A stretch of DNA of 59,642 bases, taken from NCBI GenBank assembly GCA_049969975.1, contig JBMFNW010000002.1, positions 1 through 59,642 of the forward strand, written 5' to 3'. Shown one piece after another: positions 1-59,642 of the stretch. The notes under the pieces are model-generated. The model made no database searches, had not been told where the DNA came from, and was given only the letters and a program-made list of their open reading frames with translations. The DNA is from Candidatus Nanoarchaeia archaeon (lineage in GTDB: Archaea > Nanobdellota > Nanobdellia > UBA10117). Within the stretch, counting starts at the first letter, position 1. Every line of letters starts with the position of its first letter. The position numbers and the translations under genes are program-made.

Positions 1-323
1 TTTTCTACTGAATAATTTGTTTGATTTCGAGCATTGTCTAAATAAATTGAACAGACTAGAGTTGAGCTTAAATCATCTGTTGCTGTAAAGCTGAAATTAA
101 TAGTTTGAGTGGTGAATTGTGCGTTGTTGGCTGGCTCATTTAATGTTATGTTTAGGGGTAAATTCGGAACGATGGGACCGATAGTAGCTTTACCAGTAAA
201 GTATTTTCCAACAAAGATGGTGCCTGCAAGTGCTAAAAAGATCAAAAGAACTGCTGTTGCAGAGGCTTTTTTTGCAGAAATTTTTTTAACAAGTTTTTTA
301 GTTGTGTGTTTTAAAAAAGCCAT
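1..323 (-). CDS. partial CDS (N-terminal part; continues beyond window start): signal-anchored or secreted surface-type protein
   Basis: Reverse-strand ATG at 323-321 opens a frame that stays open to position 1 (MAFLKHTTKKLVKKISAKKASATAVLLIFLALAGTIFVGKYFTGKATIGPIVPNLPLNITLNEPANNAQF...). Basic N-terminus followed by one hydrophobic helix. Absent from the ORF track because it has no stop in the window. Confidence 0.45.
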   Translation of the reverse strand, partial: MAFLKHTTKKLVKKISAKKASATAVLLIFLALAGTIFVGKYFTGKATIGPIVPNLPLNITLNEPANNAQFTTQTINFSFTATDDLSSTLVCSIYLDNARNQTNYSVE

Positions 324-472
324 GGCCGTTAATATCTCTTTTTTTGAATTTATAAAGCTTTTTATATTTGTCTTAAAAGCAACAAAACTTTGTTAGGGCA
401 CGATAAACTCACAAACATGTTGAATTTAAATAAAAATAACGAAATATAAAAAGAAAATAAAATAACAAAATA

Positions 473-760
473 CTACTTCAATTTGCTAAAGATTTGTATG
501 GCCATCGAAATTGCGCCAATCAACACTAAGATAAATGCAATCACTAAGAAAATTATGTTTATCCAACTTATCGCTGCTGCTATGGTGGGTATCGCTGTAG
601 CAATTGGTTCTAGTGTTGCGGCCAAAATTAAAAACACCGCACCAGATGCAATGTAGCCAAGTTCTTTTTTCAGCGCTTCAACATAGCCACTGTACTTTAA
701 TAAAGCTAGGCCTACTAAAATTCCAACACCAATTCCTAAGACGCCTTCTAAAAAAGCCAT
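473..760 (-). CDS. small integral membrane protein (about 95 aa, 3 predicted helices)
   Basis: ORF 473..787. The internal ATG at 760 is preceded by GGAGGGTGA (reverse complement of 767-775), so that start is preferred. Highly hydrophobic sequence. Paralogous to 877..1158. Confidence 0.55.
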   Translation of the reverse strand: MAFLEGVLGIGVGILVGLALLKYSGYVEALKKELGYIASGAVFLILAATLEPIATAIPTIAAAISWINIIFLVIAFILVLIGAISMAIQIFSKLK

Positions 761-876
761 TTTTTTCACCCTCCGATAAAAATGCAAAGATCACTTATTT
801 AAGCGTGTTTTGTTACTTTTAAGGAGTAAATTTATTTACTCTAAATTTTTAGAAACCTCTTTGTTTATTTTTTAAC

Positions 877-1158
877 TTATTTTTTTAACAATTCTAGTGC
901 TGACCAAATCGCGCCTGCAAAAATCATTGCAAAGCCCACAGCTTCAATTGCAAAAGTTAGCCATGCTGTTATAGCTGAATTTAACTTAGCTTCGAAAATA
1001 CTTATGTTCCAAGCCAAAGCAATGATATAAAACATAAGACCTGCAGCAATAATGTTTATTTGTTTTTGTACTTGGTGCGAAATTGCAGCATATCTTAAAA
1101 GTACTAAAGTTGCTGCAAGACACAAGACAAATCCAAAAATACTACTTTCGATTGCCAT
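877..1158 (-). CDS. small integral membrane protein, paralog of 473..760
   Basis: 93 aa with the same length and helix pattern as its neighbour. Shared motifs: LL(K/R)Y..., A(S/A)G..F.I(L/I)A, AI(S/T).W......A(F)......GAI. .A...(F/L)(S/L)K(L/K)K. Confidence 0.55.
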   Translation of the reverse strand: MAIESSIFGFVLCLAATLVLLRYAAISHQVQKQINIIAAGLMFYIIALAWNISIFEAKLNSAITAWLTFAIEAVGFAMIFAGAIWSALELLKK

Positions 1159-1194
1159 AAAATTTTATTAAAAATCAAAATAAATAAAGCGATG

Positions 1195-1497
1195 TTATTT
1201 TCTTTGAGTGTTAACTTTTTTCGGTTTTTTAAATTTAAGATGGCCGAAATTAATTAGAAGATCAAAGTCTCTTAGAGGAGGTATATCACAAGCTCCAAAT
1301 GCACTTCCAGCCCAAATCCAAATTTGAACACTGAGTCCTTCAGAATTAAATTTTTTTTCTAGCTCATCAACAATTTCATTGGCAAAGGGTTTTAAACCAT
1401 CCGGCAATTGTAAGCAAATCTTTTTAGCTTGTATTTTTTTAACTTCAGAAACAACTTTATCTAATTCAAGATCATAGCCCATTGCTTTATAGTCCAT
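1195..1497 (-). pseudogene. dph2: truncated N-terminal fragment of diphthamide synthase Dph2 (2-(3-amino-3-carboxypropyl)histidine synthase)
   Basis: The 100-aa ORF aligns by eye with the first ~85 residues of archaeal Dph2 (Y.LELDKV...IK...AKK..LQ.PDGLK ... GACD ... DLLI.FGH). It then ends in a short basic tail. Archaeal Dph2 is about 330-340 aa. Confidence 0.45.
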
Positions 1498-1557
1498 TGT
1501 TTTGTTTCAAAATTCTTCTATAAAAGCTTTTAAGTAAAGCAGCCGATAAATTTGATA

Positions 1558-2295
1558 ATGCTAAAAGTATTAAAAATACCTGAAATTTACTGCGGTTGTA
1601 GTGGTTGGTATTATTCTTGGAATCCTGAATTAAGCCTAGATTGGTATGTTTCTAATTCAGGACTAAATGCAATAGAAGTAAATGCAAGTTTTTACAGATT
1701 TCCTTTTCCAAATCAAGTAAAGGCTTGGGCAAGAAAAGGAAAACAACTTAAATGGGTCATAAAAGTAAACAGATTAATAACACATAGATTTAAATTTGGC
1801 CAAAGAGCTTTAGAAATATTTAGAAACTTTCGAGAACTTTTTGAACCTCTTGAAAAATACATTGCATTTTATTTATTTCAGCTCCCGCCATCAACAACTC
1901 CAAATTCAGCAGAAAAAATTGCAAGTTTTCTTAAACATGCAAATCTTGAAAGAAAAGTAGCAATTGAACCAAGAAACTTAAAATGGTTTACAAAAGAGTG
2001 GCTAAATTGGGCAAAAGAAAAAAATATTACTTGGGTTAGCGTGGATTGCCCAGACCTTCCAAGAGACATTTACAAAACAACAAATTTTGTTTATGTGCGA
2101 ATGCATGGCAGAACTGCTTGGTATGCACATGATTATAGCCAAGAAGAGCTTAAAGATGTGGCTAAAAGAATTTTGGCTACAGAACCAAAAGCAGCATACG
2201 TTTTTTTCAACAATGATCATGACATGTTAAATAATGCGCAACAAATGTATTTAATTTTGAATCGTATGGCGAAAGGACAAAAAAAGCTTTTATAG
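1558..2295 (+). CDS. DUF72 family protein (YecE-like)
   Basis: CSGWYY.W, IEVNASFYRFP, QLPP and VRMHG motifs typical of DUF72. The ATG at 1558 is preferred over the TTG at 1552. Confidence 0.7.
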   Translation: MLKVLKIPEIYCGCSGWYYSWNPELSLDWYVSNSGLNAIEVNASFYRFPFPNQVKAWARKGKQLKWVIKVNRLITHRFKFGQRALEIFRNFRELFEPLEKYIAFYLFQLPPSTTPNSAEKIASFLKHANLERKVAIEPRNLKWFTKEWLNWAKEKNITWVSVDCPDLPRDIYKTTNFVYVRMHGRTAWYAHDYSQEELKDVAKRILATEPKAAYVFFNNDHDMLNNAQQMYLILNRMAKGQKKLL

Positions 2296-2315
2296 ACAGT
2301 TAGAAATTGTTTTTC

Positions 2316-3401
2316 ATGGAGCTAAAAGTACAAAAAGGAAATATATTTTTATACTATCTTTTTGATGTAGCATATGAAATTGCTCTGGAAAAAATTGTAA
2401 AGATGTTCGGAAAAAGGGCAGAAGTTTCGAAGCTCGTTTGTGAAAGAGTAATTCCAAAATATGTACAATATAAGACTGCCCCTTTACTTTTAAGACTTGG
2501 TAAAAGAAAGCTAACTGTGGGTAAAGAAAGTTGGAATGCAATAGTTAAAGCAAAAATATATGATTTTGGAATAATTTCTATTGTTTATCAAATTCCTTTA
2601 AATAAAAATGAAGGCTTAACAAGCATTGCTGCGCGCACAGAAGCTTTGGCAGAAAATGAAGTTTGTCAAAAAGAAGCAGAGGTGGAAGTTAAAAAATTGC
2701 TTGAAGAAATTGCTCCTGCTTTAAAGAGACCACATGCAGATCTTTCTTTTTGGGAAGATTATATTGTAGTTTCTGTTAAAGAGTTTAACACAGAATTGAG
2801 TGGGGATGAAATTTTAATGCAGGCCAGAGATCGCATAGCTAAAATTTTAAGGTGTGAAAAAGAAAAACTAAGTCGAGCTGAACTTGAAAATGCATTAAAA
2901 TATGTTTTAAGTTATTATGAAAATGAGTTTGTAGCAATTGATTGGCAAGCATCTTTTATTTACGATCCAAGACAAAGCTATGATGTGCTGGATGTTTTAG
3001 AATATGCCGTTGCAATGCTTTTAGAGCTTAGAATATATGATGAATTGCTAGATGATATTTTAAATAGAGCATACACAGATCTTTCTAAAAAAATTAAATT
3101 TTATTCTTTTGTGCTAAAAAACCTTATGGCTGCAAAACTAGACATATCCGAAATACTAGATAAAACCACAAATTCGCTAAAATTAATTGGAGATCTTTAT
3201 TTGGCAAAAATTTACAAAGCAGCTTCACAACGTTTTTATTTAGAAGAGCTCAGAAAGTCAATAGATGATAAGCTCAAAGCACTTGAAAGCATTTATGCAA
3301 TGCTTTTAGAACAATCACATAATATTTTATCATTATTTTTAGAAGCTGCAATAGTTTGCCTTTTTATACTTGATATTTTATTTTTGTTTTGGCTAAAATA
3401 G
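2316..3401 (+). CDS. hypothetical protein with C-terminal TM helix, possibly RMD1/DUF155 (COG1723)-like
   Basis: About 360 aa with a soluble body and a terminal helix (LEAAIVCLFILDILFLFWL). The overall motif layout resembles DUF155. This is a weak call from memory only. Confidence 0.4.
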   Translation: MELKVQKGNIFLYYLFDVAYEIALEKIVKMFGKRAEVSKLVCERVIPKYVQYKTAPLLLRLGKRKLTVGKESWNAIVKAKIYDFGIISIVYQIPLNKNEGLTSIAARTEALAENEVCQKEAEVEVKKLLEEIAPALKRPHADLSFWEDYIVVSVKEFNTELSGDEILMQARDRIAKILRCEKEKLSRAELENALKYVLSYYENEFVAIDWQASFIYDPRQSYDVLDVLEYAVAMLLELRIYDELLDDILNRAYTDLSKKIKFYSFVLKNLMAAKLDISEILDKTTNSLKLIGDLYLAKIYKAASQRFYLEELRKSIDDKLKALESIYAMLLEQSHNILSLFLEAAIVCLFILDILFLFWLK

Positions 3402-3403
3402 CT

Positions 3404-4201
3404 ATGAAATTTAAACAAAAATTGGCAGAGAAGACAGGTTTGCCCATACAAATACTTCCAGCCAGCTATCAAATTCTTGGCCATGTTTTGCTGCTAAAGT
3501 TAAGTTCTGCTGCTCAACGTCATGCAAAAGTTATTGCAAAAACAATACTAGAACTTTTTCCCTACATACAAACAGTTGCTCTGCAAAAAGGCATTAGTGG
3601 CGTTTATAGAGTTCCAAAAATAAAAATTCTTGCTGGCAAAAAAGAAACAGAAGTAAGACATAAAGAGCTTGGCTGTGAATTTTTTTTAGATGTGGCAAAA
3701 ATTATGTGGTCTAAAGGCAATCATGCAGAACGAGCAAGGTTAGTTGAAATAGTAAAACCAAATGAAATAATTTTAGATATGTTTGCTGGTATTGGTTATT
3801 GGTCAATACCAATAGCAAAGCACAAGCCTTGTGAAATTTTTGCAATTGAAAAACGAGCTCTAGCCTTTGAATATTTGTGTAAAAACATAAGATTAAATCG
3901 TGTTAATGTTATAGCAATAAAAGGAGATTGTAGGAAAATACTTGAGAATTATTCTTTTCCAAATCCAGACAGGATAATTATGGGCTATTTTCCAGGCACA
4001 CTTAATTTTTTACCATCAGCACTTTCTGTAGCAAAAAAAGGCACGGTAATACATTTTCATGATTTGGCAAAAAACTTGAACGAGCTTTGCAAGCAAGTTT
4101 TGACAACGGCTAAAGGAAAAGTCTGTATAAGTTCTGCAAGAATTGTTAAAGAATATTCAGCATCAAAACAACATTATGTTTTGGATCTTGTTGTTAAATA
4201 G
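3404..4201 (+). CDS. SAM-dependent tRNA methyltransferase or aminocarboxypropyl transferase of the Trm5/Taw2 (Met-10+) family
   Basis: ILDMFAGIGYWSIPIAK SAM-binding motif and the Met-10+ domain layout. The ATG at 3404 lies 3 nt after the upstream stop. Confidence 0.75.
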   Translation: MKFKQKLAEKTGLPIQILPASYQILGHVLLLKLSSAAQRHAKVIAKTILELFPYIQTVALQKGISGVYRVPKIKILAGKKETEVRHKELGCEFFLDVAKIMWSKGNHAERARLVEIVKPNEIILDMFAGIGYWSIPIAKHKPCEIFAIEKRALAFEYLCKNIRLNRVNVIAIKGDCRKILENYSFPNPDRIIMGYFPGTLNFLPSALSVAKKGTVIHFHDLAKNLNELCKQVLTTAKGKVCISSARIVKEYSASKQHYVLDLVVK

Positions 4202-4243
4202 AAAAATTTAAGTTTTACTTTCTTCAGTAATTTTTCCATTCAT

Positions 4244-6538
4244 TTAGCGTGCCAATTCGGCAGCTAGAGCTTTTATTTTTGCAACAGCGTCGATGTTTGC
4301 AGATATAGAATCTATGCCATATCTGATCAAAAGAGAAGCAATTTTTGGATCTGAACCAGCTTGCCCACATATTGAACTTTCAACACCCCATTTTTTACAA
4401 ACTTCTATAACGTGTCGCATTGCAGAAAGTACAGCGGGGTGTGCTTCTGAGTAAAGATTTGCAATTCTTTCATTGCCTCTATCAACACCAAGTATTGTTT
4501 GTGTCAAATCATTGCTTCCTATCGAAATAAAATCAAGGCCAAGTTTGCAAAAATCTTCTATGAGAAGTGCTGCTGCAGGAGTTTCTATCATAATTCCTAT
4601 TTTTATATCTTTGCTGGGCTCTAAGCCAACTTCTTTTACTATTTCTTTTGCTTTTACAACTTCTTCAATAGATATGACAAAAGGAAACATAACACCTATG
4701 TTAAAGCCTTCATTTACTAATCTTTTGAGTGCTCGCAATTCTGCTTTCAGCAGTTCTGGTTGGTCTAAAGAACGGCGAATGCCATGCCAGCCAAGCATAG
4801 GATTTGCTTCTTTTGGCTCGTTTTCTCCACCTTCGAGTTCTCTGTATTCATCAGTCCTTATGTCAGATGTTCTAACCCAAACAGGCTTATCTTTAAATTG
4901 CTCTGCAATTTTTTTAACACCAGCATAAATAAGTTCTTCATAAGCATCAAGTTTGCCTTCAGCTAAGTATTTTGCAGGATGCTTTCTGCCAGATGCTATT
5001 ATGCCTTCTAAACGCAGCAAGCCAACACCATCAGCATTAGTTTGTGCTGCACGCTCTGCAAAATCTGGGAGGTCTATTATGACTTTGACTTTTGTTTTTA
5101 ATGTCAAAGGTGCTAAAGGTGCTTGAGTTGGGGTTATAGTTGGTTGTTCTTCTTTTTTCTTTTCAATTTTTATTTCACCTTCGAAAACAAAGCCGCGATC
5201 TCCATCTACAGTGATTATTTGACCGTCTTTTAGTGTTTGAGTCGCAGTTTTTGTACCAACAACACACGGCTTACCCATTTCTCTAGAAACTATGCTCGCA
5301 TGAGCAGTCATACCACCATGATCTGTAACAATGGCGGCTGCTCTTTGCATTGCCGGAACAAAATCAGGTGTGGTCATAGTTGTAACTAAAATATCTCCTT
5401 TTTGCACTTTGTCAAGCTCAGCCATTGAAAGAATAATTTTTACAGGTCCAGAAGCAATTCCTGGGCTAGCACCAAGTCCTTTTAATATGGGTTCTGCAGG
5501 AATTGCTGCTTCTGCTATTTTTTCTTTTTTAAATGTTGTAACAGGTCTTGTTTGAACTAAGAAAAGTCTGCCTTGTTCTATTGCCCATTCCATATCTTGA
5601 GGAAAACCATAATGCGCTTCGACATCAAGTGCAAGTTTCCAAAGCCTTTGAATTTGCTCATCTGTTAAGACTCTTGCTTTTTGTTTTTCTTTTGGCAATG
5701 GTTTTTTAATGGTTTGGCCTGTGTAAGGATCTCGCGTAATAAAATGCTCTTGTCCAGGTATATCTTGTTCAATAAGTGTGCCGTTTTTTTTATCCAAAAT
5801 GTATGTGTTTGGATTTACTTCACCAGATACAACCGCTTCGCCAAGACCCCACGCAGCTTCTATGACAATTTGGTTTGGATTATTAGTAGCAGGATTTATG
5901 CTAAACATTACTCCCGAAGCGTCTGAATTAATTTGCTTTTGTACTACAACAGCAATCGCAACTTTCATGTGTGGAAAATTATTTTTGACTCTATAGTATA
6001 TAGCCCGAGGTGTGAACAAAGATGCCCAACAAGCTTGCACCGCACGCACAACAGCTTCTTTTCCACACACATTTAAAAAAGTGGCTTGCTGTCCTGCAAA
6101 TGAAGCTGTTGGAAGATCTTCTGCAGTTGCCGAGCTTCGTACTGCAACATATGGTGGCTCGCGAGGAGTTACTGAAAGAAGAGCTTGTGCAGATTTTATA
6201 TCTTTGAGCTCTTGTGCAGTATCAACATATTCATAAAACTCTTTTATTTCATCTTGCATTTCGATTGGCATAGAGCAAGACATAATAAGCGCTTGTATTT
6301 CAGAAGCTACTTTTTGCAGTTTGTCCGTATCTTCAATGTCTAAATTAGCAAGCATTTGTTCTATTTTTTTATCAAGTTTTCTCAATCTTAAAAATTCTTT
6401 ATATGCATTTGCGCAAACAACAAAGCCTGGCGGAACAGGAAAGCCAGCATTCCACATTTCTGCTAAATTTGCGCCTTTACCCCCTGCTTCTGGTATGGAA
6501 TTACGATTTAGTTGCTTAAACCATTTGCAATAGGCCAT
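4244..6538 (-). CDS. ppsA: phosphoenolpyruvate synthase (pyruvate, water dikinase)
   Basis: 764 aa with an N-terminal ATP-grasp (GGKGANLAEM), the phosphohistidine motif TDHGGMTAHASIVSREMGKPCVVG and a C-terminal PEP-utilizing TIM barrel (IGSNDLTQ). Confidence 0.95.
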   Translation of the reverse strand: MAYCKWFKQLNRNSIPEAGGKGANLAEMWNAGFPVPPGFVVCANAYKEFLRLRKLDKKIEQMLANLDIEDTDKLQKVASEIQALIMSCSMPIEMQDEIKEFYEYVDTAQELKDIKSAQALLSVTPREPPYVAVRSSATAEDLPTASFAGQQATFLNVCGKEAVVRAVQACWASLFTPRAIYYRVKNNFPHMKVAIAVVVQKQINSDASGVMFSINPATNNPNQIVIEAAWGLGEAVVSGEVNPNTYILDKKNGTLIEQDIPGQEHFITRDPYTGQTIKKPLPKEKQKARVLTDEQIQRLWKLALDVEAHYGFPQDMEWAIEQGRLFLVQTRPVTTFKKEKIAEAAIPAEPILKGLGASPGIASGPVKIILSMAELDKVQKGDILVTTMTTPDFVPAMQRAAAIVTDHGGMTAHASIVSREMGKPCVVGTKTATQTLKDGQIITVDGDRGFVFEGEIKIEKKKEEQPTITPTQAPLAPLTLKTKVKVIIDLPDFAERAAQTNADGVGLLRLEGIIASGRKHPAKYLAEGKLDAYEELIYAGVKKIAEQFKDKPVWVRTSDIRTDEYRELEGGENEPKEANPMLGWHGIRRSLDQPELLKAELRALKRLVNEGFNIGVMFPFVISIEEVVKAKEIVKEVGLEPSKDIKIGIMIETPAAALLIEDFCKLGLDFISIGSNDLTQTILGVDRGNERIANLYSEAHPAVLSAMRHVIEVCKKWGVESSICGQAGSDPKIASLLIRYGIDSISANIDAVAKIKALAAELAR

Positions 6539-6602
6539 GCTTTATTTAATAGTAAGTGTGTTTAAAAAGTTTATTTGTATTTTTGAAAAAAGTTCAAGAA
6601 AA

Positions 6603-7121
6603 CTAAGTTTCTTGTTTTACAACTATTTTGCAAGAAGTTGGAAGTTTTGCAGCAGCTTTGTTGAGCGCTTTTTTAGCTAATTGAACTTTATCTTCAGTAA
6701 CCCAAAGTGCAAACAGTGCTTGATTTTCTTTAACTTGTGCAGCATGTCCTTCCGGTCTTCCAAATGCTAATGACATTCCTCTTTGAAACCTGTCAGCACC
6801 AGCACCAGTAGCAAGCGGATTTAATCTTAACACGTGATGAGGAACAACCAAAACTTTGCCAGACCAACCTGTTTTAGAAACAGATTCCATTGTTTTAACA
6901 ATTGTTTGTCTGGCAGCTTCTAATGCATTGTCGCGAATTTGTAGAGCTTTTTTGGATAATAATTTGATTTCGATTGGATATTTGATTTTATCACCAATAT
7001 CATACTGCGTTACTTTGATGTGAGGAGCACCTTTTATGTATGCTTTAGATTTTACTTTAGATACCCTAACATAAGGTCTTTTGATTCGCCTATATGCAGA
7101 TGCTTGGCGGAGTTTTGCCAT
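6603..7121 (-). CDS. rpl10e: 50S ribosomal protein uL16 (L10e)
   Basis: MAKLRQASAYRRIKRPYVR... and the full-length pattern of L10e. Confidence 0.9.
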   Translation of the reverse strand: MAKLRQASAYRRIKRPYVRVSKVKSKAYIKGAPHIKVTQYDIGDKIKYPIEIKLLSKKALQIRDNALEAARQTIVKTMESVSKTGWSGKVLVVPHHVLRLNPLATGAGADRFQRGMSLAFGRPEGHAAQVKENQALFALWVTEDKVQLAKKALNKAAAKLPTSCKIVVKQET

Positions 7122-7329
7122 GTATTTATTTGAAAAAGAGCCTTTTTTAACTTTATTGGTTTAACATCCTCTTATAATTTAAAGACCATCACACAAATTT
7201 ACAAATTTTCGCATCTAGAACTTTTGAGAGGTAAAAATTTGCAAAAATTTATGTTAAATAAAATTTATGTTAAATAATTATGTAAAACACGCGGAAGCTT
7301 TATAAAATCTTGGGTTTAATAAAATTAAG

Positions 7330-7509
7330 ATGGACTTGCATCAAAAAACTAATCTTTTACTTTTCTCTACAGCATTGCTTGCAGCCACATTAATCCCAGC
7401 ATCCCTAACACAACTTGGGCAAATTTTGAGCTTAAGCGCTGTTCTATTCTTGGCTTTTTTGTTTGTTTTAGCATTTTTAGAACATTATAAAGAACGTTAT
7501 AAAAGGTGA
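7330..7509 (+). CDS. possible 59-aa two-helix membrane peptide (below ORF-track cutoff)
   Basis: Hand translation: MDLHQKTNLLLFSTALLAATLIPASLTQLGQILSLSAVLFLAFLFVLAFLEHYKERYKR*. It ends 4 nt before the next gene, and its 3' end carries the AGGTGA SD of that gene. Confidence 0.3.
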   Translation: MDLHQKTNLLLFSTALLAATLIPASLTQLGQILSLSAVLFLAFLFVLAFLEHYKERYKR

Positions 7510-7513
7510 TAAA

Positions 7514-7744
7514 ATGGTAGTTGCGTACGTTTTGGCGATTGTAAAATCTGGCTCTGAAAGAGAAGTTGTAGAGCTGCTAAGAAAGGAAAGCAAAGTGAAA
7601 GAAGTGTCTTTGGTTTACGGCGAATATGATATAATAGCTAAAATAGAACTTGGTGAAATTTCTGAACTTAGCGAATTTATTTTAGATAAAATACGATCAA
7701 TTCCTTTAATAGAGCGTACTACAACACTAATTGTAGCTGATTAA
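7514..7744 (+). CDS. stand-alone Lrp/AsnC ligand-binding (RAM) domain protein
   Basis: 76 aa (MVVAYVLAIVKSGSEREV...VYGEYDIIAKIE...FILDKIRSIPLIERTTTLIV), the typical AsnC_trans_reg fold pattern without an HTH. SD AGGTGA lies upstream. Confidence 0.75.
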   Translation: MVVAYVLAIVKSGSEREVVELLRKESKVKEVSLVYGEYDIIAKIELGEISELSEFILDKIRSIPLIERTTTLIVAD

Positions 7745-7835
7745 GGCTGTAAGTAGAGCCGACTAAAAACTGCAAACTAAAAAAACAAAAACTAAAAAGA
7801 CAAAGCTTTTAAAACTCTTTTTTTAAACCAAAATC

Positions 7836-8258
7836 ATGACATCGCCGCTAGATGTGCCAGCACAAGAGCTTGCAAAAGAAGTTGCACAAGAGTTAAAACA
7901 AAAAATAAAACCTCCTGCTTGGGCGCAATTTGTAAAAACAGGAGTGCACAAAGAACGTCCGCCCTTAGCAGAAGATTGGTGGTTTACGCGAGCAGCATCT
8001 ATACTTAGAACAATTTATCGCTATGGTCCAATAGGTGTTTCGAGGCTCAGAACCAAGTATGGCGGAGCAAAAAATAGAGGTGTAAAGCCAGAGCGCTTCA
8101 GAAAAGCTTCTGGAGCAATCATAAGAAAAATTCTTCAACAACTCGAGACGGCAGGTTATATAACTAAATCAAACACAAAGAAAAAAGGAAGAGTTATAAC
8201 GCCTGCCGGCTTATCGTTACTCACAAAAGCAGCTTTAAAAATTAAAAAATTAAAATAA
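7836..8258 (+). CDS. rps19e: 30S ribosomal protein eS19
   Basis: WWFTRAASILRTIYRYGPIGVSRLRTKYGG motif, plus synteny with PDCD5-eL39-eL31-aIF6. Confidence 0.9.
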   Translation: MTSPLDVPAQELAKEVAQELKQKIKPPAWAQFVKTGVHKERPPLAEDWWFTRAASILRTIYRYGPIGVSRLRTKYGGAKNRGVKPERFRKASGAIIRKILQQLETAGYITKSNTKKKGRVITPAGLSLLTKAALKIKKLK

Positions 8259-8273
8259 GTCGATTAAGTCAAA

Positions 8274-8546
8274 ATGGAAATTGGAACGAATGCAGAATCG
8301 ATAAAATTGGCTGAAATAAAAAGACAAGCATTGGTAAACGCACTCACAAAAGAAGCAAGGACTAGATTAAATATTTTAAAAACCACGCATCCAATCTTAG
8401 CAGCACAAGTTGAACAAAAAATACTCGAAGCAATGCTTGCAGGTCTTTTAAAGGAAAAAATTACAGAAGAAGGTCTTAAAACAATTTTAGCTAGAATTTC
8501 TCAAAAGCAAAGCTCTCAAAGCAATATTAAAATTGTGAGGAAATAA
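8274..8546 (+). CDS. PDCD5/TFAR19-family DNA-binding protein
   Basis: 90 aa with ALTKEARTRLNILKTTHPILAAQVEQKIL...G.L..KITEE.LK.IL, in the conserved position after eS19. Confidence 0.75.
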   Translation: MEIGTNAESIKLAEIKRQALVNALTKEARTRLNILKTTHPILAAQVEQKILEAMLAGLLKEKITEEGLKTILARISQKQSSQSNIKIVRK

Positions 8547-8719
8547 TGGTTAAAGTGCAGTCTTCGGGTAAGAAAAAAAGACTTGGCAGAGCAGCAAGAC
8601 AAACAAAATGGGCGCCAATATGGGTTGTGCCTAAAGCACTTGGAAAAGGAAAGAAAGTTCACCCCGCGAGATTAACTTTCATTAAAAGGAATTGGAGGAA
8701 GACAAAACTAAAAGCATAA
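8546..8719 (+). CDS. rpl39e: 50S ribosomal protein eL39 (57 aa, below ORF-track cutoff)
   Basis: Hand translation: MVKVQSSGKKKRLGRAARQTKWAPIWVVPKALGKGKKVHPARLTFIKRNWRKTKLKA*. TAATG overlap with the upstream stop. Conserved position before eL31. Confidence 0.85.
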   Translation: MVKVQSSGKKKRLGRAARQTKWAPIWVVPKALGKGKKVHPARLTFIKRNWRKTKLKA

Positions 8720-8720
8720 G

Positions 8721-9116
8721 ATGGTAGAAGAGATTGTTTATAATGTTCCGTTGAGGCGAGATTTTCTAAAAGCTTCAAAATGGAGAAGAGCAGAAAAAGC
8801 AATAACTGTTTTAAGAAATTTTGTTAAAAAGCATACAAAAGCCAAAGTTGTAAAATTGAGCAAATGGATAAATCAGCAAATATGGGCTCGAGGCTCAAAA
8901 TACCCTCCAGCCAAATTATCAATTAAGGTTTTATTAGATAAAGATAAAAGCGTGGCAAATGTAGATCTTTTAGAGCTGCCAAAGGAAGCTAAAAAAGAAG
9001 TTAAGAAAGAAGCAGCTAAAAAAGAAAAGGAAGTTAAAGTTGAGAAAAAAGAGGAAACTAAAGTAACTAAAGAAAAATCTGAGGAGACCAAAATTGAGCC
9101 TAAAATCAATGCATAA
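8721..9116 (+). CDS. rpl31e: 50S ribosomal protein eL31 with Lys/Glu-rich C-terminal extension
   Basis: The N-terminal ~85 aa match eL31 (YNVPLRR...KWRRAEKAI..LR.FV.KH). The last ~45 aa are a KE-rich low-complexity tail. Confidence 0.85.
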   Translation: MVEEIVYNVPLRRDFLKASKWRRAEKAITVLRNFVKKHTKAKVVKLSKWINQQIWARGSKYPPAKLSIKVLLDKDKSVANVDLLELPKEAKKEVKKEAAKKEKEVKVEKKEETKVTKEKSEETKIEPKINA

Positions 9117-9822
9117 AGATCATGTTGTAATTTTAGATGTTGCTAAAGATCCAAATATTGGTATTTATGGTTTTGCAACAGATCGCTATTGCATCGTTGG
9201 TAAGGCTTTTAAGCCTGAACAAGTTTCAGAAATAAAACAAAAACTAAATGTTGAAGTGGTACAAACAAGTTTATATGGTACAGATCTTATTGGTCTTTTT
9301 GCTGCAGGAACTTCATCCACACTTTTAATACCTTCTATTTGTTTTGAGAATGAAATTGCTTTTTTACGTACTAAATTACAAAGTCTTGGCGTAAAGCTAG
9401 TTACAATTGATACAAAACATACAGCTTTAGGCAACAATATTTTGCTAAATGATTTTGTTGGAATTGTCAGTACTGTGTTTAGCAAGAAAGATGTTGAGAA
9501 AATAAAAGCTGCTTTAGGGATTGATATAATACAAATGGATTTGGCGGGCACGCATGTTCCAGGCTCTGTTGGTGTATTAACTAATCAAGGTGCACTTTTT
9601 AGTCCAAATCTTTCAGAGTCAGAAATTAATTATTTGGAAAAACTTTTTGGTTTTGAAATTGGTCTTGGAACTGTAAATTTAGGAAATCCGTTTGTGGCTA
9701 CAGGTCTTTTTGCCAATTCTTTTGGCTTTGCTGTTGGATCAGCAAGCTCTGGATGGGAAATAGCACGAATAGACGAATCGTTAGGATTTTTAAAAAGCCA
9801 TACAAAAAATAAAAGTTTATAG
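9109..9822 (+). CDS. eif6: translation initiation factor 6 (aIF6)
   Basis: Pentein repeat pattern (NIGIYGFATDRYCIVG, GTDLIGLFAAG, LGNNILLND, GSVGVLTNQG, VATGLFANSFG). The ATG at 9109 overlaps the eL31 stop by 8 nt. Confidence 0.9.
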   Translation: MHKDHVVILDVAKDPNIGIYGFATDRYCIVGKAFKPEQVSEIKQKLNVEVVQTSLYGTDLIGLFAAGTSSTLLIPSICFENEIAFLRTKLQSLGVKLVTIDTKHTALGNNILLNDFVGIVSTVFSKKDVEKIKAALGIDIIQMDLAGTHVPGSVGVLTNQGALFSPNLSESEINYLEKLFGFEIGLGTVNLGNPFVATGLFANSFGFAVGSASSGWEIARIDESLGFLKSHTKNKSL

Positions 9823-9863
9823 GAAAGTTTATAAGTAAAATAACTGAATTGTGGAATGGTGAA

Positions 9864-10316
9864 ATGATGGCTGAAAGCGAGAAGGAAAAGTTAAATCCAC
9901 AGAAAGATTCACAGAAAGATTTACGAAAAGATTTACAAAAAGAATATTTGACTTTGCGACTTTTAACTCAACAAATTGAAGAACAACTTGATCTTGTTAA
10001 TGCACAAATTGTTGAGCTAACTTCGGCAAGAAATGCACTTTTAGACATAGGTAAAATTTCACAAAAAACCAAAGCATTAGTTCCACTTAGTCGAGGTGTT
10101 TTTATCGATGCCGAAATTTTAAGTGTAAAAGATGTTTTGGTAAATGTTGGCTCAAGTGTTTTTGTAAGAAAATCACTTTTAGATGCACAAAAATTAGTTG
10201 ATGAGCAAATAGAACAATTGAATAAAATGATTTTAGAATTAAATAACGAACTTATTGTAGCTAATAAGAAAATGCAAGAAATTGAAGCAAAATTTTCGAA
10301 AATAGAAAATGTTTGA
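9864..10316 (+). CDS. pfdA: prefoldin subunit alpha
   Basis: Coiled coil, beta hairpins (ALVPLSRGVFIDAEI...VLVNVGSSVFVRKS), coiled coil. Conserved position before ftsY. Confidence 0.8.
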   Translation: MMAESEKEKLNPQKDSQKDLRKDLQKEYLTLRLLTQQIEEQLDLVNAQIVELTSARNALLDIGKISQKTKALVPLSRGVFIDAEILSVKDVLVNVGSSVFVRKSLLDAQKLVDEQIEQLNKMILELNNELIVANKKMQEIEAKFSKIENV

Positions 10317-11373
10317 GTTTTTTAAGAAAGCAATTCAGAAATTTACGGAACAATTGAGCAAAAGTAAAGAGAAAAAAGAAGGAAAAGAAGCATTAGAGAA
10401 AAAAGAAGAAAAAGTAGCTTTAGAGGCTGAGAAAAAAGAAAAAGTTGTACAAGGAGAAAAAGTTTTGCAAGTTGAAAAGAAAGAAAAGAAAGAAAAAGGT
10501 TTTTTAGATAGAGCATTATCTGTGCTTACAGAAACAAAAGTTAGTGAAAAAGATTTTGAGAGTATTTTTGGATTTTTAGAAATCGAGTTAATTCAAAACA
10601 ATGTTGCTTGGCCAATAATTTGCGAGCTTAGACAAAATTTAGAAAAAGCCATAGTTGGTAAGACTTTTCAAAAATCGAAGTTAGAAGAAAAAATCAGAGA
10701 AATTTTCAAACAAACAATTTATGAAATTTTGAGCAAGCCTAAACAAATAGATCTTATAGAACTTGCAAAGAAGAAAAAAGAAAAACAAGAAGCTCTAATT
10801 TTACTCATTCTTGGTGTAAATGGACATGGCAAGACGCTCACAATTGCTAAACTTGCAAATCTTTTCCTTAAAGAAAACTTAAGACCTATTTTTGCAGCTT
10901 CAGATACTTTCAGAGCAGCTGCAATTGAACAACTTGCTGAACACGCAAAAAAACTAAATGTTAGATTAGTATCTCATAAGTATGGTGCAGATCCTGCTGC
11001 AGTAGCATTTGATGCAATTAAAGCAAAAGATAAAGATGTTGTATTAATTGATACTGCAGGCAGACAAAGCCTTGATGCAAATTTAATGGCGGAATTAGCA
11101 AAAATAAAAAGAGTTGCCAAACCAGATCTAACAATTTTTGTTGGTGAAGCAATTGCTGGCTCAGATCTTGTAGCCCAAGCAAAGCAGTTTGATGAACAAA
11201 TTGGCTTTGATGCAATTATTTTAACAAAACTTGATGTTGATGATAAAGGCGGAGCAATGCTTTCAATTGCACAAGCTACTGGAAAGCCAATACTGTATGT
11301 TGGTACAGGACAAGAATATTCAGACCTTATGCCTTTTAATGCAAAAGAAATAGTTGAAAAAATGTTTGGTTAA
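10309..11373 (+). CDS. ftsY: signal recognition particle receptor FtsY
   Basis: KE-rich N-terminal region followed by an NG domain with GVNGHGKTLTIAKLA, DTFRAAAIEQL, DTAGR and TKLD motifs. Confidence 0.95.
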   Translation: MFEFFKKAIQKFTEQLSKSKEKKEGKEALEKKEEKVALEAEKKEKVVQGEKVLQVEKKEKKEKGFLDRALSVLTETKVSEKDFESIFGFLEIELIQNNVAWPIICELRQNLEKAIVGKTFQKSKLEEKIREIFKQTIYEILSKPKQIDLIELAKKKKEKQEALILLILGVNGHGKTLTIAKLANLFLKENLRPIFAASDTFRAAAIEQLAEHAKKLNVRLVSHKYGADPAAVAFDAIKAKDKDVVLIDTAGRQSLDANLMAELAKIKRVAKPDLTIFVGEAIAGSDLVAQAKQFDEQIGFDAIILTKLDVDDKGGAMLSIAQATGKPILYVGTGQEYSDLMPFNAKEIVEKMFG

Positions 11374-11439
11374 TTTTTTCAACATTTATACTAACTTTTT
11401 AGCCCAAACTTTTTAAATATCTACAACATTTTTTTGACC

Positions 11440-12783
11440 ATGTTAGATAGCTTTGGTGAGGCATTAAAAGAAAGTTTGCGGAAGTTGTTAAAAATATCTT
11501 TAATAGATAAAAAAGTACTTGCAGCTTTTTTAGCAGACATTCGTACGGCTCTACTTTCTGGCGATGTTAATTTGGCACTTGTTGACAAAATTATTCTTGA
11601 AATAAAAAATCGCGCAGAGAAAGAAAAACCAAAACCAGGCCTAACACAGCGAGAACACTTAATAAATATTGTTTATGAAGAAATTGTAAAGCTTTTAGGT
11701 GCTGAGCAAGGTAAGTTAGAAATTAGTCAAAAACCAACAAAAATAATGCTCGTAGGTCTTTTTGGAAGTGGTAAAACTACAAGCGCTGCGAAGCTTGCAA
11801 AGCATTTTAAGAAAAAAGGTCTAAAAGTTTGTTTGGTCCAAACAGATACCTGGAGGCCTGCAGCGTATGAGCAATTAGCACAACTTGCAGAAAAAATATC
11901 TGTACCCTTTTATGGAATAAAGGATTGTAAAAATCCTCTCGAGATTGTGAGAAAATATTCGCAAGATTATTCTCGTTTTAATGTGGTGATTTTTGATACT
12001 GCTGGCAGGCATGCTCTCGATTCAGCATTAATAAAAGAATTAAAAGAACTTGATGCAGAAATAAAGCCGCAAGAAAAATTACTTGTTTTAAGTGCAGATA
12101 TTGGGCAAGCAGCGCGAGCACAAGCAGAAGCATTTCAAAATGCTGTAAGCATCACAGGTGTAATTGTAACAAAACTAGATGGTAGTGCTAAAGGTGGAGG
12201 TGCGCTCTCTGCTTGCGCAGCAACATCTGCAAAAGTGAAATTTATTGGACTTGGCGAACACATTGATGATTTTGAACCTTACGAGCCAAAGCAATTTGTC
12301 TCAAGACTTTTGGGTTTAGGAGATTTGCAAACTTTGCTCGAAAAAGCTCAAACTGCTATTAAGAAAGAAGAAGCAGAAGCTTTAGCTAAAAAAATGCTTA
12401 AAGCAGAATTTACTTTTGACGATTTGTTAAAACAAATTGAGGCGCTACAAAAAATGGGCCCTTTAAAACAAATATTGTCAATGATTCCTGGCTTTGGTTT
12501 GGCAAAAATACCGTCTGATTTGTTGCAAACTCAAGAATCCAAAATTAAAATTTGGCGCACAATAATTCAATCCATGACCCCACAAGAGCGCTCGAAGCCA
12601 GATATTATCGATGCTTCACGCATCACGCGTATAGCAAAAGGCTCTGGCAGGTCAGAGGCGGAGGTGCGCGAACTTTTGAAGTATTATCAACAAATGCGAA
12701 AACTGCTCAAAGGATTTGGTGGCGAAAAACAATTTGCGAAGTTAGAAAAGCTTTTTGGTAAAAAAATTCCACTAAATCTTTAG
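11440..12783 (+). CDS. srp54: signal recognition particle protein SRP54
   Basis: NG domain ([45 protein letters not shown]) plus a Met-rich M domain. Confidence 0.95.
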
Positions 12784-12832
12784 GCTAAGCTTTAATCGAT
12801 AAAGTTAAAAATACATATTCTATTTTCCTAGC

Positions 12833-13126
12833 ATGGTTAAGCGAGCCGGTACTTTTAGAAGCCGGACAAGATATAAATTAAGAAAGCCGCCCAGAGATAG
12901 AGGTAAAGTTAAAGTTACATCCGTTTTGCAAACATTTGAGCCGGGTGAAAAAGTAATAATTCATATTGAGCCAAGCGTGCATAAAGGTATGCCGCACCCA
13001 AAATTTAAGGGCAGGCACGGAATAATTTTAGAAAAAGTTGGAAATGGTTATAAAGTAGCTGTTAGAGATGGTGGCTCGCAAAAAATTTTAACTGTTAGAA
13101 GCGTACATTTATTAAAAGCAAAATGA
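12833..13126 (+). CDS. rpl21e: 50S ribosomal protein eL21
   Basis: SH3-like eL21 pattern (FRSRTRYKL...F..GEKV.I.I.PSVHKGMPHP.F.G..G.I). Confidence 0.9.
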   Translation: MVKRAGTFRSRTRYKLRKPPRDRGKVKVTSVLQTFEPGEKVIIHIEPSVHKGMPHPKFKGRHGIILEKVGNGYKVAVRDGGSQKILTVRSVHLLKAK

Positions 13127-13470
13127 GCTCAATAGATTTTGTTAATAAAAAACCAATTGCCTTGCCTTTAGTAATAGAATTTTTAAAAGATTTAAAAAAA
13201 GAAGAGCGAAGCGATTTTCAAGATAAATTGTTGAATTACTTAAAAAAGTCAGCAAAGCTTTCTAAAGCTGATTGCGAATCATTATTTAAAGAACTTTCAG
13301 CATTAGGTATACCTGGCTTAGCTGAAGAGCACATAGTTGCTTTACTCAATATTTTGCCCAGGAATTTAGATGAAATAAGATCCGTCTTGACAGACAAAGT
13401 TAATCTAAGCTCAGAAAATCTTAAAAAGATCCAAGAGATTATAAGTAAATATATTAAAAATGAGGGCTAA
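13123..13470 (+). CDS. rpoF: DNA-directed RNA polymerase subunit Rpo4 (RpoF)
   Basis: 115 aa and helical. 4-nt overlap with eL21. Conserved eL21-RpoF-DUF655 order in archaea. Confidence 0.7.
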   Translation: MSSIDFVNKKPIALPLVIEFLKDLKKEERSDFQDKLLNYLKKSAKLSKADCESLFKELSALGIPGLAEEHIVALLNILPRNLDEIRSVLTDKVNLSSENLKKIQEIISKYIKNEG

Positions 13471-13472
13471 CC

Positions 13473-14036
13473 ATGATACCAAGAAAAGCGAAGGAAGAAT
13501 ATGTAGTAGTATTAGAATATCTAAAGCATGGTTACGCAGAAGACTCTCGCCCCTCATATAAAAAAGAACCAATTGCGCAAGTTCTAGGAAAAGCTTTTTT
13601 TACTCTTCTCGAAATTGTGCCTTCGGTTGACTTAAAACCTTATGATGAAGTTTATATTGGAGAAGGCAAGCGTGATAAAGTGCGATATATTAAGGGCATT
13701 TTGCCTTATGAAAGACTAACCCAAACAGCTAAAACAGAACTCCCATTCGTCCTTAAAAAAATTGTATTAGAGAACGAACAGCGCTTTGTACAATTTTTTA
13801 ACACAGCTGGTCCAATCTCACTCCGCTCCCACCAATTTGAACTGTTGCCAGGTGTTGGCAAAAAATACGCTCAAATTCTTTTGGAAGAAAGACAAAAAGC
13901 GCCTTTCAAATCATTTGATGATATTAAAGCAAGAGTCCCAGCAATAGAGCCAGTTAAAGTAATTGTTGACAGAATAATTGCCGAACTAAGTGGTGCTGAT
14001 AGGCACAGACTGTTTACTTCAGCCATTCCAACTTAA
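13473..14036 (+). CDS. DUF655 family putative nucleic-acid-binding protein (HhH-containing)
   Basis: KEEYVVVLEYLKHGY N-terminal OB-like part and an LLPGVGKKYAQILLEER helix-hairpin-helix. Conserved synteny. Confidence 0.75.
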   Translation: MIPRKAKEEYVVVLEYLKHGYAEDSRPSYKKEPIAQVLGKAFFTLLEIVPSVDLKPYDEVYIGEGKRDKVRYIKGILPYERLTQTAKTELPFVLKKIVLENEQRFVQFFNTAGPISLRSHQFELLPGVGKKYAQILLEERQKAPFKSFDDIKARVPAIEPVKVIVDRIIAELSGADRHRLFTSAIPT

Positions 14037-14052
14037 TCCTCTAAAATGTAAA

Positions 14053-14415
14053 ATGCGCATTATTTTTGATACGAATGCAATTATTTATGCAGTTAAGTCT
14101 AAATTTGATTTATTTGAAGAATTTAAATTTTGGAAAATTATTATACCTAAGTGCGTGCTTAAAGAATTGGAACTTTTGTCTAAAAAAGCAGAGAAACTTT
14201 CTGATAAAAAAGCAGCCATTTTAGCCTTAGCCGTGTTAAGTAAAAAATCTTTTGAAAAGCCAGAGCTTAAAGGTCCAACAGATCAAGCAATTTTATCCTA
14301 TGCCAAAAAAATTGACGCAGCAATACTTACAAACGATGTTGAACTTAAAAAATTGGCTAAAAAAGATAAAATAAAGCTTTTTTCAATAAGCAGGAAAAAA
14401 ATTCTTGAGCTTTAA
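14053..14415 (+). CDS. PIN-domain ribonuclease (Fcf1/Utp24-like)
   Basis: MRIIFDTNAIIYA ... LKELE ... D.AIL.YA ... ILTNDVELKK acidic PIN signature. Conserved position upstream of Rpo7. Confidence 0.75.
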   Translation: MRIIFDTNAIIYAVKSKFDLFEEFKFWKIIIPKCVLKELELLSKKAEKLSDKKAAILALAVLSKKSFEKPELKGPTDQAILSYAKKIDAAILTNDVELKKLAKKDKIKLFSISRKKILEL

Positions 14416-14459
14416 ATTAGCGATATATTTTTAAATCTGTGCTTTTGCTTAAGAATAAA

Positions 14460-15035
14460 ATGTATTATAAATCAGAAGTACAAGGTGTTGTAAGAGTGCC
14501 GCCAAAGTTTTTTGGCGAAAAATTAGAGCGAGCTGTCGAAAGGCAGCTAAAGGAAGAATATGAAGGTAAAGTTGTCGATCCTTTGGGTAAAGTCATAAGA
14601 ATTTTAGACATTTCTGAGATAGGGGAAGGTACAATTATACCTGGAGATGGAGCAGCATATCATAGAACAAACTTTACAGTAATTCATTATATTCCAGAAA
14701 TTGGTGAAATTGTGGAAGGAGAAATTAAAGATATTGCCAAATTTGGTGCATTTATTGATTTTGGGCCTTTTGAAGGCATGGTGCATATAAGCCAAACAAT
14801 GGACGACTTTGTCTCATTTTCAAAATCTGGTGCATTGTCTGGAAAAAAGACAGGTCGAACATTAAAAGTTGGCGATCGAGTTCGTGCACGCATAATTGCA
14901 ATTTCATATAAAGATCCATACAATCCAAAAATTGGTTTAACAATGCGGCAACCACTTCTGGGCAAGTTGGAATGGATTGATGCTGAAGTAAAAGGAGAAA
15001 AAAAGAAAAAAGAAGCAGAAAAAAATAAAAAGTAA
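14460..15035 (+). CDS. rpoE: DNA-directed RNA polymerase subunit Rpo7 (RpoE')
   Basis: N-terminal SHS2 part and an S1 domain (GEIVEGEIKDIAKFGAFIDFGPFEGMVHISQ). KE-rich C-terminal tail. Confidence 0.9.
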   Translation: MYYKSEVQGVVRVPPKFFGEKLERAVERQLKEEYEGKVVDPLGKVIRILDISEIGEGTIIPGDGAAYHRTNFTVIHYIPEIGEIVEGEIKDIAKFGAFIDFGPFEGMVHISQTMDDFVSFSKSGALSGKKTGRTLKVGDRVRARIIAISYKDPYNPKIGLTMRQPLLGKLEWIDAEVKGEKKKKEAEKNKK

Positions 15036-15037
15036 AA

Positions 15038-15220
15038 ATGGTTAAATTGGCTTGTAAAATTTGCAAAAAACTTTTAACTAAAGATAAGTGTCCCGAACAT
15101 CCAGATGCAAAACTTACAGATACTTGGAAAGGTCGAATTATAGTATTAGATAAAGATAATTCTGAGCTTGCGAAAACTCTAAAAATAAATGAAAATGGAG
15201 AGTATGCTATAAGGGTATAA
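15038..15220 (+). CDS. spt4: transcription elongation factor Spt4 (RpoE'')
   Basis: 60 aa with a zinc-ribbon-like CKIC...CPEH and the W.G.IIVLD motif. Follows Rpo7. Confidence 0.85.
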   Translation: MVKLACKICKKLLTKDKCPEHPDAKLTDTWKGRIIVLDKDNSELAKTLKINENGEYAIRV

Positions 15221-15227
15221 ATGTAAA

Positions 15228-15536
15228 ATGGAAATAAAAATAATTAGCACTGTTGAAAATCCACTTTTTGATAGGTCTGAAATTAAGGCAGAAATTACGC
15301 ATGTTGGGGAGCCAACACCAAAAAGAGCCGATGTGCGCGCCGCGCTTGCAAAAGAACTAAATGTGCCTCAAGAAAATTTAATAATTCACAGCATTGTGCC
15401 GCGGTTTGGATTCAAATCAATTTGTACAGCAAGGGTTTATACTAGTAAAGAAGATTTATTAAAATATGAGCCGAAATATTTGATTGGACGAGAAACAGGC
15501 CAAAAGACGCACAAAACGAAAGAAGGAGGAAAGTAA
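15228..15536 (+). CDS. rps24e: 30S ribosomal protein eS24
   Basis: [36 protein letters not shown] pattern. Confidence 0.9.
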
Positions 15537-15727
15537 TGCCAAAACACAAACATAAACCAGGACCATCAACTTTAAAGTATAAAAAATATTTAATTGAAAA
15601 TGGAAGCGTTAAAAGAATTGGTCGAATTTGCCCAAAATGTGGTCCAGCAGTGTTTATGGCCGAACATACAAACAGATACCATTGTGGTAGATGTGGTTAT
15701 ACAGAAATAAAAACAGCAAAGTCTTAA
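15536..15727 (+). CDS. rps27ae: 30S ribosomal protein eS31 (S27ae)
   Basis: 63 aa zinc ribbon (CPKCG...HCGRCGYT). 1-nt overlap with eS24. Confidence 0.9.
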
Positions 15728-15776
15728 TTCCTATAAATCTTAAAAGGTTTTAAAATAAAAGGTCTTAAAATACAAT

Positions 15777-16766
15777 ATGCTTTGTTTAGGTATCGAATGC
15801 ACAGCACACACTTTCGGCTGTGCAGTGGTTTCTGATGATGGAAAAGTTTTTTCAAATGTAAAATCTATGTATGTTTCGGAGCAGGGAGGCATAAGGCCTG
15901 TTAAGGCAGCAGAACACCATGTTTCTGTTTTTAATAATGTTTTGATAAAAGCCCTTCAAGAAGCAAAGATCGATTTAAAAGATATTGATTTATTGGCAGT
16001 TTCTACAGGTCCTGGACTTGGACAATGTCTTCGCATTGGTGCTGTTGGTGCAAGAGTTTTAGCTTTAAGGCTCGGCAAGCCGTTAGTGCCAGTAAATCAT
16101 TGTATTGCACATGTTGAAATTGGTAAATTGCAGTCTGGTTTTAAAGATCCAATTACTTTATATGTTTCTGGTGCAAACACACAAATTTTGGCATTTGCAA
16201 GTGGGCGATATAGAGTTTTTGGAGAAACTTTAGATATTGGTTGTGGGAATTTTTTAGATAGCTTTGGCAGACTTCTAGGAATAGGCTTTCCTGCAGGACC
16301 AAAAATAGAAAGCCTTGCTGCAAAAGGAAAAAAATACGTGGCTCTTCCTTATACTATAAAAGGAATGGATTTTGCATTTTCAGGCATACTAACAAAGTTA
16401 AAGCAATTTGTACAGTCTGGAAATTATACAAAAGAAGATCTTTGTTATAGCGCACAAGAAACTGTTTTTGCCATACTTACAGAAGCAACAGAGCGAGCAA
16501 TAGCACATATTGATAAAAATGAAGTTTTACTAACTGGCGGCGTAGCATCGAATGAAAGGCTGGCTGAAATGCTTGCTACTATGTGCGCCGACCGAGGTGT
16601 ACGGTTCGCTGTTGTACAAAAAGACTTTGCAACGGATAATGCAGCAATGATTGCTTGGACTGGTTTGCTTGCCCACCTTTCTGGAGAACATTATTCAATA
16701 GCAGATACTAAAATAAAGCCATATTGGAGAACCGAACAAGTTGATGTTACTTGGATTAAAAATTAA
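15777..16766 (+). CDS. kae1: tRNA N6-adenosine threonylcarbamoyltransferase Kae1 (no fused Bud32)
   Basis: ASKHA fold motifs (LGIECTAHTFG, AEHH, VNHCIAHVE, LYVSGANTQ, LTGGVASNERL, TDNAAMIAW). Confidence 0.9.
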   Translation: MLCLGIECTAHTFGCAVVSDDGKVFSNVKSMYVSEQGGIRPVKAAEHHVSVFNNVLIKALQEAKIDLKDIDLLAVSTGPGLGQCLRIGAVGARVLALRLGKPLVPVNHCIAHVEIGKLQSGFKDPITLYVSGANTQILAFASGRYRVFGETLDIGCGNFLDSFGRLLGIGFPAGPKIESLAAKGKKYVALPYTIKGMDFAFSGILTKLKQFVQSGNYTKEDLCYSAQETVFAILTEATERAIAHIDKNEVLLTGGVASNERLAEMLATMCADRGVRFAVVQKDFATDNAAMIAWTGLLAHLSGEHYSIADTKIKPYWRTEQVDVTWIKN

Positions 16767-16817
16767 ATTAATAAAAATTAAATTTAAATTAATTAAAATG
16801 ATTTAAATTAACATAAA

Positions 16818-17165
16818 ATGGCAAAAGTGCATTTTCCAAACGGAGAAATTTTAGAAGTTGATGTTGCAAAGAATTTTTTAAGCAGGCTTAAAGGGCTTTC
16901 TGGCTGCAAAGAAAAGAAAGCAATGTTATTTTGTTTTCCTGTTCCTGGCTTTTGGTCATTTTGGATGCCCGCAATGCACTATCCGCTATCTATGCTTTTT
17001 TTAAATTCTGATGGTAAAGTTGTTGATATTAAGCATGCGGTTCCTTTGAGCCGAGACCCAAAAACTTGGAAAATTTATGTTCCTTGTGCACTTTGTAAAT
17101 ATGTTTTAGAAACACCCTTTAACCACAATGTTAGCATTGGTGATAAATTAAAACTTGAATTTTAG
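16818..17165 (+). CDS. DUF192 family protein
   Basis: LKGLSG, FWMP.M..PL.MLFL..DGKVVDI and ..P pattern of DUF192/COG1430. Confidence 0.7.
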   Translation: MAKVHFPNGEILEVDVAKNFLSRLKGLSGCKEKKAMLFCFPVPGFWSFWMPAMHYPLSMLFLNSDGKVVDIKHAVPLSRDPKTWKIYVPCALCKYVLETPFNHNVSIGDKLKLEF

Positions 17166-17176
17166 AAACTTAACTT

Positions 17177-17208
17177 AATTTTTAGTTTATTAAATTTTTA
17201 GTTTATTA
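17177..17208. repeat. perfect tandem duplication of a 16-nt unit (AATTTTTAGTTTATTA x2) at a convergent gene junction
   Basis: Read directly from the sequence. The second copy contains the stop codon of the ligase gene. T-rich on both strands, so it may also act as a bidirectional terminator. Confidence 0.6.
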
Positions 17209-18177
17209 AGCCTCTACATTGCATTCTTGTGGTAGTTTGTCAAATCGTAATCTCATAAAAGATGGTGCACGCAAATGAAAGTTTTTAGTATATTCTAAAA
17301 ACTTAACTTCGGCTACATAATAAAGTTTTACCCAAGAGGCATTTTTAAGTTTAAGTTTTGGAAAATAATTTTTATTCGTTTTTATTTTGTTTAACATTTG
17401 ATATAATTGGTTTAATTGAGCTTCGCTAAAACCTGTTCCAACTTCACCAACATGAATTAGTTCGTTGTTTTTAAATTGGCCTAAAATTAGCGAAGCAATT
17501 GGTTTTCTATTGCTAGTATAGCCACAAATTACACAATCTGTTGTTTTAATGTTTTTTATTTTGATCCAAAAAGGCGAACGTTTACTTAATTCATATTTCG
17601 AGACGATTTTTTTAGCTACAACACCCTCCATTTTTAATTTACGTACATATGCCCAAAGCTTTGATCCATTTTGTGTATAAAAAACAGTACGAATTCTTTT
17701 GTTGCCTTGAAATTCTCGCAACAAAGCTTCAAGCTTCGCTTTTCTAGTCAATAAATTTTCAGAAGTGTAATCTTTTTTTCCAATTGCGAGCACATCAAAA
17801 ACATAATATGTTGCAGGCAGTTGACGAGAAAGAAAGTCTATTTTAAGTTTTTGCTCTGTTTGGTCACGAGTTTGAAGTCGCGAAAAACTTGGCAAGCCTT
17901 TTTCATCTAAAACAACAAGCTCCCCATCAAGAATGCAGTCTTTTGGCAACTTTGCAGCCTCTGCTACTATTTCTGGAAATCTATGCTCAAACCATTTGCC
18001 TCTTCTATTTAAAAGTTTAATTTGTGAACCTTTTTTGTAAAGAATTGTGCGCACACCGTCTAATTTTGGCTCAAAAATAAAACCTTTTAGTTTTAAGATT
18101 GATTTATCTCCGAGGCGTGCAAGCATTGGAGAAATTTTTTCTTCGTAAAGCGATTTTTTGTTTTTGTAACTTTTCAT
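17206..18177 (-). CDS. ATP-dependent DNA ligase, LigD ligase-domain type (short, 323 aa)
   Basis: Motif I EPKLDGVR, motif III DGELVV, motif IV YYVFDVL, motif V EGVVAKK, and an OB domain (WIKIK). No DNA-binding domain of the replicative Lig1 type. Confidence 0.85.
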   Translation of the reverse strand: MKSYKNKKSLYEEKISPMLARLGDKSILKLKGFIFEPKLDGVRTILYKKGSQIKLLNRRGKWFEHRFPEIVAEAAKLPKDCILDGELVVLDEKGLPSFSRLQTRDQTEQKLKIDFLSRQLPATYYVFDVLAIGKKDYTSENLLTRKAKLEALLREFQGNKRIRTVFYTQNGSKLWAYVRKLKMEGVVAKKIVSKYELSKRSPFWIKIKNIKTTDCVICGYTSNRKPIASLILGQFKNNELIHVGEVGTGFSEAQLNQLYQMLNKIKTNKNYFPKLKLKNASWVKLYYVAEVKFLEYTKNFHLRAPSFMRLRFDKLPQECNVEA

Positions 18178-18190
18178 AAACTAATGGCTT

Positions 18191-18700
18191 TTATTTTTTT
18201 ATTTCAGCCTCAACTTCTTGTAAGATTCGATTAAAGTTAATTTTAGTCAAATAAAAAAGCTTAACATCTTTCCGAGCTTTAACATATTCTATAAAAGGAT
18301 CTTTTGATTTGAAAGAAATTGTAGCAATTACTTTTTTACTATCTAGAGCTTGCTCAACGAGAGCTTTAAACTTCTCTGAGCGGCACTCCATTAAGCCTAT
18401 TTCATCTATGATAATGAAGTCTGCATTTGAAATCGCCCATTCAAGGGCAGGCAAAGCAATTTTTTCAAAAAGCTCTATGTCGAGCCCATATCTCGAAACA
18501 ACTGCAGGCCTCATTTCGACAGACGCAAAAACACTTTCTTTCTCAGTGTGCAAATCAATTACTTTGAATCCCCATCTTTCACCGTCTTTGCGAATTTCAG
18601 GGGTAATAATTCCACCGTAATTTTTGCCACGAATTACTTTTTGTATCAAAGTCGATTTGCCAGAAGCAGGTGGGCCAGCAATCAAAATATTCTTTTTCAT
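18191..18700 (-). CDS. THEP1-like nucleoside-triphosphatase (NTPase_1 family)
   Basis: Walker A GPPASGKST and Walker B IIIDEIG, 169 aa, GF.V pattern typical of THEP1/MJ1559. GAGGT SD. Its start overlaps the Ku stop (ATGA). Confidence 0.75.
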   Translation of the reverse strand: MKKNILIAGPPASGKSTLIQKVIRGKNYGGIITPEIRKDGERWGFKVIDLHTEKESVFASVEMRPAVVSRYGLDIELFEKIALPALEWAISNADFIIIDEIGLMECRSEKFKALVEQALDSKKVIATISFKSKDPFIEYVKARKDVKLFYLTKINFNRILQEVEAEIKK

Positions 18701-19434
18701 TTTTTACCTCTTATGCTTTGTGCAAGCGCAAGCATTAGATCTTTTGTAGGAGTAATTTTTGGAACTTTTATTTTCTTTTTAATAAGTTCTACCAGTAGTT
18801 CTTTTCTAGCAGATTTATATTTGGAAAGCTCAAAAGGTTTTGTTAAAGCAGACAAAACTTTATTTGCAAGAGAAATTTCTTTTTCGGATAGTTTTGGCAA
18901 ACCGCGAAGTTCTTCAAACTCTGGCTTGCGCACTTCTTCTTCATAATAAAGAGTTGTTAACAAAAGCACTCCTTTGTAATCTCGAATAACTATTAAATAA
19001 TCTTTATCTCGCAAGAAAACTTTTCCAATTCCAACTAAATTTTTATTTGAAAGACATTCTCTAAGGAGTGCGTATGCACGCTCTCCACCTTTTTCAGGAA
19101 GTAAATAGTAGTTTTTTTCAAAAAATATTGGATCTATACTTAAAGGTTCTGTAAATTGTAAAATTTCAATAACTTTAGCCTCGCGAATTGGTAATTTTAA
19201 TTCTTCTTTTTCAAAAAAGACTTTTTTTGTTCCAAGCTCAAGCCCTCTTATAACATCAGTCCAAGGTACAAAATGCTCGCCTTTAGAGCAATAGCGCTCA
19301 TATTTTAGTTTTTGAAAATGTTTTGAACAGTAAAGATGGAATGTTAATTGCTTTGGCTCGGCACAACTAATTAGTTTAACGGGTATTGTAACTAATCCGA
19401 AAGAAATAAAGCCTTTCCAAATCGCTTTTGCCAT
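18697..19434 (-). CDS. ku: Ku protein, bacterial-type NHEJ DNA end-binding protein
   Basis: MAKAIWKGFISFGLVTIPVKL N-terminus, the Y.L.P....ERAYALL motif, and a length of 245 aa. Confidence 0.9.
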   Translation of the reverse strand: MAKAIWKGFISFGLVTIPVKLISCAEPKQLTFHLYCSKHFQKLKYERYCSKGEHFVPWTDVIRGLELGTKKVFFEKEELKLPIREAKVIEILQFTEPLSIDPIFFEKNYYLLPEKGGERAYALLRECLSNKNLVGIGKVFLRDKDYLIVIRDYKGVLLLTTLYYEEEVRKPEFEELRGLPKLSEKEISLANKVLSALTKPFELSKYKSARKELLVELIKKKIKVPKITPTKDLMLALAQSIRGKK

Positions 19435-19435
19435 T

Positions 19436-20860
19436 TTAAAATGTACTCTTTAGCTTGGCTATTGCTGCACCAACTATGTTTTTAGTTATGTCTGGATAAA
19501 ACCATAGCCCTATGACGAGCAACAATAAAATAATAACTAAAAGAACTAAAAGACCATTTGCTTTTGCAAAACCTCTTTTAATCAATTTTCTTTGTGCAAC
19601 TTTTTCTTTGTGCTGCAACTCAGCAGATTTTCGCACATAGTGCTCGAATAGTGCACGCCTGCCTTTTTTCCCAGTCTCGTATTTTTCTTTCGATTTCTCT
19701 TTGAAATTAAGTAATTGTTGATTAAGAGCTTTAAGTGCCCAGCTTACAGCAGTGTTCAAGTCAAAATGCGCATATTCTGAAGTAAATGTTTTCGAGGCAA
19801 GTGCAAGCCTTAAGTGAACAGAGTATTTTTGTCTTTTTGTTTCTTTTTTCTCATATCTTTTTATTTGTACTCGGAAATAGTGCACGCGTTCTCTTATATA
19901 AAGGCGCAATGCTTTCTCATAAAATTCTGCTACTTGTTCTCGTACAGAGTCAAAAAGCTGACCTGGCAATGCTTCACAACCAATAAATTGAATTGGCCAG
20001 TATGCAACACCGCTTGTCTCTATTATTGCTTTCAAAATATCTCTTGTTGTTATTATGCCGATAGGTTTCTTATTTTCTGTAATAACTAAATCAGAAATGC
20101 GATGCTCATAAAGCTCTTTTAACACTTCGCTAAGTGTATCAGATTGCTTCGCAGTAAATAATGGTACGGATGCAAAATCTCCAACAGGCATATCTAGTAA
20201 AAAGTCTTTATCTGCAAGAAATACTTTACTCGGACCTGTTAAAATTTGGCCTTTTGCAGTTCTGCTGCTTTTCTTAAGGCCCTGAAATTTCGATACACCT
20301 TTCGGATATATGTGTTTGTAAAGATCTGTTAAAGAAAATACAGATAAAAGTCTTCCTTGTTTGTCAACAATTGGCGCATGGCTTATTTCTTTTTCTTTAA
20401 AGATATTTATAACATTTCCAAGTCTTGTATTGTATTCAAATGTAATTGGATTTATAGTTGCAATGTCTATACATTTCATTTTTGAAAGTGCTGGAAGTTT
20501 AATAAATGCTGGTAAAATATCACGAGAACGTACCACTCCAATTATTTGGTTTTTCCTTTGCACTGGTAAAATGCAAGGATAGTATTGATAAATTAGTCTT
20601 GCAGCTTCGAGCAAAGATGTTTCGGGATTAACGACTGGTGGAAAACTAGTAAATGTGCCTGCTTTTGCATTAGGATCTAATTTTGACTCTATTAACCTTA
20701 CTCTATCCAGCAAGCCTCTGAATGCTTTTTTGTGTTTCTTATCGAATACTAAGCCATACCTCTCATCTGCAGCAATTAATTTTGCAAGCGCTTGTCTTAT
20801 TGGCTCATCAGCGTCAATTTTCACAAATTTTGTTGACATAACATCTGCTACTGTGGCCAT
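19436..20860 (-). CDS. CBS-domain (about 4 copies) protein fused to an HPF/RaiA-like (ribosomal S30AE) domain and a C-terminal TM anchor
   Basis: Repeated CBS patterns occupy residues 1-290. Residues ~300-395 (IQFIGCEALPGQLFDSVREQVAEFYEKALR...YSVHLRLALASKTFTSEYAHFDLNTAVSWALKALNQQLLNFKEK) follow the beta-alpha-beta-beta-beta-alpha motif order of hibernation factors. The hydrophobic helix GLLVLLVIILLLLVIGLWFY lies near the C-terminus. Confidence 0.6.
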   Translation of the reverse strand: MATVADVMSTKFVKIDADEPIRQALAKLIAADERYGLVFDKKHKKAFRGLLDRVRLIESKLDPNAKAGTFTSFPPVVNPETSLLEAARLIYQYYPCILPVQRKNQIIGVVRSRDILPAFIKLPALSKMKCIDIATINPITFEYNTRLGNVINIFKEKEISHAPIVDKQGRLLSVFSLTDLYKHIYPKGVSKFQGLKKSSRTAKGQILTGPSKVFLADKDFLLDMPVGDFASVPLFTAKQSDTLSEVLKELYEHRISDLVITENKKPIGIITTRDILKAIIETSGVAYWPIQFIGCEALPGQLFDSVREQVAEFYEKALRLYIRERVHYFRVQIKRYEKKETKRQKYSVHLRLALASKTFTSEYAHFDLNTAVSWALKALNQQLLNFKEKSKEKYETGKKGRRALFEHYVRKSAELQHKEKVAQRKLIKRGFAKANGLLVLLVIILLLLVIGLWFYPDITKNIVGAAIAKLKSTF

Positions 20861-20934
20861 GTAAAATCTGTATATTTTCTAGTATAAATATTTTAGCCTT
20901 TTTATGAAAATAATAAAAGAAAGGTCTATTAAAA

Positions 20935-21675
20935 TTATAATTTGTGGTATTCTAACATAGGAAAATTTAGGCTTCTTGTATCAATTGTTGCAAACCACCC
21001 ATCGAGTAATGCTCCTGGATTTATGGTATGTTTTCTGTGTTTGAGTAAAAGATATACCGATCCACTTTCTGGTATGCGAGTAACAATTCCTTTTTCAGGA
21101 TCGCAATAAGTGTAAGATGGCTCGTGATCATGTCCCCTGATCATTACTTTGTAACCTTTCTTATCCATTACTTCAAAATTTTTTCTGTGATCATTTTCTG
21201 TTTTTAATCGAAACCATAAATCCTTTATTTTCTCTGGACAGCCAGGATAACTTGATAAATCACCATCGCATGCACCATGAATAATTATTGTTGGATAGTC
21301 TTTACCAAATTTATCTTTGTCGAGAAAAATGGTATATTGATCTTGTGAATTAACTAGTTTATTAATATACTCCTTAGCAACAGGATCGCTTATTAATTCA
21401 TAATAAAGTTCAAAACGAGTCTTTCCTTGTCTTTTTAATACTTCAGAAGCCATTCTTAAATCGTTTAGAATTGCATGATCATGATTCCCAGGCACTTTAA
21501 TAACTAATTTTTCTGCACTTAGATATTTTTTCTCCAAATCTCTAAATTGATGAATTGTTTTTGTTTGGTCAAAATCCCCCAAGCATATCAACACGTCCAC
21601 GTTTTGAAAGGCCAGAACTTTCTCTAAACCATTCAATTCTGTTCCGTGAAGATCGCCGAATATAGCATATTTCAT
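20935..21675 (-). CDS. calcineurin-like metallophosphoesterase
   Basis: GDLHG, GDFD, GNHD and GHDH motif series. Confidence 0.8.
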   Translation of the reverse strand: MKYAIFGDLHGTELNGLEKVLAFQNVDVLICLGDFDQTKTIHQFRDLEKKYLSAEKLVIKVPGNHDHAILNDLRMASEVLKRQGKTRFELYYELISDPVAKEYINKLVNSQDQYTIFLDKDKFGKDYPTIIIHGACDGDLSSYPGCPEKIKDLWFRLKTENDHRKNFEVMDKKGYKVMIRGHDHEPSYTYCDPEKGIVTRIPESGSVYLLLKHRKHTINPGALLDGWFATIDTRSLNFPMLEYHKL

Positions 21676-21796
21676 TTTACTTGTGGTTTTACTTAGGTGG
21701 TTTTACTTAAGCAGTTAGTTGTACAATAGTATTTGTGTTTAAATTTTTTAATTATTTGCCTCAAACTATGCCGAATCCATGCTCGAATGCCTGCTT

Positions 21797-21818
21797 TTAA
21801 GCCGAGAGAAAGGCTTAA
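21797..21818 (+). promoter_or_regulatory. 7-bp stem hairpin (TTAAGCC-GAGAGAAA-GGCTTAA) in the uL1 leader; candidate L1 autoregulatory element
   Basis: The stem was read directly from the sequence. It lies about 55 nt upstream of the uL1 ATG. Its function is inferred only by analogy with L1 mRNA autoregulation in methanococci. Confidence 0.2.
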
Positions 21819-21870
21819 AAAACCAAATTTTCGTTTTATGTCACCGCTTTGGCGGGAGTCGAAATGTAAA

Positions 21871-22521
21871 ATGGTAGACGAAAACGCGATCCGCGAGGCA
21901 ATAAAGAAATTACGCGCGAGTCCTAAAAGAAAATTTGTTCAAACAGTTGAACTTATTGTTAATTTAAAAGATATTGATGTTAAAAAAGAAGAAGGAAAAA
22001 TCGAAGAACTTTTAGCCCTGCCAAATGGTAGAGGAGAACCAGCAAAAATATGTGCACTTATAGGACCAGAACTTTTGGATTTTACCAAAGGTATTTGCGA
22101 TCGCGTAATTTTAGCAGATGATTTCGAGAAACTAAGCCAAAGAGAAATAAAACGAATAGCTCGCGATTATACTTTCTTTATAGCTCAAGCAAATATAATG
22201 CCTTTGGTGGCAAAAGTTTTTGGTAGAGCACTAGCCTCGAAAGGTAAAATGCCAACACCAAAGTTTGGCCTCATTGTTCCACCAAAATCAAATGTAAAAC
22301 CTCTTGTTGAAAAGTTAAGAAAATCCATAAAATTAATTAGTAAAAAAGCACCAGTAATACAAACAATTGTTGGGAATGAAAAAATGTCAGATGAAGAATT
22401 GATGCAGAATATTATAGCAGTACTAGATTTATTAAAAGCAAAGCTGCCAAATAGCGAGCGCAACATTAAAAACATTATACTTAAATTAACTATGGGTGCT
22501 CCTATAAGTGTAAATTTATGA
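21871..22521 (+). CDS. rpl1: 50S ribosomal protein uL1
   Basis: From the ATG at 21871: MVDENAIREAIKKLRASPKRKFVQTVELIVNLKDID..., a typical uL1. The 46 upstream codons of the ORF-track call look non-coding. Confidence 0.9.
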   Translation: MVDENAIREAIKKLRASPKRKFVQTVELIVNLKDIDVKKEEGKIEELLALPNGRGEPAKICALIGPELLDFTKGICDRVILADDFEKLSQREIKRIARDYTFFIAQANIMPLVAKVFGRALASKGKMPTPKFGLIVPPKSNVKPLVEKLRKSIKLISKKAPVIQTIVGNEKMSDEELMQNIIAVLDLLKAKLPNSERNIKNIILKLTMGAPISVNL

Positions 22522-22546
22522 ATAAAGTTTGCATGAGTGTGAAGCT

Positions 22547-23362
22547 ATGAAAGAAGCTGTGAAAAAATCAAAAGCTTTGAAAGAAAAAGCAGCAAAAGTT
22601 CATGAGCTAGCAAGTCTTTTGACAAAATATAAAAGTATTGGGGTTTTAGATTTAACAAATTTGCCAGCAAAGCAGCTTAAAGCAACAAGAGCCAAAGTTG
22701 CTGAAAAAATTTTGTTTTATTTTGCTCGCAAATCCATTTTGCTACGTGCGCTTGAAGAAGCCAAACGCGAAGAACTTAAGCAACTTAAACCTTATATTGA
22801 AAGTACAAATTGTGCACTTTTACTTTCGAACTGCGATTCTTTTGAAATGTTTAGGCTTTTAAAAGCAAATAAGCAAGCAACTTCAATAAAGCCGGGCCAA
22901 ATAGTTCCATTTGATATTATTGTGCCTGCAGGACCAACACCTTTTGCACCAGGTCCAATAACATCAGAATTTGCGCAATTAGGTTTAAAAACAAAAGTAG
23001 AGGCTGGCAAAATCGTGATTCGTGAGCCAGCAGTTATTGTTAAAAAAGATCAACCAGCTAGTCCTCTTGCAGCAAGCATGTTATCACGCTTAGGCATAAA
23101 ACCTATAGAAATAGCAGCTTTGCCAAAATACGTATTGGAAAATGGCTTGCTATATGCAGCAAGCATTCTTGATGTAGATGTTAATAAATATGCACAAGAT
23201 TTAAAAACTGCTGTCTTGAACGGAGTAAAGTTGGCGAGCGAAATTGGTTTAGTTTCGCCAGAAAATGCACAATTCCTGTTAATGCTCGCAGTGTGGCAAA
23301 GTGCCGCACTCCAAAACAAATTAGAAAACATAGCACAGAAGGTAACGGAACAGAAGGTTTAA
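22547..23362 (+). CDS. rpl10: 50S ribosomal protein uL10 (acidic protein P0)
   Basis: P0-like N-terminal domain. Located between uL1 and P1. Confidence 0.85.
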
Positions 23363-23363
23363 A

Positions 23364-23657
23364 ATGGAAACGATATACGCTGCACTTTTGTTGCATAAGG
23401 CCGGAAAGCCAATAGAGGAGAGCTCAATAGAAGCTGTACTAACTGCAGCGGGTCTTACGCCTGATAAGGCACTTATCAAAGCCACAGTTACTGCGCTTAA
23501 AGATATTGATATTGAAAAAACCATAAAAGAAGCCTTAGTAGCACCCGCCGCAGCAGCGCCAGCACCAAAAGAAGAAAAGAAAGAAGAAAAGAAAGAAAAA
23601 GAAGAAAAGAAAACAGAAGAAGAAGCTGCAGCAGGCTTAAGTGCGCTATTTGGCTAA
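23364..23657 (+). CDS. rpl12: 50S ribosomal stalk protein P1 (L12e)
   Basis: [15 protein letters not shown]..., an Ala/Pro hinge, an EEKKEEKK acidic tail and the terminal GLSALFG. Confidence 0.9.
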
Positions 23658-23666
23658 ATCCGGCTT

Positions 23667-24461
23667 ATGGAAGGAGAAAAAGGAGCAAATCTAGAAGATT
23701 TAAGAAAAGAGATAACTGAATTAAGCAACATACTCAAAAATTTAAGCGAACAACAAAAAACATATCATAAAGAAAAGAAAGATATTGACGCTAAGCTTTC
23801 TGAGCTTATTGAAACTGCTAAGAAATTAAAAAAAGAAAAGCAAGAGTTGACTTCTGAAATAAAAAATAAAAAAGCACTCCGAGCAAAACTTAATCGCGAA
23901 GTCGCAGAAGCTTTTCGGCAAACTGCAAAACAGAAAAGCAAGGTCGATCCAAAAAAATTATCTAGACAAATTGAGGCAATGCAATATGCTATTGAAGTTG
24001 AAGGTTTGCCTTTTGAAAAAGAAAAGCTTTACATGGATAGAATAAAACAATTAAAACAAAAACTTGCTGAATTAGAAGCAGCAAGTCAAAGCAATGCTGA
24101 ATATCAACAGAAAAAAGCAAAAGCAGATGAAGTGCACGCAGCAATTTTAGCTTTGGTTTCTCAAAATAATACAGTATTTACAAAACTTACTCAACTTGCA
24201 CAAGAAATTAAAAGCTTAAAAACCAAACGAAAAGCAGTGCAAGCTAAAATTAAAGAAATAAAATTAAAAATTGACGAAAACACCGCTCATCTCAGCCAAA
24301 CACTCAGCACATGGCTTTCAGCTACAGAAAAGGAAAAAGAAACAAAAGCTCCTGAAGTTTCAACAGAGCAAATTTTAGAGCAGTTTAAAAATACAAAGAA
24401 ATTAACAAAAGAAGACTTATTTAAACTGCAAAGAGCTTTATTAAAGAATAGTAAAGCATAA
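23667..24461 (+). CDS. archaeal coiled-coil protein (COG1340-like)
   Basis: 264 aa, almost entirely heptad-like K/E/L/Q-rich sequence. A position after P1 and before alaS is seen in other archaea. Confidence 0.55.
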   Translation: MEGEKGANLEDLRKEITELSNILKNLSEQQKTYHKEKKDIDAKLSELIETAKKLKKEKQELTSEIKNKKALRAKLNREVAEAFRQTAKQKSKVDPKKLSRQIEAMQYAIEVEGLPFEKEKLYMDRIKQLKQKLAELEAASQSNAEYQQKKAKADEVHAAILALVSQNNTVFTKLTQLAQEIKSLKTKRKAVQAKIKEIKLKIDENTAHLSQTLSTWLSATEKEKETKAPEVSTEQILEQFKNTKKLTKEDLFKLQRALLKNSKA

Positions 24462-24474
24462 TTGAAATTTAAAA

Positions 24475-26916
24475 ATGGCCATAACTAAAGCCGAATTGGG
24501 TAAGCAATTTGCCAAGGATTGGCAAATACATTATGCACTAAATGTGCTCAAAGAAAGAGGTTTTAGCAGAAAGCAATGCAAAAAATGCGGTAAATGGTTT
24601 TGGACAAGCGATCCGAGTCGTGTTGTTTGCGGTGATAGTACTTGCGTTCCGTATTCATTTATTGGCAAAGTTGGTTGGGCTCGCGATTGCTGGACTCACG
24701 ACTATGTAGATACTTGGAGAGAATTTGCAAGGTTTTTTCAAAAACACGGCAGAACGGCCATACCTAGATATCCAACAATTGCGCGTTGGCGAGATGATAC
24801 TTGGTTTGTGCAAGCATCAATTTATGATTTTCAACCTCACGTTGTAAGTGGAGAAAGCGCACCACCTGCAAATCCACTCGTAATTGCACAACCTTGTTTA
24901 AGATTTAATGACATAGAAAATATTGGCGTAACAAATAGGCACATGTCTTCTTTTGTAATGCTTGGCCAACACAATTTTATTTCTGATAAACGTAAAGATT
25001 GGAAAGAAGAAGATGTTGGACTTGTTATTGATTGCTTAAAACATTTCAAAATACCTGAGAAAGAAATAACTTTTGTAGAATCTGTTTGGATGGGCGGTGG
25101 TTGCGCAGGGCCTTGTTTTGAAGTCTTTGTTGGCGGAATGGAAGTTTTAACTGCAGTGTTTATGCAATATGCAGTTGATAATGGTTTAAAAGAACTCCCA
25201 TTAAAAATCATCGACTTTGGTTGGGGACTTGAAAGATTGGCTTGGCTACTAAACGGAACTTATACTTCTTATGAAATTGCATATGATCCTGTTGATAAAA
25301 AATTCGCTAAGCAAATTGGCTTTTCCCCCGACAAAGATTTCTTAAAAGAATTTTCTAAAGTAAATGCAAATTTAGATTTAAATGAAACAAACATTGACAA
25401 AGCTTTAGTTTATGTTTCAAAAGAACTAGGGCTTTCTTTAGAAGAATTGAAGAAAAAAATTAAGCCAATACAAGCATTTTATTCTATTTTAGACCATTCG
25501 AGAACTTTGCTGTTTGCACTTGCAGATGGCGCACTGCCTTCAAATAGTGGAGGAGGATATAACTTGCGTGTTTTGCTAAGACGTGCTTTGAGGCTTGCCG
25601 AAGAACAAGGCTGGGACATTGATTTAAAGTGGCTTGTTAGAGAGCATGCACAAGCGCTTTATGGCAAACCAGCACCGCGAGTTGTAACTGGTCTTAGCAA
25701 GGAAGAGCTACTCGAAGCACAATTAATGCCAATGTATCCGGAGCTAAGGCAGGCTTTGCCAGATGTTGAAAAAATACTTGATGTCGAAGTTAAAAAATAC
25801 ACAGAATCTAAAGCTAAAGCAGCGCAATTTTTGACAAAACTTTTGGAAAGCACAACAGAAATAGGACCTTCTGAACTAATAAAATTGTATGAAAGCCAAG
25901 GCATTTTGCCGGAAGATGTTGCTGCAGCCGCTGCAAAAATTGGCAAAATTATTAAAATACCTTCTAATTTTTATTCACAAATTGCCAGTTCGCATGCAGT
26001 TGCACCAAAAAAAGCTTTGCCAGAAAGTTTTTTGAAATTCAAAACTAAACAAACAGAACTGCTCTATTATAAAAATGATAAATTATTTGAATTTGATGCC
26101 AAAGTACTAGAAATTGTTGATAATAGATATGTTGTTCTCGATAAAACTGCTTTTTATCCAACTTCAGGCGGACAACATTGCGATTTGGGCGTAATTAATG
26201 ATGTTTGTAATGTTTTAGATGTGTACAAACAAGGTAATTTGGTAATACATGAAGTTGAACCTATTAAATTTAAAGTTGGAGATATAGTGACTTGTAAATT
26301 AGATGTTGAAAGAAGACAACAGCTAATGCGCCATCATACTGCAACACATATTTTAAATGGTATTTGCAGGCGAGAGCTTGGAAATCATATTTGGCAAGCT
26401 GGTGCAGAGAAAACTGTAGAAAAAGCAAGGCTTGATATTACACATTATCAGAATTTGAGTCAAGAGGAGTTAAGAAGAATCGAAGCTTTAGCAAACGAAG
26501 TCGTCTTAGCAAATATTCCTGTGCAAAAGTATTTTTTGCCGAGAGCTGAGGCAGAAAAGAAATTTGGAATGCGAATTTATCAAGGTGGAGCAGTACCAGG
26601 AGCAGAAATTAGAATTGTTGAAATACCTGGCTTAGATGTAGAAGCTTGTGGAGGCATTCATTGCGATAGCACTTTAGAGGTTGGTCCAATAAAGATTTTA
26701 GGCTCTAAGAAAATTCAAGATGGCATTATAAGATTAGAATTTGCTGCTGGGAAAAAAGCTCTCGAAGCAATACAAAAAGAAAGTGCTTTGCTGCGTGAAG
26801 CTGCACAAGTTTTTAGTGTGCAACTAGAACAACTTCCAAATACATGTGCACGCTTTTTTAAAGAGTGGAAAGAACAAAGAAAAGAGCTAGCCAAGTTTAA
26901 AAAAGGTTTGAAGTAA
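24475..26916 (+). CDS. alaS: alanine--tRNA ligase, archaeal type, apparently lacking the C-terminal C-Ala/DHHA1 domain
   Basis: Class II catalytic core and an editing domain with HTATHIL and CGGIHC zinc motifs. The protein ends about 95 aa after CGGIHC in a coiled-coil segment (813 aa). Confidence 0.9.
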   Translation: MAITKAELGKQFAKDWQIHYALNVLKERGFSRKQCKKCGKWFWTSDPSRVVCGDSTCVPYSFIGKVGWARDCWTHDYVDTWREFARFFQKHGRTAIPRYPTIARWRDDTWFVQASIYDFQPHVVSGESAPPANPLVIAQPCLRFNDIENIGVTNRHMSSFVMLGQHNFISDKRKDWKEEDVGLVIDCLKHFKIPEKEITFVESVWMGGGCAGPCFEVFVGGMEVLTAVFMQYAVDNGLKELPLKIIDFGWGLERLAWLLNGTYTSYEIAYDPVDKKFAKQIGFSPDKDFLKEFSKVNANLDLNETNIDKALVYVSKELGLSLEELKKKIKPIQAFYSILDHSRTLLFALADGALPSNSGGGYNLRVLLRRALRLAEEQGWDIDLKWLVREHAQALYGKPAPRVVTGLSKEELLEAQLMPMYPELRQALPDVEKILDVEVKKYTESKAKAAQFLTKLLESTTEIGPSELIKLYESQGILPEDVAAAAAKIGKIIKIPSNFYSQIASSHAVAPKKALPESFLKFKTKQTELLYYKNDKLFEFDAKVLEIVDNRYVVLDKTAFYPTSGGQHCDLGVINDVCNVLDVYKQGNLVIHEVEPIKFKVGDIVTCKLDVERRQQLMRHHTATHILNGICRRELGNHIWQAGAEKTVEKARLDITHYQNLSQEELRRIEALANEVVLANIPVQKYFLPRAEAEKKFGMRIYQGGAVPGAEIRIVEIPGLDVEACGGIHCDSTLEVGPIKILGSKKIQDGIIRLEFAAGKKALEAIQKESALLREAAQVFSVQLEQLPNTCARFFKEWKEQRKELAKFKKGLK

Positions 26917-26927
26917 TTGCTTTATTT

Positions 26928-27545
26928 CTATTTTTTCTCTTGTTTTTGTGTTTCTGCTGTTTCCGTAGCTTTTTCTAGAGCTTCTATTTTTGCAAGCTCT
27001 TGAGAAATTGCAGCACGCTCAGCTTCTAATTCTTCAACTTCTTTTTGTGTCAGTTCTGTTCTTTCTTCTTCTATTAATTTATCGTATTTGCCTTCCTTAA
27101 CTTCTTTAATAACATCTTTTGGATCTTTACCTTCGACTTTAAGTCCAATAGATTTACAAGTTCCTAATAACTCTAAGACTTTTTGTTTTAGATTTTTACC
27201 ACTAATTTTATCATATTTTAGTTTAGCAATTTTTATTAAGTGAGGTAGTTTTAATGCACCAATTATTTTTAAGCCTGCAGTTCCAGAACCTTTGCTAACG
27301 CCAGCTTCTTTTAATAAAAGTGCAGAAACAGGGGGAAGACCTACCTCAATTTCAAATTTTTTTGCATCTGTATCTATTATAACTTTGACTGGAACATCCA
27401 TTCCAGCCATTTGCGCAGTTTTTGCATTAATTTCTTTAACCACTTCACCAATATTTATTCCTTTGCCGGCTAAAGAAGGCCCAAGTGGAGGCCCGGCATT
27501 TGCTTGCCCCCCTTTAACCATTAAAGAAATAGTTTCTTTAACCAT
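26928..27545 (-). CDS. rpl11: 50S ribosomal protein uL11 with E/K-rich C-terminal extension
   Basis: GGQANAGPPLGPSLAGKGINIGEVVKEIN motif. About 45 extra C-terminal residues (EEERTELTQKEVEELEAERAA...). Confidence 0.9.
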   Translation of the reverse strand: MVKETISLMVKGGQANAGPPLGPSLAGKGINIGEVVKEINAKTAQMAGMDVPVKVIIDTDAKKFEIEVGLPPVSALLLKEAGVSKGSGTAGLKIIGALKLPHLIKIAKLKYDKISGKNLKQKVLELLGTCKSIGLKVEGKDPKDVIKEVKEGKYDKLIEEERTELTQKEVEELEAERAAISQELAKIEALEKATETAETQKQEKK

Positions 27546-28007
27546 TTAACCTCCTTCTTTTTCTTCGCTTTCAGCTTTTGTTACAACTTTTATCGCATCC
27601 AAGCCGATTGTAATTGGAATTGGGACTGTTGCTTCTAATAATTTTAATATAACTTGACCTTTTTGAACATCCACTCTTGTGACTTTTGCCTTTTCACCTT
27701 TTAACGGACCTTCTACAATTGTAACGGTATCTCCTTCGTGAACATCAACACGTTCAGGCACAAATTCTATTAAATGGGAAATCTCTGTCATTGTCAGAGG
27801 CGTTCGAAGCACCCCACCAACATAAGGTACGCCTGCAGAAATTTGTTTAATAAGGTCTGGTGAGCTAGCTTCCACTAAAATATATCCCGTCATGCCATAA
27901 GGCCTTAAAAGAGCATAAATTCCTTTGACTTTTTTAGCATTGCTTTTGAGAAAATCGAGTACTTGTTCCTCACGCCCAACTGTTGTTCGCAAAACATAGA
28001 TTGCCAT
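27546..28007 (-). CDS. spt5: transcription elongation factor Spt5 (NusG)
   Basis: NGN domain (IYVLRTTVGREEQV) and KOW motif (GDTVTIVEGPLKGEKAKV). Confidence 0.9.
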   Translation of the reverse strand: MAIYVLRTTVGREEQVLDFLKSNAKKVKGIYALLRPYGMTGYILVEASSPDLIKQISAGVPYVGGVLRTPLTMTEISHLIEFVPERVDVHEGDTVTIVEGPLKGEKAKVTRVDVQKGQVILKLLEATVPIPITIGLDAIKVVTKAESEEKEGG

Positions 28008-28018
28008 GGTTACTCCAT

Positions 28019-28477
28019 TTATCTTCCCACTAATTGTGCAACGAGTGCAATTATGAAACCGATAAAGCCTATTAACAGCATACCAATGCCAGATGCTTTT
28101 ATAATTGTTTGCAGCTCCTCTTTACTTGGTTTTTTGGCAACTCGCAGCACTCTGCCATACTCTTGAAGTTTTGCTTTCAAAGCACTAAATGAAAGTTTTG
28201 AAGGTTTTGGTAATTTTAGATTTAGTTTTGTTAGATTTAGCTTTGGTAAATTTACTATTGGCTTTTTTTCAACATCTTTTTTTTCAGCCTCTTCTGTTTT
28301 TGTTTCTATTTCTGTTTTTTGATTTGAAATTTCAGAAGTTTCAGAAGTTTGTATTTCTGGCGTAGTTTCTTTTATTTCTTCGGTTTCTTTTATTTCTTTA
28401 GTTTCTGCTTGATTTTGATTATTATTTTGATTATTATTTAAATTTTTATCTAAATTTTGCTTTTGTTCAAATTCCAT
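28019..28477 (-). CDS. secE: preprotein translocase subunit SecE (Sec61 gamma) with ~90-aa low-complexity N-terminal extension
   Basis: The C-terminal 60 aa (LQEYGRVLRVAKKPSKEELQTIIKASGIGMLLIGFIGFIIALVAQLV) are canonical SecE. The N-terminus is rich in N, Q, E, T and K with short repeats. A TATA-like CTTTTTAAAC lies about 25 nt upstream of the ATG. Confidence 0.8.
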   Translation of the reverse strand: MEFEQKQNLDKNLNNNQNNNQNQAETKEIKETEEIKETTPEIQTSETSEISNQKTEIETKTEEAEKKDVEKKPIVNLPKLNLTKLNLKLPKPSKLSFSALKAKLQEYGRVLRVAKKPSKEELQTIIKASGIGMLLIGFIGFIIALVAQLVGR

Positions 28478-28525
28478 AGAAAAATCAAACCAAAGCAGTT
28501 TAAAAAGTTTTTTGCAGACTTCAAT

Positions 28526-29614
28526 TTAATCTACAAATTCTATTCCCAATGTGTTTGCCAAATCTTCTTTTCTTTTATTTAAAAACGATTTTTGTGGCCC
28601 AAAAATTTGTGGGCTTTTTACACCAGTTATAACCAGCATTGCTCTTATTGAATTTTGTAATTCCGGAGCAATTTGAGCACCCCATATAACTGTAGCTTTT
28701 TCATCTAGTTTGCTGCTTACTGCTTCTACCACTTGCTTTGCCTCAGCAAGCGTCATGCTTGGGCCACCACAAACATTTATTAGCGCACCATTTGCACCAG
28801 CAATTTCAACATCTAGTAGCGGATTTTTAATAGCTTTTTCAACAGCTTCAACAGCTCTGTTTTCTGTGTCAGATTCTCCAACACCAATCATTGCAATTCC
28901 ACCACTAGACATAACTGTTTTAACATCTGCAAAGTCCAAATTTATTAAACCTGGTTTTGTTATTAGTTCTGTTATGCCTTTAACAGCATTTGTTAAGATT
29001 TCATCAGCAACTTTAAACGCAGTAGAGAGTGGTAAATCTGGTGCTAATTCTAAAAGTTTATCATTTGGGATTACTATTAAAGTATCTGCAAAATCTTCTA
29101 ACTTTTCTAATCCGTGAAGCGCATTTTCAAATCTTTTATGTTGTTCCATTGTAAATGGTAAAGTTACAATTGCTACTGTTAAAATACCTAATTTTTTAGA
29201 AATTTCTGCAACTACCGGCGCCCCTCCAGTACCAGTGCCTCCACCAAGTCCACATGTAATAAAAACCATGTGTGCATCTCGAAGCGCTTCTTTAATTTCA
29301 GATTCAGATTCTTTTGCAGCATCTTCCCCGATTTTTGGATCGCTGCCAGCGCCGAGCCCACCTGTTAGCTCTTTTCCAATAAGAATTTTTTTATCAGCAA
29401 TTGTTGCAAGCAAATCTTGTGCATCTGTATTGATAGCAATAGTTTCTGCTCCAACAATACCTATTTCTGCAATTCTGTTAAGCGTGTTGTTTCCTGCCCC
29501 TCCTACACCAACTACTTTAATTCTTGCTTTTTTGGCAGAAAAAATTTTTTCAAGTTCTTCATCAATAGGGGATGTAGTATGTTCACGTTTAATTGTTTGT
29601 GGTATGTAAGCCAT
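28526..29614 (-). CDS. ftsZ: cell division GTPase FtsZ
   Basis: GVGGAGNN and the GLGGGTGTGGAPV tubulin signature. GGTGAGGT SD. Confidence 0.95.
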   Translation of the reverse strand: MAYIPQTIKREHTTSPIDEELEKIFSAKKARIKVVGVGGAGNNTLNRIAEIGIVGAETIAINTDAQDLLATIADKKILIGKELTGGLGAGSDPKIGEDAAKESESEIKEALRDAHMVFITCGLGGGTGTGGAPVVAEISKKLGILTVAIVTLPFTMEQHKRFENALHGLEKLEDFADTLIVIPNDKLLELAPDLPLSTAFKVADEILTNAVKGITELITKPGLINLDFADVKTVMSSGGIAMIGVGESDTENRAVEAVEKAIKNPLLDVEIAGANGALINVCGGPSMTLAEAKQVVEAVSSKLDEKATVIWGAQIAPELQNSIRAMLVITGVKSPQIFGPQKSFLNKRKEDLANTLGIEFVD

Positions 29615-29695
29615 TTTTTACCTCACCACTGACTAATAATAATTACAACCATTTTTAAATTTTTGTTTTGAAAATAAAACAACACTAATTTGTTT

Positions 29696-30355
29696 TTAAT
29701 CTTTACTTTCAGTTTTAGCTTTAAACAAAATTTCTTTTTGTTCCAGTTCTGGTATAAATTCTTTAAGCCTTTTAATTTTTAAATTTTCTATGTTTTTTTC
29801 TATGTTTTTAGGCAATGCTTTTTTAACCAAAATTTCTATTTTGCTCTCTGAAAAGTTTATTTCTTCACTTTCAGGTATTAATGCACGAATTTTATCTTGT
29901 ACATTTTCTATTTTTTTAAGAATGTTTATTTTAAATTTTAAGGTTTTGCCAGCTAATGGGTGGTTGAAATCAACTATAACACGCCCACCATTTACACTTC
30001 TTACAGTTGCTAGCAATCCATCAATATTAATTTGTAAGCCAGGTATTGGATTGATATTGTTTTGAGAAAACTTACTAAGAGGTACGAGCTGTACAAGCCT
30101 CGGATCTCGTATGCCATATGCTTGCTCAGGCTTTAGCTCAATTTCAAATTGCTGGCCAACTTCTTTTCCTTCAATGTTTTTTTCAAGTTCTGGCAAAAGC
30201 TGTCCAGCTCCAAGGCATATTGTGCTTTTTTCTTCCATAAAGATTTGTTCAGTAGGCAAGACTTTACCAATAAGTTCAAGTTCAACAAAGTCTTTTTTAG
30301 CTAACATAAATTTTTTGAGAAAGTTTTGCTTTTTAAGCTTTTTTAGCTTTTGCAA
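29696..30355 (-). CDS. FKBP-type peptidyl-prolyl cis-trans isomerase (SlyD-like with IF insert and C-terminal extension)
   Basis: The motif is VDFNHPLAGKTLKFKINIL, with an insert-in-flap segment. The start may instead be the internal Met at 30307. Confidence 0.8.
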   Translation of the reverse strand: MQKLKKLKKQNFLKKFMLAKKDFVELELIGKVLPTEQIFMEEKSTICLGAGQLLPELEKNIEGKEVGQQFEIELKPEQAYGIRDPRLVQLVPLSKFSQNNINPIPGLQINIDGLLATVRSVNGGRVIVDFNHPLAGKTLKFKINILKKIENVQDKIRALIPESEEINFSESKIEILVKKALPKNIEKNIENLKIKRLKEFIPELEQKEILFKAKTESKD

Positions 30356-30358
30356 ATT

Positions 30359-30790
30359 TTAAAAAAATGTTGTGAGAATTTTTTCACCGTCAGATTCATT
30401 TATAGGTAGAAAATTTACTGCAGCAGATAGTGCAGATATAATGAAACACATTTTAAGGCAAAGTCTTACAAGTTTTCTTTTTTTTGGTGCAAAGCAGTAT
30501 GCTATTCCAAAAGCAAGTGCAAAAATAGCATTAACTAGCGGACCAGCAAGCGCAATTAAACCATCTATGATTTTATTTTCACTAACTTTATTGTATGTTA
30601 CATAAAAGTTTTGGTTTGTAAAGCTAAAACCAGTACCCATACCATTATCAAAAAGGTATAGTCTAGGCTCGAGGCCATAATGTTTTGCCACGAAAAAATG
30701 TCCTAGTTCATGAAATATAATGTTAGCATAAAAAACACTAATTACAACTAGGCCAAGCATTGCTCCAATATAAAATGCTTTTCTAGCCAT
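30359..30790 (-). CDS. small membrane zinc metalloprotease, site-2 protease (M50)-like
   Basis: HELGH in a TM helix, LAGPLVN, and NFLP...SDGEKI (an NxxPxxxxDG-like motif). AGGTGG SD before the ATG at 30790. Confidence 0.7.
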   Translation of the reverse strand: MARKAFYIGAMLGLVVISVFYANIIFHELGHFFVAKHYGLEPRLYLFDNGMGTGFSFTNQNFYVTYNKVSENKIIDGLIALAGPLVNAIFALAFGIAYCFAPKKRKLVRLCLKMCFIISALSAAVNFLPINESDGEKILTTFF

Positions 30791-30947
30791 TTTGAACCAC
30801 CTATCACCACTTACCAATAGTATATTTTACAATATTAAAATACAAAACTAATATTTAAATCTTTCGATATTGATTAAAAATCAAAAAGCAAATTTTAAAA
30901 GTATAATTTTTAAAGCGTCTTTGTCTTTTCTATGAAAGAGGCAAAAA

Positions 30948-32675
30948 ATGAAAGCTATTTGGCACTTCGCGCTTGGTAAATTCAAGCCGTATAAAAAAGA
31001 ACTAGCAATTATTGCTACAATTGCAACTTTTGGTGCGCTGCTAGCTACAGCTGTTCCTTATATTTATGGCAGGCTTTTTGATGCAGCGCTTCTTCCTGCA
31101 ACTCCTTTAACTTTAATTGCCTTTCTCATTTTTAGTTGGCTTTCTCTTTCTTTAATTTCAGATGTTCTATCAAATCAAAGCAATGCAGAGGGCGGTGTTC
31201 TTGGTTATAAAGTTTCAACCGAAGCCGAAGTTTCAGCCTATGCCCATTGGCTTACTTTGCCCATAGCCTTTCATAAAAGAAAAAGGCTAGGTGAAATTTT
31301 AAGGCGAATCAATAGAGGAGCATGGGAATTTGAACAACTCACTAGAATGCTCTTTGAGTTGCTGCCTTATTTTTTAATTTTCATTTTTTCAGTCACAGCA
31401 ATGGCTGTAATTAGATGGCAGCTTTGCTTAATTCTTATTTTCTTTCTTGCTTTATATTTCTTAGTTACAGCCTTTAGCGTTAAACGAATAATCAAAATAA
31501 CTCAAGAAATGCAGAGATTGTGGGAGAAGCAATATGGCTTAGCTTATGATAGGCTTTTCAATGTTTTTCTAATTAAGAGTTTTGCAAAAGAACAAGAAGA
31601 AGCAGAACGCATAAAAGCACAACTTGTAGCAAAAACAATTGCGCCGTACAGAAAAATGCGTTTTGCATGGGCACAACTTGCAATCGCCCAAAGAATTATT
31701 TATAGCACGGCTTTTATTGCAGTGCTTGGTTTTGCAATTCTGTCCTTGCGTCTAGGAACTTTAACTCCTGGCCAGTTTATCATGTTTTTTGGTTACATTC
31801 ATCTTGCGTTTAGTCCTTTTTGGAGGCTTACCGAATTTTATAGAGCAGCAAAAGAAGCAAGTGTGGCATTAAAACGATTCAAAAAGCTACACGATATGGC
31901 GCCAGAGGCAGTGGCACACGGTAATAAAGAGTTGAAAGAAGTGAAAGGCAACATAGCTTTCAAAGATGTTACTTTTAGCTATTTAAAAGGTAAAAACATT
32001 CTTGAGAATATTAATCTCGAAGTCAAAGCAGGCGAGACAGTTGCTATAGTAGGTGAAAGTGGAGTAGGCAAGACTACACTTGTGGAGTTAATAGCAGGTT
32101 ACTATAAGCCCGAAAAAGGCCAAATAGAGCTAGACGGAATACCTATAACTGAGCTTAAACTAAAATGGTTAAGAGATCAAATAGCTTTAGTACCTCAAGA
32201 AATAAGTCTTTTTGACGATAGCATAGAAAATAATTTGAGATATGCAAAGCCTGGAGCAAGCAAAGAAGAGCTTGTTAAGGCCTGCAAGGCTGCTTTTGCT
32301 CACGAATTTATTATGAAGCTGCCGAAAGGTTATAAAACAATAGTTGGTGAACGTGGCGTAAAACTTTCAACTGGCCAAAAGCAGCGAATTGCAATAGCAA
32401 TGGCTTTTCTTAAAAATCCAAAAATTTTGATTCTTGATGAACCAACAGCAGCCCTAGATCCAGAGTCCGAACATAAGATTCAAGAAAGTCTAAGAAAACT
32501 CGTTTCAGGCAGAACAACATTTATCATCGCGCATAGACTTTCTACAGTTAGAAAAGCGGATAAAATTGTTGTGCTGCATAAAAAGCGAATTGTCGAGGTA
32601 GGCAAGCACGACGAGCTAATGGCAAAAAAAGGCATTTATTATAAATTTTATACTCTGCAAAGCGGGCTTGCATAA
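30948..32675 (+). CDS. ABC transporter, fused permease/ATPase (type I exporter, MsbA-like)
   Basis: Six-helix TMD followed by Walker A GESGVGKTT, the signature LSTGQKQR and Walker B ILILDEPT. Confidence 0.9.
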   Translation: MKAIWHFALGKFKPYKKELAIIATIATFGALLATAVPYIYGRLFDAALLPATPLTLIAFLIFSWLSLSLISDVLSNQSNAEGGVLGYKVSTEAEVSAYAHWLTLPIAFHKRKRLGEILRRINRGAWEFEQLTRMLFELLPYFLIFIFSVTAMAVIRWQLCLILIFFLALYFLVTAFSVKRIIKITQEMQRLWEKQYGLAYDRLFNVFLIKSFAKEQEEAERIKAQLVAKTIAPYRKMRFAWAQLAIAQRIIYSTAFIAVLGFAILSLRLGTLTPGQFIMFFGYIHLAFSPFWRLTEFYRAAKEASVALKRFKKLHDMAPEAVAHGNKELKEVKGNIAFKDVTFSYLKGKNILENINLEVKAGETVAIVGESGVGKTTLVELIAGYYKPEKGQIELDGIPITELKLKWLRDQIALVPQEISLFDDSIENNLRYAKPGASKEELVKACKAAFAHEFIMKLPKGYKTIVGERGVKLSTGQKQRIAIAMAFLKNPKILILDEPTAALDPESEHKIQESLRKLVSGRTTFIIAHRLSTVRKADKIVVLHKKRIVEVGKHDELMAKKGIYYKFYTLQSGLA

Positions 32676-32689
32676 ATATAGTGTGGAGT

Positions 32690-35413
32690 TTAATCGTTTT
32701 TTATTCTTGCTTTTATTAGTTTTCTAATTTCGCTTAAAATTAGTACTGTGCTACTCAGGCCAATAGCCATGGCTAAAAGATCTAAATTTAAGGATGTTGT
32801 ATGGAGCAAAGGCTGCAGCTTTGGCCAATATATTATAGTTAATTGAAGTACGAGAGAACTAAGAACTGCTAAGTTTAACCAAACATTTCTTTTTAAAGCA
32901 AATGCAGATTTATACTCAGATCTTGTATTATAAACATTAAATAGCTCAAATAATACAATTGTTGTAAATGCTGTACTTTGGGCTAAAAAGAGGCCTTTTG
33001 GCAAAGTGTAATAAAATATAAAAAGTGTGCCAAGAGTAATTATTGTTGATACAAAAGCAATTGTTTTTAACATCTCTTTGTCTATTGGCTTTTCTTCTTT
33101 TGGTCTTGGTTTCTCCCGCATTATGCCTGGCTCTGGCGGATCGATGCCTAAAGCCAATGCTGGCAAGCCGTCTGTAACTAAGTTTATCCAAAGCAAATGA
33201 ATGGCTAGAAGGGGGATTGGAAGGAAAAGCAAGCTAGCTCCAAAAATTACTGCAATTTCAGCAAAATTTGAAGAGAGCAAATAACGAAGAAATTTTTTAA
33301 TGTTTGAATAAATTGTTCTGCCCTCTTTTACAGCAGTAACAATTGTAGCAAAATTATCATCTTGAAGAATAAGCGCAGAAGCTTCTTTTGCTACATCAGT
33401 TCCTTTTAGCCCCATTGCAACACCTATATCTGCAGCTTTTAGCGCAGGAGCATCATTTACACCGTCTCCAGTCATTGCCACAATGTGCCCTTTTGCTTGA
33501 AGTGCGCGTACAATTCTTTGCTTATGTTCTGGACTAATTCGCGCATAAACTTCAACTTTTTCTACAATTTCTTCAAATTTTTTATCTGTTAAAGTATCTA
33601 ACATAGCACCATCTAAAATATTTTCAGTACTGAGGCCGAGTTCACGAGCTATTGCTTTTGCAGTCTCAATATGATCTCCAGTAACCATTATTACTTTTAT
33701 TCCAGCTTTCTTTGCTTCTGAGACCGCTTCTGCAACTTCTGGTCTGAGAGGATCTGAGAGGCCGGCCAAACCGAGCCAAATTAAATCTTGCTCGATACTT
33801 TTTGGAACAATTTTTTTGGGGAGCTCTTTTAGAGGCTTATATGCAAAGCCAAGCACTCTAAGGCCTGTTTTTGCAAATTCACTTACTTTGTCAAGAAGTT
33901 CTTTTTTGGTTTTGTTGTTAAGTGGCAAAATTTTTTCTTCAACAAGTTGCCATTTGCAACAATTTAGTAAAATGTCTGGTGCTCCTTTCGTTAGCACTAA
34001 AAAAGAATTTTTAAATTTGTGAATTGTCGACATACATTTTCTTTTAGCATCAAAAGAAAGTTCTGCAACTTGTGGTAGTTCGCGCATTAAGTTTTCTTTC
34101 CAAAAGCCCGCCTTTCCAGCCAAAGTTAATAGTGCACCTTCTGTTGGATCACCAACAATTTGCCAATCTTTATTTTTAACGAGTGTAGCATCGTTGCAAA
34201 GTACAGAAGTTTTTAAAAGTAAATTGCCTGAAATTGTTTTAGTGATATCAATTGGTTTGCCGTTTAGCAAGAATTGTCCTTTTGGCTCGTACCCAAAACC
34301 ACTTACATCAATGGAATTTTTATTTATGTATAATTTTCTAACAGTCATTTCATTTTTAGTTAGCGTGCCTGTTTTGTCTGTTGCAATGACTGTACAAGTG
34401 CCAAGAGTTTCTGCAGCGGGCAAGTAACGAATTATTGCTTTCTTTTTAGCCATTCGTGCTACGCCCAGTGCAAGCGTCATCGTAACAATTGCAGGCAAGC
34501 CCTCAGGTACTGCTGCAACAGCTAAAGCTATTGCAAGAAGTAAGCGATCATAGAATGGCATGCCGCGTAAAGAGCCTAACAAAAAGACAATGAAAGCAAT
34601 TATAATTGTAGCCAATCCTAAAGTTTTTGCTATAGAAGTAAGTTTTAACTGCAACGGGGTTTCTCTTTGCCCAGCTTCTGCAATTGCAGTTGAAATTTTA
34701 CCAACTTCTGTGTTTTGTCCAGTTGCATAGACAAGCCCCAAGCCTTTGCCGTAGCTTACAATTGTATTTGCAAAGACGCAATTTTTTCTTTCTGCAAGAG
34801 GTTGTGTAGAAGAAATTTTAGCAACACTTTTTAAAACAGGTACAGATTCGCCAGTGAGCAGAGATTCGTCAATTTTTAAATTCACTGCTTCGAGCAATCT
34901 GCAGTCCGCAGCAACTTTATCTCCGACATTAAGAACTAATACATCTCCAGGAACAATATCAGTGGAAAGTATTTTGATTGGTTTGCCGTCACGAAGCACT
35001 GTTGCATATGGTGTTGCTAATTTTTCAAGCATTTCAATAGCTTTTCCTGCACGATATTCTTGCACAAATCCTAAAATCGCATTAGCAATAATTATTGCAC
35101 CAATTAAACAAGCATCTAAGAAACTACCCAAAAAAATAGATGCTATTGCTGCAAAAATTAAAATGGCAATGAGAAGCGATTTAAATTGTCTAAGAAAAAT
35201 TAGTAATGTTGGTGTTTTTTTAGTTATTTGTATTTTGTTTGGACCAAATTTCTTTAATCTTTGCTCAGCTTCGGTGCTTGAAAGACCTTTTATATTGCTT
35301 TTTAATTTTTCAAGCGCTGTTGTAGTATCAAGTTTGTAAAATTCTAAATTTGTTAGGTTATTTTTATTTAAATTTATTAAATTATTTTTTATTAACTTAT
35401 TTTTGAGAGCCAT
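32690..35413 (-). CDS. P-type cation-transporting ATPase (type II, Ca2+-ATPase-like)
   Basis: TGES, DKTGTLT, KGAPD, MVTGD and TGDGVNDAPALK motifs. 907 aa with about 10 TM helices. Confidence 0.9.
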   Translation of the reverse strand: MALKNKLIKNNLINLNKNNLTNLEFYKLDTTTALEKLKSNIKGLSSTEAEQRLKKFGPNKIQITKKTPTLLIFLRQFKSLLIAILIFAAIASIFLGSFLDACLIGAIIIANAILGFVQEYRAGKAIEMLEKLATPYATVLRDGKPIKILSTDIVPGDVLVLNVGDKVAADCRLLEAVNLKIDESLLTGESVPVLKSVAKISSTQPLAERKNCVFANTIVSYGKGLGLVYATGQNTEVGKISTAIAEAGQRETPLQLKLTSIAKTLGLATIIIAFIVFLLGSLRGMPFYDRLLLAIALAVAAVPEGLPAIVTMTLALGVARMAKKKAIIRYLPAAETLGTCTVIATDKTGTLTKNEMTVRKLYINKNSIDVSGFGYEPKGQFLLNGKPIDITKTISGNLLLKTSVLCNDATLVKNKDWQIVGDPTEGALLTLAGKAGFWKENLMRELPQVAELSFDAKRKCMSTIHKFKNSFLVLTKGAPDILLNCCKWQLVEEKILPLNNKTKKELLDKVSEFAKTGLRVLGFAYKPLKELPKKIVPKSIEQDLIWLGLAGLSDPLRPEVAEAVSEAKKAGIKVIMVTGDHIETAKAIARELGLSTENILDGAMLDTLTDKKFEEIVEKVEVYARISPEHKQRIVRALQAKGHIVAMTGDGVNDAPALKAADIGVAMGLKGTDVAKEASALILQDDNFATIVTAVKEGRTIYSNIKKFLRYLLSSNFAEIAVIFGASLLFLPIPLLAIHLLWINLVTDGLPALALGIDPPEPGIMREKPRPKEEKPIDKEMLKTIAFVSTIITLGTLFIFYYTLPKGLFLAQSTAFTTIVLFELFNVYNTRSEYKSAFALKRNVWLNLAVLSSLVLQLTIIYWPKLQPLLHTTSLNLDLLAMAIGLSSTVLILSEIRKLIKARIKND

Positions 35414-35484
35414 ACATTATTAAGCCAATGTTATGGAGGAAGGGGCTTTTATAAGATGTATTTCTTAAGACATATAGTGGCCAT

Positions 35485-35762
35485 AAAGTGGCGGCACGCG
35501 TCGAAATGGACTTTTCTTACAACTAACTGTTTAACCTTGCAGCAAGCTCCACGCAGTGAAACTTTACAGCACAGCAAAACTAAGTTACCGCTGCTCCCTT
35601 CCGGGCCTGACGGGTTTCCTAGTCTTGCTGTCCGTAAAGGCTGCGCTTCGACGCTTGACAGCAAGACAGCAGCCGTAAGGAAAGCCGCTTCCGACGCTTC
35701 GCCTCGGGCTAAGGGACTTTCCCGTTACACCCGCTCCCTGGCCGGGCAGGCTAGCCGCCAAA
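35485..35762 (-). ncRNA. signal recognition particle RNA (archaeal 7S/SRP RNA)
   Basis: A sharp GC-rich island in AT-rich DNA. The reverse strand reads GGCGGCUAGCCUGCCCGGCC...GUCAGGCCCGGAAGGGAGCAGCGGUA...GUGCCGCC. It contains the conserved helix-8 motif, and the 5'/3' ends are complementary (GGCGGC/GCCGCC). The ends are approximate, within about 5 nt. Confidence 0.85.
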
Positions 35763-35780
35763 TAAATCTCCAATTCAAAG

Positions 35781-35788
35781 TTTAAAAG
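35781..35788 (-). promoter_or_regulatory. TATA-like box for the SRP RNA gene
   Basis: The reverse strand reads CTTTTAAAC about 26 nt upstream of the inferred SRP RNA 5' end. Confidence 0.35.
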
Positions 35789-35854
35789 ATTTTGCATGAC
35801 TTTTAATTTTGACACAGCAAATCTATACCCTAAGCGCTTAACATCAAAACAAAC

Positions 35855-35862
35855 TTTAAAAA
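35855..35862 (+). promoter_or_regulatory. TATA-like box for tRNA-Ser
   Basis: TTTAAAAA centred about 27 nt upstream of the tRNA 5' end. Confidence 0.35.
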
Positions 35863-35884
35863 GAATCTAAGCCAATTTTTAATT

Positions 35885-35970
35885 GCCGAGGTGGCCCAAC
35901 CTGGTACGGCGCAGGTTTGCTAAACCTGTTTCCCGCAAGGGATTTGTGGGTTCAAATCCCACCCTCGGCG
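35885..35970 (+). tRNA. tRNA-Ser (anticodon GCU)
   Basis: Hand-folded cloverleaf. Acceptor GCCGAGG/CCTCGGC. Anticodon arm CAGGT-TTGCTAA-ACCTG. Long variable arm. T arm GTGGG-TTCAAAT-CCCAC. Discriminator G. No encoded CCA. Confidence 0.9.
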
Positions 35971-35986
35971 CTACAGCGCCGAACAT

Positions 35987-36445
35987 ATGAAAATTTATTT
36001 GACTTGGGGAGTTGGCTATGGCAAGAGCAAAGCTCTTGCACAAACTAATGCGCAGCTACATGCTGTGTTAGACAAAATAAAAATAACAAAACTTGAAAAA
36101 TTAGAAGTTCAGGCTAGTGAAGTTTTAGAAGATAAAACAGAACTTAGCAAACTGAAAGGCTCTTTTCCAGGCATTGTACTGCAGAATTGTGCTAAAGGCG
36201 AAGTTGCAGCAGCACTATTTTTGTGTAAAGTTGGAGATAAAATTTTTATTGGTCACGGCAAAGCAGGAAGTTTGGCTAAAGCATACAAAAAAGCAAATTA
36301 TGAAGTGCTGCAGGCCGCAAAGGATAAAAATGTAGAACTAAGATGGAGCATTGGTGCGCATGCTCCTCCAAAAAAAGATACTTATGGCTGTGCAATTGTT
36401 GCACTAGTGTTGGTAAACAGTAGCATAAATAATAGCATAAAATAA
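35987..36445 (+). CDS. hypothetical protein, weakly pyruvoyl-dependent arginine decarboxylase (PdaD)-like
   Basis: 152 aa with an N-terminal L..GVG.G.....A......L pattern and a C-terminal GCAIVALVL, both reminiscent of PdaD. The canonical Ser-Ser self-cleavage pair is not evident. Confidence 0.3.
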   Translation: MKIYLTWGVGYGKSKALAQTNAQLHAVLDKIKITKLEKLEVQASEVLEDKTELSKLKGSFPGIVLQNCAKGEVAAALFLCKVGDKIFIGHGKAGSLAKAYKKANYEVLQAAKDKNVELRWSIGAHAPPKKDTYGCAIVALVLVNSSINNSIK

Positions 36446-36457
36446 TATATTTGGGCT

Positions 36458-36754
36458 ATGTCTAAACAAAGTTTAAAAGAAAAAAGTTTAAAGGAAGCTG
36501 CAAAAAAAGAACTTGCAAGAATGAAAGAAGTGTTTAGCAAATTGCATGTAGAAGATAAAAATTTGGCAAAAGAGTTTTACATTTTTGCCAAAAGCTATTT
36601 CGATGGCGGATTGTGGCTTTTTGAAAAGAAAAAATATTTAGAAGCATTTGAGTCTGCAATAATTGCCTGGTCTTATATAGATGCTGGGCTAAAACTAAAC
36701 TTTTTTAAAGTACCAGAAGAATTATCAAAATACTTCACATTTTCAACAAAATAA
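36458..36754 (+). CDS. DUF357-like small helical protein
   Basis: 98 aa. The A..Y..G..L.E...Y.EAF...I.AW.YIDAGL pattern resembles DUF357. Confidence 0.45.
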   Translation: MSKQSLKEKSLKEAAKKELARMKEVFSKLHVEDKNLAKEFYIFAKSYFDGGLWLFEKKKYLEAFESAIIAWSYIDAGLKLNFFKVPEELSKYFTFSTK

Positions 36755-36765
36755 ATGGATGCGAA

Positions 36766-36839
36766 GGGGCGGTAGCTCAGCCTGGGAGAGCACACGGCTG
36801 AAGACCGTGGTGTCGTGAGTTCAAATCTCACCCGCCCCA
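36766..36839 (+). tRNA. tRNA-Phe (anticodon GAA)
   Basis: Hand-folded cloverleaf. Acceptor GGGGCGG/CCGCCCC. D arm AGCTCAGCCTGGGAGAGC. Anticodon arm CACGG-CTGAAGA-CCGTG. T arm GTGAG-TTCAAAT-CTCAC. Discriminator A. Confidence 0.9.
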
Positions 36840-36845
36840 GGCTTT

Positions 36846-38018
36846 TTAACTTTTAATTTCTTCAAATTCGCCAAAAACTTGACTATGATTAGATGCAAAA
36901 TTGTAAAAGGGCCAAAATGCCTCTAACAGCCTTTTACTTGAAGTGTGAAAGTAATCTGCATATTGCTCTGCTAGTGCTTGTGCTTTTCTTTTTTTAGCAG
37001 AGGCAATAAACATTTTTAAAAGAAGTTCTGGTCTAGAATAGTTTAGTGGATTTCGTTTAACATTGCTTTTGGCTTGTTGTACTCCAACAAGGCCAAGATA
37101 CTTTGCATAAACAAAAAATCTCCAATGCTGTCTCTTTTTAATTCTTTGTAAAAATATTTCTGCAGAAGATAAATTTGAGTATGCAGTAAATAGATCTTTT
37201 AAGTCGTACTCATTTGGCAAATTTTGATCTAACCAAAAAATTATTTCTTCCAACTCGTTTTCTATGTAATCAAATGTGTGTATTAAGATCGAAGTATCAA
37301 ATGATTTGAAAACGAACCGTAAAAGAGTTGACAAGCTCTCTTCTTGTTCCCTTCCCCAAAATATCATTTTTTCTTTTGTTAAAATTTTATCTTTTTCTGC
37401 AAGCATTTGTAAATCGTTAATTGCAGCTCTTAGATCACCATTTGCGTGAAGTGCAATTGTTTGCAAAGTACCTTGTTCAGCTTTTATTTTTTCTGCAGTA
37501 ACAATTTCTTGAAGTTTTTTAATAATGTCTTTTACATCCAAAGGTTTCATCTCAAGAATTTCACAATGAGATCTAAGCGATTTAAACTTTTCATCAAAAG
37601 CATCTATTGTTGTAAAAATAATAGGATATGAAGATTTTTCAACAACTTCGAGCAGTGCTTGAATACCTCCACGATCGCTTTGACCGTGTATTCCTTCAAT
37701 TTCATCTACTAAAATTAATTTTTTATTACCCCAAAGACTGCGCTGCGTGACTGCAGGAAGCAAATTTGCTTTTATAGTTTCGGCAGATCTACAATCAGAA
37801 GCATTTAATTCAATAAGTTCATAGTTTTTTTCAGCAGCAATTGCTTTAACAAGTGCTGTCTTACCAACTCCTGTTGGTCCATAGAGCAATACGGCAGGCT
37901 TTCTTACTTTTGGATAGTTTGCCAAATATCTAAGAACACTTAAGAGCACCTCTTGCTGTCCAACTAATTCAGAAATTTTCTTCGGCGCATATTTTTTAGT
38001 CCAAGGGCAGTATTCCAT
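36846..38018 (-). CDS. rfcL: replication factor C large subunit (short form, 390 aa)
   Basis: W..KY.PK...E.VGQ, Walker A GPTGVGKT and DEIEGI motifs. Adjacent to rfcS. Confidence 0.85.
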   Translation of the reverse strand: MEYCPWTKKYAPKKISELVGQQEVLLSVLRYLANYPKVRKPAVLLYGPTGVGKTALVKAIAAEKNYELIELNASDCRSAETIKANLLPAVTQRSLWGNKKLILVDEIEGIHGQSDRGGIQALLEVVEKSSYPIIFTTIDAFDEKFKSLRSHCEILEMKPLDVKDIIKKLQEIVTAEKIKAEQGTLQTIALHANGDLRAAINDLQMLAEKDKILTKEKMIFWGREQEESLSTLLRFVFKSFDTSILIHTFDYIENELEEIIFWLDQNLPNEYDLKDLFTAYSNLSSAEIFLQRIKKRQHWRFFVYAKYLGLVGVQQAKSNVKRNPLNYSRPELLLKMFIASAKKRKAQALAEQYADYFHTSSKRLLEAFWPFYNFASNHSQVFGEFEEIKS

Positions 38019-38024
38019 TTCAAC

Positions 38025-38978
38025 TCAGTGTTGGCTAATAAGTGCAAATTCAGCTAAAAGCGATGCCAATTGAATAAATTCATTTGCGCCTTCAACCATT
38101 TTAAATTCAGCTTCACCGCAAGCTTTGATTAATCGCACTTTTGTTTTTTCATCAAGCTCTAAGTTTAGAGCCTCTTTTTGAATTTGTTTTATAACATCTA
38201 TGCCTGAAAGACCGTGCTCTACCATTGCATTTATGAGTTTTGTTTTTGCTCTCAGAAAATTTCCATCGAGTGCTAATAAAATTGCTTCTCGAATTTCTTT
38301 AGGCTCTGCAAATGATACGACTTGTTTTACTGCAGCAAGATCTATTTTTTTAGAGATTGCTGAACAAGCTTGCAGTAAATTCTCTGCTTTGCGCATATCC
38401 CCTTCAGAAGCTTCATATAAAAGTTCTAAAGCTTCTTTTGTCAACTCAAGCGCTTCGTTTTGGGCTATATTTTTTAAAATTTCAAACGCAGCTTCTTTTG
38501 GTAGAGGTTTAAATCTAAAAATCGCACATCTACTTTGAATTGGCGGAATTATTTTTGAAGAATAATTGCAGCTTAAAATAAATCTCGTGATTTGGGTATA
38601 GTCTTCCATTATTCTTCGCAAAGCATCTTGTGCTTCTCTCGTCAAAGCATCACATTCGTCTAAATAAATAATTTTAAATGGCACATCTCCCACAGCTTTA
38701 GTTCTTGCATAATTTTTGATAGCTTCTCTAATATAATCAATTCCTCTATTGTCAGAAGCATTTGTTTCAAAAAAATAATCTCTCCAATTTTCGCCATAAA
38801 GCTCTCGAGCTAAAGCAAGCGCAGCAGTTGTTTTGCCAACGCCTGCTGGACCTGCAAAAAGAAGATGAGGCATTGATTTGTTTTTGACAAAAGCTTCTAA
38901 TCTTTTTATTATTTCTTCTTGTCCTTTAATTTCAGATAATTTTTTTGGTCTATATTTTTCTGTCCAAACATCTAACAT
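38025..38978 (-). CDS. rfcS: replication factor C small subunit
   Basis: WTEKYRPKKLSEI, GPAGVGKTT, LDECDALT and SRC (QSRCAIFRF) motifs. No intein. Confidence 0.95.
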   Translation of the reverse strand: MLDVWTEKYRPKKLSEIKGQEEIIKRLEAFVKNKSMPHLLFAGPAGVGKTTAALALARELYGENWRDYFFETNASDNRGIDYIREAIKNYARTKAVGDVPFKIIYLDECDALTREAQDALRRIMEDYTQITRFILSCNYSSKIIPPIQSRCAIFRFKPLPKEAAFEILKNIAQNEALELTKEALELLYEASEGDMRKAENLLQACSAISKKIDLAAVKQVVSFAEPKEIREAILLALDGNFLRAKTKLINAMVEHGLSGIDVIKQIQKEALNLELDEKTKVRLIKACGEAEFKMVEGANEFIQLASLLAEFALISQH

Positions 38979-39029
38979 GGTATTTTAAATTTCATAAAGC
39001 TTTTAATATGTTTGCTTTTATATTTTCAT

Positions 39030-42000
39030 ATGCCTTATGAATATTTGAAAGTAGAGCAAGAAATTTTAAAATTTTGGGAAAAAGAGCAAATATACAAAAA
39101 AGTTAAGAAGAGGCTTGCAAAGGCACCGAAATATGCTTTTTTGGATGGTCCGCCATACACAACTGGTCGAATACATATTGGAAATGCTTGGAATTATTCT
39201 TTGAAAGATTGCTATAGGCGTTTTTTGCGTATGTCTGGAATAAATGTACACGATCAGCCAGGTTTCGATACACATGGTTTGCCGATTGAAAATAAAGTAG
39301 AAAAAAAGCTTGGATTAAAAGGTAAGCAAGAAATTGTAGAAAAAATTGGTGTTGAAAAATTCATTAATGAATGTCGAAATTTTGCACTTGAAAAAGTCAA
39401 ACCAATGATAGAAGATTTCAAAAGACTTGGTGTTTGGATGGATTGGGATAATCCTTATCTCACTTTAACAAACGATGTTATTCAAGGAGCATGGTGGTCT
39501 TTAGCACAAATTTGGAAAAAAGGCTTATTATACAGAGCAAAAAGAGTTACACCTTGGTGCCCGCACTGCTCAACTGCGCTAGCAAAACATGAACTTATTT
39601 ATAAAAGCGTTCAAGATAAAGCAATTTATGTAAAATTTCCTTTAAAAGGAAAAAACAACGAATTTTTGCTTGTTTGGACAACAACGCCGTGGACAATTCC
39701 TTTCAATTTGGCAGTAATGGCAAATCCCAGTATAGAATATTCGAGAATAAAAGTAGGTGATGAAGTTTGGCTTTTGGCAAAAGACACTGTACAAAAATTA
39801 TTATCTGTGCTTGGTAAAGATTTTGTTATTTTAGAAAATTTAAAAGGAGCAAAACTTGAAGGCTTGCCTTATGAACATCCTTTTGCAGAAATAATTAATT
39901 TTAGCAAAATAAACTCTGCATGGTTACATAAAGTTATATTATCTGAAAAATACGTCTCTTCAACAGAAGGTACTGGTTTTGTTCACTGCGCTCCAGGTTG
40001 TGGACCAGAGGATTTCGAAGTTGGACAAAAGTATGGCTTGCCAGCATTTAACGAACTTGATGAGCAAGGCGTATTTTCACAAAGTATGGGACCTTTTGGC
40101 GGTCTGCGTGCTAGAGTTGATGATGCACAATTTATTGAAGCTTTAGAAAAAAAAGGTTTGCTGTTGCATGTAGAAAATTACACGCATGACTATCCAACTT
40201 GTTGGAGATGTTCTACTGATATCATTTTTAGGGCAACAGAACAGTGGTTTATAGCAGTTTCAAAATTAAAAGAACAAATGCTTGCAGCAAACAAAGTTGT
40301 TAGATGGACTCCTGATTGGGCCAAAGATTGGTTTAGATCTTGGTTAGAAAATATTCAAGATTGGAATATTAGTAGGCAACGCTTTTGGGGAATGCCTTTA
40401 CCAATTTGGATTTGTGAAAAATGTGGATTGGAGCTTGTAATTGGCTCAACTCGTGAGATAAAAGAATTAAAAGGTAAAGTGCCAAAAGATCTCCACAGAC
40501 CTTGGATAGATCGTGTTAAATTAAAATGTCCTAAATGTAAAGGAGATGCTGTTCGAATACCTGATGTGCTAGATGTTTGGTTAGATTCGGGATCTGTGCC
40601 TTGGGCAACAACATCAAATTTAGACTTTGTTGCAGATTTAGTACTTGAAGGAAAAGATCAAATTCGTGGCTGGTTTAACTCATTAATGTGTTTATCTATG
40701 GCTGCAAGAGGCATAAGTCCATATAAGGCAGTTTACATGCACGGTTTTATTAATGATGCTTTAGGAAGAAAAATGTCTAAATCGCTTGGCAATGTAATTT
40801 CACCCAACGAAGTTCTAGAAAAATTTGGTGCAGATACTTTTAGGTATTATACAATTGGAGGTGCAAATCCTGGTTTAGACTTAAATTATAATTTTGCAGA
40901 TATAAAAACAAAGTTTGCCAATATTCAAATATTGTGGAACATTCATTTATATTTGTTAGAGCTTTTAGATCTTTTGAATTTGACAAAAAAAGAATTGGAT
41001 TTGGCAAAAAATCAATTGTTAGATGAAGACAAATATATGCTGTCTAGATTAAATTCAACAATTTTGAAAGTGACAGAATATTTTAAAGCGCATAGATTTA
41101 ATGAAATTCCATTAGCAATCGAAGAACTGTTTTTAGAACTTAGCAGGCAATATATTAAAGCAACGAGAGAAAGAGCCTCAGAACCTGCAACAGTATATAC
41201 AATATCTGAAGTACTGCTTGGCTGCTTAAAACTTTTTGCACCAATTGCGCCTTTTATCACAGAAGCATGCTATCAAAATTTAAGAGAAAAGCTAAAATTA
41301 AAAGAGCCTTCAATTCATTTAACCAGCTGGCCTGTTGCAGATACTAGTTTAATAAACACAAAGCTAGAAGCTGAAATGGCTTATGTAAAAGATGTTCTTT
41401 CAAATATTCTTGCTTTGCGTGAAAAAATTAAAAGAAGTTTGAGATGGCCAATTAAGTCTATTACGATTGTAACAGAAAATGAAGAACTGCTTCATGCTGT
41501 TACGAAGCACAAAAATCTTTTAATGCGACTAGCAAATATTTTAGAAATTTTACAGGATCACAAAATAGAAGGTATAAGACATGATGTTAAAGCAGATTTC
41601 AGCAAGATTGGGCCAAAGTTTGGTAAAGATGCACCAGAGATAGTAGCAGCACTAACTCGTTTATCTCCAGAATCTATAATTGAAAGTTTAAAGAAGAAAG
41701 GACATTTGACTTTAGAAATTAATGGTAAAAAATTTGAGTTAGAACATGAAGATTTTCTCATAAAAGAGCAATTGCCAGAAAATTTAGTTGGAGGACTTTT
41801 TGGAAACTATTCATTATATTTAGATACAAGAGAAACCAAAGAAATGTTACAATTGGGTTTTGTTAGAGAATTTGTGCGAGCAGTACAAGCTTTAAGAAAA
41901 ACAGCCAAATTGAATAAAAAAGATAAAATTGAGCTTAAAATTTGTGCACCTGAAAGCACAAAAGCCATTTTAGAACAAAGAAAAGCAGAATTGATAGATA

Positions 42001-42110
42001 AGCTTGGAGCCAAAGAAATTTTATTTACATCTAAAGCTTTAGTAGATAGATGCAAATGGCAGCAAAAATTAGACATAAGATCTTTTACAGCGAGTTTTGG
42101 CTTCGATTAA
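39030..42110 (+). CDS. ileS: isoleucine--tRNA ligase
   Basis: A HIGH-type motif (GRIHIGNA), the CP1 editing domain, KMSKS and zinc-binding Cys clusters. About 1026 aa. Confidence 0.95.
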   Translation: MPYEYLKVEQEILKFWEKEQIYKKVKKRLAKAPKYAFLDGPPYTTGRIHIGNAWNYSLKDCYRRFLRMSGINVHDQPGFDTHGLPIENKVEKKLGLKGKQEIVEKIGVEKFINECRNFALEKVKPMIEDFKRLGVWMDWDNPYLTLTNDVIQGAWWSLAQIWKKGLLYRAKRVTPWCPHCSTALAKHELIYKSVQDKAIYVKFPLKGKNNEFLLVWTTTPWTIPFNLAVMANPSIEYSRIKVGDEVWLLAKDTVQKLLSVLGKDFVILENLKGAKLEGLPYEHPFAEIINFSKINSAWLHKVILSEKYVSSTEGTGFVHCAPGCGPEDFEVGQKYGLPAFNELDEQGVFSQSMGPFGGLRARVDDAQFIEALEKKGLLLHVENYTHDYPTCWRCSTDIIFRATEQWFIAVSKLKEQMLAANKVVRWTPDWAKDWFRSWLENIQDWNISRQRFWGMPLPIWICEKCGLELVIGSTREIKELKGKVPKDLHRPWIDRVKLKCPKCKGDAVRIPDVLDVWLDSGSVPWATTSNLDFVADLVLEGKDQIRGWFNSLMCLSMAARGISPYKAVYMHGFINDALGRKMSKSLGNVISPNEVLEKFGADTFRYYTIGGANPGLDLNYNFADIKTKFANIQILWNIHLYLLELLDLLNLTKKELDLAKNQLLDEDKYMLSRLNSTILKVTEYFKAHRFNEIPLAIEELFLELSRQYIKATRERASEPATVYTISEVLLGCLKLFAPIAPFITEACYQNLREKLKLKEPSIHLTSWPVADTSLINTKLEAEMAYVKDVLSNILALREKIKRSLRWPIKSITIVTENEELLHAVTKHKNLLMRLANILEILQDHKIEGIRHDVKADFSKIGPKFGKDAPEIVAALTRLSPESIIESLKKKGHLTLEINGKKFELEHEDFLIKEQLPENLVGGLFGNYSLYLDTRETKEMLQLGFVREFVRAVQALRKTAKLNKKDKIELKICAPESTKAILEQRKAELIDKLGAKEILFTSKALVDRCKWQQKLDIRSFTASFGFD

Positions 42111-42187
42111 AAAATTAATTAGAAAAAGCTTCAAACATTAATGCATAAAGATGCATAAAGTTTTTAAATCTATTTTTAAATTTTTTG

Positions 42188-42778
42188 ATGGGGAACATGG
42201 CAAAAGTTTCTGCAAAATCTAAAAAACCAAAAGTTTACACCAAGACAGAAAACGTCGTTGTTTCAGCTTCGCTGCACAGAGATCTGCCTTTAGAAAGACT
42301 TGCAGCAAGACTCGAAAAGGCAGATTACAATCCCGAAACTTTTCCTGGTTTGATTTTAAAACTAGATTCGCCAAGAGCAAACGCACTTTTATTTAGCTCC
42401 GGAAAAATTATTTGTACGGGAACACGAAATTTAAAAGAAGCAAAAGCAGCCATCGATGCTATTGTTAAAAAAGTAGAAAGCATAGGGCTTAAAGTTAAAG
42501 GAACGCCAGACATTGAAGTGCAAAACATGGTTGCATCTGGTAGTGTTGGAGGAATACTTAACTTAAATGAAATAATTATGAAATTTGAAAACACAGAGTA
42601 TGATCCAGAACAATTTCCAGGACTTGTTTATAAGTTACCAAATTCTCATATAACTTTCTTGCTTTTTGGAACAGGAAAAATTGTGATAACTGGTGCGAAA
42701 TCTGAAAAAGAAATTAAAGAAATTGTTTGGGTTTTGCGAGATCAGCTGCTAAAAGCAAACGTGCTTAAAGAGACTTAA
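42188..42778 (+). CDS. tbp: TATA-box binding protein
   Basis: Two TBP repeats (ENVVVSASL...PGLILKL..P..ALLFSSGKIICTG and QNMVASGS...PGLVYKL......FLLFGTGKIVITGA). Confidence 0.95.
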   Translation: MGNMAKVSAKSKKPKVYTKTENVVVSASLHRDLPLERLAARLEKADYNPETFPGLILKLDSPRANALLFSSGKIICTGTRNLKEAKAAIDAIVKKVESIGLKVKGTPDIEVQNMVASGSVGGILNLNEIIMKFENTEYDPEQFPGLVYKLPNSHITFLLFGTGKIVITGAKSEKEIKEIVWVLRDQLLKANVLKET

Positions 42779-42818
42779 AATAAAGAAATTTAAACAAAAA
42801 AAATAACAAAGATAAGAA

Positions 42819-43574
42819 ATGTTGTATTTGATTGGTTTGGGTTTAAGCTGGAAAGATATTTCTATGAAAGGTCTCGAAGCTTTAAACAATTGTGAAAAAG
42901 TTTATTTGGAAAGCTATACTTCAACATCTGATTTCAGCATACTTCAACTTCAAAGATTGATTGGAAAGCCAATTCAACCACTAAATAGAAAAGAAGTTGA
43001 AGAGGAAGCTTTTTTCTTAGAAGAAGCATCCCTAAAAAACATTGCACTATTAGTTTATGGAGATCCACTTGCAGCCACTACGCATCAAGAAATTTTAGCT
43101 TTAGCAAAAAAGAAAAAAATATCTGCAAAAGTAATTCATGCGCCATCAATTTTTACAGCAATTGCAGAAACGGGGTTATCTTTGTATAAATTTGGAAAAG
43201 TAGCATCTATTCCAATTCCTGAGAAAGGCTTTGAACCAGAAAGTTTTTTTGATACGTTATGTGATAATTTAAAAATCGGCGCGCATACTTTGTTTTTACT
43301 CGATTTAAAACCCGAGCAAGGTAAATTTTTAACAATTCCAGAAGCCATTCAGCTTTTGTTTAAAATTGATGAAAAAAGAAAAGCAAACATATTTACAAAA
43401 GAACGCTTTGTAATAGGTTGTGCTAGGCTTGGTTTTGAAAATGCTTTAATTAAATTTGGCAGAGCAAGCGAATTGGTTAAAGTAGATTTTGGCAAGCCTC
43501 CTTATTGCTTAATTGTTCCATCGGAGCTTAGCTATAAAGAAAAAGAGTTTTTGGAATTGTTTGGAATTGTTTAG
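42819..43574 (+). CDS. dphB: diphthine synthase (Dph5/DphB)
   Basis: MLYLIGLGL...LEA...KVYLESYTS, YGDPL.ATTH; tetrapyrrole-methylase fold pattern. Confidence 0.9.
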   Translation: MLYLIGLGLSWKDISMKGLEALNNCEKVYLESYTSTSDFSILQLQRLIGKPIQPLNRKEVEEEAFFLEEASLKNIALLVYGDPLAATTHQEILALAKKKKISAKVIHAPSIFTAIAETGLSLYKFGKVASIPIPEKGFEPESFFDTLCDNLKIGAHTLFLLDLKPEQGKFLTIPEAIQLLFKIDEKRKANIFTKERFVIGCARLGFENALIKFGRASELVKVDFGKPPYCLIVPSELSYKEKEFLELFGIV

Positions 43575-43618
43575 TTAAATAGCAGAAAAAATTTAAATCA
43601 ACTATTTGTTTACATTTT

Positions 43619-45667
43619 ATGGTCGGAGGTGCTGCAGCTACGAGCTTAACAGATGAAACAATTTCAAAATTTCGCACGTTCATAGAGAAATTTTATTATA
43701 ATGAGCTTTTAACTAGAATTAAAAAAGGTTATTCTTCAATTTACATTGATTTTGCTCAACTTGCAAAATATGCTATTGATTTAGCAGAGCAACTACTAAC
43801 GAACTTTCAAGATACATTACAAAATATTGAAGAAGCAATAAAACAATTTGAAATACCAGAAGCAAAATATCCAATAAAAGTTCGGTTTAGAAATTTACCT
43901 AAGTCTGCTTTTGTTAGAATTCGAGATATTCGAAGCAAGCATTTAGGGCAAGTTATTTTAACTGAAGGCTTGATAAAACAAGCATCTGATGTTAGGCCAA
44001 AAATAGTATTTGCTACATTTGCATGCCCTAATTGTGGTGCACAAATTTTAGTGGAGCAGACGGGTAGCAAGTTTCGTGAGCCAATTTCTTGTAGTTGCGG
44101 ACGTAAAGGAAAATTTAAGATGGTTGATAAGCGTTTGGTAGATGTTCAAAGATTGATTGTTGAAGAAACACCAGAATCTCTTGAAGGAGGAGAACAGCCA
44201 AAAAGAATGGCTGTATTTTTAGAGGATGATTTGTTAGATCCAAAATTGGAAAAAAAGCATTACCCTGGTAATAAAGTTATGATTATTGGTGTTGTTAAAG
44301 AAGTTCCAATAACTTTGAAAACGGGCGGAATTTCAACAACATATGAGCTTTGTATAGAAGCAAATAATATCGAGTCGATAGAAACCGAATTTGAAGAAAT
44401 TGAAATATCTCCAGAAGATGAAAGGCTTATTAAAGAGCTTGCAGCAAAGCCAAATATTTATGAAAAATTAATAGCTTCAATAGCACCATCAATATATGGA
44501 TATGAGCGTATTAAAGAAGCAATAGTGCTGCAGCTTTTTGGTGGTGTGAAAAAAGTAAGAGAGGATGGGACTAAAACGCGAGGCGACATCCATATTTTTT
44601 TAGTTGGTGATCCTGGCTCTGGTAAATCTGAGCTATTAAGGTATGTTGCTGCACTTGCCCCGCGCGCACGATACGTCGCTGGAAAAGGTGCAACCGCAGC
44701 AGGCATTACTGCTTCGGTAGTTAGAGATGAGTTTATTAAGGGCTGGGCTTTAGAAGCTGGAGCTCTTGTTTTAGCAAACAAAGGTCTTTGTGCAATCGAT
44801 GAATTAGATAAAATGTCTCCAGAAGATACTTCTGCAATGCATGAAGCATTAGAACAACAAACAATTACTATAGCCAAAGCAAACATACACGCAACACTAA
44901 GAGCAGAGACATCAATTTTGGCAGCCGCAAATCCAAAATTTGGAAGATTTGATCCTTACGAGCCAATTCCTAAGCAAATAGATCTTCCGCCAACACTACT
45001 TAACAGATTTGATTTGATTTTCCCGATTCGCGACATACCAAATGTGGAGCAAGATGAAAAAATTGCACAGCACATTTTAGAACTTTCGCAATCTCCAGAT
45101 TCTAAAAAACCAGAAATTTCTACTGATTTGCTTAGAAAATATATTGCATACGCTAAACAGAAATGTTTTCCAAAACTTACGCAAGGCGCAATTGAAGAAA
45201 TAAAACAATTTTATGTTACTTTAAGAGGAACTGCTACAAAAGAAGAGTCTCGAATAAAAGCAATTCCAATATCTGCAAGGCAACTTGAAGCTTTAGTGCG
45301 CCTAGCAGAAGCTTCAGCAAGAGTGCGGCTCTCAGACAAAGTAACAAGAAAAGATGCTATTAAAGCCATAGAATTGCTTAAGAGCTCGATGCGAGATGTA
45401 GCGTATGATATTGAAACTGGGCAATATGATATTGATAGAATTGTTACAGGCATAACTGCAGTACAACGCTCACAAATTGCAACTGTACGGCGCATTATAG
45501 AAATGTTGAGCGAGAGGCTCGGCAAACAAATTCCAGTTCAAGATATAATTCAAGAAGCTATTGCAGAAGGTCTAGATAGGGCTAAAACTGAAGAAATTAT
45601 AGAAAACTTAAAGAAGAAAGGAGATATTTTCGAACCAAAGCCGGGAATAGTTTCAAAAGTTGGATAA
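43619..45667 (+). CDS. mcm: minichromosome maintenance (MCM) replicative helicase
   Basis: N-terminal OB with a zinc motif (CPNCG...CSCG), Walker A GDPGSGKS, Walker B CAIDELDKM, an arginine finger region (SILAAANP, RFDLIF) and a C-terminal wH. Confidence 0.95.
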   Translation: MVGGAAATSLTDETISKFRTFIEKFYYNELLTRIKKGYSSIYIDFAQLAKYAIDLAEQLLTNFQDTLQNIEEAIKQFEIPEAKYPIKVRFRNLPKSAFVRIRDIRSKHLGQVILTEGLIKQASDVRPKIVFATFACPNCGAQILVEQTGSKFREPISCSCGRKGKFKMVDKRLVDVQRLIVEETPESLEGGEQPKRMAVFLEDDLLDPKLEKKHYPGNKVMIIGVVKEVPITLKTGGISTTYELCIEANNIESIETEFEEIEISPEDERLIKELAAKPNIYEKLIASIAPSIYGYERIKEAIVLQLFGGVKKVREDGTKTRGDIHIFLVGDPGSGKSELLRYVAALAPRARYVAGKGATAAGITASVVRDEFIKGWALEAGALVLANKGLCAIDELDKMSPEDTSAMHEALEQQTITIAKANIHATLRAETSILAAANPKFGRFDPYEPIPKQIDLPPTLLNRFDLIFPIRDIPNVEQDEKIAQHILELSQSPDSKKPEISTDLLRKYIAYAKQKCFPKLTQGAIEEIKQFYVTLRGTATKEESRIKAIPISARQLEALVRLAEASARVRLSDKVTRKDAIKAIELLKSSMRDVAYDIETGQYDIDRIVTGITAVQRSQIATVRRIIEMLSERLGKQIPVQDIIQEAIAEGLDRAKTEEIIENLKKKGDIFEPKPGIVSKVG

Positions 45668-45674
45668 AAAAGAA

Positions 45675-46352
45675 ATGGAACCAATAGAACAAACAGAACC
45701 AAAGCAAAGGACGCCAGCCAAAAAAACTTGGATAGCAAATATAATCAATGGCATTTATCATAAAAGTGAAGGTTGGACACCAGCTTATGTAGAATATAAT
45801 GCACAGCAGTATTCAAGAGTTTCAATTTTAGCAACAATAGTAAATAAATTTATTTCAGAGGATGGCAATTATGGTGCAGTAACGCTCGATGATGGTACAG
45901 AAACAATAAGAGCAAAAACATTCGGTCCTGATGTTGCTAAACTTCGCGATCTCGAATTAGGCACACTTGTGAGGTGTGTTGGAAAATTAAGACAATATTC
46001 AGATGAAGTTTACATTTCGCCAGAGTTTTTTTATATTATTAAAGATCCAAACTGGCTCTTACTGCATAGACTTCAACTTGGTGAGCCGATGCTAGCACCA
46101 AAGCCCGAAGAAGCAAAGCCGATTGTACCTGAGCAGCTTGCACTTGAGCAAATGAAAATAGAAGCGCAAACTGTCCAAGCAAAAATTCTTGCAACAATTC
46201 GAAAATTAGACAAAGGATTTGGTGCAGAGTTCGATTCTATAGTAAGAGAAGTAAATTTATCAGATGAAGATGTCAAATCCATACTTCTTGGTCTTTTAAG
46301 GACTGGTGATGTTTACGAGCCAAAAAAAGGTTACTATAAAGTTTTAGAGTAA
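45675..46352 (+). CDS. RPA32/Stn1-like OB-fold plus C-terminal winged-helix protein
   Basis: The OB pattern is RVSILATIVNKF..EDGNYGAVTLDDGTETIRAKTF.....L.LGTLVRCVGKLRQYSDEVYISPE.F..I.DPNW...H. The C-terminal wH is ILATIRKL..G...D.IV.E....DEDVK.IL..L...G.VYEPK.G.YK. It starts just after, or overlapping, the MCM stop. Confidence 0.6.
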   Translation: MEPIEQTEPKQRTPAKKTWIANIINGIYHKSEGWTPAYVEYNAQQYSRVSILATIVNKFISEDGNYGAVTLDDGTETIRAKTFGPDVAKLRDLELGTLVRCVGKLRQYSDEVYISPEFFYIIKDPNWLLLHRLQLGEPMLAPKPEEAKPIVPEQLALEQMKIEAQTVQAKILATIRKLDKGFGAEFDSIVREVNLSDEDVKSILLGLLRTGDVYEPKKGYYKVLE

Positions 46353-46439
46353 AACTTGAAGAGTAAAACCTTGAATATTAAAAAATAAACAAAAAAATTT
46401 TAGAATAAAACTTTTATAAAGAAATTTGATATTTGTTTT

Positions 46440-47012
46440 ATGGCCTTATTTAAATTACATTGGAAAGCTAGAGCTTTTGCAAACAAAGATTTTAAAGAAA
46501 TTTTTTGGGCCGAAATTATTTCAATTACGGGAGGTGTTTTGGCAGGTTTCTTTTTAGCACTTTCGCTTGACAAAATTTTGCTTATTCCAGGTATGTTTAT
46601 ACTCTTGCCAGGCTTTTTAGAAATGCGCGGAAATGTTTCTGGTTCTCTTGCAGCCAGACTTGGTACAGCACTTGATATTGGTGCGATTAAGCCCAAATTA
46701 TGTCAAAAATATGTTATTGAAAATTACTTAGCAACATTTTTTGAAGCCATTTTAGTAGCGTTGATTTTGGCAGTATTTGCTTTTTGTATTACTTGGTTTG
46801 TTTTTGGACAAATTTTGTTAAATTTATTCATAATTGCATTTCTTGCAGCAGTACTTTCAAATTTTATCGAATCAAGTCTTACTGTTTTAATAACATTTTG
46901 GCTGTATAAAAAAGGCATAGATCCAAATAATGTGATGGGGCCTTATGTTACAACTACAGGAGATATAGTTAGCGTGGTTTGCTTACTATTTGCAATTGCA
47001 ATATGTGGGTAA
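46440..47012 (+). CDS. MgtE-like divalent cation transporter membrane-domain protein (COG1824-type), first of pair
   Basis: PGFLEMRGNVSGSLAARLGTAL and DPNNVMGPYVTTTGDIVS motifs of the MgtE TM domain. No cytosolic MgtE-N or CBS part. Confidence 0.7.
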   Translation: MALFKLHWKARAFANKDFKEIFWAEIISITGGVLAGFFLALSLDKILLIPGMFILLPGFLEMRGNVSGSLAARLGTALDIGAIKPKLCQKYVIENYLATFFEAILVALILAVFAFCITWFVFGQILLNLFIIAFLAAVLSNFIESSLTVLITFWLYKKGIDPNNVMGPYVTTTGDIVSVVCLLFAIAICG

Positions 47013-47563
47013 TTAAAAAAATCCTAAGAGAAAGTTTAGTAATTTTAATAGTCGCATCTATTTTGAGCACAATTGGAGGCATCGGACTAGAAGCCTTAAA
47101 AACAAAATTTATTTTCTTAATACCTTTACTTATTTTAATACCTGCGCTAAATGATGCCATAGGTGATTTTGGCGTTATAATAAGTTCAAAATTTACAACA
47201 ATTCTTTACTCTGGAAAATTAAATAAAAAGAAGTGGTGGCAATCGCTAGAACTTAGCAACGAGTTTAAAACAATAAGTACTGTTGCACTATTTATGGCTT
47301 TTTACTTAGCTGTATTATCGATTTTTTTTGCAGTTTTGCAAGGTGCAAAAATAAATATTATTGAATGCTTGAAAATTGTTGCAGTTTCTTACATGTTGAT
47401 GGCTTCGCTTGTTTTAATAATATTTTTCTTAGCAGTAATTTTTGGTATTTGGGTTTATAAAAGAAAAGAAGACCCGAATAATTTCTTAATACCTATAACA
47501 ACAGCCATTGCAGATATTTGCAGTTTGCTTTTATTTTCTGCTTTTCTCACTTTTTTGTTTTAG
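47003..47563 (+). CDS. MgtE-like divalent cation transporter membrane-domain protein, second of pair
   Basis: IPALNDAIGDFGVIISSKF and DPNNFLIPITTAIADICS motifs. The ATG at 47003 overlaps the upstream gene by 10 nt. Confidence 0.7.
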   Translation: MWVIKKILRESLVILIVASILSTIGGIGLEALKTKFIFLIPLLILIPALNDAIGDFGVIISSKFTTILYSGKLNKKKWWQSLELSNEFKTISTVALFMAFYLAVLSIFFAVLQGAKINIIECLKIVAVSYMLMASLVLIIFFLAVIFGIWVYKRKEDPNNFLIPITTAIADICSLLLFSAFLTFLF

Positions 47564-48166
47564 TCTAAAGCCTGTGCAAATGATATAAATTTCTGCAGAA
47601 CCTTTCAAAGATGCTTTTGGTTTAAATTCTTTGACTTGCTTGAAGTATTGCCTAATTTCACGTAAAAAAAATCCATATTCAGGTCCTCTAAATGCTTTTG
47701 TTACAAAACAGCCATTTTGTTTTAAAACAGAAAGTGCAAAGTTAAGTGCGCATTTTGTTATTTTTAACGCTAAACCAATATCTTTGCTTTTAATTCCAGA
47801 AAATTTGGGTGCAGCATCACATAACACAACATCAGCTTTTTTTCCGTCTAATAATTCATTCACTTTTTTTATCGTGCTTTGTGCACAGATATCGCCAAGT
47901 ACTGCTTCGAAATTTTTCCCGAGATCTGAAATTGGTACAATATCAACTCCTATTACTAATCCATTTTTACCGACACAATCTAAAGCAACTTGTGACCAAC
48001 TTCCAGGTGCAGCTCCCAAATCAATAACTATATTGTCTTTCTTGATTATTTTAAATTTATTTTGTATTTCAAGCAATTTATAAGCTGAGCGTGCTCTAAA
48101 TTTTTCTTTTTTTGCTTTACGATAAAAGAACTCTTGTTTTCTTTTTTTAAACCAAACTTCAGACAT
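47531..48166 (-). CDS. rlmE: 23S rRNA (uridine-2'-O)-methyltransferase RlmE/FtsJ
   Basis: RSAYKLLEI and DLGAAPGSWSQV motifs, plus the catalytic pattern D...D..PK. Confidence 0.9.
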   Translation of the reverse strand: MSEVWFKKRKQEFFYRKAKKEKFRARSAYKLLEIQNKFKIIKKDNIVIDLGAAPGSWSQVALDCVGKNGLVIGVDIVPISDLGKNFEAVLGDICAQSTIKKVNELLDGKKADVVLCDAAPKFSGIKSKDIGLALKITKCALNFALSVLKQNGCFVTKAFRGPEYGFFLREIRQYFKQVKEFKPKASLKGSAEIYIICTGFRLKQKSEKSRK

Positions 48167-48171
48167 TATTT

Positions 48172-48218
48172 TTGTCCTTTTAATTTTTGCCCTTTAAATT
48201 TATTTTGCCTTTTAATTA
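48172..48218. repeat. three degenerate ~15-nt direct repeats (TTGYCCYTTTAAWTT) directly upstream of the rlmE start, in a divergent intergenic region
   Basis: Read directly: TTGTCCTTTTAATTT (48172-48186), TTGCCCTTTAAATTT (48187-48201) and TTGCCTTTTAATTA (48205-48218). Further TTTTTAAWTTA units follow up to about 48260. Confidence 0.55.
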
Positions 48219-48287
48219 TTTTTAAATTAATTTTTAATTTATTTTTAATTATTTTCCTGAAGCAACAAGTTTTTAAAGTTATTTTTT

Positions 48288-48596
48288 ATGTATTTTAACA
48301 TGAGTGTTGTGGGAAATGCAACAAAAATTAAATGTTCGAAAATATTTTTACGTGAAAAACCAATAGATTTGCTCTTTTGTCTAAGCAAAGGCTTAGCTAA
48401 GGAGAAATATCCATCGATGCTAGCCAAAGATTCGAAGTGTACCTACAGCCACACCGTGCATTTGTTACAGAAAATGGAGAAATTAGACATTGTACGGTTT
48501 GAAAAAAAAGGCAGATTAAAAATTGTAACATTGACTAAGAAAGGCCAAGAACTTGCAGATTTGTTTGAATCTTTGGCTAAAGTGTTTAATAAATAA
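48288..48596 (+). CDS. winged-helix transcriptional regulator (ArsR/MarR-like)
   Basis: PSMLAKDSKCTYSHTVHLLQKMEKLDIVRFEKKGRLKIVTLTKKGQELA, an HTH-plus-wing pattern. Confidence 0.65.
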   Translation: MYFNMSVVGNATKIKCSKIFLREKPIDLLFCLSKGLAKEKYPSMLAKDSKCTYSHTVHLLQKMEKLDIVRFEKKGRLKIVTLTKKGQELADLFESLAKVFNK

Positions 48597-48607
48597 AAGG
48601 AGGTAAA

Positions 48608-48763
48608 ATGGTTGAAGGCTACTGCGTTAAATGTAAGAAGAAAGTAGAGATTAAAAACCCTGTAAATGTTACGATGAAAGGAAAAGCAGGCAATAGGCCT
48701 GCTGTGAAAGGAGTTTGCCCAAATTGCGGAACAGCAGTATTTAGAATTGGTGCAAGTGCATAG
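48608..48763 (+). CDS. small zinc-ribbon protein (DUF5679-like, 51 aa; below ORF-track cutoff)
   Basis: Hand translation: MVEGYCVKCKKKVEIKNPVNVTMKGKAGNRPAVKGVCPNCGTAVFRIGASA*. CxxC...CxxC. A strong SD (AAGGAGGT) lies 5 nt upstream. Confidence 0.7.
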   Translation: MVEGYCVKCKKKVEIKNPVNVTMKGKAGNRPAVKGVCPNCGTAVFRIGASA

Positions 48764-48805
48764 AAAGAGCTAGAACCAAACATAGAATGGAGCGATGCTG
48801 AAATA

Positions 48806-49219
48806 ATGTTGGGCACAACTCACTTATTGTTTTCTTTTCTTTTTGGCTCTTTTATTTTTAAATTCGTTGGCGGAACATTTATAACAAAAGTTTTTTGGAC
48901 ATCTGCATTGCTAGCAGGCACTTTTTTGCCAGATTTGGATATGAAATTTAAATTTTTAGAGCACAGAGGCTTGTTGCATACTATTTGGTTACCTCTTGCA
49001 TTACTGATCCTTGGCGGTCTCGTAACAAAATTACAAATTTTATTTCTTCCTTTTGCAATTGGTTTTTTAAGCCATCTTTTTGCTGACGCACTAAATCCTT
49101 CAGGCGTGGCTTTTTTTGCTCCAATTTCAAATTACAGGCTTTGTGGGCCAATAAAAACAAATTCTTTATTAGAATTATGTTTGGTTATTTTTTTGCTGAT
49201 TTTGATTTTCTTTAGTTAA
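48806..49219 (+). CDS. membrane-bound metal-dependent hydrolase (DUF457/YdjM-like)
   Basis: N-terminal GTTHLLFS, HRGLLHT and SHLFADALNPSGV histidine motifs within 4 TM helices. Confidence 0.7.
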   Translation: MLGTTHLLFSFLFGSFIFKFVGGTFITKVFWTSALLAGTFLPDLDMKFKFLEHRGLLHTIWLPLALLILGGLVTKLQILFLPFAIGFLSHLFADALNPSGVAFFAPISNYRLCGPIKTNSLLELCLVIFLLILIFFS

Positions 49220-49690
49220 GTCAAAAATTTCTTTATCAAAAATTTCTCTATCTAATAGCACAGCATATTGCTCTATTCTTTCTATTGCAGGCTTTATAAG
49301 ATACTCTTTTATGTAATTGCTAATAATTTGCTCAATTGTGCCAAATTCAGTAATTCTGTAACCTTCGGGTACTTTTTCTACGAGCTTGTACATTTTCAAT
49401 CTTCTAAGTTGTCTCCGTAAATTTGGTTTTGAAGCACCTTTGATTGTGCTAAGGTTTTGTGCAAAATCTTCTATTTTGAGAATTTTTTTAGCTTTTCTTG
49501 CATTTAACAGCAATACAAAAATATCTACAATTATGTCTCGCGACTCACCGGGATTTAAAAGACCTATGGAAAGTAAAAATTTTTTGGCTAGCTCTCTTTG
49601 GCTTAAGCCTTTTGGCTCTTCGTATTTTCTTAAAGTAATTTCTTGAAGTGGTAAATCTTTAAGTGCCTTTTTTTCCACCCTTTTTTCCAT
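49175..49690 (-). CDS. putative winged-helix DNA-binding protein
   Basis: LSQRELAKKFLLSIGLL....SRDIIVDIF and LRRQLRRLKMYKLVEKVPEGYRITEFG (a wing-like segment). No family could be assigned. Confidence 0.45.
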   Translation of the reverse strand: MEKRVEKKALKDLPLQEITLRKYEEPKGLSQRELAKKFLLSIGLLNPGESRDIIVDIFVLLLNARKAKKILKIEDFAQNLSTIKGASKPNLRRQLRRLKMYKLVEKVPEGYRITEFGTIEQIISNYIKEYLIKPAIERIEQYAVLLDREIFDKEIFDLTKENQNQQKNNQT

Positions 49691-49759
49691 TTACACATTT
49701 TTCTTTTTATTGAATTTAAGCTTTTGGCTTTTTAGTTTGGATCGATTGATTTTAGCGAT

Positions 49760-50866
49760 TTAGCTTATACAATTTGCCTTTTCAACTGAAGAGTTTACTA
49801 TTTGACTTAATTTAATTTTATTTTCTAGTTGTTCAAGGGTTTTAAAATCAATTTTTGTTTTTGGTTTTTTTGCTACGAGTGCACAGCAATCGTGATATGG
49901 TTTAATCGAAAGTTCATAAGTGCCTATGCGCTTTGCAAGTTCAACAATTTCTTTTTTGTCTAAACCAATAAGAGGCCTAAAAATTGTTATATTTATGCCT
50001 CGGTCGATTGTTTTAAGATTGGAAATTGTTTGTGAAGCAACTTGTCCTAAACTATCTCCTAAAACTATTGCATCGTAGTTTTGGCTCTTAGCAATGCTTT
50101 CTGCAACTTTAAGCATAAATCGTCTAAAAAGTTGCAGCTCATAGTTTTGTAAATCTAATGTTGCTAGTTGAAAATCCCAAATAGGTACTAGCCAAAGTTT
50201 GCTTGTTTGAGTATATTTTTTTAATTGCTCGAACAATTCTAAAATTTTAGAATTCTTTATTTCATCAAGGCTACGGACAGAATAAAAGTGTAAAAAATCT
50301 ACTTTTGCACCGCGCTTTGCAATTAACCACGCAGCCACAGGACTATCTATGCCACCAGATAGCAAACAAAGTATTTTGCCAGAAACTCCAACAGGTAAAC
50401 CTCCCAAGCCATTTATTTTTTCTGTGTAAATAAGGGCACTTTCATTTAATATGTCAATAAAAATTTTAAGTTCAGGGTCCTTTGCTGAAAATTTGAATCC
50501 TTTGGCCTCACATGCAGAACCAATTTGTCTTGCAAGTTCAATCGATGTTAATGGAAATTTTTTATTTGCACGATTTATTTCAATTTTGAATGTTTTGGGG
50601 TTTTTTTCTGTCAAAATTTGTATGGTTTTTGAAGTTAAAACAGCAATATCTAATGGCAAAATTTCGACATTAGCAAACCAAGCAATACCAAAAATTTCTT
50701 TTAAAAGCGATGCTTTCGCGTCACAACCTTCTATTAAAATTGAGCAAAGCTCTTTTTTAATTTGCACATTTCCCAATTTTGCCCTAATATTTTGAATTAG
50801 CGTACTTTCAAATATATGTCTATTTTTACCTTTTAGTCCAATTTCTGCATATCTTACGAGTAACAT
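49760..50866 (-). CDS. thiI: tRNA 4-thiouridine synthase ThiI (THUMP + PP-loop, no rhodanese)
   Basis: LVRYAEIGLKGKNR, a THUMP domain, and the PP-loop LLSGGIDSPVAAW. Confidence 0.9.
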   Translation of the reverse strand: MLLVRYAEIGLKGKNRHIFESTLIQNIRAKLGNVQIKKELCSILIEGCDAKASLLKEIFGIAWFANVEILPLDIAVLTSKTIQILTEKNPKTFKIEINRANKKFPLTSIELARQIGSACEAKGFKFSAKDPELKIFIDILNESALIYTEKINGLGGLPVGVSGKILCLLSGGIDSPVAAWLIAKRGAKVDFLHFYSVRSLDEIKNSKILELFEQLKKYTQTSKLWLVPIWDFQLATLDLQNYELQLFRRFMLKVAESIAKSQNYDAIVLGDSLGQVASQTISNLKTIDRGINITIFRPLIGLDKKEIVELAKRIGTYELSIKPYHDCCALVAKKPKTKIDFKTLEQLENKIKLSQIVNSSVEKANCIS

Positions 50867-51052
50867 TTTTACTTAAGATTTGTTTACTCAAGTAAACACA
50901 TCTACGCTTTTAAATTTTATTCTCTTATAAATTATTTTGTAGAAACTCTCAAAAGGGTAGGGGATTTGATGAATGTTAAATTTACACTTCGGGCACTCAT
51001 AACTTCTGAGTAGTTTGTATTTATTATCTCAGTTGGCTTATTTCTCATATGC

Positions 51053-51853
51053 TTAAGCCTCAACCAAGTAGCGCTTAGCTTCTCGCGCCACCTCTTCCAT
51101 GAATTTGAGATATTCCTCGAGGCTAGTCCCAAGCTTTTTAACAAAGTCTGTATCTTTTGGTTTTAAAATTTTATTCAAGCTCCAGCCATCTAAGCTTCCC
51201 TGTTTCGCTCTAATAAACTCAAATCTAGGAACAATCCTTCTTTCAAAGGAATAGGTTAAAGCAGCCGGAAAATGCTCTATATCTTTTATACTAAAAGGAG
51301 TTTTTTCAGGATTTGTAATATAAGAATATCTGTCAAACATTTTTTGGATATCACACCCAAGAACTTGCGGACGTTTTTCAACAAATTTACTAATATCCTC
51401 AACTCCAAGCTCTCTTAGCCAATCAACTCTGTCTTGCATACCCTCTATATTACACGCAAGAACTTGCGGAAGTTGTTCAACAACTTTATCAATTTTCTTA
51501 ACTCCAAGCTCTCTTAGCCAATCAACTCTGTCTTGCATACTTTCTATACTATACGCAAGAACTTGCGGATGTTTTTCAACAACTTTATCAATTTTCTTAA
51601 CTCCTAGATCTTTCAGGTAAAGAATACTTGCAACTATTGTATATAGAGAGCCTCTAATCTTGTCAGGCTCTATTTCATAGCCTAGCTTTTCAAGCAGCGT
51701 GTCTTTTACTTGCTGCTTATAGCCGTAGTTTACACTTTCATCCAGCTTTTCAGTTAAGTTGGCTATATATTCCTTTTGCTCTTGCCGACCAGGCTCGTAA
51801 GCTTGCAGAGCCTGAACAAGATCATCCAAAGTTTCCATATTGACTTTTTCCAT
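51053..51853 (-). CDS. mTERF-repeat protein (mitochondrial transcription termination factor-like family)
   Basis: Three consecutive 33-aa units: L(K/R)(D/E)LGV(K/E)(K/D)I(D/S)K(V/F)VE..PQVL(A/G)(Y/C).I..M.DR..(W/Y). A terminal unit FPAALTYSFERRIVPRFEFI matches the P..L.YSLE.RI.PR..FL mTERF signature. Confidence 0.7.
   Translation of the reverse strand: MEKVNMETLDDLVQALQAYEPGRQEQKEYIANLTEKLDESVNYGYKQQVKDTLLEKLGYEIEPDKIRGSLYTIVASILYLKDLGVKKIDKVVEKHPQVLAYSIESMQDRVDWLRELGVKKIDKVVEQLPQVLACNIEGMQDRVDWLRELGVEDISKFVEKRPQVLGCDIQKMFDRYSYITNPEKTPFSIKDIEHFPAALTYSFERRIVPRFEFIRAKQGSLDGWSLNKILKPKDTDFVKKLGTSLEEYLKFMEEVAREAKRYLVEA
51345..51620. repeat. intragenic tandem 99-nt repeats (about 3 units) within the mTERF-like gene
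   Basis: The 41-nt block AACTCCAAGCTCTCTTAGCCAATCAACTCTGTCTTGCATAC occurs identically at 51401-51441 and 51500-51540. CAAGAACTTGCGGA occurs three times. CAACAACTTTATCAATTTTCTTAACTCC occurs twice. Confidence 0.85.
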
Positions 51854-51872
51854 ATTTACTTAGAAGTGACAA

Positions 51873-51883
51873 ATATTTAAAAA
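51873..51883 (-). promoter_or_regulatory. TATA-like box upstream of the mTERF-like gene (short or absent leader)
   Basis: The reverse strand reads GCTTTTTAAATATTTGTCAC. The box is centred about 25 nt upstream of the ATG at 51853. Confidence 0.35.
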
Positions 51884-51914
51884 GCTTTCTAATTATTTGC
51901 TGTGTTGTATAATT

Positions 51915-51937
51915 AAAGAAATTTGACAAATTTCTTT
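51915..51937. other. perfect 10-bp inverted repeat with 3-nt loop (AAAGAAATTT-GAC-AAATTTCTTT)
   Basis: Read directly from the sequence. It lies between the 48-aa ORF and the mTERF-like gene. It could be a terminator hairpin or an operator. Confidence 0.5.
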
Positions 51938-52041
51938 CTATTTTTATTTCAAAAAATCAAATACAGCCCACTTTTGAAAGCAGATTATAAGTCCAAAATT
52001 TTCTTTTTGCTTCTTTGTACATATTGCGCTTCTTTGTCGAT

Positions 52042-52188
52042 CTAACAGATTTCCTTAAGCGCATCTAACCAGGTATCAAGGAATTTAGGGTTAATTAAAA
52101 CTTTCCTCTCTTCAAAGTCTTTTATTAGTTTCTTTCCAAATCTCTTTTTATCTTCGTACTCCTTACGTCTTTTTCTCTTAGCAGCCAT
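52042..52188 (-). CDS. possible 48-aa highly basic protein (below ORF-track cutoff)
   Basis: Hand translation: MAAKRKRRKEYEDKKRFGKKLIKDFEERKVLINPKFLDTWLDALKEIC*. Preceded by AAAAGGAGGTTTA-ATG, one of the best SD matches in the window. Confidence 0.45.
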   Translation of the reverse strand: MAAKRKRRKEYEDKKRFGKKLIKDFEERKVLINPKFLDTWLDALKEIC

Positions 52189-52387
52189 TAAACCTCCTTT
52201 TCCACCTTCATTTTACTTAGGAAAAGCCTCAGAGCCAAAATTCTGTAAGAGATTGGCCAAAGGAGTTGTTTATTCGATAAAAAGCCTAAAGACTTTTAAA
52301 CACCTAAAGAATTATAAGGCAACATGTCCTATTTTCAAAGTTGTTGCTTAATTGTGCAACACAGCATCTCTTGTCTAATATTTTTTA

Positions 52388-52903
52388 TTAATACCATTCT
52401 TTTTTAAGATGTAAAATGTATGCAAGTACATTTGTGCCAAAATGAGCTAGCGGTGTTAATACAAAAATTATGATGAGCATTGGTATTGATGGCTTTTCAA
52501 CCAATGCACAAAAAAGAACAGCAAAAACAACAAAGCCAAGTTGATCTAGTCCAGGTAGAGCTTGTCCTCTTGCAAGTCCAAGTCTTCTTTTAATAAATGA
52601 GCCAACCAAATCTCCAAGCAGTGCACCAAAGCTTAAAAGAAAACCTGCTAAAAGTCTGCTTTGGAGCAGGCCAACAAAAGTTCCTGTAAGTACTCCTCCA
52701 ACAAATCCTCCCCATGTTTTTCCTTGACCAAAAATTGGCTTGCCGTTCCATGTTTTGTTAAAATCTATTGGTAAATTATGTTTGCCTAGAAGTTTTGCCC
52801 AAATAACTGGGCTAGCGTTTGCAAAATATGCAGGTAAAATAAATAAAATCGAATTTAAAAGTATTGTAAGCAAATTTGTTAAATTTGCAAATGAATTTAT
52901 CAT
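52388..52903 (-). CDS. carS: CDP-archaeol synthase (CarS, DUF46 family)
   Basis: LPAYFANASPV, PIDF....NGKPIFGQGKTWGG, GALLGDLVGSFIKRRLGL and PGLDQL motifs. Confidence 0.85.
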   Translation of the reverse strand: MINSFANLTNLLTILLNSILFILPAYFANASPVIWAKLLGKHNLPIDFNKTWNGKPIFGQGKTWGGFVGGVLTGTFVGLLQSRLLAGFLLSFGALLGDLVGSFIKRRLGLARGQALPGLDQLGFVVFAVLFCALVEKPSIPMLIIIFVLTPLAHFGTNVLAYILHLKKEWY

Positions 52904-52910
52904 TTTATAA

Positions 52911-53726
52911 TTATAATAAATCTAAGGGGCTTTTAATTTTTTTTAATTCGGTGGCTGAAACTTTTGTATATATTTGAGTTGTACTAAGATCTGCATGTCC
53001 GAGCAGCTCTTGTATTTTTCTTATGTCTACGCCAGCTTCGAGTAAATGTGTAGCAAAACTATGTCTAAGTGTGTGCGGCGAAACTTTCTTAGTTATGCCT
53101 GCTTGTTCCGCAGCTTTTTGTACTATTGCTTGGACAGTTCTTACGCTGTATTTTGGCCCAAAGCCAGTAAATATAAACTCTTCAGGGTTTTTGTCTTTTA
53201 GGAGCTCCTGAAGTTTTGGCAATAGTTTTTTAGATATGATAAAAAAGCGATCTTTTGCACCTTTACCAGATCTTATCCAGCCAATACCATTTTCGAGCTC
53301 AAAATCTTTTACTTTTAAATTTACAACTTCGCTAACACGCATGCCTGTTGAGTAAAGGAGTTCTAGTAAAAGTTTGTGTTTTGGATTTTTTGGTGTAGAA
53401 ATGAGTTTTGAAACTTCTTCTTTTGTTAAAACTACAGGAAGATGTTTTGGTATTTGGATTTTTTTTGGTAAGTCGACTGGTTTTTTAAAAATATCTTCGA
53501 ATAAGAATTTTAGTGCAGCCTTTGCAAGAGCTACACTTTTTATACAAACTTTTTTTTCATTTAGCAAATGTGCCAAGAAAGCTCTTGCAGTATTTGAGTT
53601 TGGCTCTTGCCCACTCAAAAATTCAAAATATTTTTTTATGAAATAAGTGTATGTTTTGACAGTTCTTGGACTTGCACCTCTCAGCTGAAGTTCAATAGCA
53701 GCTTTTTCCACTTCATTGTATTGCAT
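52911..53726 (-). CDS. xerA: tyrosine recombinase XerA (XerC/D-like)
   Basis: An SAM-like N-terminal domain. Catalytic motifs ...GMRVSEV..., HTLRHSFATHLLEAGVDIRKIQELLGH and the tyrosine in TQIYTKV. Confidence 0.85.
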   Translation of the reverse strand: MQYNEVEKAAIELQLRGASPRTVKTYTYFIKKYFEFLSGQEPNSNTARAFLAHLLNEKKVCIKSVALAKAALKFLFEDIFKKPVDLPKKIQIPKHLPVVLTKEEVSKLISTPKNPKHKLLLELLYSTGMRVSEVVNLKVKDFELENGIGWIRSGKGAKDRFFIISKKLLPKLQELLKDKNPEEFIFTGFGPKYSVRTVQAIVQKAAEQAGITKKVSPHTLRHSFATHLLEAGVDIRKIQELLGHADLSTTQIYTKVSATELKKIKSPLDLL

Positions 53727-53780
53727 AATTTATAAAAATAAATTTTATTTAAAAAGTTTTAAATTTTAAAAGTTCAAATT

Positions 53781-53828
53781 TTAAATAAGCAATAAATATA
53801 AAATCGATAAATATTAAATAAGCAATAA
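53781..53828. repeat. 15-nt perfect direct repeat TTAAATAAGCAATAA (53781-53795 and 53814-53828) in the xerA/rtcB divergent intergenic region
   Basis: Read directly from the sequence. The 18-nt spacer contains ATCGAT. Confidence 0.5.
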
Positions 53829-53853
53829 GTGTTTGATAATTTAATTGATAACC

Positions 53854-55329
53854 ATGGTTAAAATACCTACAGAACGGCCACCTTTGAAAAGGCTTTCAGA
53901 TGTTATTTGGGAAATTTCTACAGATTATAAAAAAGACGAGCCGAAGATGCTCGTGCCTGCTTGGATTTTTGCAACACCAAAACTTCTCGAAGCAATGGAC
54001 TTAGCTGTTTTTGAACAAATAACGAATGTTGCTTGTTTGCCAGGCATTCAAAAAGCAGCCATGGCGATGCCAGATGCCCATTGGGGTTACGGTTACCCGA
54101 TAGGCGGCGTGGCTGCATTTGATTTAGAAAAAGGCATAATAAGTCCTGGTGGCATTGGCTACGATATTAATTGTGGCATGCGTCTAATAAGAACAAATCT
54201 TACTTATGCAGAAGTTAAGCCGAAGTTAAAAGAACTTGTCGATACTCTTTTCGAAATGGTGCCCGCAGGCGTTGGTGCTCATGGCTTTATTAAACTAACT
54301 CCACAGCAACACAAAGAAGTAATGGTAGAAGGAGCAGATTGGTGTATTAAAAACGGATATGGTTGGCCAGAAGATAAAGAGCGCATAGAAGATTTCGGTG
54401 CACTTCCAGGGGCAGATCCAAGTAAAATTTCACAAAAAGCAATTTCTAGAGGAGCACCAGAGCTTGGAACTCTTGGAAGCGGAAATCATTATTTAGAAAT
54501 TCAGCGTGTTCTGCCAGAAAATATTTTTGATGCTAAATTGGCTGAGAAATTTGGCATTTTTCCAGACCAAGTTGTTGTAATGGTGCATTGTGGAAGTAGA
54601 GGTTTTGGCCATCAAATTTGTACTGATTATGTAAATATATTTAGACGAAAAATGCCTGAATGGGGAATAAAAGTTAGAGACATTGAATTGGCTTGTGCAC
54701 CTTTCAAAACAAAGGAAGCTCAAGATTATTTTGCAGCAATGAAATGTGCAGCAAACTATGGTTTTGGAAACAGACAACTAATTACGCACAGAATTAGGGA
54801 AGCTTTTGAAAAAGTTTTTGGAACAAGTGCTGAAAAGTTAGGCATGCATGTTATTTATGATGTAGCACATAACATTGCAAAGATTGAAGAGCATAGATTT
54901 AATGGAAGCAAAAAAGAGCTCATAGTGCATAGAAAAGGTGCAACTAGATGTTTTGGGCCTGGTAGAAAAGAGCTAGCGCCAATTTACAGAAATATTGGCC
55001 AGCCAGTTATAGTTGGTGGAAGTATGGAGACTGGCTCTTACTTATGTCTTGGTACAGAGCAAGCTATGAAACTTACATTTGGTAGCACTATGCACGGTTC
55101 TGGTAGGACAATGTCGAGAACAGCTGCAAAAAAGAAAGTCCGAGGAACAGAACTCCAAAAAGCAATGCAAGAGCATGGCATTTATGTTAGATCTGTATCT
55201 ATGGCAGGTCTTGCCGAAGAAGCTGGTTTTGCTTACAAAGATATTTCGGAAGTTGTCGATACTATGGAAATTGCTGGTGTGAGCAAAAAAATCGTTGCTT
55301 TGAAGCCAATAGGGAATGTAAAGGGATGA
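53854..55329 (+). CDS. rtcB: RNA-splicing ligase RtcB
   Basis: MPDAHWGYGYPIGGV, GYDINCGMR, GSGNHYLEIQ and HCGSRGFGHQ motifs, plus the C-terminal HGSGR. Confidence 0.95.
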   Translation: MVKIPTERPPLKRLSDVIWEISTDYKKDEPKMLVPAWIFATPKLLEAMDLAVFEQITNVACLPGIQKAAMAMPDAHWGYGYPIGGVAAFDLEKGIISPGGIGYDINCGMRLIRTNLTYAEVKPKLKELVDTLFEMVPAGVGAHGFIKLTPQQHKEVMVEGADWCIKNGYGWPEDKERIEDFGALPGADPSKISQKAISRGAPELGTLGSGNHYLEIQRVLPENIFDAKLAEKFGIFPDQVVVMVHCGSRGFGHQICTDYVNIFRRKMPEWGIKVRDIELACAPFKTKEAQDYFAAMKCAANYGFGNRQLITHRIREAFEKVFGTSAEKLGMHVIYDVAHNIAKIEEHRFNGSKKELIVHRKGATRCFGPGRKELAPIYRNIGQPVIVGGSMETGSYLCLGTEQAMKLTFGSTMHGSGRTMSRTAAKKKVRGTELQKAMQEHGIYVRSVSMAGLAEEAGFAYKDISEVVDTMEIAGVSKKIVALKPIGNVKG

Positions 55330-55397
55330 GTTGTATTTAAAACAGAATTATCTATAATATCGAAAAGTTTATATAGTAAAAAAACCATTTATTACTT

Positions 55398-55646
55398 ATG
55401 GGTGGCAAGACATTACGCGGTGTGCAAAGCTTTAATTTAATGAATGAAAAGGAAGCAAAGCAATACTTTAGCATACTTAAAAAAATCGTTAAGTCTAAAT
55501 TAAAAGTTCCAATAATGGCAAAAGGTATGATGAGGCTTATTGATTTTTCAAAAAAATTAGCTAAATTAGATATTTATCCACCTTTTGAAACTCATTGGAC
55601 AAAGGAAGAAAAACTCATACTCGGCAAGTTCTTAAGTGGCCAGTAG
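55398..55646 (+). CDS. hypothetical 82-aa protein
   Basis: An open frame in stop-rich AT DNA. TATA-like TTTATATA lies about 27 nt upstream, which suggests a leaderless transcript. No recognisable family. Confidence 0.4.
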   Translation: MGGKTLRGVQSFNLMNEKEAKQYFSILKKIVKSKLKVPIMAKGMMRLIDFSKKLAKLDIYPPFETHWTKEEKLILGKFLSGQ

Positions 55647-55662
55647 CCATGTGCCTCCTATG

Positions 55663-55688
55663 ACCGGCCAGTTGCCGAGCTGGCCGGT
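55663..55688 (+). other. GC-rich perfect hairpin (ACCGGCCAG-TTGCCGAG-CTGGCCGGT)
   Basis: A 9-bp stem read directly from the sequence. It sits 17 nt after the stop of the 82-aa ORF, within a GC-rich patch (55640-55690) in otherwise AT-rich DNA. GGCCAG occurs three times within about 45 nt. Confidence 0.5.
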
Positions 55689-55763
55689 AACTTAATTATA
55701 CTCGATTGTGTTATATAGTTTAAAACACAGTATTTAAAAGAATTTGTATGCTATATAATTGAA

Positions 55764-57137
55764 ATGGACTTAGAGGAAAAACTAAAAAGATTTCAAAATA
55801 AAGAAACCGAGCGCATAGATTTTAAAACTGTTTTAGAGCTTTCTGCTTATCTCGATGGTTGGAAAGAAAAACTAGATGCTTTTAAAAAATGTGAAATTTG
55901 TGTCCAAAACAAAACTCTAAACTTAGCTTTTGAAAGAAAAGATAAATATTTAGATAACGATATTACTTTTTTTAGACTTTATTTTACCATACCTTTTGTT
56001 ATGAATTATTTGACGAATAATTTAGATGGAGTAAATTTCGTAACAGCACATACAATTAGTCATTACGCAAGTATTAATATTCATGATGTCTACACTTGTC
56101 TAAAAGAATTGGAAAGACAAAAACTTGTAGAAGAAAAAGAAATTTCAAAGTTTGAAGAATATAAAAGTATAAAAGAAAAGAAAAAAAGAAATAAAGAGCC
56201 ACACAAGTGTTTAAAGAATTTTGAAAAAAATTTTGAGCAATTAGTGAATTATTTGTCTGATTTGTCTGGAGAGAAACAAAAAGCTCAGAAAGAATTTGAG
56301 CAACTTGATACAACACTTAAATCTGGAATTGAACTTTCACTAGAAGAAAAAGAGCTTTTAAGCAAGTCAAAGCCACAGTATTGTTATCGTTTAACTGATG
56401 AAGGTAAAACTTTGCTAAATAATTTTAAAAATAATTTTAATGAAGTTTATGGAGAAGCAGAAAAATTACTTAGTGAAATTAAAGAAAGAAGTAAGCAAAG
56501 CTTAGAGAATTTAGTTTGGAAGCCCGGTAAAATTTTGAAAATTTTTCACATACCTGAAAAAGAAAAAGAGTATTTTTATGAACTTTATAAAAACTTAATC
56601 GAATCTATGGTGCTAAAAAATGCAAAGCATTTGTTTGATATTTATCATAGAAATTTTGGCGGTATTTGGCTTGCATGCATACCTGAAGAAATAAAAGAAG
56701 GAGAAAAACCAGTTGCAGAAATTTATGCACGCGGTTCAGATATTTGTTTGAAAGATGGAATTTTACCGCTTAAAAAAATAGGTTTTTCTGACCCAGATTT
56801 TTTAAATGAATATTTTAATTTGCTTGAAAAAGATAAAAGTGAAAAAGATAAAAAGAAAGAGTATGATTTAATAAATAAAGCAATTCGAAATTACAAATTT
56901 TGTTTTGCAAATTCAAAAGACGAAATTCCTTTTTGTAACGAGTTAAAAATTTGTTATGATGGAAGAGTTGTTTCTTTTTATACAAATGGAAATGTTAGCA
57001 CAATTAATCTCTGCGACGGCAGGAGTATAAATTTGAATGGATTTAAAGGTTTGGTTTTCTTACCAAATTATTTTAGTTCTGTAAAAATGGAGAAAAATTC
57101 TGTAAAAAATTCTGTAAAAGTATTCGAGAAAAAATAG
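55764..57137 (+). CDS. hypothetical 457-aa protein with a putative split winged-helix and coiled-coil insert
   Basis: A long open frame. The HTH-like segment HTISHYASINIHDVYTCLKELERQKLVEE is separated by ~85 K/E-rich residues from the wing-like YCYRLTDEGKTLL. The C-terminal ~220 aa match no family I recognise. Confidence 0.6.
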   Translation: MDLEEKLKRFQNKETERIDFKTVLELSAYLDGWKEKLDAFKKCEICVQNKTLNLAFERKDKYLDNDITFFRLYFTIPFVMNYLTNNLDGVNFVTAHTISHYASINIHDVYTCLKELERQKLVEEKEISKFEEYKSIKEKKKRNKEPHKCLKNFEKNFEQLVNYLSDLSGEKQKAQKEFEQLDTTLKSGIELSLEEKELLSKSKPQYCYRLTDEGKTLLNNFKNNFNEVYGEAEKLLSEIKERSKQSLENLVWKPGKILKIFHIPEKEKEYFYELYKNLIESMVLKNAKHLFDIYHRNFGGIWLACIPEEIKEGEKPVAEIYARGSDICLKDGILPLKKIGFSDPDFLNEYFNLLEKDKSEKDKKKEYDLINKAIRNYKFCFANSKDEIPFCNELKICYDGRVVSFYTNGNVSTINLCDGRSINLNGFKGLVFLPNYFSSVKMEKNSVKNSVKVFEKK

Positions 57138-57175
57138 ACAGAAACCTTTTAAAATCATTTAATTGATTTTGCACT

Positions 57176-58168
57176 ATGGGGCATATAAAAAGAAAGAGAC
57201 CGAGAAGAGGAAGTCTTGGATTTTGGCCTAGAAAAAGAGCTAAACGAATTTATCCAGCCCCGAATTTTGCAAGAATTGACGAACCAAAACTTTTAGGCTT
57301 TTTGGGATATAAAGCAGGAATGACTTCTGTAATATTTATTGATAATAGACCAAAATCTCCAACAAAAGGAGAAGAAGTGCACACGCCTGCAACAGTTTTA
57401 GAGTGTCCTCCATTAACCGTTTTTGGTATAAGGCTTTACGGCAAAACAACATACGGATTAAAAGTGCTTGGTGAAGTTTGGGCAGAGAAACTTGATAAAA
57501 ATTTGGCAAGAAAAATAAAATTGCCAAAAAAGCAAAAATGGACTGTTGAAAAACTTAAAGAACTTTTACCAAAATCGAGTGAAGTAAGAGTTTTAATTCA
57601 TACAAATCCGGCTGAAAGTGGGCTTGGGAAAAAGAAGCCAGAAATTTTAGAAATACCTATTGGCGGTTCTGTTGAGCAACAATTTAACTATGCAATTTCT
57701 ATTTTTGGAAAACAAGTACCAATAACAGAAATTTTTAAACCAGGGCAATATGTTGATGTTCATGCCGTAACAAAAGGGAAAGGATTTGAAGGCGATATTA
57801 AAAGATTTGGAATAAAGTTGGCAAGCCACAAAGCAGAATTTGGTCGGAGACATCGAGGCACGATGGGCCCAATAACGCCTGCAGTTACAGGTTGGTGGAT
57901 TGCACAACCTGGACAGTTTGGTTACAACACTAGAACAGAATACAACAAACAAATATTAAAAATTGCAATGCCAAAAGAAATTAATCCAAATCCAATATCT
58001 GGCTTTATACGCTACGGTTTAGTTAAAAATACGTACGTATTGCTTGCCGGCTCGGTGCCCGGCCCAAAAAAGAGAACAATCATTCTTACATTTCCAATAA
58101 GAAAAAATAAATTGCCTGAACAAGCACCTGAAATAGTCCACATTTCAACAAAATCGCAACAAGGTTAA
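57176..58168 (+). CDS. rpl3: 50S ribosomal protein uL3
   Basis: PRRGSLGFWPRKRA, FKPGQYVDVHAVTKGKGFEG and the rest of the uL3 pattern. Confidence 0.95.
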   Translation: MGHIKRKRPRRGSLGFWPRKRAKRIYPAPNFARIDEPKLLGFLGYKAGMTSVIFIDNRPKSPTKGEEVHTPATVLECPPLTVFGIRLYGKTTYGLKVLGEVWAEKLDKNLARKIKLPKKQKWTVEKLKELLPKSSEVRVLIHTNPAESGLGKKKPEILEIPIGGSVEQQFNYAISIFGKQVPITEIFKPGQYVDVHAVTKGKGFEGDIKRFGIKLASHKAEFGRRHRGTMGPITPAVTGWWIAQPGQFGYNTRTEYNKQILKIAMPKEINPNPISGFIRYGLVKNTYVLLAGSVPGPKKRTIILTFPIRKNKLPEQAPEIVHISTKSQQG

Positions 58169-58169
58169 A

Positions 58170-58979
58170 ATGAAAGTGCCTGTATTTTCGGTTACAGGAG
58201 AAAAGATTTCTGAAGTAGAACTTCCAAGGCAGTTTTCTGAAGAGCTAAGGCCAGATTTAATTAAAAGAGCAGCACTTGCAGTTCTTTCGAATCAACATCA
58301 GCCTTACGGTACAGATCCAATGGCTGGAAAACGTCAAGGTAAAGCTTGGCCAAAAAGAAGAAGAAAGTTTGGCACAACATACAGCAAAGGAATTTCTAGA
58401 GTTGCAAGAAAAGCTCTTTGGTCTAGGGGGGAGCAATTTGGCTGGGTTGGTGCTCGTGGCGCGCAAACTGTTAAAGGTATTAAAGCTTTCCCACCAAAAG
58501 TAGAAAAAGTTTTTTGGGAAAAGATAAATAAAAAAGAAAAGAAAAAAGCAATTCGATCTGCACTTGCTGCTACTGTTTTGCATGAATATGTTTCAAAAAT
58601 TCACAAAATAGAGCCTGATTTACCTCTTCCACTCGTTATTGAAGAGCGAGCAGAAGAACTTTCTAAGACAACTGAAATTTATAAATTGTTAAAAAAATTA
58701 GGTCTTTCTGCCGAACTTAAAAGAACCAAAGAGAAAAAAATAAGAGCTGGAAAAGGCAAATTAAGAGGAAGAAAGTACAAAACAAAAGTAGGTCCGCTAA
58801 TTATTGTTTCAAAACCATGCAAACTTGAAATTGCTGCAAGAAATTTAGTTGGCGTTGATGTTTGTGAAGTCAGAAATTTAAATGCTGCTTTGCTGGCTCC
58901 CGGTGCGCAGCCTGCACGCCTTACAATTTGGACTTTGCCTGCTTTGAAATTGTTAGAAAAGGAGGCTTTGTTCGAGTAA
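58170..58979 (+). CDS. rpl4: 50S ribosomal protein uL4
   Basis: [11 protein letters not shown]... and [11 protein letters not shown] motifs. Follows uL3. Confidence 0.9.
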
Positions 58980-58980
58980 A

Positions 58981-59247
58981 ATGGAAATAAGTCCATATAA
59001 AATTTTGAAATATCCTCTCTCGACAGAAAAAGCAGTTCGGCAAATGGAAGCAGAAAATAAATTAATATTTATTGTTGACCCAAAAGCAACAAAAGCAGCT
59101 ATAAAATGGGCTGTTGAGAAAGCTTTCAATGTTAAAGTAAAATCTGTAAACACTACAATTCTTCGCGACGGCAGTAAAAAAGCATATATAAAGCTTAAAC
59201 CAGAAACGCCAGCTTCAGAAGTTACAACTGCTCTTGGGTTGACGTAA
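58981..59247 (+). CDS. rpl23: 50S ribosomal protein uL23
   Basis: [46 protein letters not shown]. Confidence 0.9.
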
Positions 59248-59642
59248 AATATAAGTAAAATACGAAAGTGAATTAGCCATTTAGCCCATCTATGCATGAA
59301 AGAGGAGGGAACTTATTTTTGTTGAGGAAGAAGGAGAAGCTTCTGCAAAAAAGTTCTAAAATTAGCTCGTACTGGTTTTGAACTAGTATTATAGTGATGG
59401 TTGCGAGCTTACAAAAGAGCCTGTCGCATTTTTGGAAGAAAATGCAATATGTTATTTCACATTTTAAGCTAAAAGCCAATAATTTAGGAAGGACACATTC
59501 CAGCTTAAGTTCGAGAAATTCGGTGTGAATTGCAGGGCTGGCTTGCTAAAAATTTGATTCCAAAGATTAAGCACTCTTTGCATTTGTTATACCTTTTAAG
59601 TGGTGGATAACAAAAGATTTAAATATTTATTTTAATAATATT

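Follow-up and report, generated by a model that had tools for sequence, protein, structure and literature searches.

A probable Ku-ligase end-joining module in an exchangeable chromosomal slot beside a HibA-like gene in a Candidatus Nanoarchaeia genome

Do five tightly packed genes that include those for Ku and a DNA ligase make up a single repair operon, or is only part of the cluster concerned with DNA ends? The question is raised by a 59,642-nucleotide stretch of Candidatus Nanoarchaeia DNA (the 59.6-kb window, by which we mean the whole stretch that was analysed), in which an ORF listing places five contiguous genes, all on the minus strand, at 17206-21675. Their 5' to 3' order is metallophosphoesterase, CBS/HPF-like protein (HibA), Ku, NTPase and ligase, and the successive spacings are a 74-nt gap, a 1-nt gap, a 4-nt overlap and a 13-nt gap. 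This agrees with the layout in an earlier note on this DNA, and HMM searches support all five of its family assignments (Ku, LigD-type ligase, NTPase_1, CBS/HPF-like and Metallophos). The same five-gene block is present in four independent NCBI MAGs and in ENA and Logan contigs, and is therefore not an assembly artefact. The window has a coding density of 93%, a median co-directional gap of 16 nt, gaps of 15 nt or less in 26 of its 53 co-directional pairs, and several co-directional runs of 5-20 genes; tight packing is the norm here, and packing alone is therefore no evidence for a functional unit. The Ku and ligase pair is most likely a small two-gene break-repair module, placed where gene content changes within an otherwise conserved housekeeping region of this tiny Nanoarchaeia genome.

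The Ku gene (18697..19434, minus strand) encodes a 245 amino acid prokaryotic-type Ku that matches profile positions 1-189 of the 190 in PF02735 (E=5.6e-36, 124.7 bits against a cut-off of 25) and scores 204.1 bits with the TIGR02772 Ku_bact model, above the cut-off of 150. The ligase gene (17206..18177, minus strand), which in the window is separated from Ku by 520 nt, encodes a stand-alone LigD-type (NHEJ) ATP-dependent DNA ligase of 323 amino acids with adenylation and OB domains only (PF01068, E=1.6e-34; PF04679, E=5.6e-21). Its motif I, KLDG with lysine K38, is intact, it exceeds the 227.75-bit cut-off of the TIGR02779 NHEJ_ligase_lig model with 253.9 bits, and in the PDB it matches best to structures 1vs0 and 6nhx of the LigD ligase domain from M. 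tuberculosis (E ~1e-31). Pfam finds no Pol or PE domain within the 323-aa ligase, and no gene for a PrimPol-type polymerase or a LigD 3'-phosphoesterase (PE) is found in the locus, as the earlier note had observed, or anywhere in the 59.6-kb window. That search combined precomputed Pfam results for window positions 10.4-29.4 kb, ten unplaced ORFs run against Pfam, and inspection by eye of the remaining window ORFs, which were taken as housekeeping; its scope is the 59.6-kb window alone.

At ten further Ku loci, archaeal or archaeal-like (L010, L019, L020, L021, L034, L036, L037, L040, L046 and L047), Ku and Lig form a pair in surroundings that are unrelated. The ligase directly adjoins Ku in nine of these ten, the exception being L034, in which TmcA and an ASCH gene stand between the two, and it also does so in the relatives L013 and L014. 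Across the DPANN and Hadarchaeales loci that were compared with the window, Ku and Lig usually stand as a bare pair. None of the ten has a PrimPol or PE gene adjoining Ku-Lig, and none has HibA, NTPase_1 or a phosphoesterase of the window type near it. In the Ku tree the window protein and four other Nanoarchaeia Ku proteins form one clade, the five being monophyletic.

Gene order around this site was compared in eight lineages of one clade, with neighbor-joining trees from 5 proteins and midpoint rooting. L028, L029 and L030 have the order rpL1, HibA-TM, an ABC-transporter operon on the opposite strand, NTPase, (DUF192) Kae1, and neither Pfam nor tblastn finds Ku or ligase in these three. Their HibA proteins are 48%, 41% and 40% identical to that of the window, respectively, and their NTPases 71%, 63% and 59%. 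Among the five Ku-bearing lineages there are four different internal orders: HibA::TM-Ku-NTP-Lig in the window and L007, HibA-TM-Ku-NTP> <Lig in L012/L015 (the ligase is inverted beside the NTPase), HibA-Ku-Lig-TM-NTP in L013/L016, and HibA-TM-Ku-Lig in L014, where no NTPase is found within 8 kb. Because the Ku-less relatives keep HibA, TM gene and NTPase with an ABC operon in the place of Ku-Lig, we conclude that these three genes are resident there and that Ku-Lig is an exchangeable cassette. The earlier note described the NTPase as inserted between Ku and ligase; the polarity is probably the reverse, with Ku-Lig as the insert.

We give a probability of roughly 70% to a reading in which Ku and a stand-alone LigD-type ligase are the only two components of a minimal end-joining module, placed in an exchangeable slot beside resident HibA, TM protein and NTPase. 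The slot would lie in a conserved information-processing region of this 'Candidatus Nanoarchaeia' (DPANN) clade, with rpL1 and HibA - small TM protein on one side and NTPase_1 and DUF192 - Kae1 on the other. A Ku homodimer would bind and bridge the ends of a double-strand break and recruit the ligase, the ligase would seal compatible or minimally processed ends, and enzymes encoded elsewhere would have to supply whatever gap filling or end cleaning is needed.

The exchange could have run the other way, with Ku-Lig ancestral at the site in the whole clade and replaced by the ABC-transporter operon in L028, L029 and L030. The branching of the Ku tree follows that of the species sketch, which vertical inheritance would predict, and L028, which carries the ABC operon, nests among Ku-bearing lineages (the L013/L014/L028 clade has 100% bootstrap support in the species sketch). 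However, the outgroups L029 and L030 share the ABC gene order and orientation of L028, and since both outgroups have this arrangement the ABC state is ancestral on parsimony, given midpoint rooting only; where Ku-Lig sits with respect to TM gene and NTPase also varies, as expected for insertion and rearrangement. We consider such a replacement unlikely, although with L028 nested in this way the cassette exchange may have run in either direction.

The resident NTPase (18191..18700, minus strand; 169 amino acids) is a P-loop NTPase of the NTPase_1 / THEP1-NTPCR family. It matches PF03266 over its full length (E=7.7e-44, 149.9 bits against a cut-off of 23.9), falls just under the PRK13695 cut-off (153.4 against 156 bits), has the Walker A and B motifs GPPASGKS and FIIIDE, and matches the PDB sequences of Aquifex THEP1 (1ye8, 8e-20) and human NTPCR (2i3b, 1e-17). 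Its start and the end of the Ku gene share 4 nt (ATGA), and this translational coupling to Ku, which occurs in two species, counts against a module of Ku and ligase only. The gene is a housekeeping one that resides at this place in the chromosome, since its orthologues hold the same site in Ku-less relatives; across lineages its identity of 59-77% is above the 49-71% of Ku, whether Ku is present or not, as a housekeeping gene would show. Its place between Ku and ligase is probably due to local rearrangement, judging from the synteny.

The metallophosphoesterase (20935..21675, minus strand; 246 amino acids) is calcineurin-type, with matches to PF12850 (E=5e-11) and PF00149 (E=1.4e-9) that put both Metallophos and Metallophos_2 above cut-off and four intact motifs found by pattern (GDLHG, GDFDQ, GNHD and GHDH); it has no match among PDB sequences. 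It was rejected as a LigD-PE, being a member of the calcineurin superfamily with a generic calcineurin/YfcE-like fold instead. The gene is absent from L007, L012-L014, L028-L030 and all other Ku loci examined, and its place is taken by unrelated genes in L007 and L012. L007 is the closest other species, with a Ku 71% identical to that of the window, and already lacks it. The earlier suggestion that this enzyme could serve as the end-processing partner is not supported by these comparisons; we conclude that it is a species-specific accessory in a second variable slot, outside the conserved cluster. Among the neighbours that the earlier note grouped with Ku and ligase, HibA and the NTPase do adjoin Ku/Lig in relatives, so the complete lack of conservation that the note named as its refutation is not what the relatives show; the phosphoesterase belongs to the cluster only in the window species.

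These observations bear on whether the five genes could be a dedicated NHEJ system, with the NTPase as an integral accessory factor and the phosphoesterase in place of LigD-PE. The ATGA overlap between Ku and NTPase, the 13-nt gap to the ligase, the adjacency of Ku and NTPase in L007 and L012 as well, the intact catalytic motifs of the phosphoesterase and the absence of PE and PrimPol from the window are all in keeping with it, but NTPase orthologues hold the same site without Ku/Lig, the NTPase follows the ligase and TM gene in L013 and is absent from the L014 locus, and its greater conservation than Ku is seen with or without Ku. The phosphoesterase, in turn, is confined to the window species, is parted from HibA by 74 nt with a TATA-like element, and fails the PdeM model (TIGR04123, 16.8 bits against a cut-off of 150). 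A repair operon of five genes is mostly unsupported, and a dedicated system of this kind, already weakened by the synteny data, is in our judgement highly improbable.

The remaining resident, the CBS/HPF-like ORF (19436..20860, minus strand), encodes 474 amino acids. Its N-terminal part (~aa 1-285; 20006..20860, minus strand) is a module of four CBS stretches (Pfam CBS, E=3.7e-38), which the AF2 model gives a disordered loop at aa 186-219 and for which the top Foldseek matches are the CBS modules of ribosome-bound SriA/B, Dri and AMPK-gamma. The C-terminal HPF/RaiA-like domain (~aa 290-394; 19679..19993, minus strand) is below cut-off with PF02482 (E=0.0046) and TIGR00741 (E=0.0012), and its S30AE/HPF score of 18.1 bits is under the cut-off of 23.7. 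A profile of the C-terminal region alone gives bacterial HPF/RaiA structures as eight of eight matches (best E=0.002), the AF2 secondary-structure order of residues 290-394 fits the HibA/AHA C-terminal domain, and phmmer aligns residues 4-390, thus including the CBS module, to 6-375 of 9sr9_H (P. abyssi HibA-ATP; E=5.9e-18), indicating that the HPF-like domain proposed in the earlier note is real. [quoted passage not shown] The earlier note knew of no description of this gene combination; the CBS-HPF architecture is already known from these papers.

The last 45 amino acids and stop codon of the ORF (19436..19573, minus strand) make up a predicted transmembrane helix tail. It resembles separate 47-54-aa ORFs in the relatives (L012_48, L013_47, L014_47, L028_47, L029_54 and L030_51), with which it has the motif GLxxYPxxTK in common, and the AF2 model has a long helix at residues 399-454. 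HibA::TM fusions are found in the window species and the L007 species. By this comparison HibA is here fused to the downstream small membrane-protein gene, and the fusion is lineage-specific; what the earlier note described as a membrane protein is HibA joined to a small gene that stands separately in relatives.

The 74-nt intergenic region upstream of HibA (20861..20934, minus strand), read from the sequence, contains a TATA-like element, TTTATA, at 20883-20888; the HibA ATG lies 28 nt downstream of it, and no such element is present in the tiny downstream gaps. It is a candidate promoter of a HibA-Ku-NTPase-ligase transcript, although in a genome of 66% A+T this could be a chance match. Because the gaps after HibA are 1, -4 and 13 nt, Ku, NTPase and ligase would probably be transcribed from the HibA promoter; Ku-Lig may be co-transcribed with HibA, and repair capacity would then be made together with the hibernation factor. 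Despite the four internal orders, each of the five Ku-bearing lineages has Ku-Lig downstream of HibA and in the same direction, a constancy that may mean that a functional link has been selected and not just that the genes share a site.

Such selection might have acted on HibA(-TM), Ku and ligase as a co-regulated unit for non-growing cells, with the NTPase riding along. In bacteria NHEJ is important chiefly during stationary phase, in spores and under desiccation, which would suit this idea, as would the immediate downstream position of Ku-Lig, its tiny gaps, and the confinement of the TATA-like element to the region before HibA. Cells that lose HibA/AHA survive stationary phase and recover less well (PMC13324472, PMC12934967), and HibA pulldowns in Thermococcales are reported to bring down recombination and replication-initiation proteins (PMC13324472). 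Against it, all the cases come from a single syntenic position within one small clade and are not independent events, HibA occupies the site without Ku in L028-L030, no HibA is near Ku-Lig in the ten other archaeal loci, and tight packing is generic in this genome. We regard it as possible but doubtful, and the exchangeable two-gene module as the better reading. It is a still more speculative and rather unlikely idea that HibA works with the small membrane protein, to which it is fused in two species, in tethering hibernating ribosomes to the membrane, and that Ku-ligase was recruited into the same transcription unit as a 'dormancy operon'; if true, a compact operon would preserve the ribosomes and keep the chromosome intact in host-dependent cells that are not growing.

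The components of the locus can be compared with known systems. The phosphoesterase resembles PdeM of the Lhr-Core/LigB-type ligase-associated DNA damage response and the LigD PE in being a metal-dependent phosphoesterase near an ATP-dependent ligase, but unlike them it is not kept beside the ligase in any relative examined. The NTPase shares with THEP1 (Aquifex aeolicus AQ_1292) and human NTPCR a full-length PF03266 domain, the Walker A/B motifs and the PDB matches, with no sequence-level difference detected, and its sole oddity is its place between Ku and ligase. The HibA-like protein is like P. abyssi PAB0961 (PDB 9SR9) and H. volcanii AHA in the flexible loop of its CBS module and in its full-length alignment, but it has in addition a basic linker and a C-terminal transmembrane helix, both predicted from sequence and model; the word 'transmembrane' is absent from the text of both HibA/AHA papers (PMC13324472, PMC12934967). 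With bacterial Ku/LigD and with Methanocella the window shares a single-domain prokaryotic Ku and a LigD-family ligase, both of which pass NCBIfam NHEJ equivalog models. Methanocella paludicola has separate Ku, Lig, Pol and PE genes, and the window ligase is likewise a separate polypeptide; unlike Methanocella and bacterial LigD, the locus and 59.6-kb window are without a PrimPol-type polymerase and a LigD phosphoesterase. NHEJ is rare in archaea and horizontally transferred, 'nonconventional' forms with only Ku and LIG exist, and the window Ku and ligase fit this 'Ku + LIG only' class (PMC7719229).

The locus consists of five tightly packed minus-strand genes, whose order and spacings in the ORF listing match the earlier note exactly and whose domain identities, as named there, were all upheld by Pfam and NCBIfam HMM searches. 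The ligase gene (17206-18177) is separated by 13 nt from the NTPase gene (18191-18700), which overlaps the Ku gene (18697-19434) by 4 nt; a 1-nt gap follows before the gene for the CBS/HPF-like protein (474 aa, called HibA below; 19436-20860) and a 74-nt gap before the metallophosphoesterase gene (20935-21675). Two of the proteins score above equivalog cut-offs, the ligase for the NHEJ-ligase model TIGR02779 (253.9 bits, cut-off 227.75) and Ku for TIGR02772 (204 bits, cut-off 150). PF03266 matches the NTPase over its full length (E=8e-44), the 474-aa protein combines four CBS stretches with an S30AE/HPF match that stays below threshold, and the last gene encodes a calcineurin-type phosphoesterase by Pfam. 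By sequence, every part falls into an established family (Ku, LigD ligase domain, HibA, THEP1 or calcineurin-type phosphoesterase). Inspection found the catalytic motifs of the locus intact, and four NCBI MAGs, which NCBI names 'Candidatus Nanoarchaeia archaeon', carry the five-gene block without change, as do ENA and Logan contigs. The tight packing is itself uninformative, because the whole window is packed likewise (93% coding, median co-directional gap 16 nt, several runs of 5–20 co-directional genes). The ligase and DUF192 genes converge on a gap of 40 nt, in which two copies of the direct repeat TAAACTAAAAATT lie directly past the ligase stop codon (17177-17205, minus strand), a candidate terminator-like or regulatory element.

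Three of the five genes lie outside the NHEJ system, as comparison with Ku-less relatives indicates. In three such Nanoarchaeia (L028, L029 and L030) rpL1 is divergent from HibA and a small membrane protein (TM) gene, which are followed by a three-gene ABC transporter operon in the opposite orientation, the NTPase gene in the orientation of HibA, and then DUF192, Kae1, S27e, S24e, Spt4 and Rpb7, all again opposite (L029 and L030 have a short ORF in place of DUF192). Their NTPases are respectively 71, 63 and 59% identical to that of the window, and Ku and ligase are absent from the three loci, also by tblastn. Since these loci share the frame, the residents of the site are HibA, the TM gene and the NTPase, and Ku-ligase is alternative content of an exchangeable slot in the rpL1–Kae1 neighbourhood. 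Gene order varies among the Ku-bearing loci: HibA::TM (a fusion)-Ku-NTPase-ligase in the window and L007, HibA-TM-Ku-NTPase followed by an inverted ligase in L012 and L015, HibA-Ku-ligase-TM-NTPase in L013 and L016, and HibA-TM-Ku-ligase in L014, where no NTPase was found within 8 kb. Across lineages the NTPase is more conserved (59–77% identity) than Ku (49–71%), whether Ku is present or not. The proposal that the NTPase is an NHEJ component is not supported, given that it is kept at the same site in the Ku-less relatives, varies in order and is missing at the L014 locus.

In a neighbour-joining tree the five Ku proteins of this group are monophyletic, and their sister group is Ku from other DPANN and from Hadarchaeales. 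Five flanking proteins gave a species sketch (1186 columns, 200 bootstraps) in which L028, with its ABC operon, is nested among the Ku-bearing lineages, and L029 and L030 branch outside them; slot content has therefore changed repeatedly. On parsimony the ancestral state is more likely the ABC one, with the direction unsettled. Scanning metagenomes and GTDB with the Ku alignment, by narrow peptide patterns that make for a non-exhaustive survey of the clade, gave no further members. A virus-borne Ku cassette was considered, and the same alignment found no relative in IMG/VR; a defence-island reading drew only weak matches, none convincing, in a PADLOC scan of the five proteins. At 11678-12712 of L014, on a 692-kb contig, a 344-aa ORF with a faint LAGLIDADG_3 match lies between DUF192 and Kae1.

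The metallophosphoesterase, which the earlier note offered as a possible end-processing activity, is not supported in that role either, because it is confined to the window species among the loci examined and is replaced or missing in relatives. The rpL1–HibA interval is a second variable slot (window 20935-21786; L007 5754-8434; L012 7140-7982), which in L007 holds an AAA_14/DUF4143 ATPase, a SnoaL_2 protein and a 278-aa protein, in L012 and L015 a 280-aa JAMM-like protein (HTHPDSSHASINDR), and in L014, L028 and L029 no gene. The enzyme had no sequence match in the PDB, and an assignment as PdeM was rejected since it scores below that model's cut-off. Directly upstream of its start codon (21683-21709, minus strand) lie two copies of the 13-nt unit TAAGTAAAACCAC, spaced 14 nt apart, and part of a third. 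In the 74-nt gap downstream of the phosphoesterase, a TATA-like TTTATA is read 28 nt before the HibA ATG, which suggests that HibA-Ku-NTPase-ligase is a separate, possibly leaderless, transcription unit; Ku, NTPase and ligase would then be co-transcribed with HibA.

Proteins that combine four N-terminal CBS domains with a C-terminal HPF/RaiA-like domain have already been characterised, in Pyrococcus and Thermococcus under the name HibA (PMC13324472) and in Haloferax under the name AHA (PMC12934967), and HibA is carried by 47% of archaeal genomes (PMC13324472). Both proteins are reported to bind ribosomes, and both are required for ribosome preservation in stationary phase and for recovery (PMC13324472, PMC12934967); in AHA the HPF domain sits on the small subunit and the CBS tetrad on the large subunit (PMC12934967). 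The window protein aligns over its full length with P. abyssi HibA (9sr9_H; residues 4-390, E=5.9e-18), and 9SR9 is HibA-ATP according to the data-availability section of PMC13324472. A profile of the post-CBS region alone hit bacterial HPF/RaiA structures in all eight of its PDB matches (best E=0.002). In Foldseek the top structural matches of the CBS module are the ribosome-bound archaeal hibernation factors SriA/B and Dri, and also AMPK-gamma; that module dominates the search with the full-length model, and the HPF call rests on the C-terminal-region profile and the AF2 topology. The AF2 model, run on a 13-row alignment, has a disordered loop at residues 186-219 that resembles the ribosome-contacting loop of HibA/AHA. 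By profile and predicted structure, the protein belongs to HibA. In Thermococcales HibA co-purifies with recombination and replication proteins (PMC13324472), a lead rather than evidence for the window locus.

Most homologues are 417–430 aa long and do not have the last ~45 residues of the window protein. Instead, a separate 47–54-aa ORF, which encodes a single TM helix and has the motif GLxxYPxxTK, lies directly 3' of HibA in L012 (9251-9397), L014 (9275-9418), L028 (4267-4410), L029 (4224-4388) and L030 (4213-4368), and after the ligase in L013 (3328-3471). In the window species (19436-19573, minus strand) and L007 the stop-start junction is gone and the small protein is fused to the HibA C-terminus; the fusion is real, since independent assemblies agree. 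The "membrane protein" part derives by gene fusion from what is a separate ORF in relatives. Judging from these ORFs, all eight lineages examined conserve HibA and the small TM protein as a pair of genes, and the fusion putatively gives a membrane-anchored hibernation factor. Neither the small protein nor its fusion is mentioned in the HibA/AHA papers (PMC13324472, PMC12934967). The ARC dual-factor hibernation complex was set aside as a model for HibA and its small partner, since ARC, as far as its available description goes, is a different two-protein complex, from Methanolobus.

Elsewhere in the window, an archaeal SRP RNA (35488-35761, minus strand, 130.9 bits) lies near tRNA-Ser(GCT) (35885-35971) and tRNA-Phe(GAA) (36766-36839), both on the plus strand; a 109-aa ATG ORF (35456-35785, plus strand) overlaps the SRP RNA and is spurious. 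A 266-aa protein (51053-51853, minus strand) shows a clear match to the mTERF domain (PF02536, E=1.3e-24), a family more familiar from eukaryote organelles. Three sizeable plus-strand ORFs, 2316-3401 (361 aa), 35987-36445 (152 aa) and 55764-57137 (457 aa), have no significant Pfam family; among the proteins of the window, an unrecognised function could be hidden in these three alone.

The protein identities, the intact state of the motifs, the pattern of conservation and the synteny are directly established for the locus. Ku would bind break ends and recruit the stand-alone ligase for sealing, a minimal two-component NHEJ, with end processing, if any, supplied from elsewhere in the genome. Neither a PrimPol-type polymerase nor a LigD phosphoesterase was found in the 59.6-kb window, in agreement with what the earlier note says of the locus. 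The observation of that note is confirmed and its interpretation is partly supported. The modest points that remain are NHEJ in a DPANN lineage, a HibA–small TM pair with a fusion variant, and Ku-ligase consistently behind HibA. Possibly selection holds Ku-ligase behind HibA to have repair expressed together with ribosome hibernation when cells are not growing; such co-expression would tie hibernation to break repair in dormancy. The locus is also a cautionary case, in which a five-gene system was read from tight packing, and even translational coupling, in a compact genome.

Ten further archaeal or archaeal-like loci carry Ku-ligase pairs: L010 (Micrarchaeia), L020 (Aenigmatarchaeota), L046 (Hadarchaeales), L019, L021, L034, L036, L037, L040 and L047. 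Their neighbours are unrelated (radical SAM, TmcA/ASCH, a BFN-nuclease-domain gene, deoxyhypusine synthase, RsmB, LSM, thiolase, DUF763), and none has HibA, NTPase_1, the window-type phosphoesterase or an adjacent PrimPol or PE. A bifunctional-nuclease (BFN) domain gene directly follows the ligase in L036 (8761-9357) and a DUF763 gene follows it in L010 (11779-12864); either gene might be a candidate for end processing in its own lineage. In L034 two housekeeping genes, TmcA and ASCH, lie between Ku and ligase (1706-4323), paralleling the position of the NTPase in the window. Our literature search found nothing relevant on NHEJ in DPANN. Archaeal NHEJ is rare and horizontally exchanged, and some forms are Ku plus LIG only (PMC7719229, PMC11936186); the bare Ku and ligase pair of this genome-reduced DPANN lineage is a new data point, informing how minimal prokaryotic NHEJ can be and its mobility as a two-gene cassette.

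What the first reader, a model, noticed from the sequence alone, without database searches (positions are those of the whole stretch)
19436..20860. Membrane-anchored protein combining four CBS domains with an HPF/RaiA-like ribosome-hibernation domain
Residues 1-290 read as two CBS pairs. Residues ~300-395 follow the HPF/YfiA pattern closely: beta1 IQFIGCE, helix SVREQVAEFYEKAL, strands FRVQIK / YSVHLRLAL / TFTSEYA, then helix DLNTAVSWALKALNQQLLNFKEK. A basic linker and one TM helix follow. S30AE-family hibernation factors are classically bacterial or plastid proteins. As far as I recall, archaeal ribosome hibernation has only recently begun to be characterised and may involve CBS-type proteins, but I cannot verify the details. 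An adenylate-sensing CBS module fused to an HPF-like domain and tethered to the membrane would be an attractive energy-sensing ribosome-silencing device.
Basis: inference. Interest (0 to 1): 0.65.

Follow-up and report, generated by a model that had tools for sequence, protein, structure and literature searches.

The report
Membrane-anchored archaeal ribosome hibernation factor (HibA/AHA)
This gene encodes a member of the recently described archaeal HibA/AHA ribosome-hibernation factors (four CBS domains plus an HPF/RaiA-like domain); the unusual part is that here it has fused with a tiny membrane protein that its relatives encode separately just downstream.

Summary

The protein aligns over its full length with Pyrococcus abyssi HibA (PDB 9SR9 chain H: E 6e-18 alone, 1e-32 as a family profile). 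That family of hibernation factors was published in 2025-2026 as HibA/AHA. A model of the C-terminal domain alone retrieves only bacterial and plastid HPF/RaiA/YfiA/pY structures in its top 34 matches.

What is not in those papers is the membrane tail. In 12 related DPANN locus types (Nanoarchaeia/Woesearchaeota) a 45-48 aa single-helix protein is encoded as a separate ORF, usually overlapping the stop codon of the HibA gene or of a standalone HPF gene. In the window and one 66%-identical relative, the two are fused in frame. The fused tail is under purifying selection (dN/dS about 0.2). An independent contig supports the junction.

Most likely function (inferred): an adenylate-binding ribosome silencer held at the membrane. 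Verdict: known family, new tail-anchored variant with a conserved small membrane partner. Interest is moderate.

The parts
19436..20860 (-). Whole ORF: tail-anchored HibA/AHA-family protein, 474 aa plus stop
   Evidence: ORF list. Full-length alignment to P. abyssi HibA 9SR9_H: residues 4-390 against 6-375, E 5.9e-18 alone and 1e-32 with the family profile.
20006..20860 (-). CBS tetrad (residues 1-285; four CBS domains at about 1-58, 64-120, 127-185 and 222-283)
   Evidence: PF00571 x4, E 3.7e-38. The AF2 model matches CBS tetrads bound to archaeal ribosomes (SriA 9ZNF_4, E 4e-19) and AMPK-gamma. Invariant G-h-h-[ST/R]-x-x-D-type strands are seen at G108-D114, T178-D179 and T271-D274.
20201..20305 (-). 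Long low-confidence loop (residues 186-220) at the CBS3/CBS4 boundary, at the position of the 'PTC loop' of P. abyssi HibA
   Evidence: pLDDT <50 for residues 186-220. K191 and G194 are invariant in the family. P. abyssi HibA has its PTC loop at residues 190-207 of CBS3 (PMC13324472). Positional equivalence comes from the alignment. The function is inferred.
19679..19999 (-). [quoted passage not shown]
   Evidence: PF02482 E 0.0046 for the window protein, best family member 4e-6. Profile against PDB: top hit is Listeria HPF 8UU4_w (E 0.11). For the domain-only AF2 model (pLDDT 75), the top 34 Foldseek PDB hits are all HPF/RaiA/YfiA/pY, with TM-score 0.47-0.75 normalised to the target.
19574..19678 (-). 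Clade-specific basic C-terminal extension (residues 395-429, ending KLIKR)
   Evidence: Net charge +9 over residues 395-437. Conserved in all 13 close relatives (R402, K425, L426, R429). Present in relatives down to 36% identity and in standalone HPF proteins, and absent from more distant HibAs.
19551..19580 (-). Fusion junction between the HibA reading frame and the reading frame of the former small gene
   Evidence: The window reads AAAAGA-GGTTTTGCAAAAGCAAATGGT-CTTTTA. L002 reads AAAAGA-AAATGAAAGGATATTCTAAAGGAAACAGT-CTTTTG, with a TGA stop overlapping an ATG. An 8-nt length difference puts the two frames in register. A Logan contig of run X1 covers 19300-19595 with no differences.
19439..19573 (-). 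Module derived from the small membrane protein (residues 430-474): TM helix 436-455 (nt 19496-19555) and a conserved juxtamembrane segment YPxxTKxxVGAxxAKxK
   Evidence: Aligns with standalone 45-48 aa ORFs from 12 related loci; L, G-L-(W) and T-K are invariant. dN/dS is about 0.21 between the window and L001 tails. Kyte-Doolittle 3.23.
20883..20890 (-). TATA-like box (TATTTATA) about 23-30 nt upstream of the ATG; possible own promoter giving a short-leader mRNA
   Evidence: Read directly from the sequence. This is an inference and was not tested.
17206..19434 (-). Tightly packed downstream genes on the same strand: Ku (18697-19434), THEP1-type NTPase (18191-18700) and ATP-dependent DNA ligase (17206-18177)
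   Evidence: Pfam: PF02735 5.6e-36, PF03266 7.7e-44, PF01068 1.6e-34 plus PF04679. There is 1 nt between the HibA stop and the Ku ATG, and a 4-nt Ku/NTPase overlap. Synteny is conserved in L001-L006 and L010.

Best explanation
The gene encodes a HibA/AHA-family ribosome hibernation factor of a DPANN archaeon (Nanoarchaeia/Woesearchaeota, hot-spring metagenome).

Mechanism inferred by homology to P. abyssi HibA and H. volcanii AHA:
- The C-terminal HPF/RaiA-like domain (288-394) sits in the mRNA/tRNA channel of the small subunit and blocks the A and P sites.
- The N-terminal CBS tetrad binds the large subunit and inserts its long loop near the peptidyl-transferase centre, or swings to uL5 or the L1 stalk. 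This holds an idle 70S ribosome together and protects it.
- The CBS tetrad binds adenine nucleotides, so silencing could be linked to energy status.

Specific to this lineage (shown at the sequence level): the clade's basic C-terminal extension has been joined in frame to a small single-pass membrane protein that relatives encode as a separate, translationally coupled gene immediately downstream. The product has one C-terminal TM helix. Its likely topology is N-in, with about 20 conserved residues outside the cell.

Inferred consequence: HibA, and the ribosomes it silences, are held at the cytoplasmic membrane. The persistent gene pairing in relatives suggests that the unfused HibA/HPF proteins of this clade also work together with the small membrane protein.
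For: Shown:
- Four CBS domains plus an HPF-like domain.
- Full-length homology to the solved HibA chain 9SR9_H and to 9L96_a. PMC13324472 identifies 9SR9-9SRF/9T7H as HibA-ribosome complexes.
- The domain-only model retrieves only HPF/RaiA/YfiA/pY structures in its top 34 hits.
- The CBS part matches ribosome-bound CBS tetrads (SriA, Dri) and AMPK-gamma.
- HibA/AHA function is established by cryo-EM, deletion phenotypes, in vitro translation inhibition and ITC (AMP Kd 12 uM) in PMC13324472 and PMC12934967.

The fusion is real:
- The junction DNA differs from the split form by a frame-restoring length change.
- The same fusion occurs in a 66%-identical protein from another assembly (P0002/L001) and in a JGI fragment (P0018).
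- Tail dN/dS is about 0.21.
- An independent Logan contig spans the junction without differences.

The small ORF is a genuine conserved gene linked to the HPF domain:
- It lies directly downstream of HibA in L002/L006, L003, L007, L008, L009, L011, L017 and L019.
- It lies one gene further away in L013, and elsewhere in the operon in L004/L010.
- It lies directly after standalone HPF-like genes in L012 and L015.
- It is absent after the outgroup HibAs L018 and L020, which lack the basic extension (alignment).

Against: - No experiment has been done on this protein or its clade.
- The window protein itself is below Pfam's gathering score for PF02482 (18.1 against 23.7 bits). The profile-to-PDB hit to HPF is weak (E 0.11).
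- Whether a 41-residue linker can reach the membrane from a ribosome-bound HPF domain was not modelled.
- In the N-in topology forced by the fusion, the small protein exposes almost nothing to the cytoplasm. Three standalone versions start directly with the TM helix. How unfused HibA would contact it is therefore unclear.
- The published work saw no clear effect of AMP or ATP on ribosome binding, so energy sensing remains a hypothesis even for the characterised members.
- The fused form is rare. None of the 150 best cluster representatives aligns past residue 429.
Confidence: 0.78

Rival explanations
1. Membrane sequestration rather than membrane parking. The anchor, or in relatives the small partner protein, keeps HibA away from bulk ribosomes during growth. 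HibA then acts only after release, through proteolysis in the basic linker, internal initiation that makes two products, or a nucleotide-dependent change.
For: The HibA authors themselves propose that nucleotide binding may regulate interaction with a 'sequestering partner'. An in-frame TTG (L426) lies just upstream of the former small-gene start and could still give a separate peptide (sequence; inference). The linker is basic and predicted with low confidence (pLDDT <50 at 393-405 and 416-433), so it is a plausible protease target.
Against: There is no evidence of cleavage or of internal initiation. A covalent fusion kept under purifying selection in two diverged genomes is more simply read as a constitutive anchor.
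Confidence: 0.15
2. The fusion is an artefact or a recent inactivating lesion (an assembly or sequencing error, or loss of the stop codon). The functional state is two separate proteins, as in relatives.
For: The split arrangement is the majority (12 locus types against 2 fused). MAG assemblies can carry indels in A-rich runs such as AAAAGAAAATGA.
Against: The same in-frame fusion is found in a 66%-identical orthologue from a different assembly, with a different junction sequence, and in a third, JGI-derived fragment. Tail dN/dS is about 0.21. An independent contig of run X1 matches the junction exactly.
Confidence: 0.05
3. The small hydrophobic peptide is not an anchor. It is a membrane-active effector (for example a depolarising, type-I-toxin-like or holin-like peptide) that lowers the energy charge, and HibA responds to that drop. 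The gene pairing would then reflect a shared dormancy programme, not physical contact.
For: It is very small (45-48 aa) and has a single highly hydrophobic helix. It is translationally coupled to a hibernation factor. It sits in an operon that in half the genomes also carries Ku and a ligase, which are stationary-phase repair functions in bacteria. This reading is speculative.
Against: Fusion to a 430-aa cytoplasmic protein is tolerated and conserved, which is unexpected for a pore-forming toxin. No antitoxin-like element was seen. There are no family matches.
Confidence: 0.05
4. The tail is a class III (type IV pilin-like) signal peptide, following JGI's 'ComGC' label. A prepilin peptidase would cut the fusion and release HibA.
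For: JGI names two of the family 'competence protein ComGC'. Many standalone versions have a K-G immediately before the hydrophobic stretch.
Against: Three standalone members (L012, L013, L019) start directly with the helix and have no leader or KG. The K-G is not kept in either fused version (K-A-N-G and A-N-G-N). Only about 20 residues follow the helix. No Pfam pilin family reaches significance.
Confidence: 0.02

Closest known systems
HibA (Pyrococcus abyssi PAB0961 / Thermococcus TK1186; PDB 9SR9-9SRF, 9T7H), also named AHA (Haloferax volcanii HVO_2384)
   Same: [quoted passage not shown] Alignable end to end. Archaeal.
   Different: The window protein carries about 35 extra basic residues after the HPF domain and then a TM helix plus a 20-residue tail (474 aa against 392). 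Identity is low: 23-29% for cluster representatives of similar rank. Neither paper mentions any transmembrane or membrane-associated form (0 occurrences of 'transmembrane'). The library search for HPF + archaea + transmembrane returned nothing relevant.
Bacterial/plastid HPF, RaiA/YfiA and pY/PSRP1 (Pfam PF02482, Ribosomal_S30AE)
   Same: Same fold, by Foldseek: top 34 hits, for example 5MMJ_y, 8UU7_w, 4HEI_A, 4V8I. Weak but consistent sequence similarity.
   Different: It is below the Pfam gathering score, with 10-19% identity in the structural alignments. It has an N-terminal CBS tetrad. It lacks the long-HPF dimerisation domain. It belongs to the separate archaeal branch described in PMC12934967.
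YqjD / ElaB / YgaM (bacterial C-tail-anchored, membrane-bound ribosome hibernation proteins)
   Same: A ribosome-inactivating factor held at the cytoplasmic membrane by a single C-terminal TM helix. These proteins tether ribosomes to the membrane in stationary phase (bioRxiv 10.1101/2024.08.16.608256).
   Different: Unrelated sequence and mechanism. YqjD-type proteins bind the 50S tunnel exit and have no HPF or CBS domain. The Pfam scan of the window protein at E <= 10 returned only CBS and S30AE. This is an analogy, not homology.
Archaeal CBS-tetrad hibernation factors without HPF (Dri, SriA-D, ARC-A/P)
   Same: The CBS tetrad is the best structural match to SriA on the M. acetivorans ribosome (9ZNF_4, E 4e-19) and also matches Dri (9E7F_3).
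   Different: Those proteins lack the HPF domain. Dri has two tetrads.

Membership tests
HibA / AHA archaeal hibernation factors | N-terminal module of four tandem CBS domains (two Bateman modules) | tested here: met
   PF00571, 4 stretches, E 3.7e-38. The AF2 model shows four beta-alpha-beta-beta-alpha units. Foldseek gives TM-score up to 0.83 to CBS tetrads.
HibA / AHA archaeal hibernation factors | [quoted passage not shown] | tested here: met
   Secondary structure E290-293, H300-321, E326-335, E346-354, E358-366, H368-394. Foldseek top 34 hits are all HPF-family. PF02482 is hit by 13 of 13 family members.
HibA / AHA archaeal hibernation factors | Full-length sequence homology to an experimentally characterised member | tested here: met
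   9SR9_H (P. abyssi HibA): E 5.9e-18, residues 4-390 against 6-375, and E 1e-32 with the family profile. 9L96_a: E 6e-21 and 9e-36.
HibA / AHA archaeal hibernation factors | Long insertion loop in CBS3 (the PTC loop) | tested here: inconclusive
   A 35-residue low-confidence insertion (186-220) lies at the equivalent position, and K191 and G194 are invariant. Its sequence is not alignable with P. abyssi 190-207, and its function was not tested.
HibA / AHA archaeal hibernation factors | Binds the 30S mRNA/tRNA channel and the 50S, and inhibits translation | not testable with these tools
   Needs biochemistry or cryo-EM. Inferred from homology only.
HibA / AHA archaeal hibernation factors | Adenine-nucleotide binding by the CBS module | not testable with these tools
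   Conserved G-h-h-x-x-x-D strands in CBS2, CBS3 and CBS4 are compatible with binding.
Pfam PF02482 Ribosomal_S30AE (bacterial HPF/RaiA) | Score at or above the curated gathering threshold (23.7 bits) | tested here: not met
   18.1 bits, E 0.0046. TIGR00741: 19.2 bits against a 40.9 cut-off. Precomputed PF02482 hits are on record for two close relatives, P0002 and P0008; the P0002 hit is marked weak. The window protein is therefore a divergent archaeal branch of the fold, not a canonical S30AE member.
Pfam PF02482 Ribosomal_S30AE (bacterial HPF/RaiA) | HPF fold | tested here: met
   Foldseek probability 1.00 and TM-score 0.47-0.75 (normalised to the target) for the 34 HPF-family hits, which include HPF, YfiA and pY.
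C-tail-anchored membrane proteins | Single TM helix near the C-terminus, no N-terminal signal sequence, bulk of the protein cytoplasmic | tested here: met
   The only hydrophobic segment is 436-455 of 474 (Kyte-Doolittle 3.23). The N-flank is +9 and the C-flank +2, so N-in is expected. The N-terminus MATVADVMSTKF is not hydrophobic. Actual insertion was not tested.
YqjD/ElaB/YgaM family | Sequence homology to the family | tested here: not met
   No Pfam family other than CBS and S30AE at E <= 10. This is a functional analogy only.
Type IV pilin-like / ComGC (label given by JGI to the small ORF) | Class III signal peptide: charged leader, [KR]-[GA] cleavage motif, then a hydrophobic helix | tested here: not met
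   The leader and KG are absent in L012, L013 and L019, and altered in both fused forms. No significant pilin family hit.

The most novel reading that the evidence does not exclude
In one DPANN clade, HPF-domain hibernation factors, with or without the CBS tetrad, have co-evolved with a basic C-terminal extension and a dedicated 45-48 aa membrane protein. Dormant ribosomes would therefore be parked on, or controlled from, the cytoplasmic membrane. The window's fused gene is the 'Rosetta stone' that reveals the partnership. This would be the first membrane-coupled HPF-type hibernation system and an archaeal counterpart of bacterial YqjD/ElaB/YgaM.
Probability: 0.4. Interest if true: 0.65.

Novelty: new variant of a known kind. 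Interest (0 to 1): 0.45.

Why it matters
The CBS-HPF core places this organism within the newly recognised, near-universal HPF-based hibernation system of archaea. That is confirmatory, not new.

The added value is the membrane link. There is a conserved gene pair, HPF-domain factor plus mini membrane protein, across at least 14 locus types, and it has fused in the window's lineage. This gives a concrete, testable hypothesis about where hibernating ribosomes are stored in ultra-small DPANN cells. It also bears on how HibA availability might be controlled, which the HibA authors left open as an unidentified 'sequestering partner'.

The finding also points to a class of very small ORFs that gene callers miss (uncalled in L015).

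Finally, the co-operonic Ku and ATP-dependent ligase genes suggest a combined 'dormancy kit' of ribosome preservation plus end-joining repair. This echoes reported pull-downs of HibA with DNA recombination and replication proteins in Thermococcales.

Tried and rejected
1. A single-sequence phmmer of the C-terminal 147 aa against the PDB found nothing meaningful: one de novo designed protein at E 0.39. The family profile put Listeria HPF first, but only at E 0.11. The fold search was needed to settle the domain.

2. The full-length model against the PDB was dominated by CBS tetrads, and HibA itself did not appear. The Foldseek library stops at 2026-04-08, probably before the release of 9SR9. 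The domain-only model solved this.

3. Pilin/ComGC reading of the small ORF: rejected. See the membership test.

4. Artefactual fusion: rejected.

5. Programmed frameshift or readthrough as a general way to make the fused form in split genomes: not supported. Most small ORFs are in the -1 frame with an ATGA overlap typical of termination-reinitiation. Only L007 has the small ORF in frame, after a stop plus two codons. No slippery heptamer was seen.

6. Pfam on the small ORFs gave only compositional, sub-threshold hits.

7. The census of 150 cluster representatives found no other HibA-like protein extending past query residue 429. The fusion therefore appears confined to the window's sub-clade.

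8. No RNA-seq evidence was sought, because only four hot-spring metagenome DNA runs hold the sequence.
Full report
**Observation**

The minus-strand ORF 19436-20860 starts with ATG and encodes 474 aa.
- Pfam finds four CBS stretches (PF00571, E 3.7e-38).
- Pfam also gives a sub-threshold match to Ribosomal_S30AE/HPF over residues 304-390, covering profile positions 12-87 of 88 (PF02482, E 0.0046, 18.1 bits against a cut-off of 23.7).
- NCBIfam's yfiA/HPF model TIGR00741 gives E 0.0012.
- Residues 395-437 carry a net charge of +9.
- Residues 436-454 (GLLVLLVIILLLLVIGLWF) are the only strongly hydrophobic stretch (Kyte-Doolittle mean 3.23).

**Family**

A word-indexed search of 5.8 billion proteins found 13 close relatives (47-99% identity). 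They are labelled Candidatus Nanoarchaeia or unlabelled. One is named by JGI 'CBS domain-containing protein/ribosome-associated translation inhibitor RaiA'.

All 13 sequences of the family alignment A1 (the window protein and 12 of those relatives) hit PF02482 when scanned individually, the best at E 4e-6. In alignment A1 the HPF-like region is the most conserved part (73% mean column identity in A2).

**Fold**

An AlphaFold2 model built from the family alignment has mean pLDDT 73. [quoted passage not shown]

A model of the C-terminal 147 residues alone (pLDDT 75) was compared with the PDB. The first 34 matches are all HPF, RaiA/YfiA, pY/PSRP1, MPY or RafH chains. They have probability 0.99-1.00 and TM-scores of 0.47-0.75 normalised to the target. 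dsRBD-like folds appear only below them.

The full-length model matches CBS tetrads best: SriA on the Methanosarcina ribosome (9ZNF_4, E 4e-19), Sulfolobus SSO3205 with AMP, AMPK-gamma, and Dri.

**Identity with a known system**

- The family profile aligns end to end (profile 2-387 against chain 4-375) with PDB chain 9SR9_H, E 1e-32.
- It also aligns with 9L96_a, a 406-aa protein of acidic composition deposited as 'CBS domain-containing protein', E 9e-36.
- The window protein alone gives E 5.9e-18 and 6.1e-21 respectively.

The entries 9SR9-9SRF and 9T7H are the HibA-ribosome complexes of Madru et al., Nat Commun 2026 (PMC13324472). That paper describes the following:
- It is present in 47% of archaeal genomes.
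- The N-domain occupies three positions on the 50S, one of which inserts a 'PTC loop' (residues 190-207).
- The CBS module binds AMP, ADP and ATP with Kd values of 12, 65 and 113 uM.

Souza et al. (PMC12934967) independently describe the same family as AHA in Haloferax volcanii. They report two bound AMP molecules, 3,160 homologues in 17 phyla, and 926 standalone archaeal HPF proteins.

The window protein is thus a member of a published family. The window protein also has a 35-residue low-confidence insertion (186-220) at the position of the PTC loop.

**The membrane tail is a gene fusion**

In alignment A1 only the window protein and P0002 (66% identity) carry the tail. The rest end at ...KL[IV]KR(K).

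Genomic context shows why.
- In L002 and L003, a separate 47-48 aa ORF follows the HibA gene and overlaps its stop codon (ATGA or a 1-nt overlap). In L004 the ORF lies after the ligase gene.
- Its translation (for example MKGYSKGNSLLILLIIILILLVIGLWFYPNLTKTIVGAAIAKIKNIIS) aligns with the window tail RGFAKANGLLVLLVIILLLLVIGLWFYPDITKNIVGAAIAKLKSTF.
- At the DNA level, the window has 21 nt where L002 has 29 nt between the shared AAAAGA and CTTTT[AG] anchors. This removes the stop and start codons and brings the frames into register.
- L001 has a different junction that is also in frame.

Evidence that the fusion is genuine:
- It occurs in two diverged genomes from different assemblies, and in a third, JGI-derived fragment (P0018).
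- The 44 tail codons give dN 0.26 against dS 1.27, a ratio of about 0.21.
- A Logan contig of a 2017 hot-spring metagenome run spans 19300-19595 with no differences.

**The small ORF is a conserved partner of the HPF domain**

A scan of GTDB species genomes and further look-ups gave the following pattern.

| Arrangement of the small ORF | Loci |
|---|---|
| Directly downstream of HibA | L002/L006, L003, L007, L008, L009 (with a second small TM ORF in between), L011, L017 (36% identity), L019 (39% identity) |
| One gene further downstream | L013 (42% identity) |
| Directly after standalone HPF-like genes that lack the CBS tetrad | L012 (4-nt overlap), L015 (2 nt after the stop; not called by the source annotation) |
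| Elsewhere in the operon, after the ligase | L004/L010 |
| Fused in frame to HibA | window, L001 |
| No such ORF within 1.5 kb | L018 (34% identity), L020 (28% identity) |

The two negative loci are more distant HibAs that lack the long basic extension.

The 14-sequence alignment keeps L, G-L-(W) and T-K invariant, with the motif GLW[FY][YF]P-x-x-TK.

The word-indexed search found only six standalone members plus weak 64-65 aa relatives. No Pfam family matches.

Among the 150 best representatives of 1.84 billion clusters, HibA-like proteins are at most 436 aa, apart from one of 573 aa with an N-terminal extension. None aligns past query residue 429. The fused form is therefore rare.

**Mechanism**

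Shown: the domain composition, the homology, the fold, the reality of the fusion, and the conserved gene pairing.

Inferred from the characterised homologues: the HPF domain blocks the decoding channel, the CBS tetrad engages the 50S, and adenylates bind to it.

Inferred from the anatomy:
- HibA has no signal peptide and must be cytoplasmic, so the fused helix is N-in. The flanking charges, +9 on the N side against +2 on the C side, agree with this.
- That makes this a C-tail-anchored protein.
- In P. abyssi the HibA C-terminus sits at the mRNA exit channel, so the clade-specific basic extension of about 35-40 residues could lead out of the ribosome to the membrane.
- The closest functional analogue is the bacterial YqjD/ElaB/YgaM class of C-tail-anchored proteins that tether and inactivate ribosomes (bioRxiv 10.1101/2024.08.16.608256). 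It is unrelated in sequence.

An unresolved point concerns the unfused systems. In the N-in orientation the small protein exposes few or no residues to the cytoplasm, and three members start directly with the helix. How it would contact HibA is not obvious. Sequestration and release, or a shared-regulon explanation, remain possible.

**Context**

The gene is the first of a tightly packed minus-strand series: HibA-TM, Ku (PF02735), a THEP1-type NTPase (PF03266) and an ATP-dependent DNA ligase (PF01068 plus PF04679). A calcineurin-like phosphoesterase gene lies upstream. A TATA-like TATTTATA lies about 23-30 nt before the ATG.

The gene is divergent from the L1-L10-P1 ribosomal protein operon in nearly all relatives where that flank is held. 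Ku and the ligase are present in about half of the relatives. The NTPase and DUF192 genes are nearly always present.

**Novelty and score**

The CBS-HPF architecture is already known (preprint October 2025, papers 2026).

The tail-anchored fusion and the conserved small membrane partner are not mentioned in either family paper ('transmembrane' occurs 0 times). They were also not found in the searchable library.

I rate this as a new variant of a known kind, with interest 0.45.

Noticed in passing
window 17206-19434 (-); also L001 4887-7107, L002 5399-7666, L003 5460-7203, L004 1556-3302: Ku and an ATP-dependent DNA ligase (an NHEJ-like pair, uncommon in archaea) lie in the same tightly packed gene string as the hibernation factor, with a THEP1-type NTPase. 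The arrangement is conserved in about half of the related genomes. It suggests a combined dormancy and repair operon, and echoes the pull-downs of HibA with DNA recombination and replication proteins cited in PMC13324472.
   Followed up: partly
L012 3456-3956 with 3953-4090; L015 2501-3094 with 3096-3236: Standalone HPF/RaiA-like proteins (166 and 197 aa, no CBS tetrad) in Woesearchaeota-type contigs carry the same basic C-terminal tail. The same small TM ORF follows them. In L015 that ORF was not called by the source annotation.
   Followed up: yes
L007 847-2124 and 2131-2274: Here the small TM ORF is in the same reading frame as HibA, separated only by the stop codon and two codons. Readthrough of a single stop would reproduce the fused protein seen in the window.
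   Followed up: no
L009 4765-4935 and 4937-5077: Two consecutive small single-helix ORFs follow HibA. The first (56 aa, MLRGSNMKAQGKSRKWIIIVVIILIIAAIWYYTGG...) looks like a diverged paralogue of the second.
   Followed up: no
window 21787-23657 (+) against 19436-20860 (-): The hibernation-factor gene is divergently placed next to the L1-L10-P1 ribosomal stalk operon. This holds in the window and in nearly all relatives where that flank is held (not L013), including the standalone-HPF loci.
   Followed up: partly
window 20935-21675 (-): A calcineurin-like metallophosphoesterase gene sits between the L1 operon and HibA in the window. It is absent at that position in L001 and L003, and L002 has an unrelated 280-aa ORF there.
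   Followed up: no
L003 7678-8712: An ORF with a faint LAGLIDADG_3 hit lies next to, and overlaps, the Kae1/TsaD gene. It may be a homing endonuclease or an intein-derived insertion.
   Followed up: no
window 19727: A contig of run X1 reads G where the window has A. This is the third position of codon 378 (Ala), so it is synonymous and points to strain-level variation in the sample.
   Followed up: partly

What the first reader, a model, noticed from the sequence alone, without database searches (positions are those of the whole stretch)
51053..51853. mTERF-repeat protein in an archaeal genome, with recently homogenised 99-nt internal repeats
The 266-aa product contains consecutive 33-aa units: LKDLGVKKIDKVVEKHPQVLAYSIESMQDRVDW, LRELGVKKIDKVVEQLPQVLACNIEGMQDRVDW and LRELGVEDISKFVEKRPQVLGCDIQKMFDRYSY. 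A terminal FPAALTYSFERRIVPRFEFI completes it. Together these match the mTERF motif (LG.....I..I....P.(I/L)L..S.E..L.P...FL and FP..(L/F).YSLE.RI.PR). To my knowledge the mTERF family consists of organellar nucleic-acid-binding regulators of animals and plants, and prokaryotic members are rare and uncharacterised. Two repeat units share a 41-nt identical DNA block and longer near-identical stretches, which indicates a recent duplication or gene conversion. The gene sits with a tiny basic ORF in a ~1.5-kb non-core gap between thiI and carS, consistent with horizontal acquisition. It could act as a transcription terminator or roadblock, or as a nucleic-acid-binding factor of a symbiont.
Basis: partly seen in the sequence, partly recalled or inferred. 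Interest (0 to 1): 0.7.

Follow-up and report, generated by a model that had tools for sequence, protein, structure and literature searches.

The report
Fast-evolving mTERF repeat protein in archaeon
A tiny symbiotic-type (DPANN) archaeon encodes a genuine member of the mTERF helical-repeat family, which recent papers describe as confined to animal and plant organelle biology. The gene belongs to an undescribed archaeal subfamily and diverges unusually fast between two near-identical strains.

Summary
ORF 51053-51853 (-) encodes a 266-aa protein that hits Pfam mTERF at E=1.3e-24 (87 bits; cut-off 23). It matches human MTERF3 and MTERF4 by sequence. A high-confidence AlphaFold model (pLDDT 94.9) has only mTERF structures as significant Foldseek hits. 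The 99-nt repeat (2.7 copies, 89% matches, one 41-nt identical block) is real.

The contig is archaeal, and an independent Nanoarchaeia MAG reproduces the whole thiI-mTERF-orf48-carS arrangement. Contamination or a mis-join is therefore excluded.

New findings:
- The protein belongs to a coherent subfamily that shares an N-terminal ~70-aa domain absent from the named eukaryotic hits. Members lie on archaeal-type contigs and in Woesearchaeota and Pacearchaeota MAGs.
- Repeat units are more alike within a protein than between proteins across the subfamily, which indicates concerted evolution.
- Between two 99%-identical strains, mTERF has 26 nonsynonymous and 6 synonymous changes, against 16 and 47 in 22 flanking genes (Fisher p=2e-7; omega about 1.1 against 0.09).

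Function is inferred, not shown. I propose an accessory, modular nucleic-acid-binding protein whose specificity turns over quickly. The origin of the family (ancient, or inter-domain transfer) is unresolved. Recent papers state that mTERF is absent from prokaryotes.

The parts
51053..51853 (-). mTERF-family coding sequence: 266 aa plus stop. A second in-frame ATG (M6) lies at 51838.
   Evidence: ORF list. Pfam PF02536 at E=1.3e-24. PDB sequence hits to MTERF3 and MTERF4. AF2 model with pLDDT 94.9. Foldseek top 13 hits are all mTERF structures.
51638..51853 (-). N-terminal domain of about 70 aa (aa 1-72) with three predicted helices. It is specific to the archaeal-type subfamily.
   Evidence: Conserved block in alignment A1. 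An HMM of these columns hits about 50 proteins, always at the N-terminus of proteins of about 90-410 aa (most 200-410), and none of the named eukaryotic mTERFs. Helices H6-18, H24-40 and H43-56 in the model.
51320..51616 (-). Three tandem 33-aa (99-nt) mTERF units: aa 80-112, 113-145 and 146-178.
   Evidence: TRF period 99, 2.7 copies, 89% matches. Family D1 in the repeat finder. Unit comparison and the 41-nt identical block. Both sister-MAG contigs break here, at 51582 and 51576.
51056..51319 (-). C-terminal cap (aa 179-266). It includes the conserved FPxxLxYSxExRIxPR motif (aa 195-210, 51224-51271).
   Evidence: Nearly invariant columns P196, I207, P209, R210, D234 and F237 in A1. The region aligns to the end of the Pfam profile.
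51128..51175 (-). Patch of strain-to-strain hypervariability (aa 227-242), with 10 of 16 residues differing from the sister strain.
   Evidence: Twelve nucleotide differences within 45 nt. The sister allele resembles the more distant homologue P0023 here, which suggests a recombination or conversion tract.
51874..51890 (-). Archaeal-type promoter candidate: a purine-rich BRE-like AGAAAGC followed by TTTTTAAATA. The box ends 21 nt before the ATG, which is a leaderless-type layout.
   Evidence: Sequence. The same TTTAAATA box ends 20-21 nt before the ATGs of the Xer recombinase gene and the ORF at 11440. The motif count in the window is not above chance (19 observed, 18.4 expected), so this is positional evidence only.
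52042..52188 (-). Adjacent orphan ORF of 48 aa, basic. It is not shown to belong to the feature.
   Evidence: No Pfam, NCBIfam or PADLOC hit; the only PHROG hit is at noise level, E=0.075. No homologue apart from itself among 5.8 billion proteins. It is identical in the sister MAG, where it is called as a gene.

Best explanation
SHOWN: The gene encodes a bona fide mTERF-fold helical-repeat protein native to a DPANN (Nanoarchaeia) archaeon. It belongs to a coherent, undescribed prokaryotic subfamily with three parts: a subfamily-specific N-terminal three-helix domain, a variable number of near-identical 33-aa mTERF units, and a conserved C-terminal cap (FPxxLxYSxExRIxPR). The units evolve in concert, through duplication or conversion within each gene. 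The gene is by far the fastest-diverging coding sequence between two 99%-identical strains, with omega of about 1.1 and a nonsynonymous rate 2.7 times the local neutral rate.

INFERRED: Like characterised mTERFs (MTERF1 on dsDNA; MTERF3, MTERF4 and plant mTERF9 on rRNA), it binds a nucleic acid along the concave face of the superhelix, with each unit contributing contacts. It is an accessory factor rather than a housekeeping one. Its binding specificity is being re-tuned by unit turnover and by amino-acid replacement around the short PxxL helix and in the C-terminal cap. The most likely action is sequence-specific binding that blocks or pauses transcription, or guides processing of particular transcripts, possibly those of a variable target such as a mobile element. 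The target and the DNA-versus-RNA preference are unknown.
For: Identity:
- Pfam mTERF at 87 bits against a 23-bit cut-off.
- phmmer against PDB gives MTERF3 (3m66) at 3.7e-8 and MTERF4 (4fzv) at 3.6e-7.
- The AF2 model has pLDDT 94.9 and pTM 0.88.
- The top 13 Foldseek PDB hits are all MTERF4, MTERF3 or MTERF1, with probability 1.00 and TM about 0.6. The next hit has E>3.

Native archaeal gene:
- Archaeal SRP RNA, CarS, ThiI, Xer and RtcB lie on the same contig.
- Sister MAG GCA_049970555.1 reproduces thiI-mTERF and mTERF-orf48-carS-xer-rtcB at 99% identity.
- The TATA spacing matches that of other genes in the window.

Subfamily:
- There are 1496 representative hits, of which 44 have E<=1e-30.
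- The N-terminal domain occurs in about 50 of 183 proteins and in no named eukaryotic protein.
- In the independent C-terminal cap, 85% of the nearest neighbours of subfamily members are also subfamily members, against a 44% background.
- Gene contexts: L003 and L006 carry archaeal markers (aRF1, RadA, RpoL, NAC, Sec61-beta; SRP54, TruD, S-layer), while L002 and L004 carry compact microbial gene sets without archaea-specific markers.
- Woesearchaeota and Pacearchaeota MAGs carry members.

Concerted repeats: within-protein unit identity is 0.6-0.97, against about 35-45% identity between proteins.

Fast evolution:
- mTERF has 26 nonsynonymous and 6 synonymous differences, against 16 and 47 in 22 other genes (Fisher p=2.4e-7).
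- 26 nonsynonymous changes were observed where 9.5 are expected at the background neutral rate (p=7e-6).

Accessory status:
- No conserved neighbours were found.
- Relatives sit at different genomic locations.
- The gene has the highest GC3 of 48 ORFs.
Against: - No binding data exist, and I could not compute an electrostatic surface.
- The protein is acidic overall (pI 5.4). The window's proteome has a median pI of 9.1 and the subfamily a median of 8.9. This weakens the assumption of a strongly basic nucleic-acid-binding groove.
- An omega of about 1 with raised pS (6 observed, 2.4 expected; p=0.04) also fits relaxed constraint combined with import of a divergent allele by recombination. The aa 227-242 patch looks like a conversion tract.
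- Only two alleles are available, both MAG consensus sequences. Four of the amino-acid differences lie within 60 nt of a contig end inside the repeat.
- The variable unit positions (16, 18, 21, 23, 32) were not mapped onto a nucleic-acid complex.
- No link to defence systems, phages or viruses was found.
Confidence: 0.6

Rival explanations
1. Housekeeping ribosome-biogenesis or rRNA-binding factor. It would work like human MTERF3 and MTERF4 or plant mTERF9, binding rRNA and perhaps recruiting a modifying enzyme.
For: The best sequence and structure matches are to MTERF4 and MTERF3, which act on the mitoribosomal large subunit. The best named profile hits include plant MTERF9. The gene lies among RNA-related genes such as thiI, rtcB and ribosomal proteins.
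Against: Omega is about 1.1, and protein divergence between 99%-identical strains is 9.8%. The neighbouring L3, L4 and L23 genes have pN<=0.003. There is no conserved neighbour or NSUN4-like partner. Only 2 hits appeared among the GTDB species representatives, although that search was limited by its patterns. Repeat number varies between relatives.
Confidence: 0.17
2. Decaying remnant. The gene was acquired horizontally and is now under relaxed constraint, drifting towards a pseudogene without a current function.
For: Omega is about 1.1 with raised pS. Codon composition is atypical, with the highest GC3 of 48 ORFs. The 61%-identical relative P0023 looks degenerate: one unit, a faint Pfam hit, and read-through into the next gene. 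The acidic pI is unusual for the family.
Against: The reading frame is intact in both strains. All nearly invariant family residues are kept (P96, P129, P162, P196, I207, P209, R210, D234, F237). The fold prediction is very confident. The nonsynonymous rate exceeds the local neutral rate (p=7e-6), which drift alone does not explain. A native-type promoter is present.
Confidence: 0.13
3. Protein-protein interaction scaffold. The helical repeat has been re-used to bind a protein partner, for example a host or symbiont factor, rather than nucleic acid.
For: The overall pI is acidic at 5.4, and the N-terminal domain has pI 4.5. Helical repeats often bind proteins, and MTERF4 itself binds NSUN4 through its C-terminal part (PDB 4fzv). 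Fast evolution fits an interaction interface under conflict.
Against: No partner gene is conserved nearby. The C-terminal third is basic (pI 8.9). Most subfamily members are basic (median pI 8.9). To my knowledge, all characterised mTERFs bind DNA or RNA.
Confidence: 0.08
4. Assembly artefact: a eukaryotic contaminant or a chimeric join.
For: Papers describe the family as eukaryote-only. The gene's composition is slightly atypical.
Against: Two contigs of an independent NCBI MAG cover both junctions at 99% identity and break only inside the 99-nt repeat. GC is 0.35-0.37 (window kb 0.349, gene 0.375) against about 0.33 for the window. There are no introns. Homologues lie on other contigs with archaeal-type gene contexts, up to 478 kb long.
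Confidence: 0.02

Closest known systems
Human MTERF4 (MTERFD2) and MTERF3 (MTERFD1); PDB 4fzv, 4fp9, 7o9k, 3m66
   Same: Same Pfam family. Sequence matches are significant (E=3.7e-8 to 7e-7). The fold is the same all-helical superhelical repeat (Foldseek E about 1e-6, TM about 0.6). Size is similar, at about 240-270 structured residues.
   Different: Identity is only 18-23%. There is no mitochondrial presequence. The host is archaeal, with no organelle. The N-terminal domain is specific to the archaeal subfamily. The repeat units are near-identical and evolve in concert, whereas the human motifs are highly degenerate. No NSUN4-like partner was found nearby. The protein is acidic.
Human MTERF1; PDB 3mva, 3n6s
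   Same: Same fold and family (Foldseek E about 3e-3; phmmer E 0.005-0.05 over two units). It is the mechanistic model for modular binding of dsDNA and a transcription roadblock.
   Different: The match is weaker than to MTERF3 and MTERF4. The base-flipping and guanine-contacting residues of MTERF1 were not examined. The window protein has fewer repeats.
Plant and algal organellar mTERFs (e.g. MTERF9, MTERF2, and M-class mTERFs under positive selection)
   Same: These are the best named profile hits, at about 30% identity. The repeat motif and the C-terminal YSLExRIxPR motif are shared. Plant M-class mTERFs also show rapid adaptive evolution at putative nucleic-acid-binding sites (bioRxiv 10.1101/2022.01.18.476766).
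   Different: The plant proteins are longer, at about 280-690 aa against 266 aa here. They are known to carry transit peptides (established knowledge, not tested here). They lack the archaeal N-terminal domain. The relationship is unresolved in my crude neighbour-joining tree.
Modular repeat nucleic-acid binders (TALE, PPR, PUF). The comparison is with how they work, not a claim of membership.
   Same: They also have tandem near-identical helical units in which variation is concentrated at a few positions. Repeat-number variation and fast evolution are shared too.
   Different: There is no sequence or HMM relationship: Pfam reports no PPR, TAL or PUF hit at E<=1. No one-unit-one-base code is known for mTERFs, and the variable positions here are less sharply defined than TALE RVDs.

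Membership tests
mTERF (Pfam PF02536) | The sequence scores above the curated gathering threshold of the family HMM. | tested here: met
   87.2 bits against a cut-off of 23.1, E=1.3e-24, covering aa 72-237 and profile positions 145-313 of 314.
mTERF (Pfam PF02536) | Tandem motifs of about 30-33 aa, each made of two helices plus a short helix, with a conserved Pro and Leu pattern. | tested here: met
   Three 33-aa units carry LxxLGVxxIxKxVxxxPxVLxxxIxxMxxRVxW. The model shows a repeating helix pattern: H88-94, H96-100, H103-115; H121-127, H129-132, H136-149; H154-160, H162-166, H169-179.
mTERF (Pfam PF02536) | Superhelical all-alpha fold superposable on solved MTERF1, MTERF3 and MTERF4 structures. 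| tested here: met
   The Foldseek PDB top 13 hits are all mTERF structures, with probability 1.00, E from 1e-6 to 1e-2 and TM 0.47-0.60. There are no other hits with E<3. The model has pLDDT 94.9.
mTERF (Pfam PF02536) | Significant direct sequence similarity to experimentally characterised members. | tested here: met
   phmmer against PDB gives MTERF3 at 3.7e-8, MTERF4 at 3.6e-7 and MTERF1 at 4.8e-3.
mTERF (Pfam PF02536) | Nuclear-encoded and organelle-targeted in a eukaryote. This is the context of all characterised members, not part of the Pfam definition. | tested here: not met
   The gene lies on an archaeal contig with SRP RNA and CarS and in a Nanoarchaeia MAG. By inspection the N-terminus (pI 4.5) is acidic and predicted helical, not presequence-like; no targeting-peptide predictor was run.
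mTERF (Pfam PF02536) | Binds DNA or RNA through a positively charged concave groove. | not testable with these tools
The overall pI of 5.4 urges caution, and the C-terminal third has pI 8.9.
MTERF1-type terminator | Base-flipping stacking residues and the guanine-contacting arginines of MTERF1. | not tested
   The alignment to MTERF1 covers only about 70 residues at E about 0.005. That is too weak to assign equivalent residues.
Archaeal-type mTERF subfamily (defined here) | N-terminal domain of about 70 aa, followed by mTERF units and the C-terminal cap, on a prokaryotic contig. | tested here: met
   The N-domain HMM scores E=1.6e-22 for the window protein. Cap-region neighbours are mostly subfamily members. 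Homologues lie in archaeal-type contexts.
PPR / TALE / PUF modular repeat proteins | Match to the family HMM. | tested here: not met
   No such Pfam family appears among hits at E<=1.
Known anti-phage defence proteins (PADLOC) and phage protein families (PHROGs) | Significant HMM match. | tested here: not met
   Only noise-level hits appeared, with E>=7e-4 and no matched stretch.

The most novel reading that the evidence does not exclude
DPANN archaea carry an old, self-standing branch of the mTERF family. Two things would follow. First, the organellar mTERFs of eukaryotes either descend from a prokaryotic ancestor or were exchanged between domains. Second, in these archaea the proteins would act as re-programmable sequence-specific nucleic-acid binders, kept under diversifying selection through unit duplication or conversion plus replacements at contact positions. 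This would be an archaeal counterpart of the plant Rf-PPR and M-class mTERF arms race, perhaps directed at mobile elements or host-derived nucleic acids.
Probability: 0.15. Interest if true: 0.85.

Novelty: new variant of a known kind. Interest (0 to 1): 0.62.

Why it matters
[quoted passage not shown] A coherent archaeal subfamily, together with bacterial-context members, shows that this statement is out of date. It also reopens the question of where the organellar gene-expression regulators of eukaryotes came from.

The archaeal proteins are small and intron-free, with few and nearly identical repeats. That makes them attractive minimal models for how mTERF units read nucleic acids. The extreme strain-level divergence marks this gene as one of the few loci in a reduced DPANN genome that is under non-purifying evolution. 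Such loci are where host, virus or mobile-element interactions are usually found.

Tried and rejected
- Single-sequence AlphaFold gave a poor model (pLDDT 62.5). I replaced it with the alignment-based model.
- The search for related loci with alignments A1, A2 and A3 failed because no stretch was conserved enough.
- Scans with the single window protein found nothing in genome contigs, viral contigs or metagenome contigs.
- Alignment A4 found no viral relative, 2 GTDB genomes and 6 short metagenome contigs. I did not analyse the 6 short contigs further.
- A neighbour-joining tree of the 79-column C-terminal cap was star-like. It could not place the archaeal group relative to eukaryotes, so I make no donor claim.
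- BFVD fold search gave no viral match.
- PADLOC, PHROGs and NCBIfam gave nothing meaningful.
- Rfam found nothing in 50800-52450 at either the gathering or the E<=1 threshold.
- The intergenic folds were unremarkable: z=+0.66 for 52189-52387 and z=-2.3 for the thiI-mTERF spacer.
- The orf48 homologue search returned only the ORF itself.
- A neighbour comparison across 8 loci found no conserved partner gene.
- A sigma-70 promoter and terminator scan was at chance level and does not apply to archaea.
- The literature searches that combined mTERF with archaea, with DPANN lineage names, and with prokaryotes plus horizontal gene transfer surfaced no paper describing archaeal mTERFs among the results listed.
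Full report
**1. Observation**

Tandem Repeats Finder reports a 99-nt period, 2.7 copies, 89% matches and no indels at 51348-51611. The repeat finder reports three in-register copies at 51329-51625.

In coding register the units are aa 80-112, 113-145 and 146-178. Units 1 and 2 differ at 10 of 99 nt, of which 7 are nonsynonymous. The longest identical block between neighbouring copies is 41 nt, as claimed. The flanking genes are ThiI (49760-50866) and CDP-archaeol synthase (52388-52903), followed by a Xer-type tyrosine recombinase and RtcB.

**2. Is it an mTERF?**

Four lines of evidence agree.
- Pfam PF02536 scores 87.2 bits against a gathering score of 23.1 (E=1.3e-24). The match covers aa 72-237 and profile positions 145-313 of 314.
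- phmmer against PDB sequences gives human MTERF3 (3m66, 3.7e-8), MTERF4 (4fzv, 3.6e-7; 7o9k, 7e-7) and, more weakly, MTERF1.
- A single-sequence AlphaFold run was poor (pLDDT 62.5). With a 23-sequence alignment (A1) the model reached pLDDT 94.9 and pTM 0.88, and shows a regular helix-helix-helix pattern in each unit.
- The top 13 Foldseek hits against the PDB are all MTERF4, MTERF3 or MTERF1, with probability 1.00 and TM about 0.5-0.6. Nothing else has E below 3.

Family membership by sequence and by fold is therefore established.

**3. Is it really archaeal, and is the contig sound?**

The window carries an archaeal SRP RNA (35488-35761) and two tRNAs, together with CarS. GC content is about 0.33 throughout, and 0.349 in the kilobase that holds the gene.

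The only close protein hit was a partial protein from an NCBI MAG labelled Candidatus Nanoarchaeia archaeon (GCA_049970555.1).
- Its contig JBMFMS010000019.1 (L001) is 99.1% identical to window 42386-51582. It carries the mTERF C-terminal part next to thiI, then YdjM, FtsJ, MgtE, MCM and TBP.
- A second contig of the same MAG, JBMFMS010000021.1 (L010), is 99.0% identical to window 51576-59642. It carries the mTERF N-terminal part, then orf48, carS, xer, rtcB and L3/L4/L23.

Both sister contigs end inside the 99-nt repeats. The complete arrangement is therefore reproduced independently, and a chimeric join or eukaryotic contaminant is excluded.

A TTTAAATA box, preceded by a purine-rich stretch, ends 21 nt before the ATG. 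The same box sits 20-21 nt before the ATGs of the xer gene and the ORF at 11440. This layout suggests a native leaderless-type archaeal promoter. The evidence is positional only, because the motif count in the window is at chance level.

**4. Relatives**

A full HMMER scan of 1.84 billion representative proteins found 1496 hits at E<=1e-3, 512 at E<=1e-10 and 44 at E<=1e-30.

The best hits are unnamed metagenomic proteins of about 250-400 aa with 35-45% identity. They align over the whole length, including an N-terminal block of about 70 aa. An HMM of that block hits about 50 of the 183 proteins collected. The hit is always at the N-terminus of proteins of about 90-410 aa (most 200-410), and none of the named eukaryotic proteins is hit.

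The C-terminal cap was not used to define the group. In that region, 85% of the ten nearest neighbours below 55% identity are also group members, against a 44% background. For 43 of 48 members, the best distant in-group hit beats the best out-group hit. The window protein itself is ambiguous on this test, scoring 61 bits in-group and 64 out-group.

Gene contexts of five members are prokaryotic, and two carry clear archaeal markers.
- One contig carries aRF1, RadA, RpoL, NAC, Sec61-beta and ScpB (L003).
- One carries CDC48, HerA and AsnC (L004).
- One carries SRP54, TruD and an S-layer protein (L006).
- One carries GrpE, DnaK and DnaJ (L005).
- One is a 478-kb contig (L002).

Two GTDB species representatives carry members: a Candidatus Woesearchaeota MAG and a Candidatus Pacearchaeota MAG. 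After these, the best named hits are plant and algal organellar mTERFs (MTERF9, MTERF2, Riccia and a eukprot (EukProt) sequence) at about 30% identity.

Two other hits carry N-terminal segments that look like signal peptides. They sit among two-component-system genes on bacterial-type contigs (P0033 in L011 and P0013 in L012).

A neighbour-joining tree of the cap was unresolved, so I make no claim about the direction or age of any inter-domain transfer.

NCBIfam has no model that hits the protein, which explains why NCBI labels it 'hypothetical'. JGI labels one relative 'mTERF domain-containing protein'.

**5. Literature**

Two mTERF papers state that the family is missing in fungi and prokaryotes: bioRxiv 10.1101/2022.01.18.476766 and BMC Plant Biol 2026, PMC12977773. 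In the search that combined mTERF with DPANN lineage names, none of the 15 listed papers mentions mTERF. The archaeal subfamily is visible in databases but apparently undescribed.

**6. Concerted evolution of the units**

Across the subfamily, units within one protein are 60-97% identical. Examples are P0012 at 97%, P0156 at 85% and P0018 at 82%. Different proteins share only about 35-45% identity, and unit number varies from about 2 to 6 or more.

Within-protein differences are most frequent at unit positions 16 and 18, which flank the invariant Pro17, and at positions 21, 23 and 32. In the window, units 1 and 2 differ at positions 2, 3, 15, 16, 22, 23 and 26. I could not map these positions onto a nucleic-acid complex.

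**7. Strain-level divergence (new finding)**

Against the sister MAG, the mTERF gene carries 26 nonsynonymous and 6 synonymous differences, giving pN 0.041, pS 0.037 and omega about 1.1. The 22 other genes on the two contigs together carry 16 nonsynonymous and 47 synonymous differences, giving pN 0.0014, pS 0.0148 and omega 0.09.
- Fisher's exact test gives p=2.4e-7. After dropping the four amino-acid changes within 60 nt of the contig end, p=2.7e-6.
- The nonsynonymous count exceeds what the background neutral rate would give (9.5 expected; p=7e-6).
- pS is also raised (6 observed, 2.4 expected; p=0.04).
- Ten of the changes fall in aa 227-242. There the sister allele resembles the more distant relative P0023, which points to a recombination or conversion tract.

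The adjacent orf48 and most of the intergenic DNA are unchanged. The thiI-mTERF spacer carries indels.

Diversifying selection, or import of divergent alleles by recombination, fits these data. Strong purifying selection does not. The limits are that only two alleles are available and both are MAG consensus sequences.

**8. Composition and neighbourhood**

The gene has the highest GC3 of 48 long ORFs (0.308, against a mean of 0.217 and sd of 0.034). Its tetranucleotide distance from the window mean is at the 97.6th percentile even with two repeat units removed.

No neighbour is conserved across eight loci. The 61%-identical relative P0023 lies between a radical-SAM gene and Ku/ligase, and looks degenerate. 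Together these results indicate an accessory, mobile-in-position gene. They give only weak support for horizontal acquisition and none for a recent eukaryotic donor.

orf48 has no homologue apart from itself and no meaningful family hit. I cannot say whether it is a real gene.

No RNA family was found in the gap between thiI and carS, and the spacers fold unremarkably.

**9. Mechanism**

Shown: the fold, the modular units, unit turnover, fast divergence and accessory status.

Inferred from established knowledge of the family: MTERF1 binds dsDNA as a roadblock, and MTERF3, MTERF4 and plant mTERF9 bind rRNA. By analogy, this protein binds a nucleic acid along its concave face. Its specificity would be re-tuned by unit duplication or conversion and by replacements near the PxxL helix and in the cap. 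The most plausible output is sequence-specific blocking or pausing of transcription, or guidance of RNA processing, for a non-housekeeping and possibly variable target.

The main caveat is the acidic pI of 5.4, against a window proteome median of 9.1 and a subfamily median of 8.9. This keeps a protein-binding role and a decay scenario alive. No link to known defence systems, phage families or viral contigs was found.

**10. Verdict**

This is a real and correctly identified feature. It is a member of a known fold family but of an undescribed archaeal variant, with its own N-terminal domain, concerted repeats and no organelle. It shows striking strain-level divergence. Function and evolutionary origin remain open. 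I list the decisive computations and experiments separately.

Noticed in passing
window 55764-57137 (+): This 457-aa ORF was not searched against any family library. It is a second divergence hot spot against the sister MAG, with 7 nonsynonymous and 7 synonymous differences plus a 9-nt indel. It lies in the lowest-GC kilobase of the window (0.269).
   Followed up: partly
window 51874-51881, 53746-53753, 11412-11419: A TTTAAATA box ends 20-21 nt before the ATG of the mTERF gene, the xer gene and the ORF at 11440. This suggests leaderless-type archaeal promoters in this genome. The total motif count is at chance level (19 observed, 18.4 expected).
   Followed up: partly
window 51832-51861: A 15-nt direct repeat (TTTCCATATTGACTT / TTTCCATATTTACTT) spans the start codon and produces two in-frame ATGs (M1 and M6). 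The N-domain HMM alignment begins at residue 7 of the window protein, and one homologue (P0024) aligns from residue 6, so the true start may be M6.
   Followed up: no
L011 1341-2534; L012 4277-6562: These mTERF-domain proteins (397 aa and 761 aa) have N-termini that look like signal peptides. They lie on bacterial-type contigs among histidine-kinase and response-regulator genes, one in NCBI assembly GCA_045805065.1. This may be a separate bacterial, and perhaps secreted, mTERF group.
   Followed up: partly
L007 5732-6448: P0023 is a 61%-identical relative with only about one repeat unit and an extended, non-homologous C-terminus that overlaps the next gene. It lies between a radical-SAM gene and a Ku/DNA-ligase pair, and is probably a decaying copy at a different genomic location.
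   Followed up: partly
window 52042-52188 (-): This 48-aa basic orphan ORF is identical in the sister MAG, where it is called as a gene. It has no homologue apart from itself among 5.8 billion proteins and no meaningful family hit.
   Followed up: yes
window 59500-59642: Thirty-six of the 90 differences from sister contig L010 fall in the last 140 nt of the window. BLAST alignment starts only at L010 position 202. This indicates divergence or rearrangement at the contig end.
   Followed up: no
window 50939-51030: The thiI-mTERF spacer differs from the sister strain by a 14-nt insertion or deletion and three single-base indels. Its RNA fold is marginally better than shuffled controls (z=-2.3).
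   Followed up: partly
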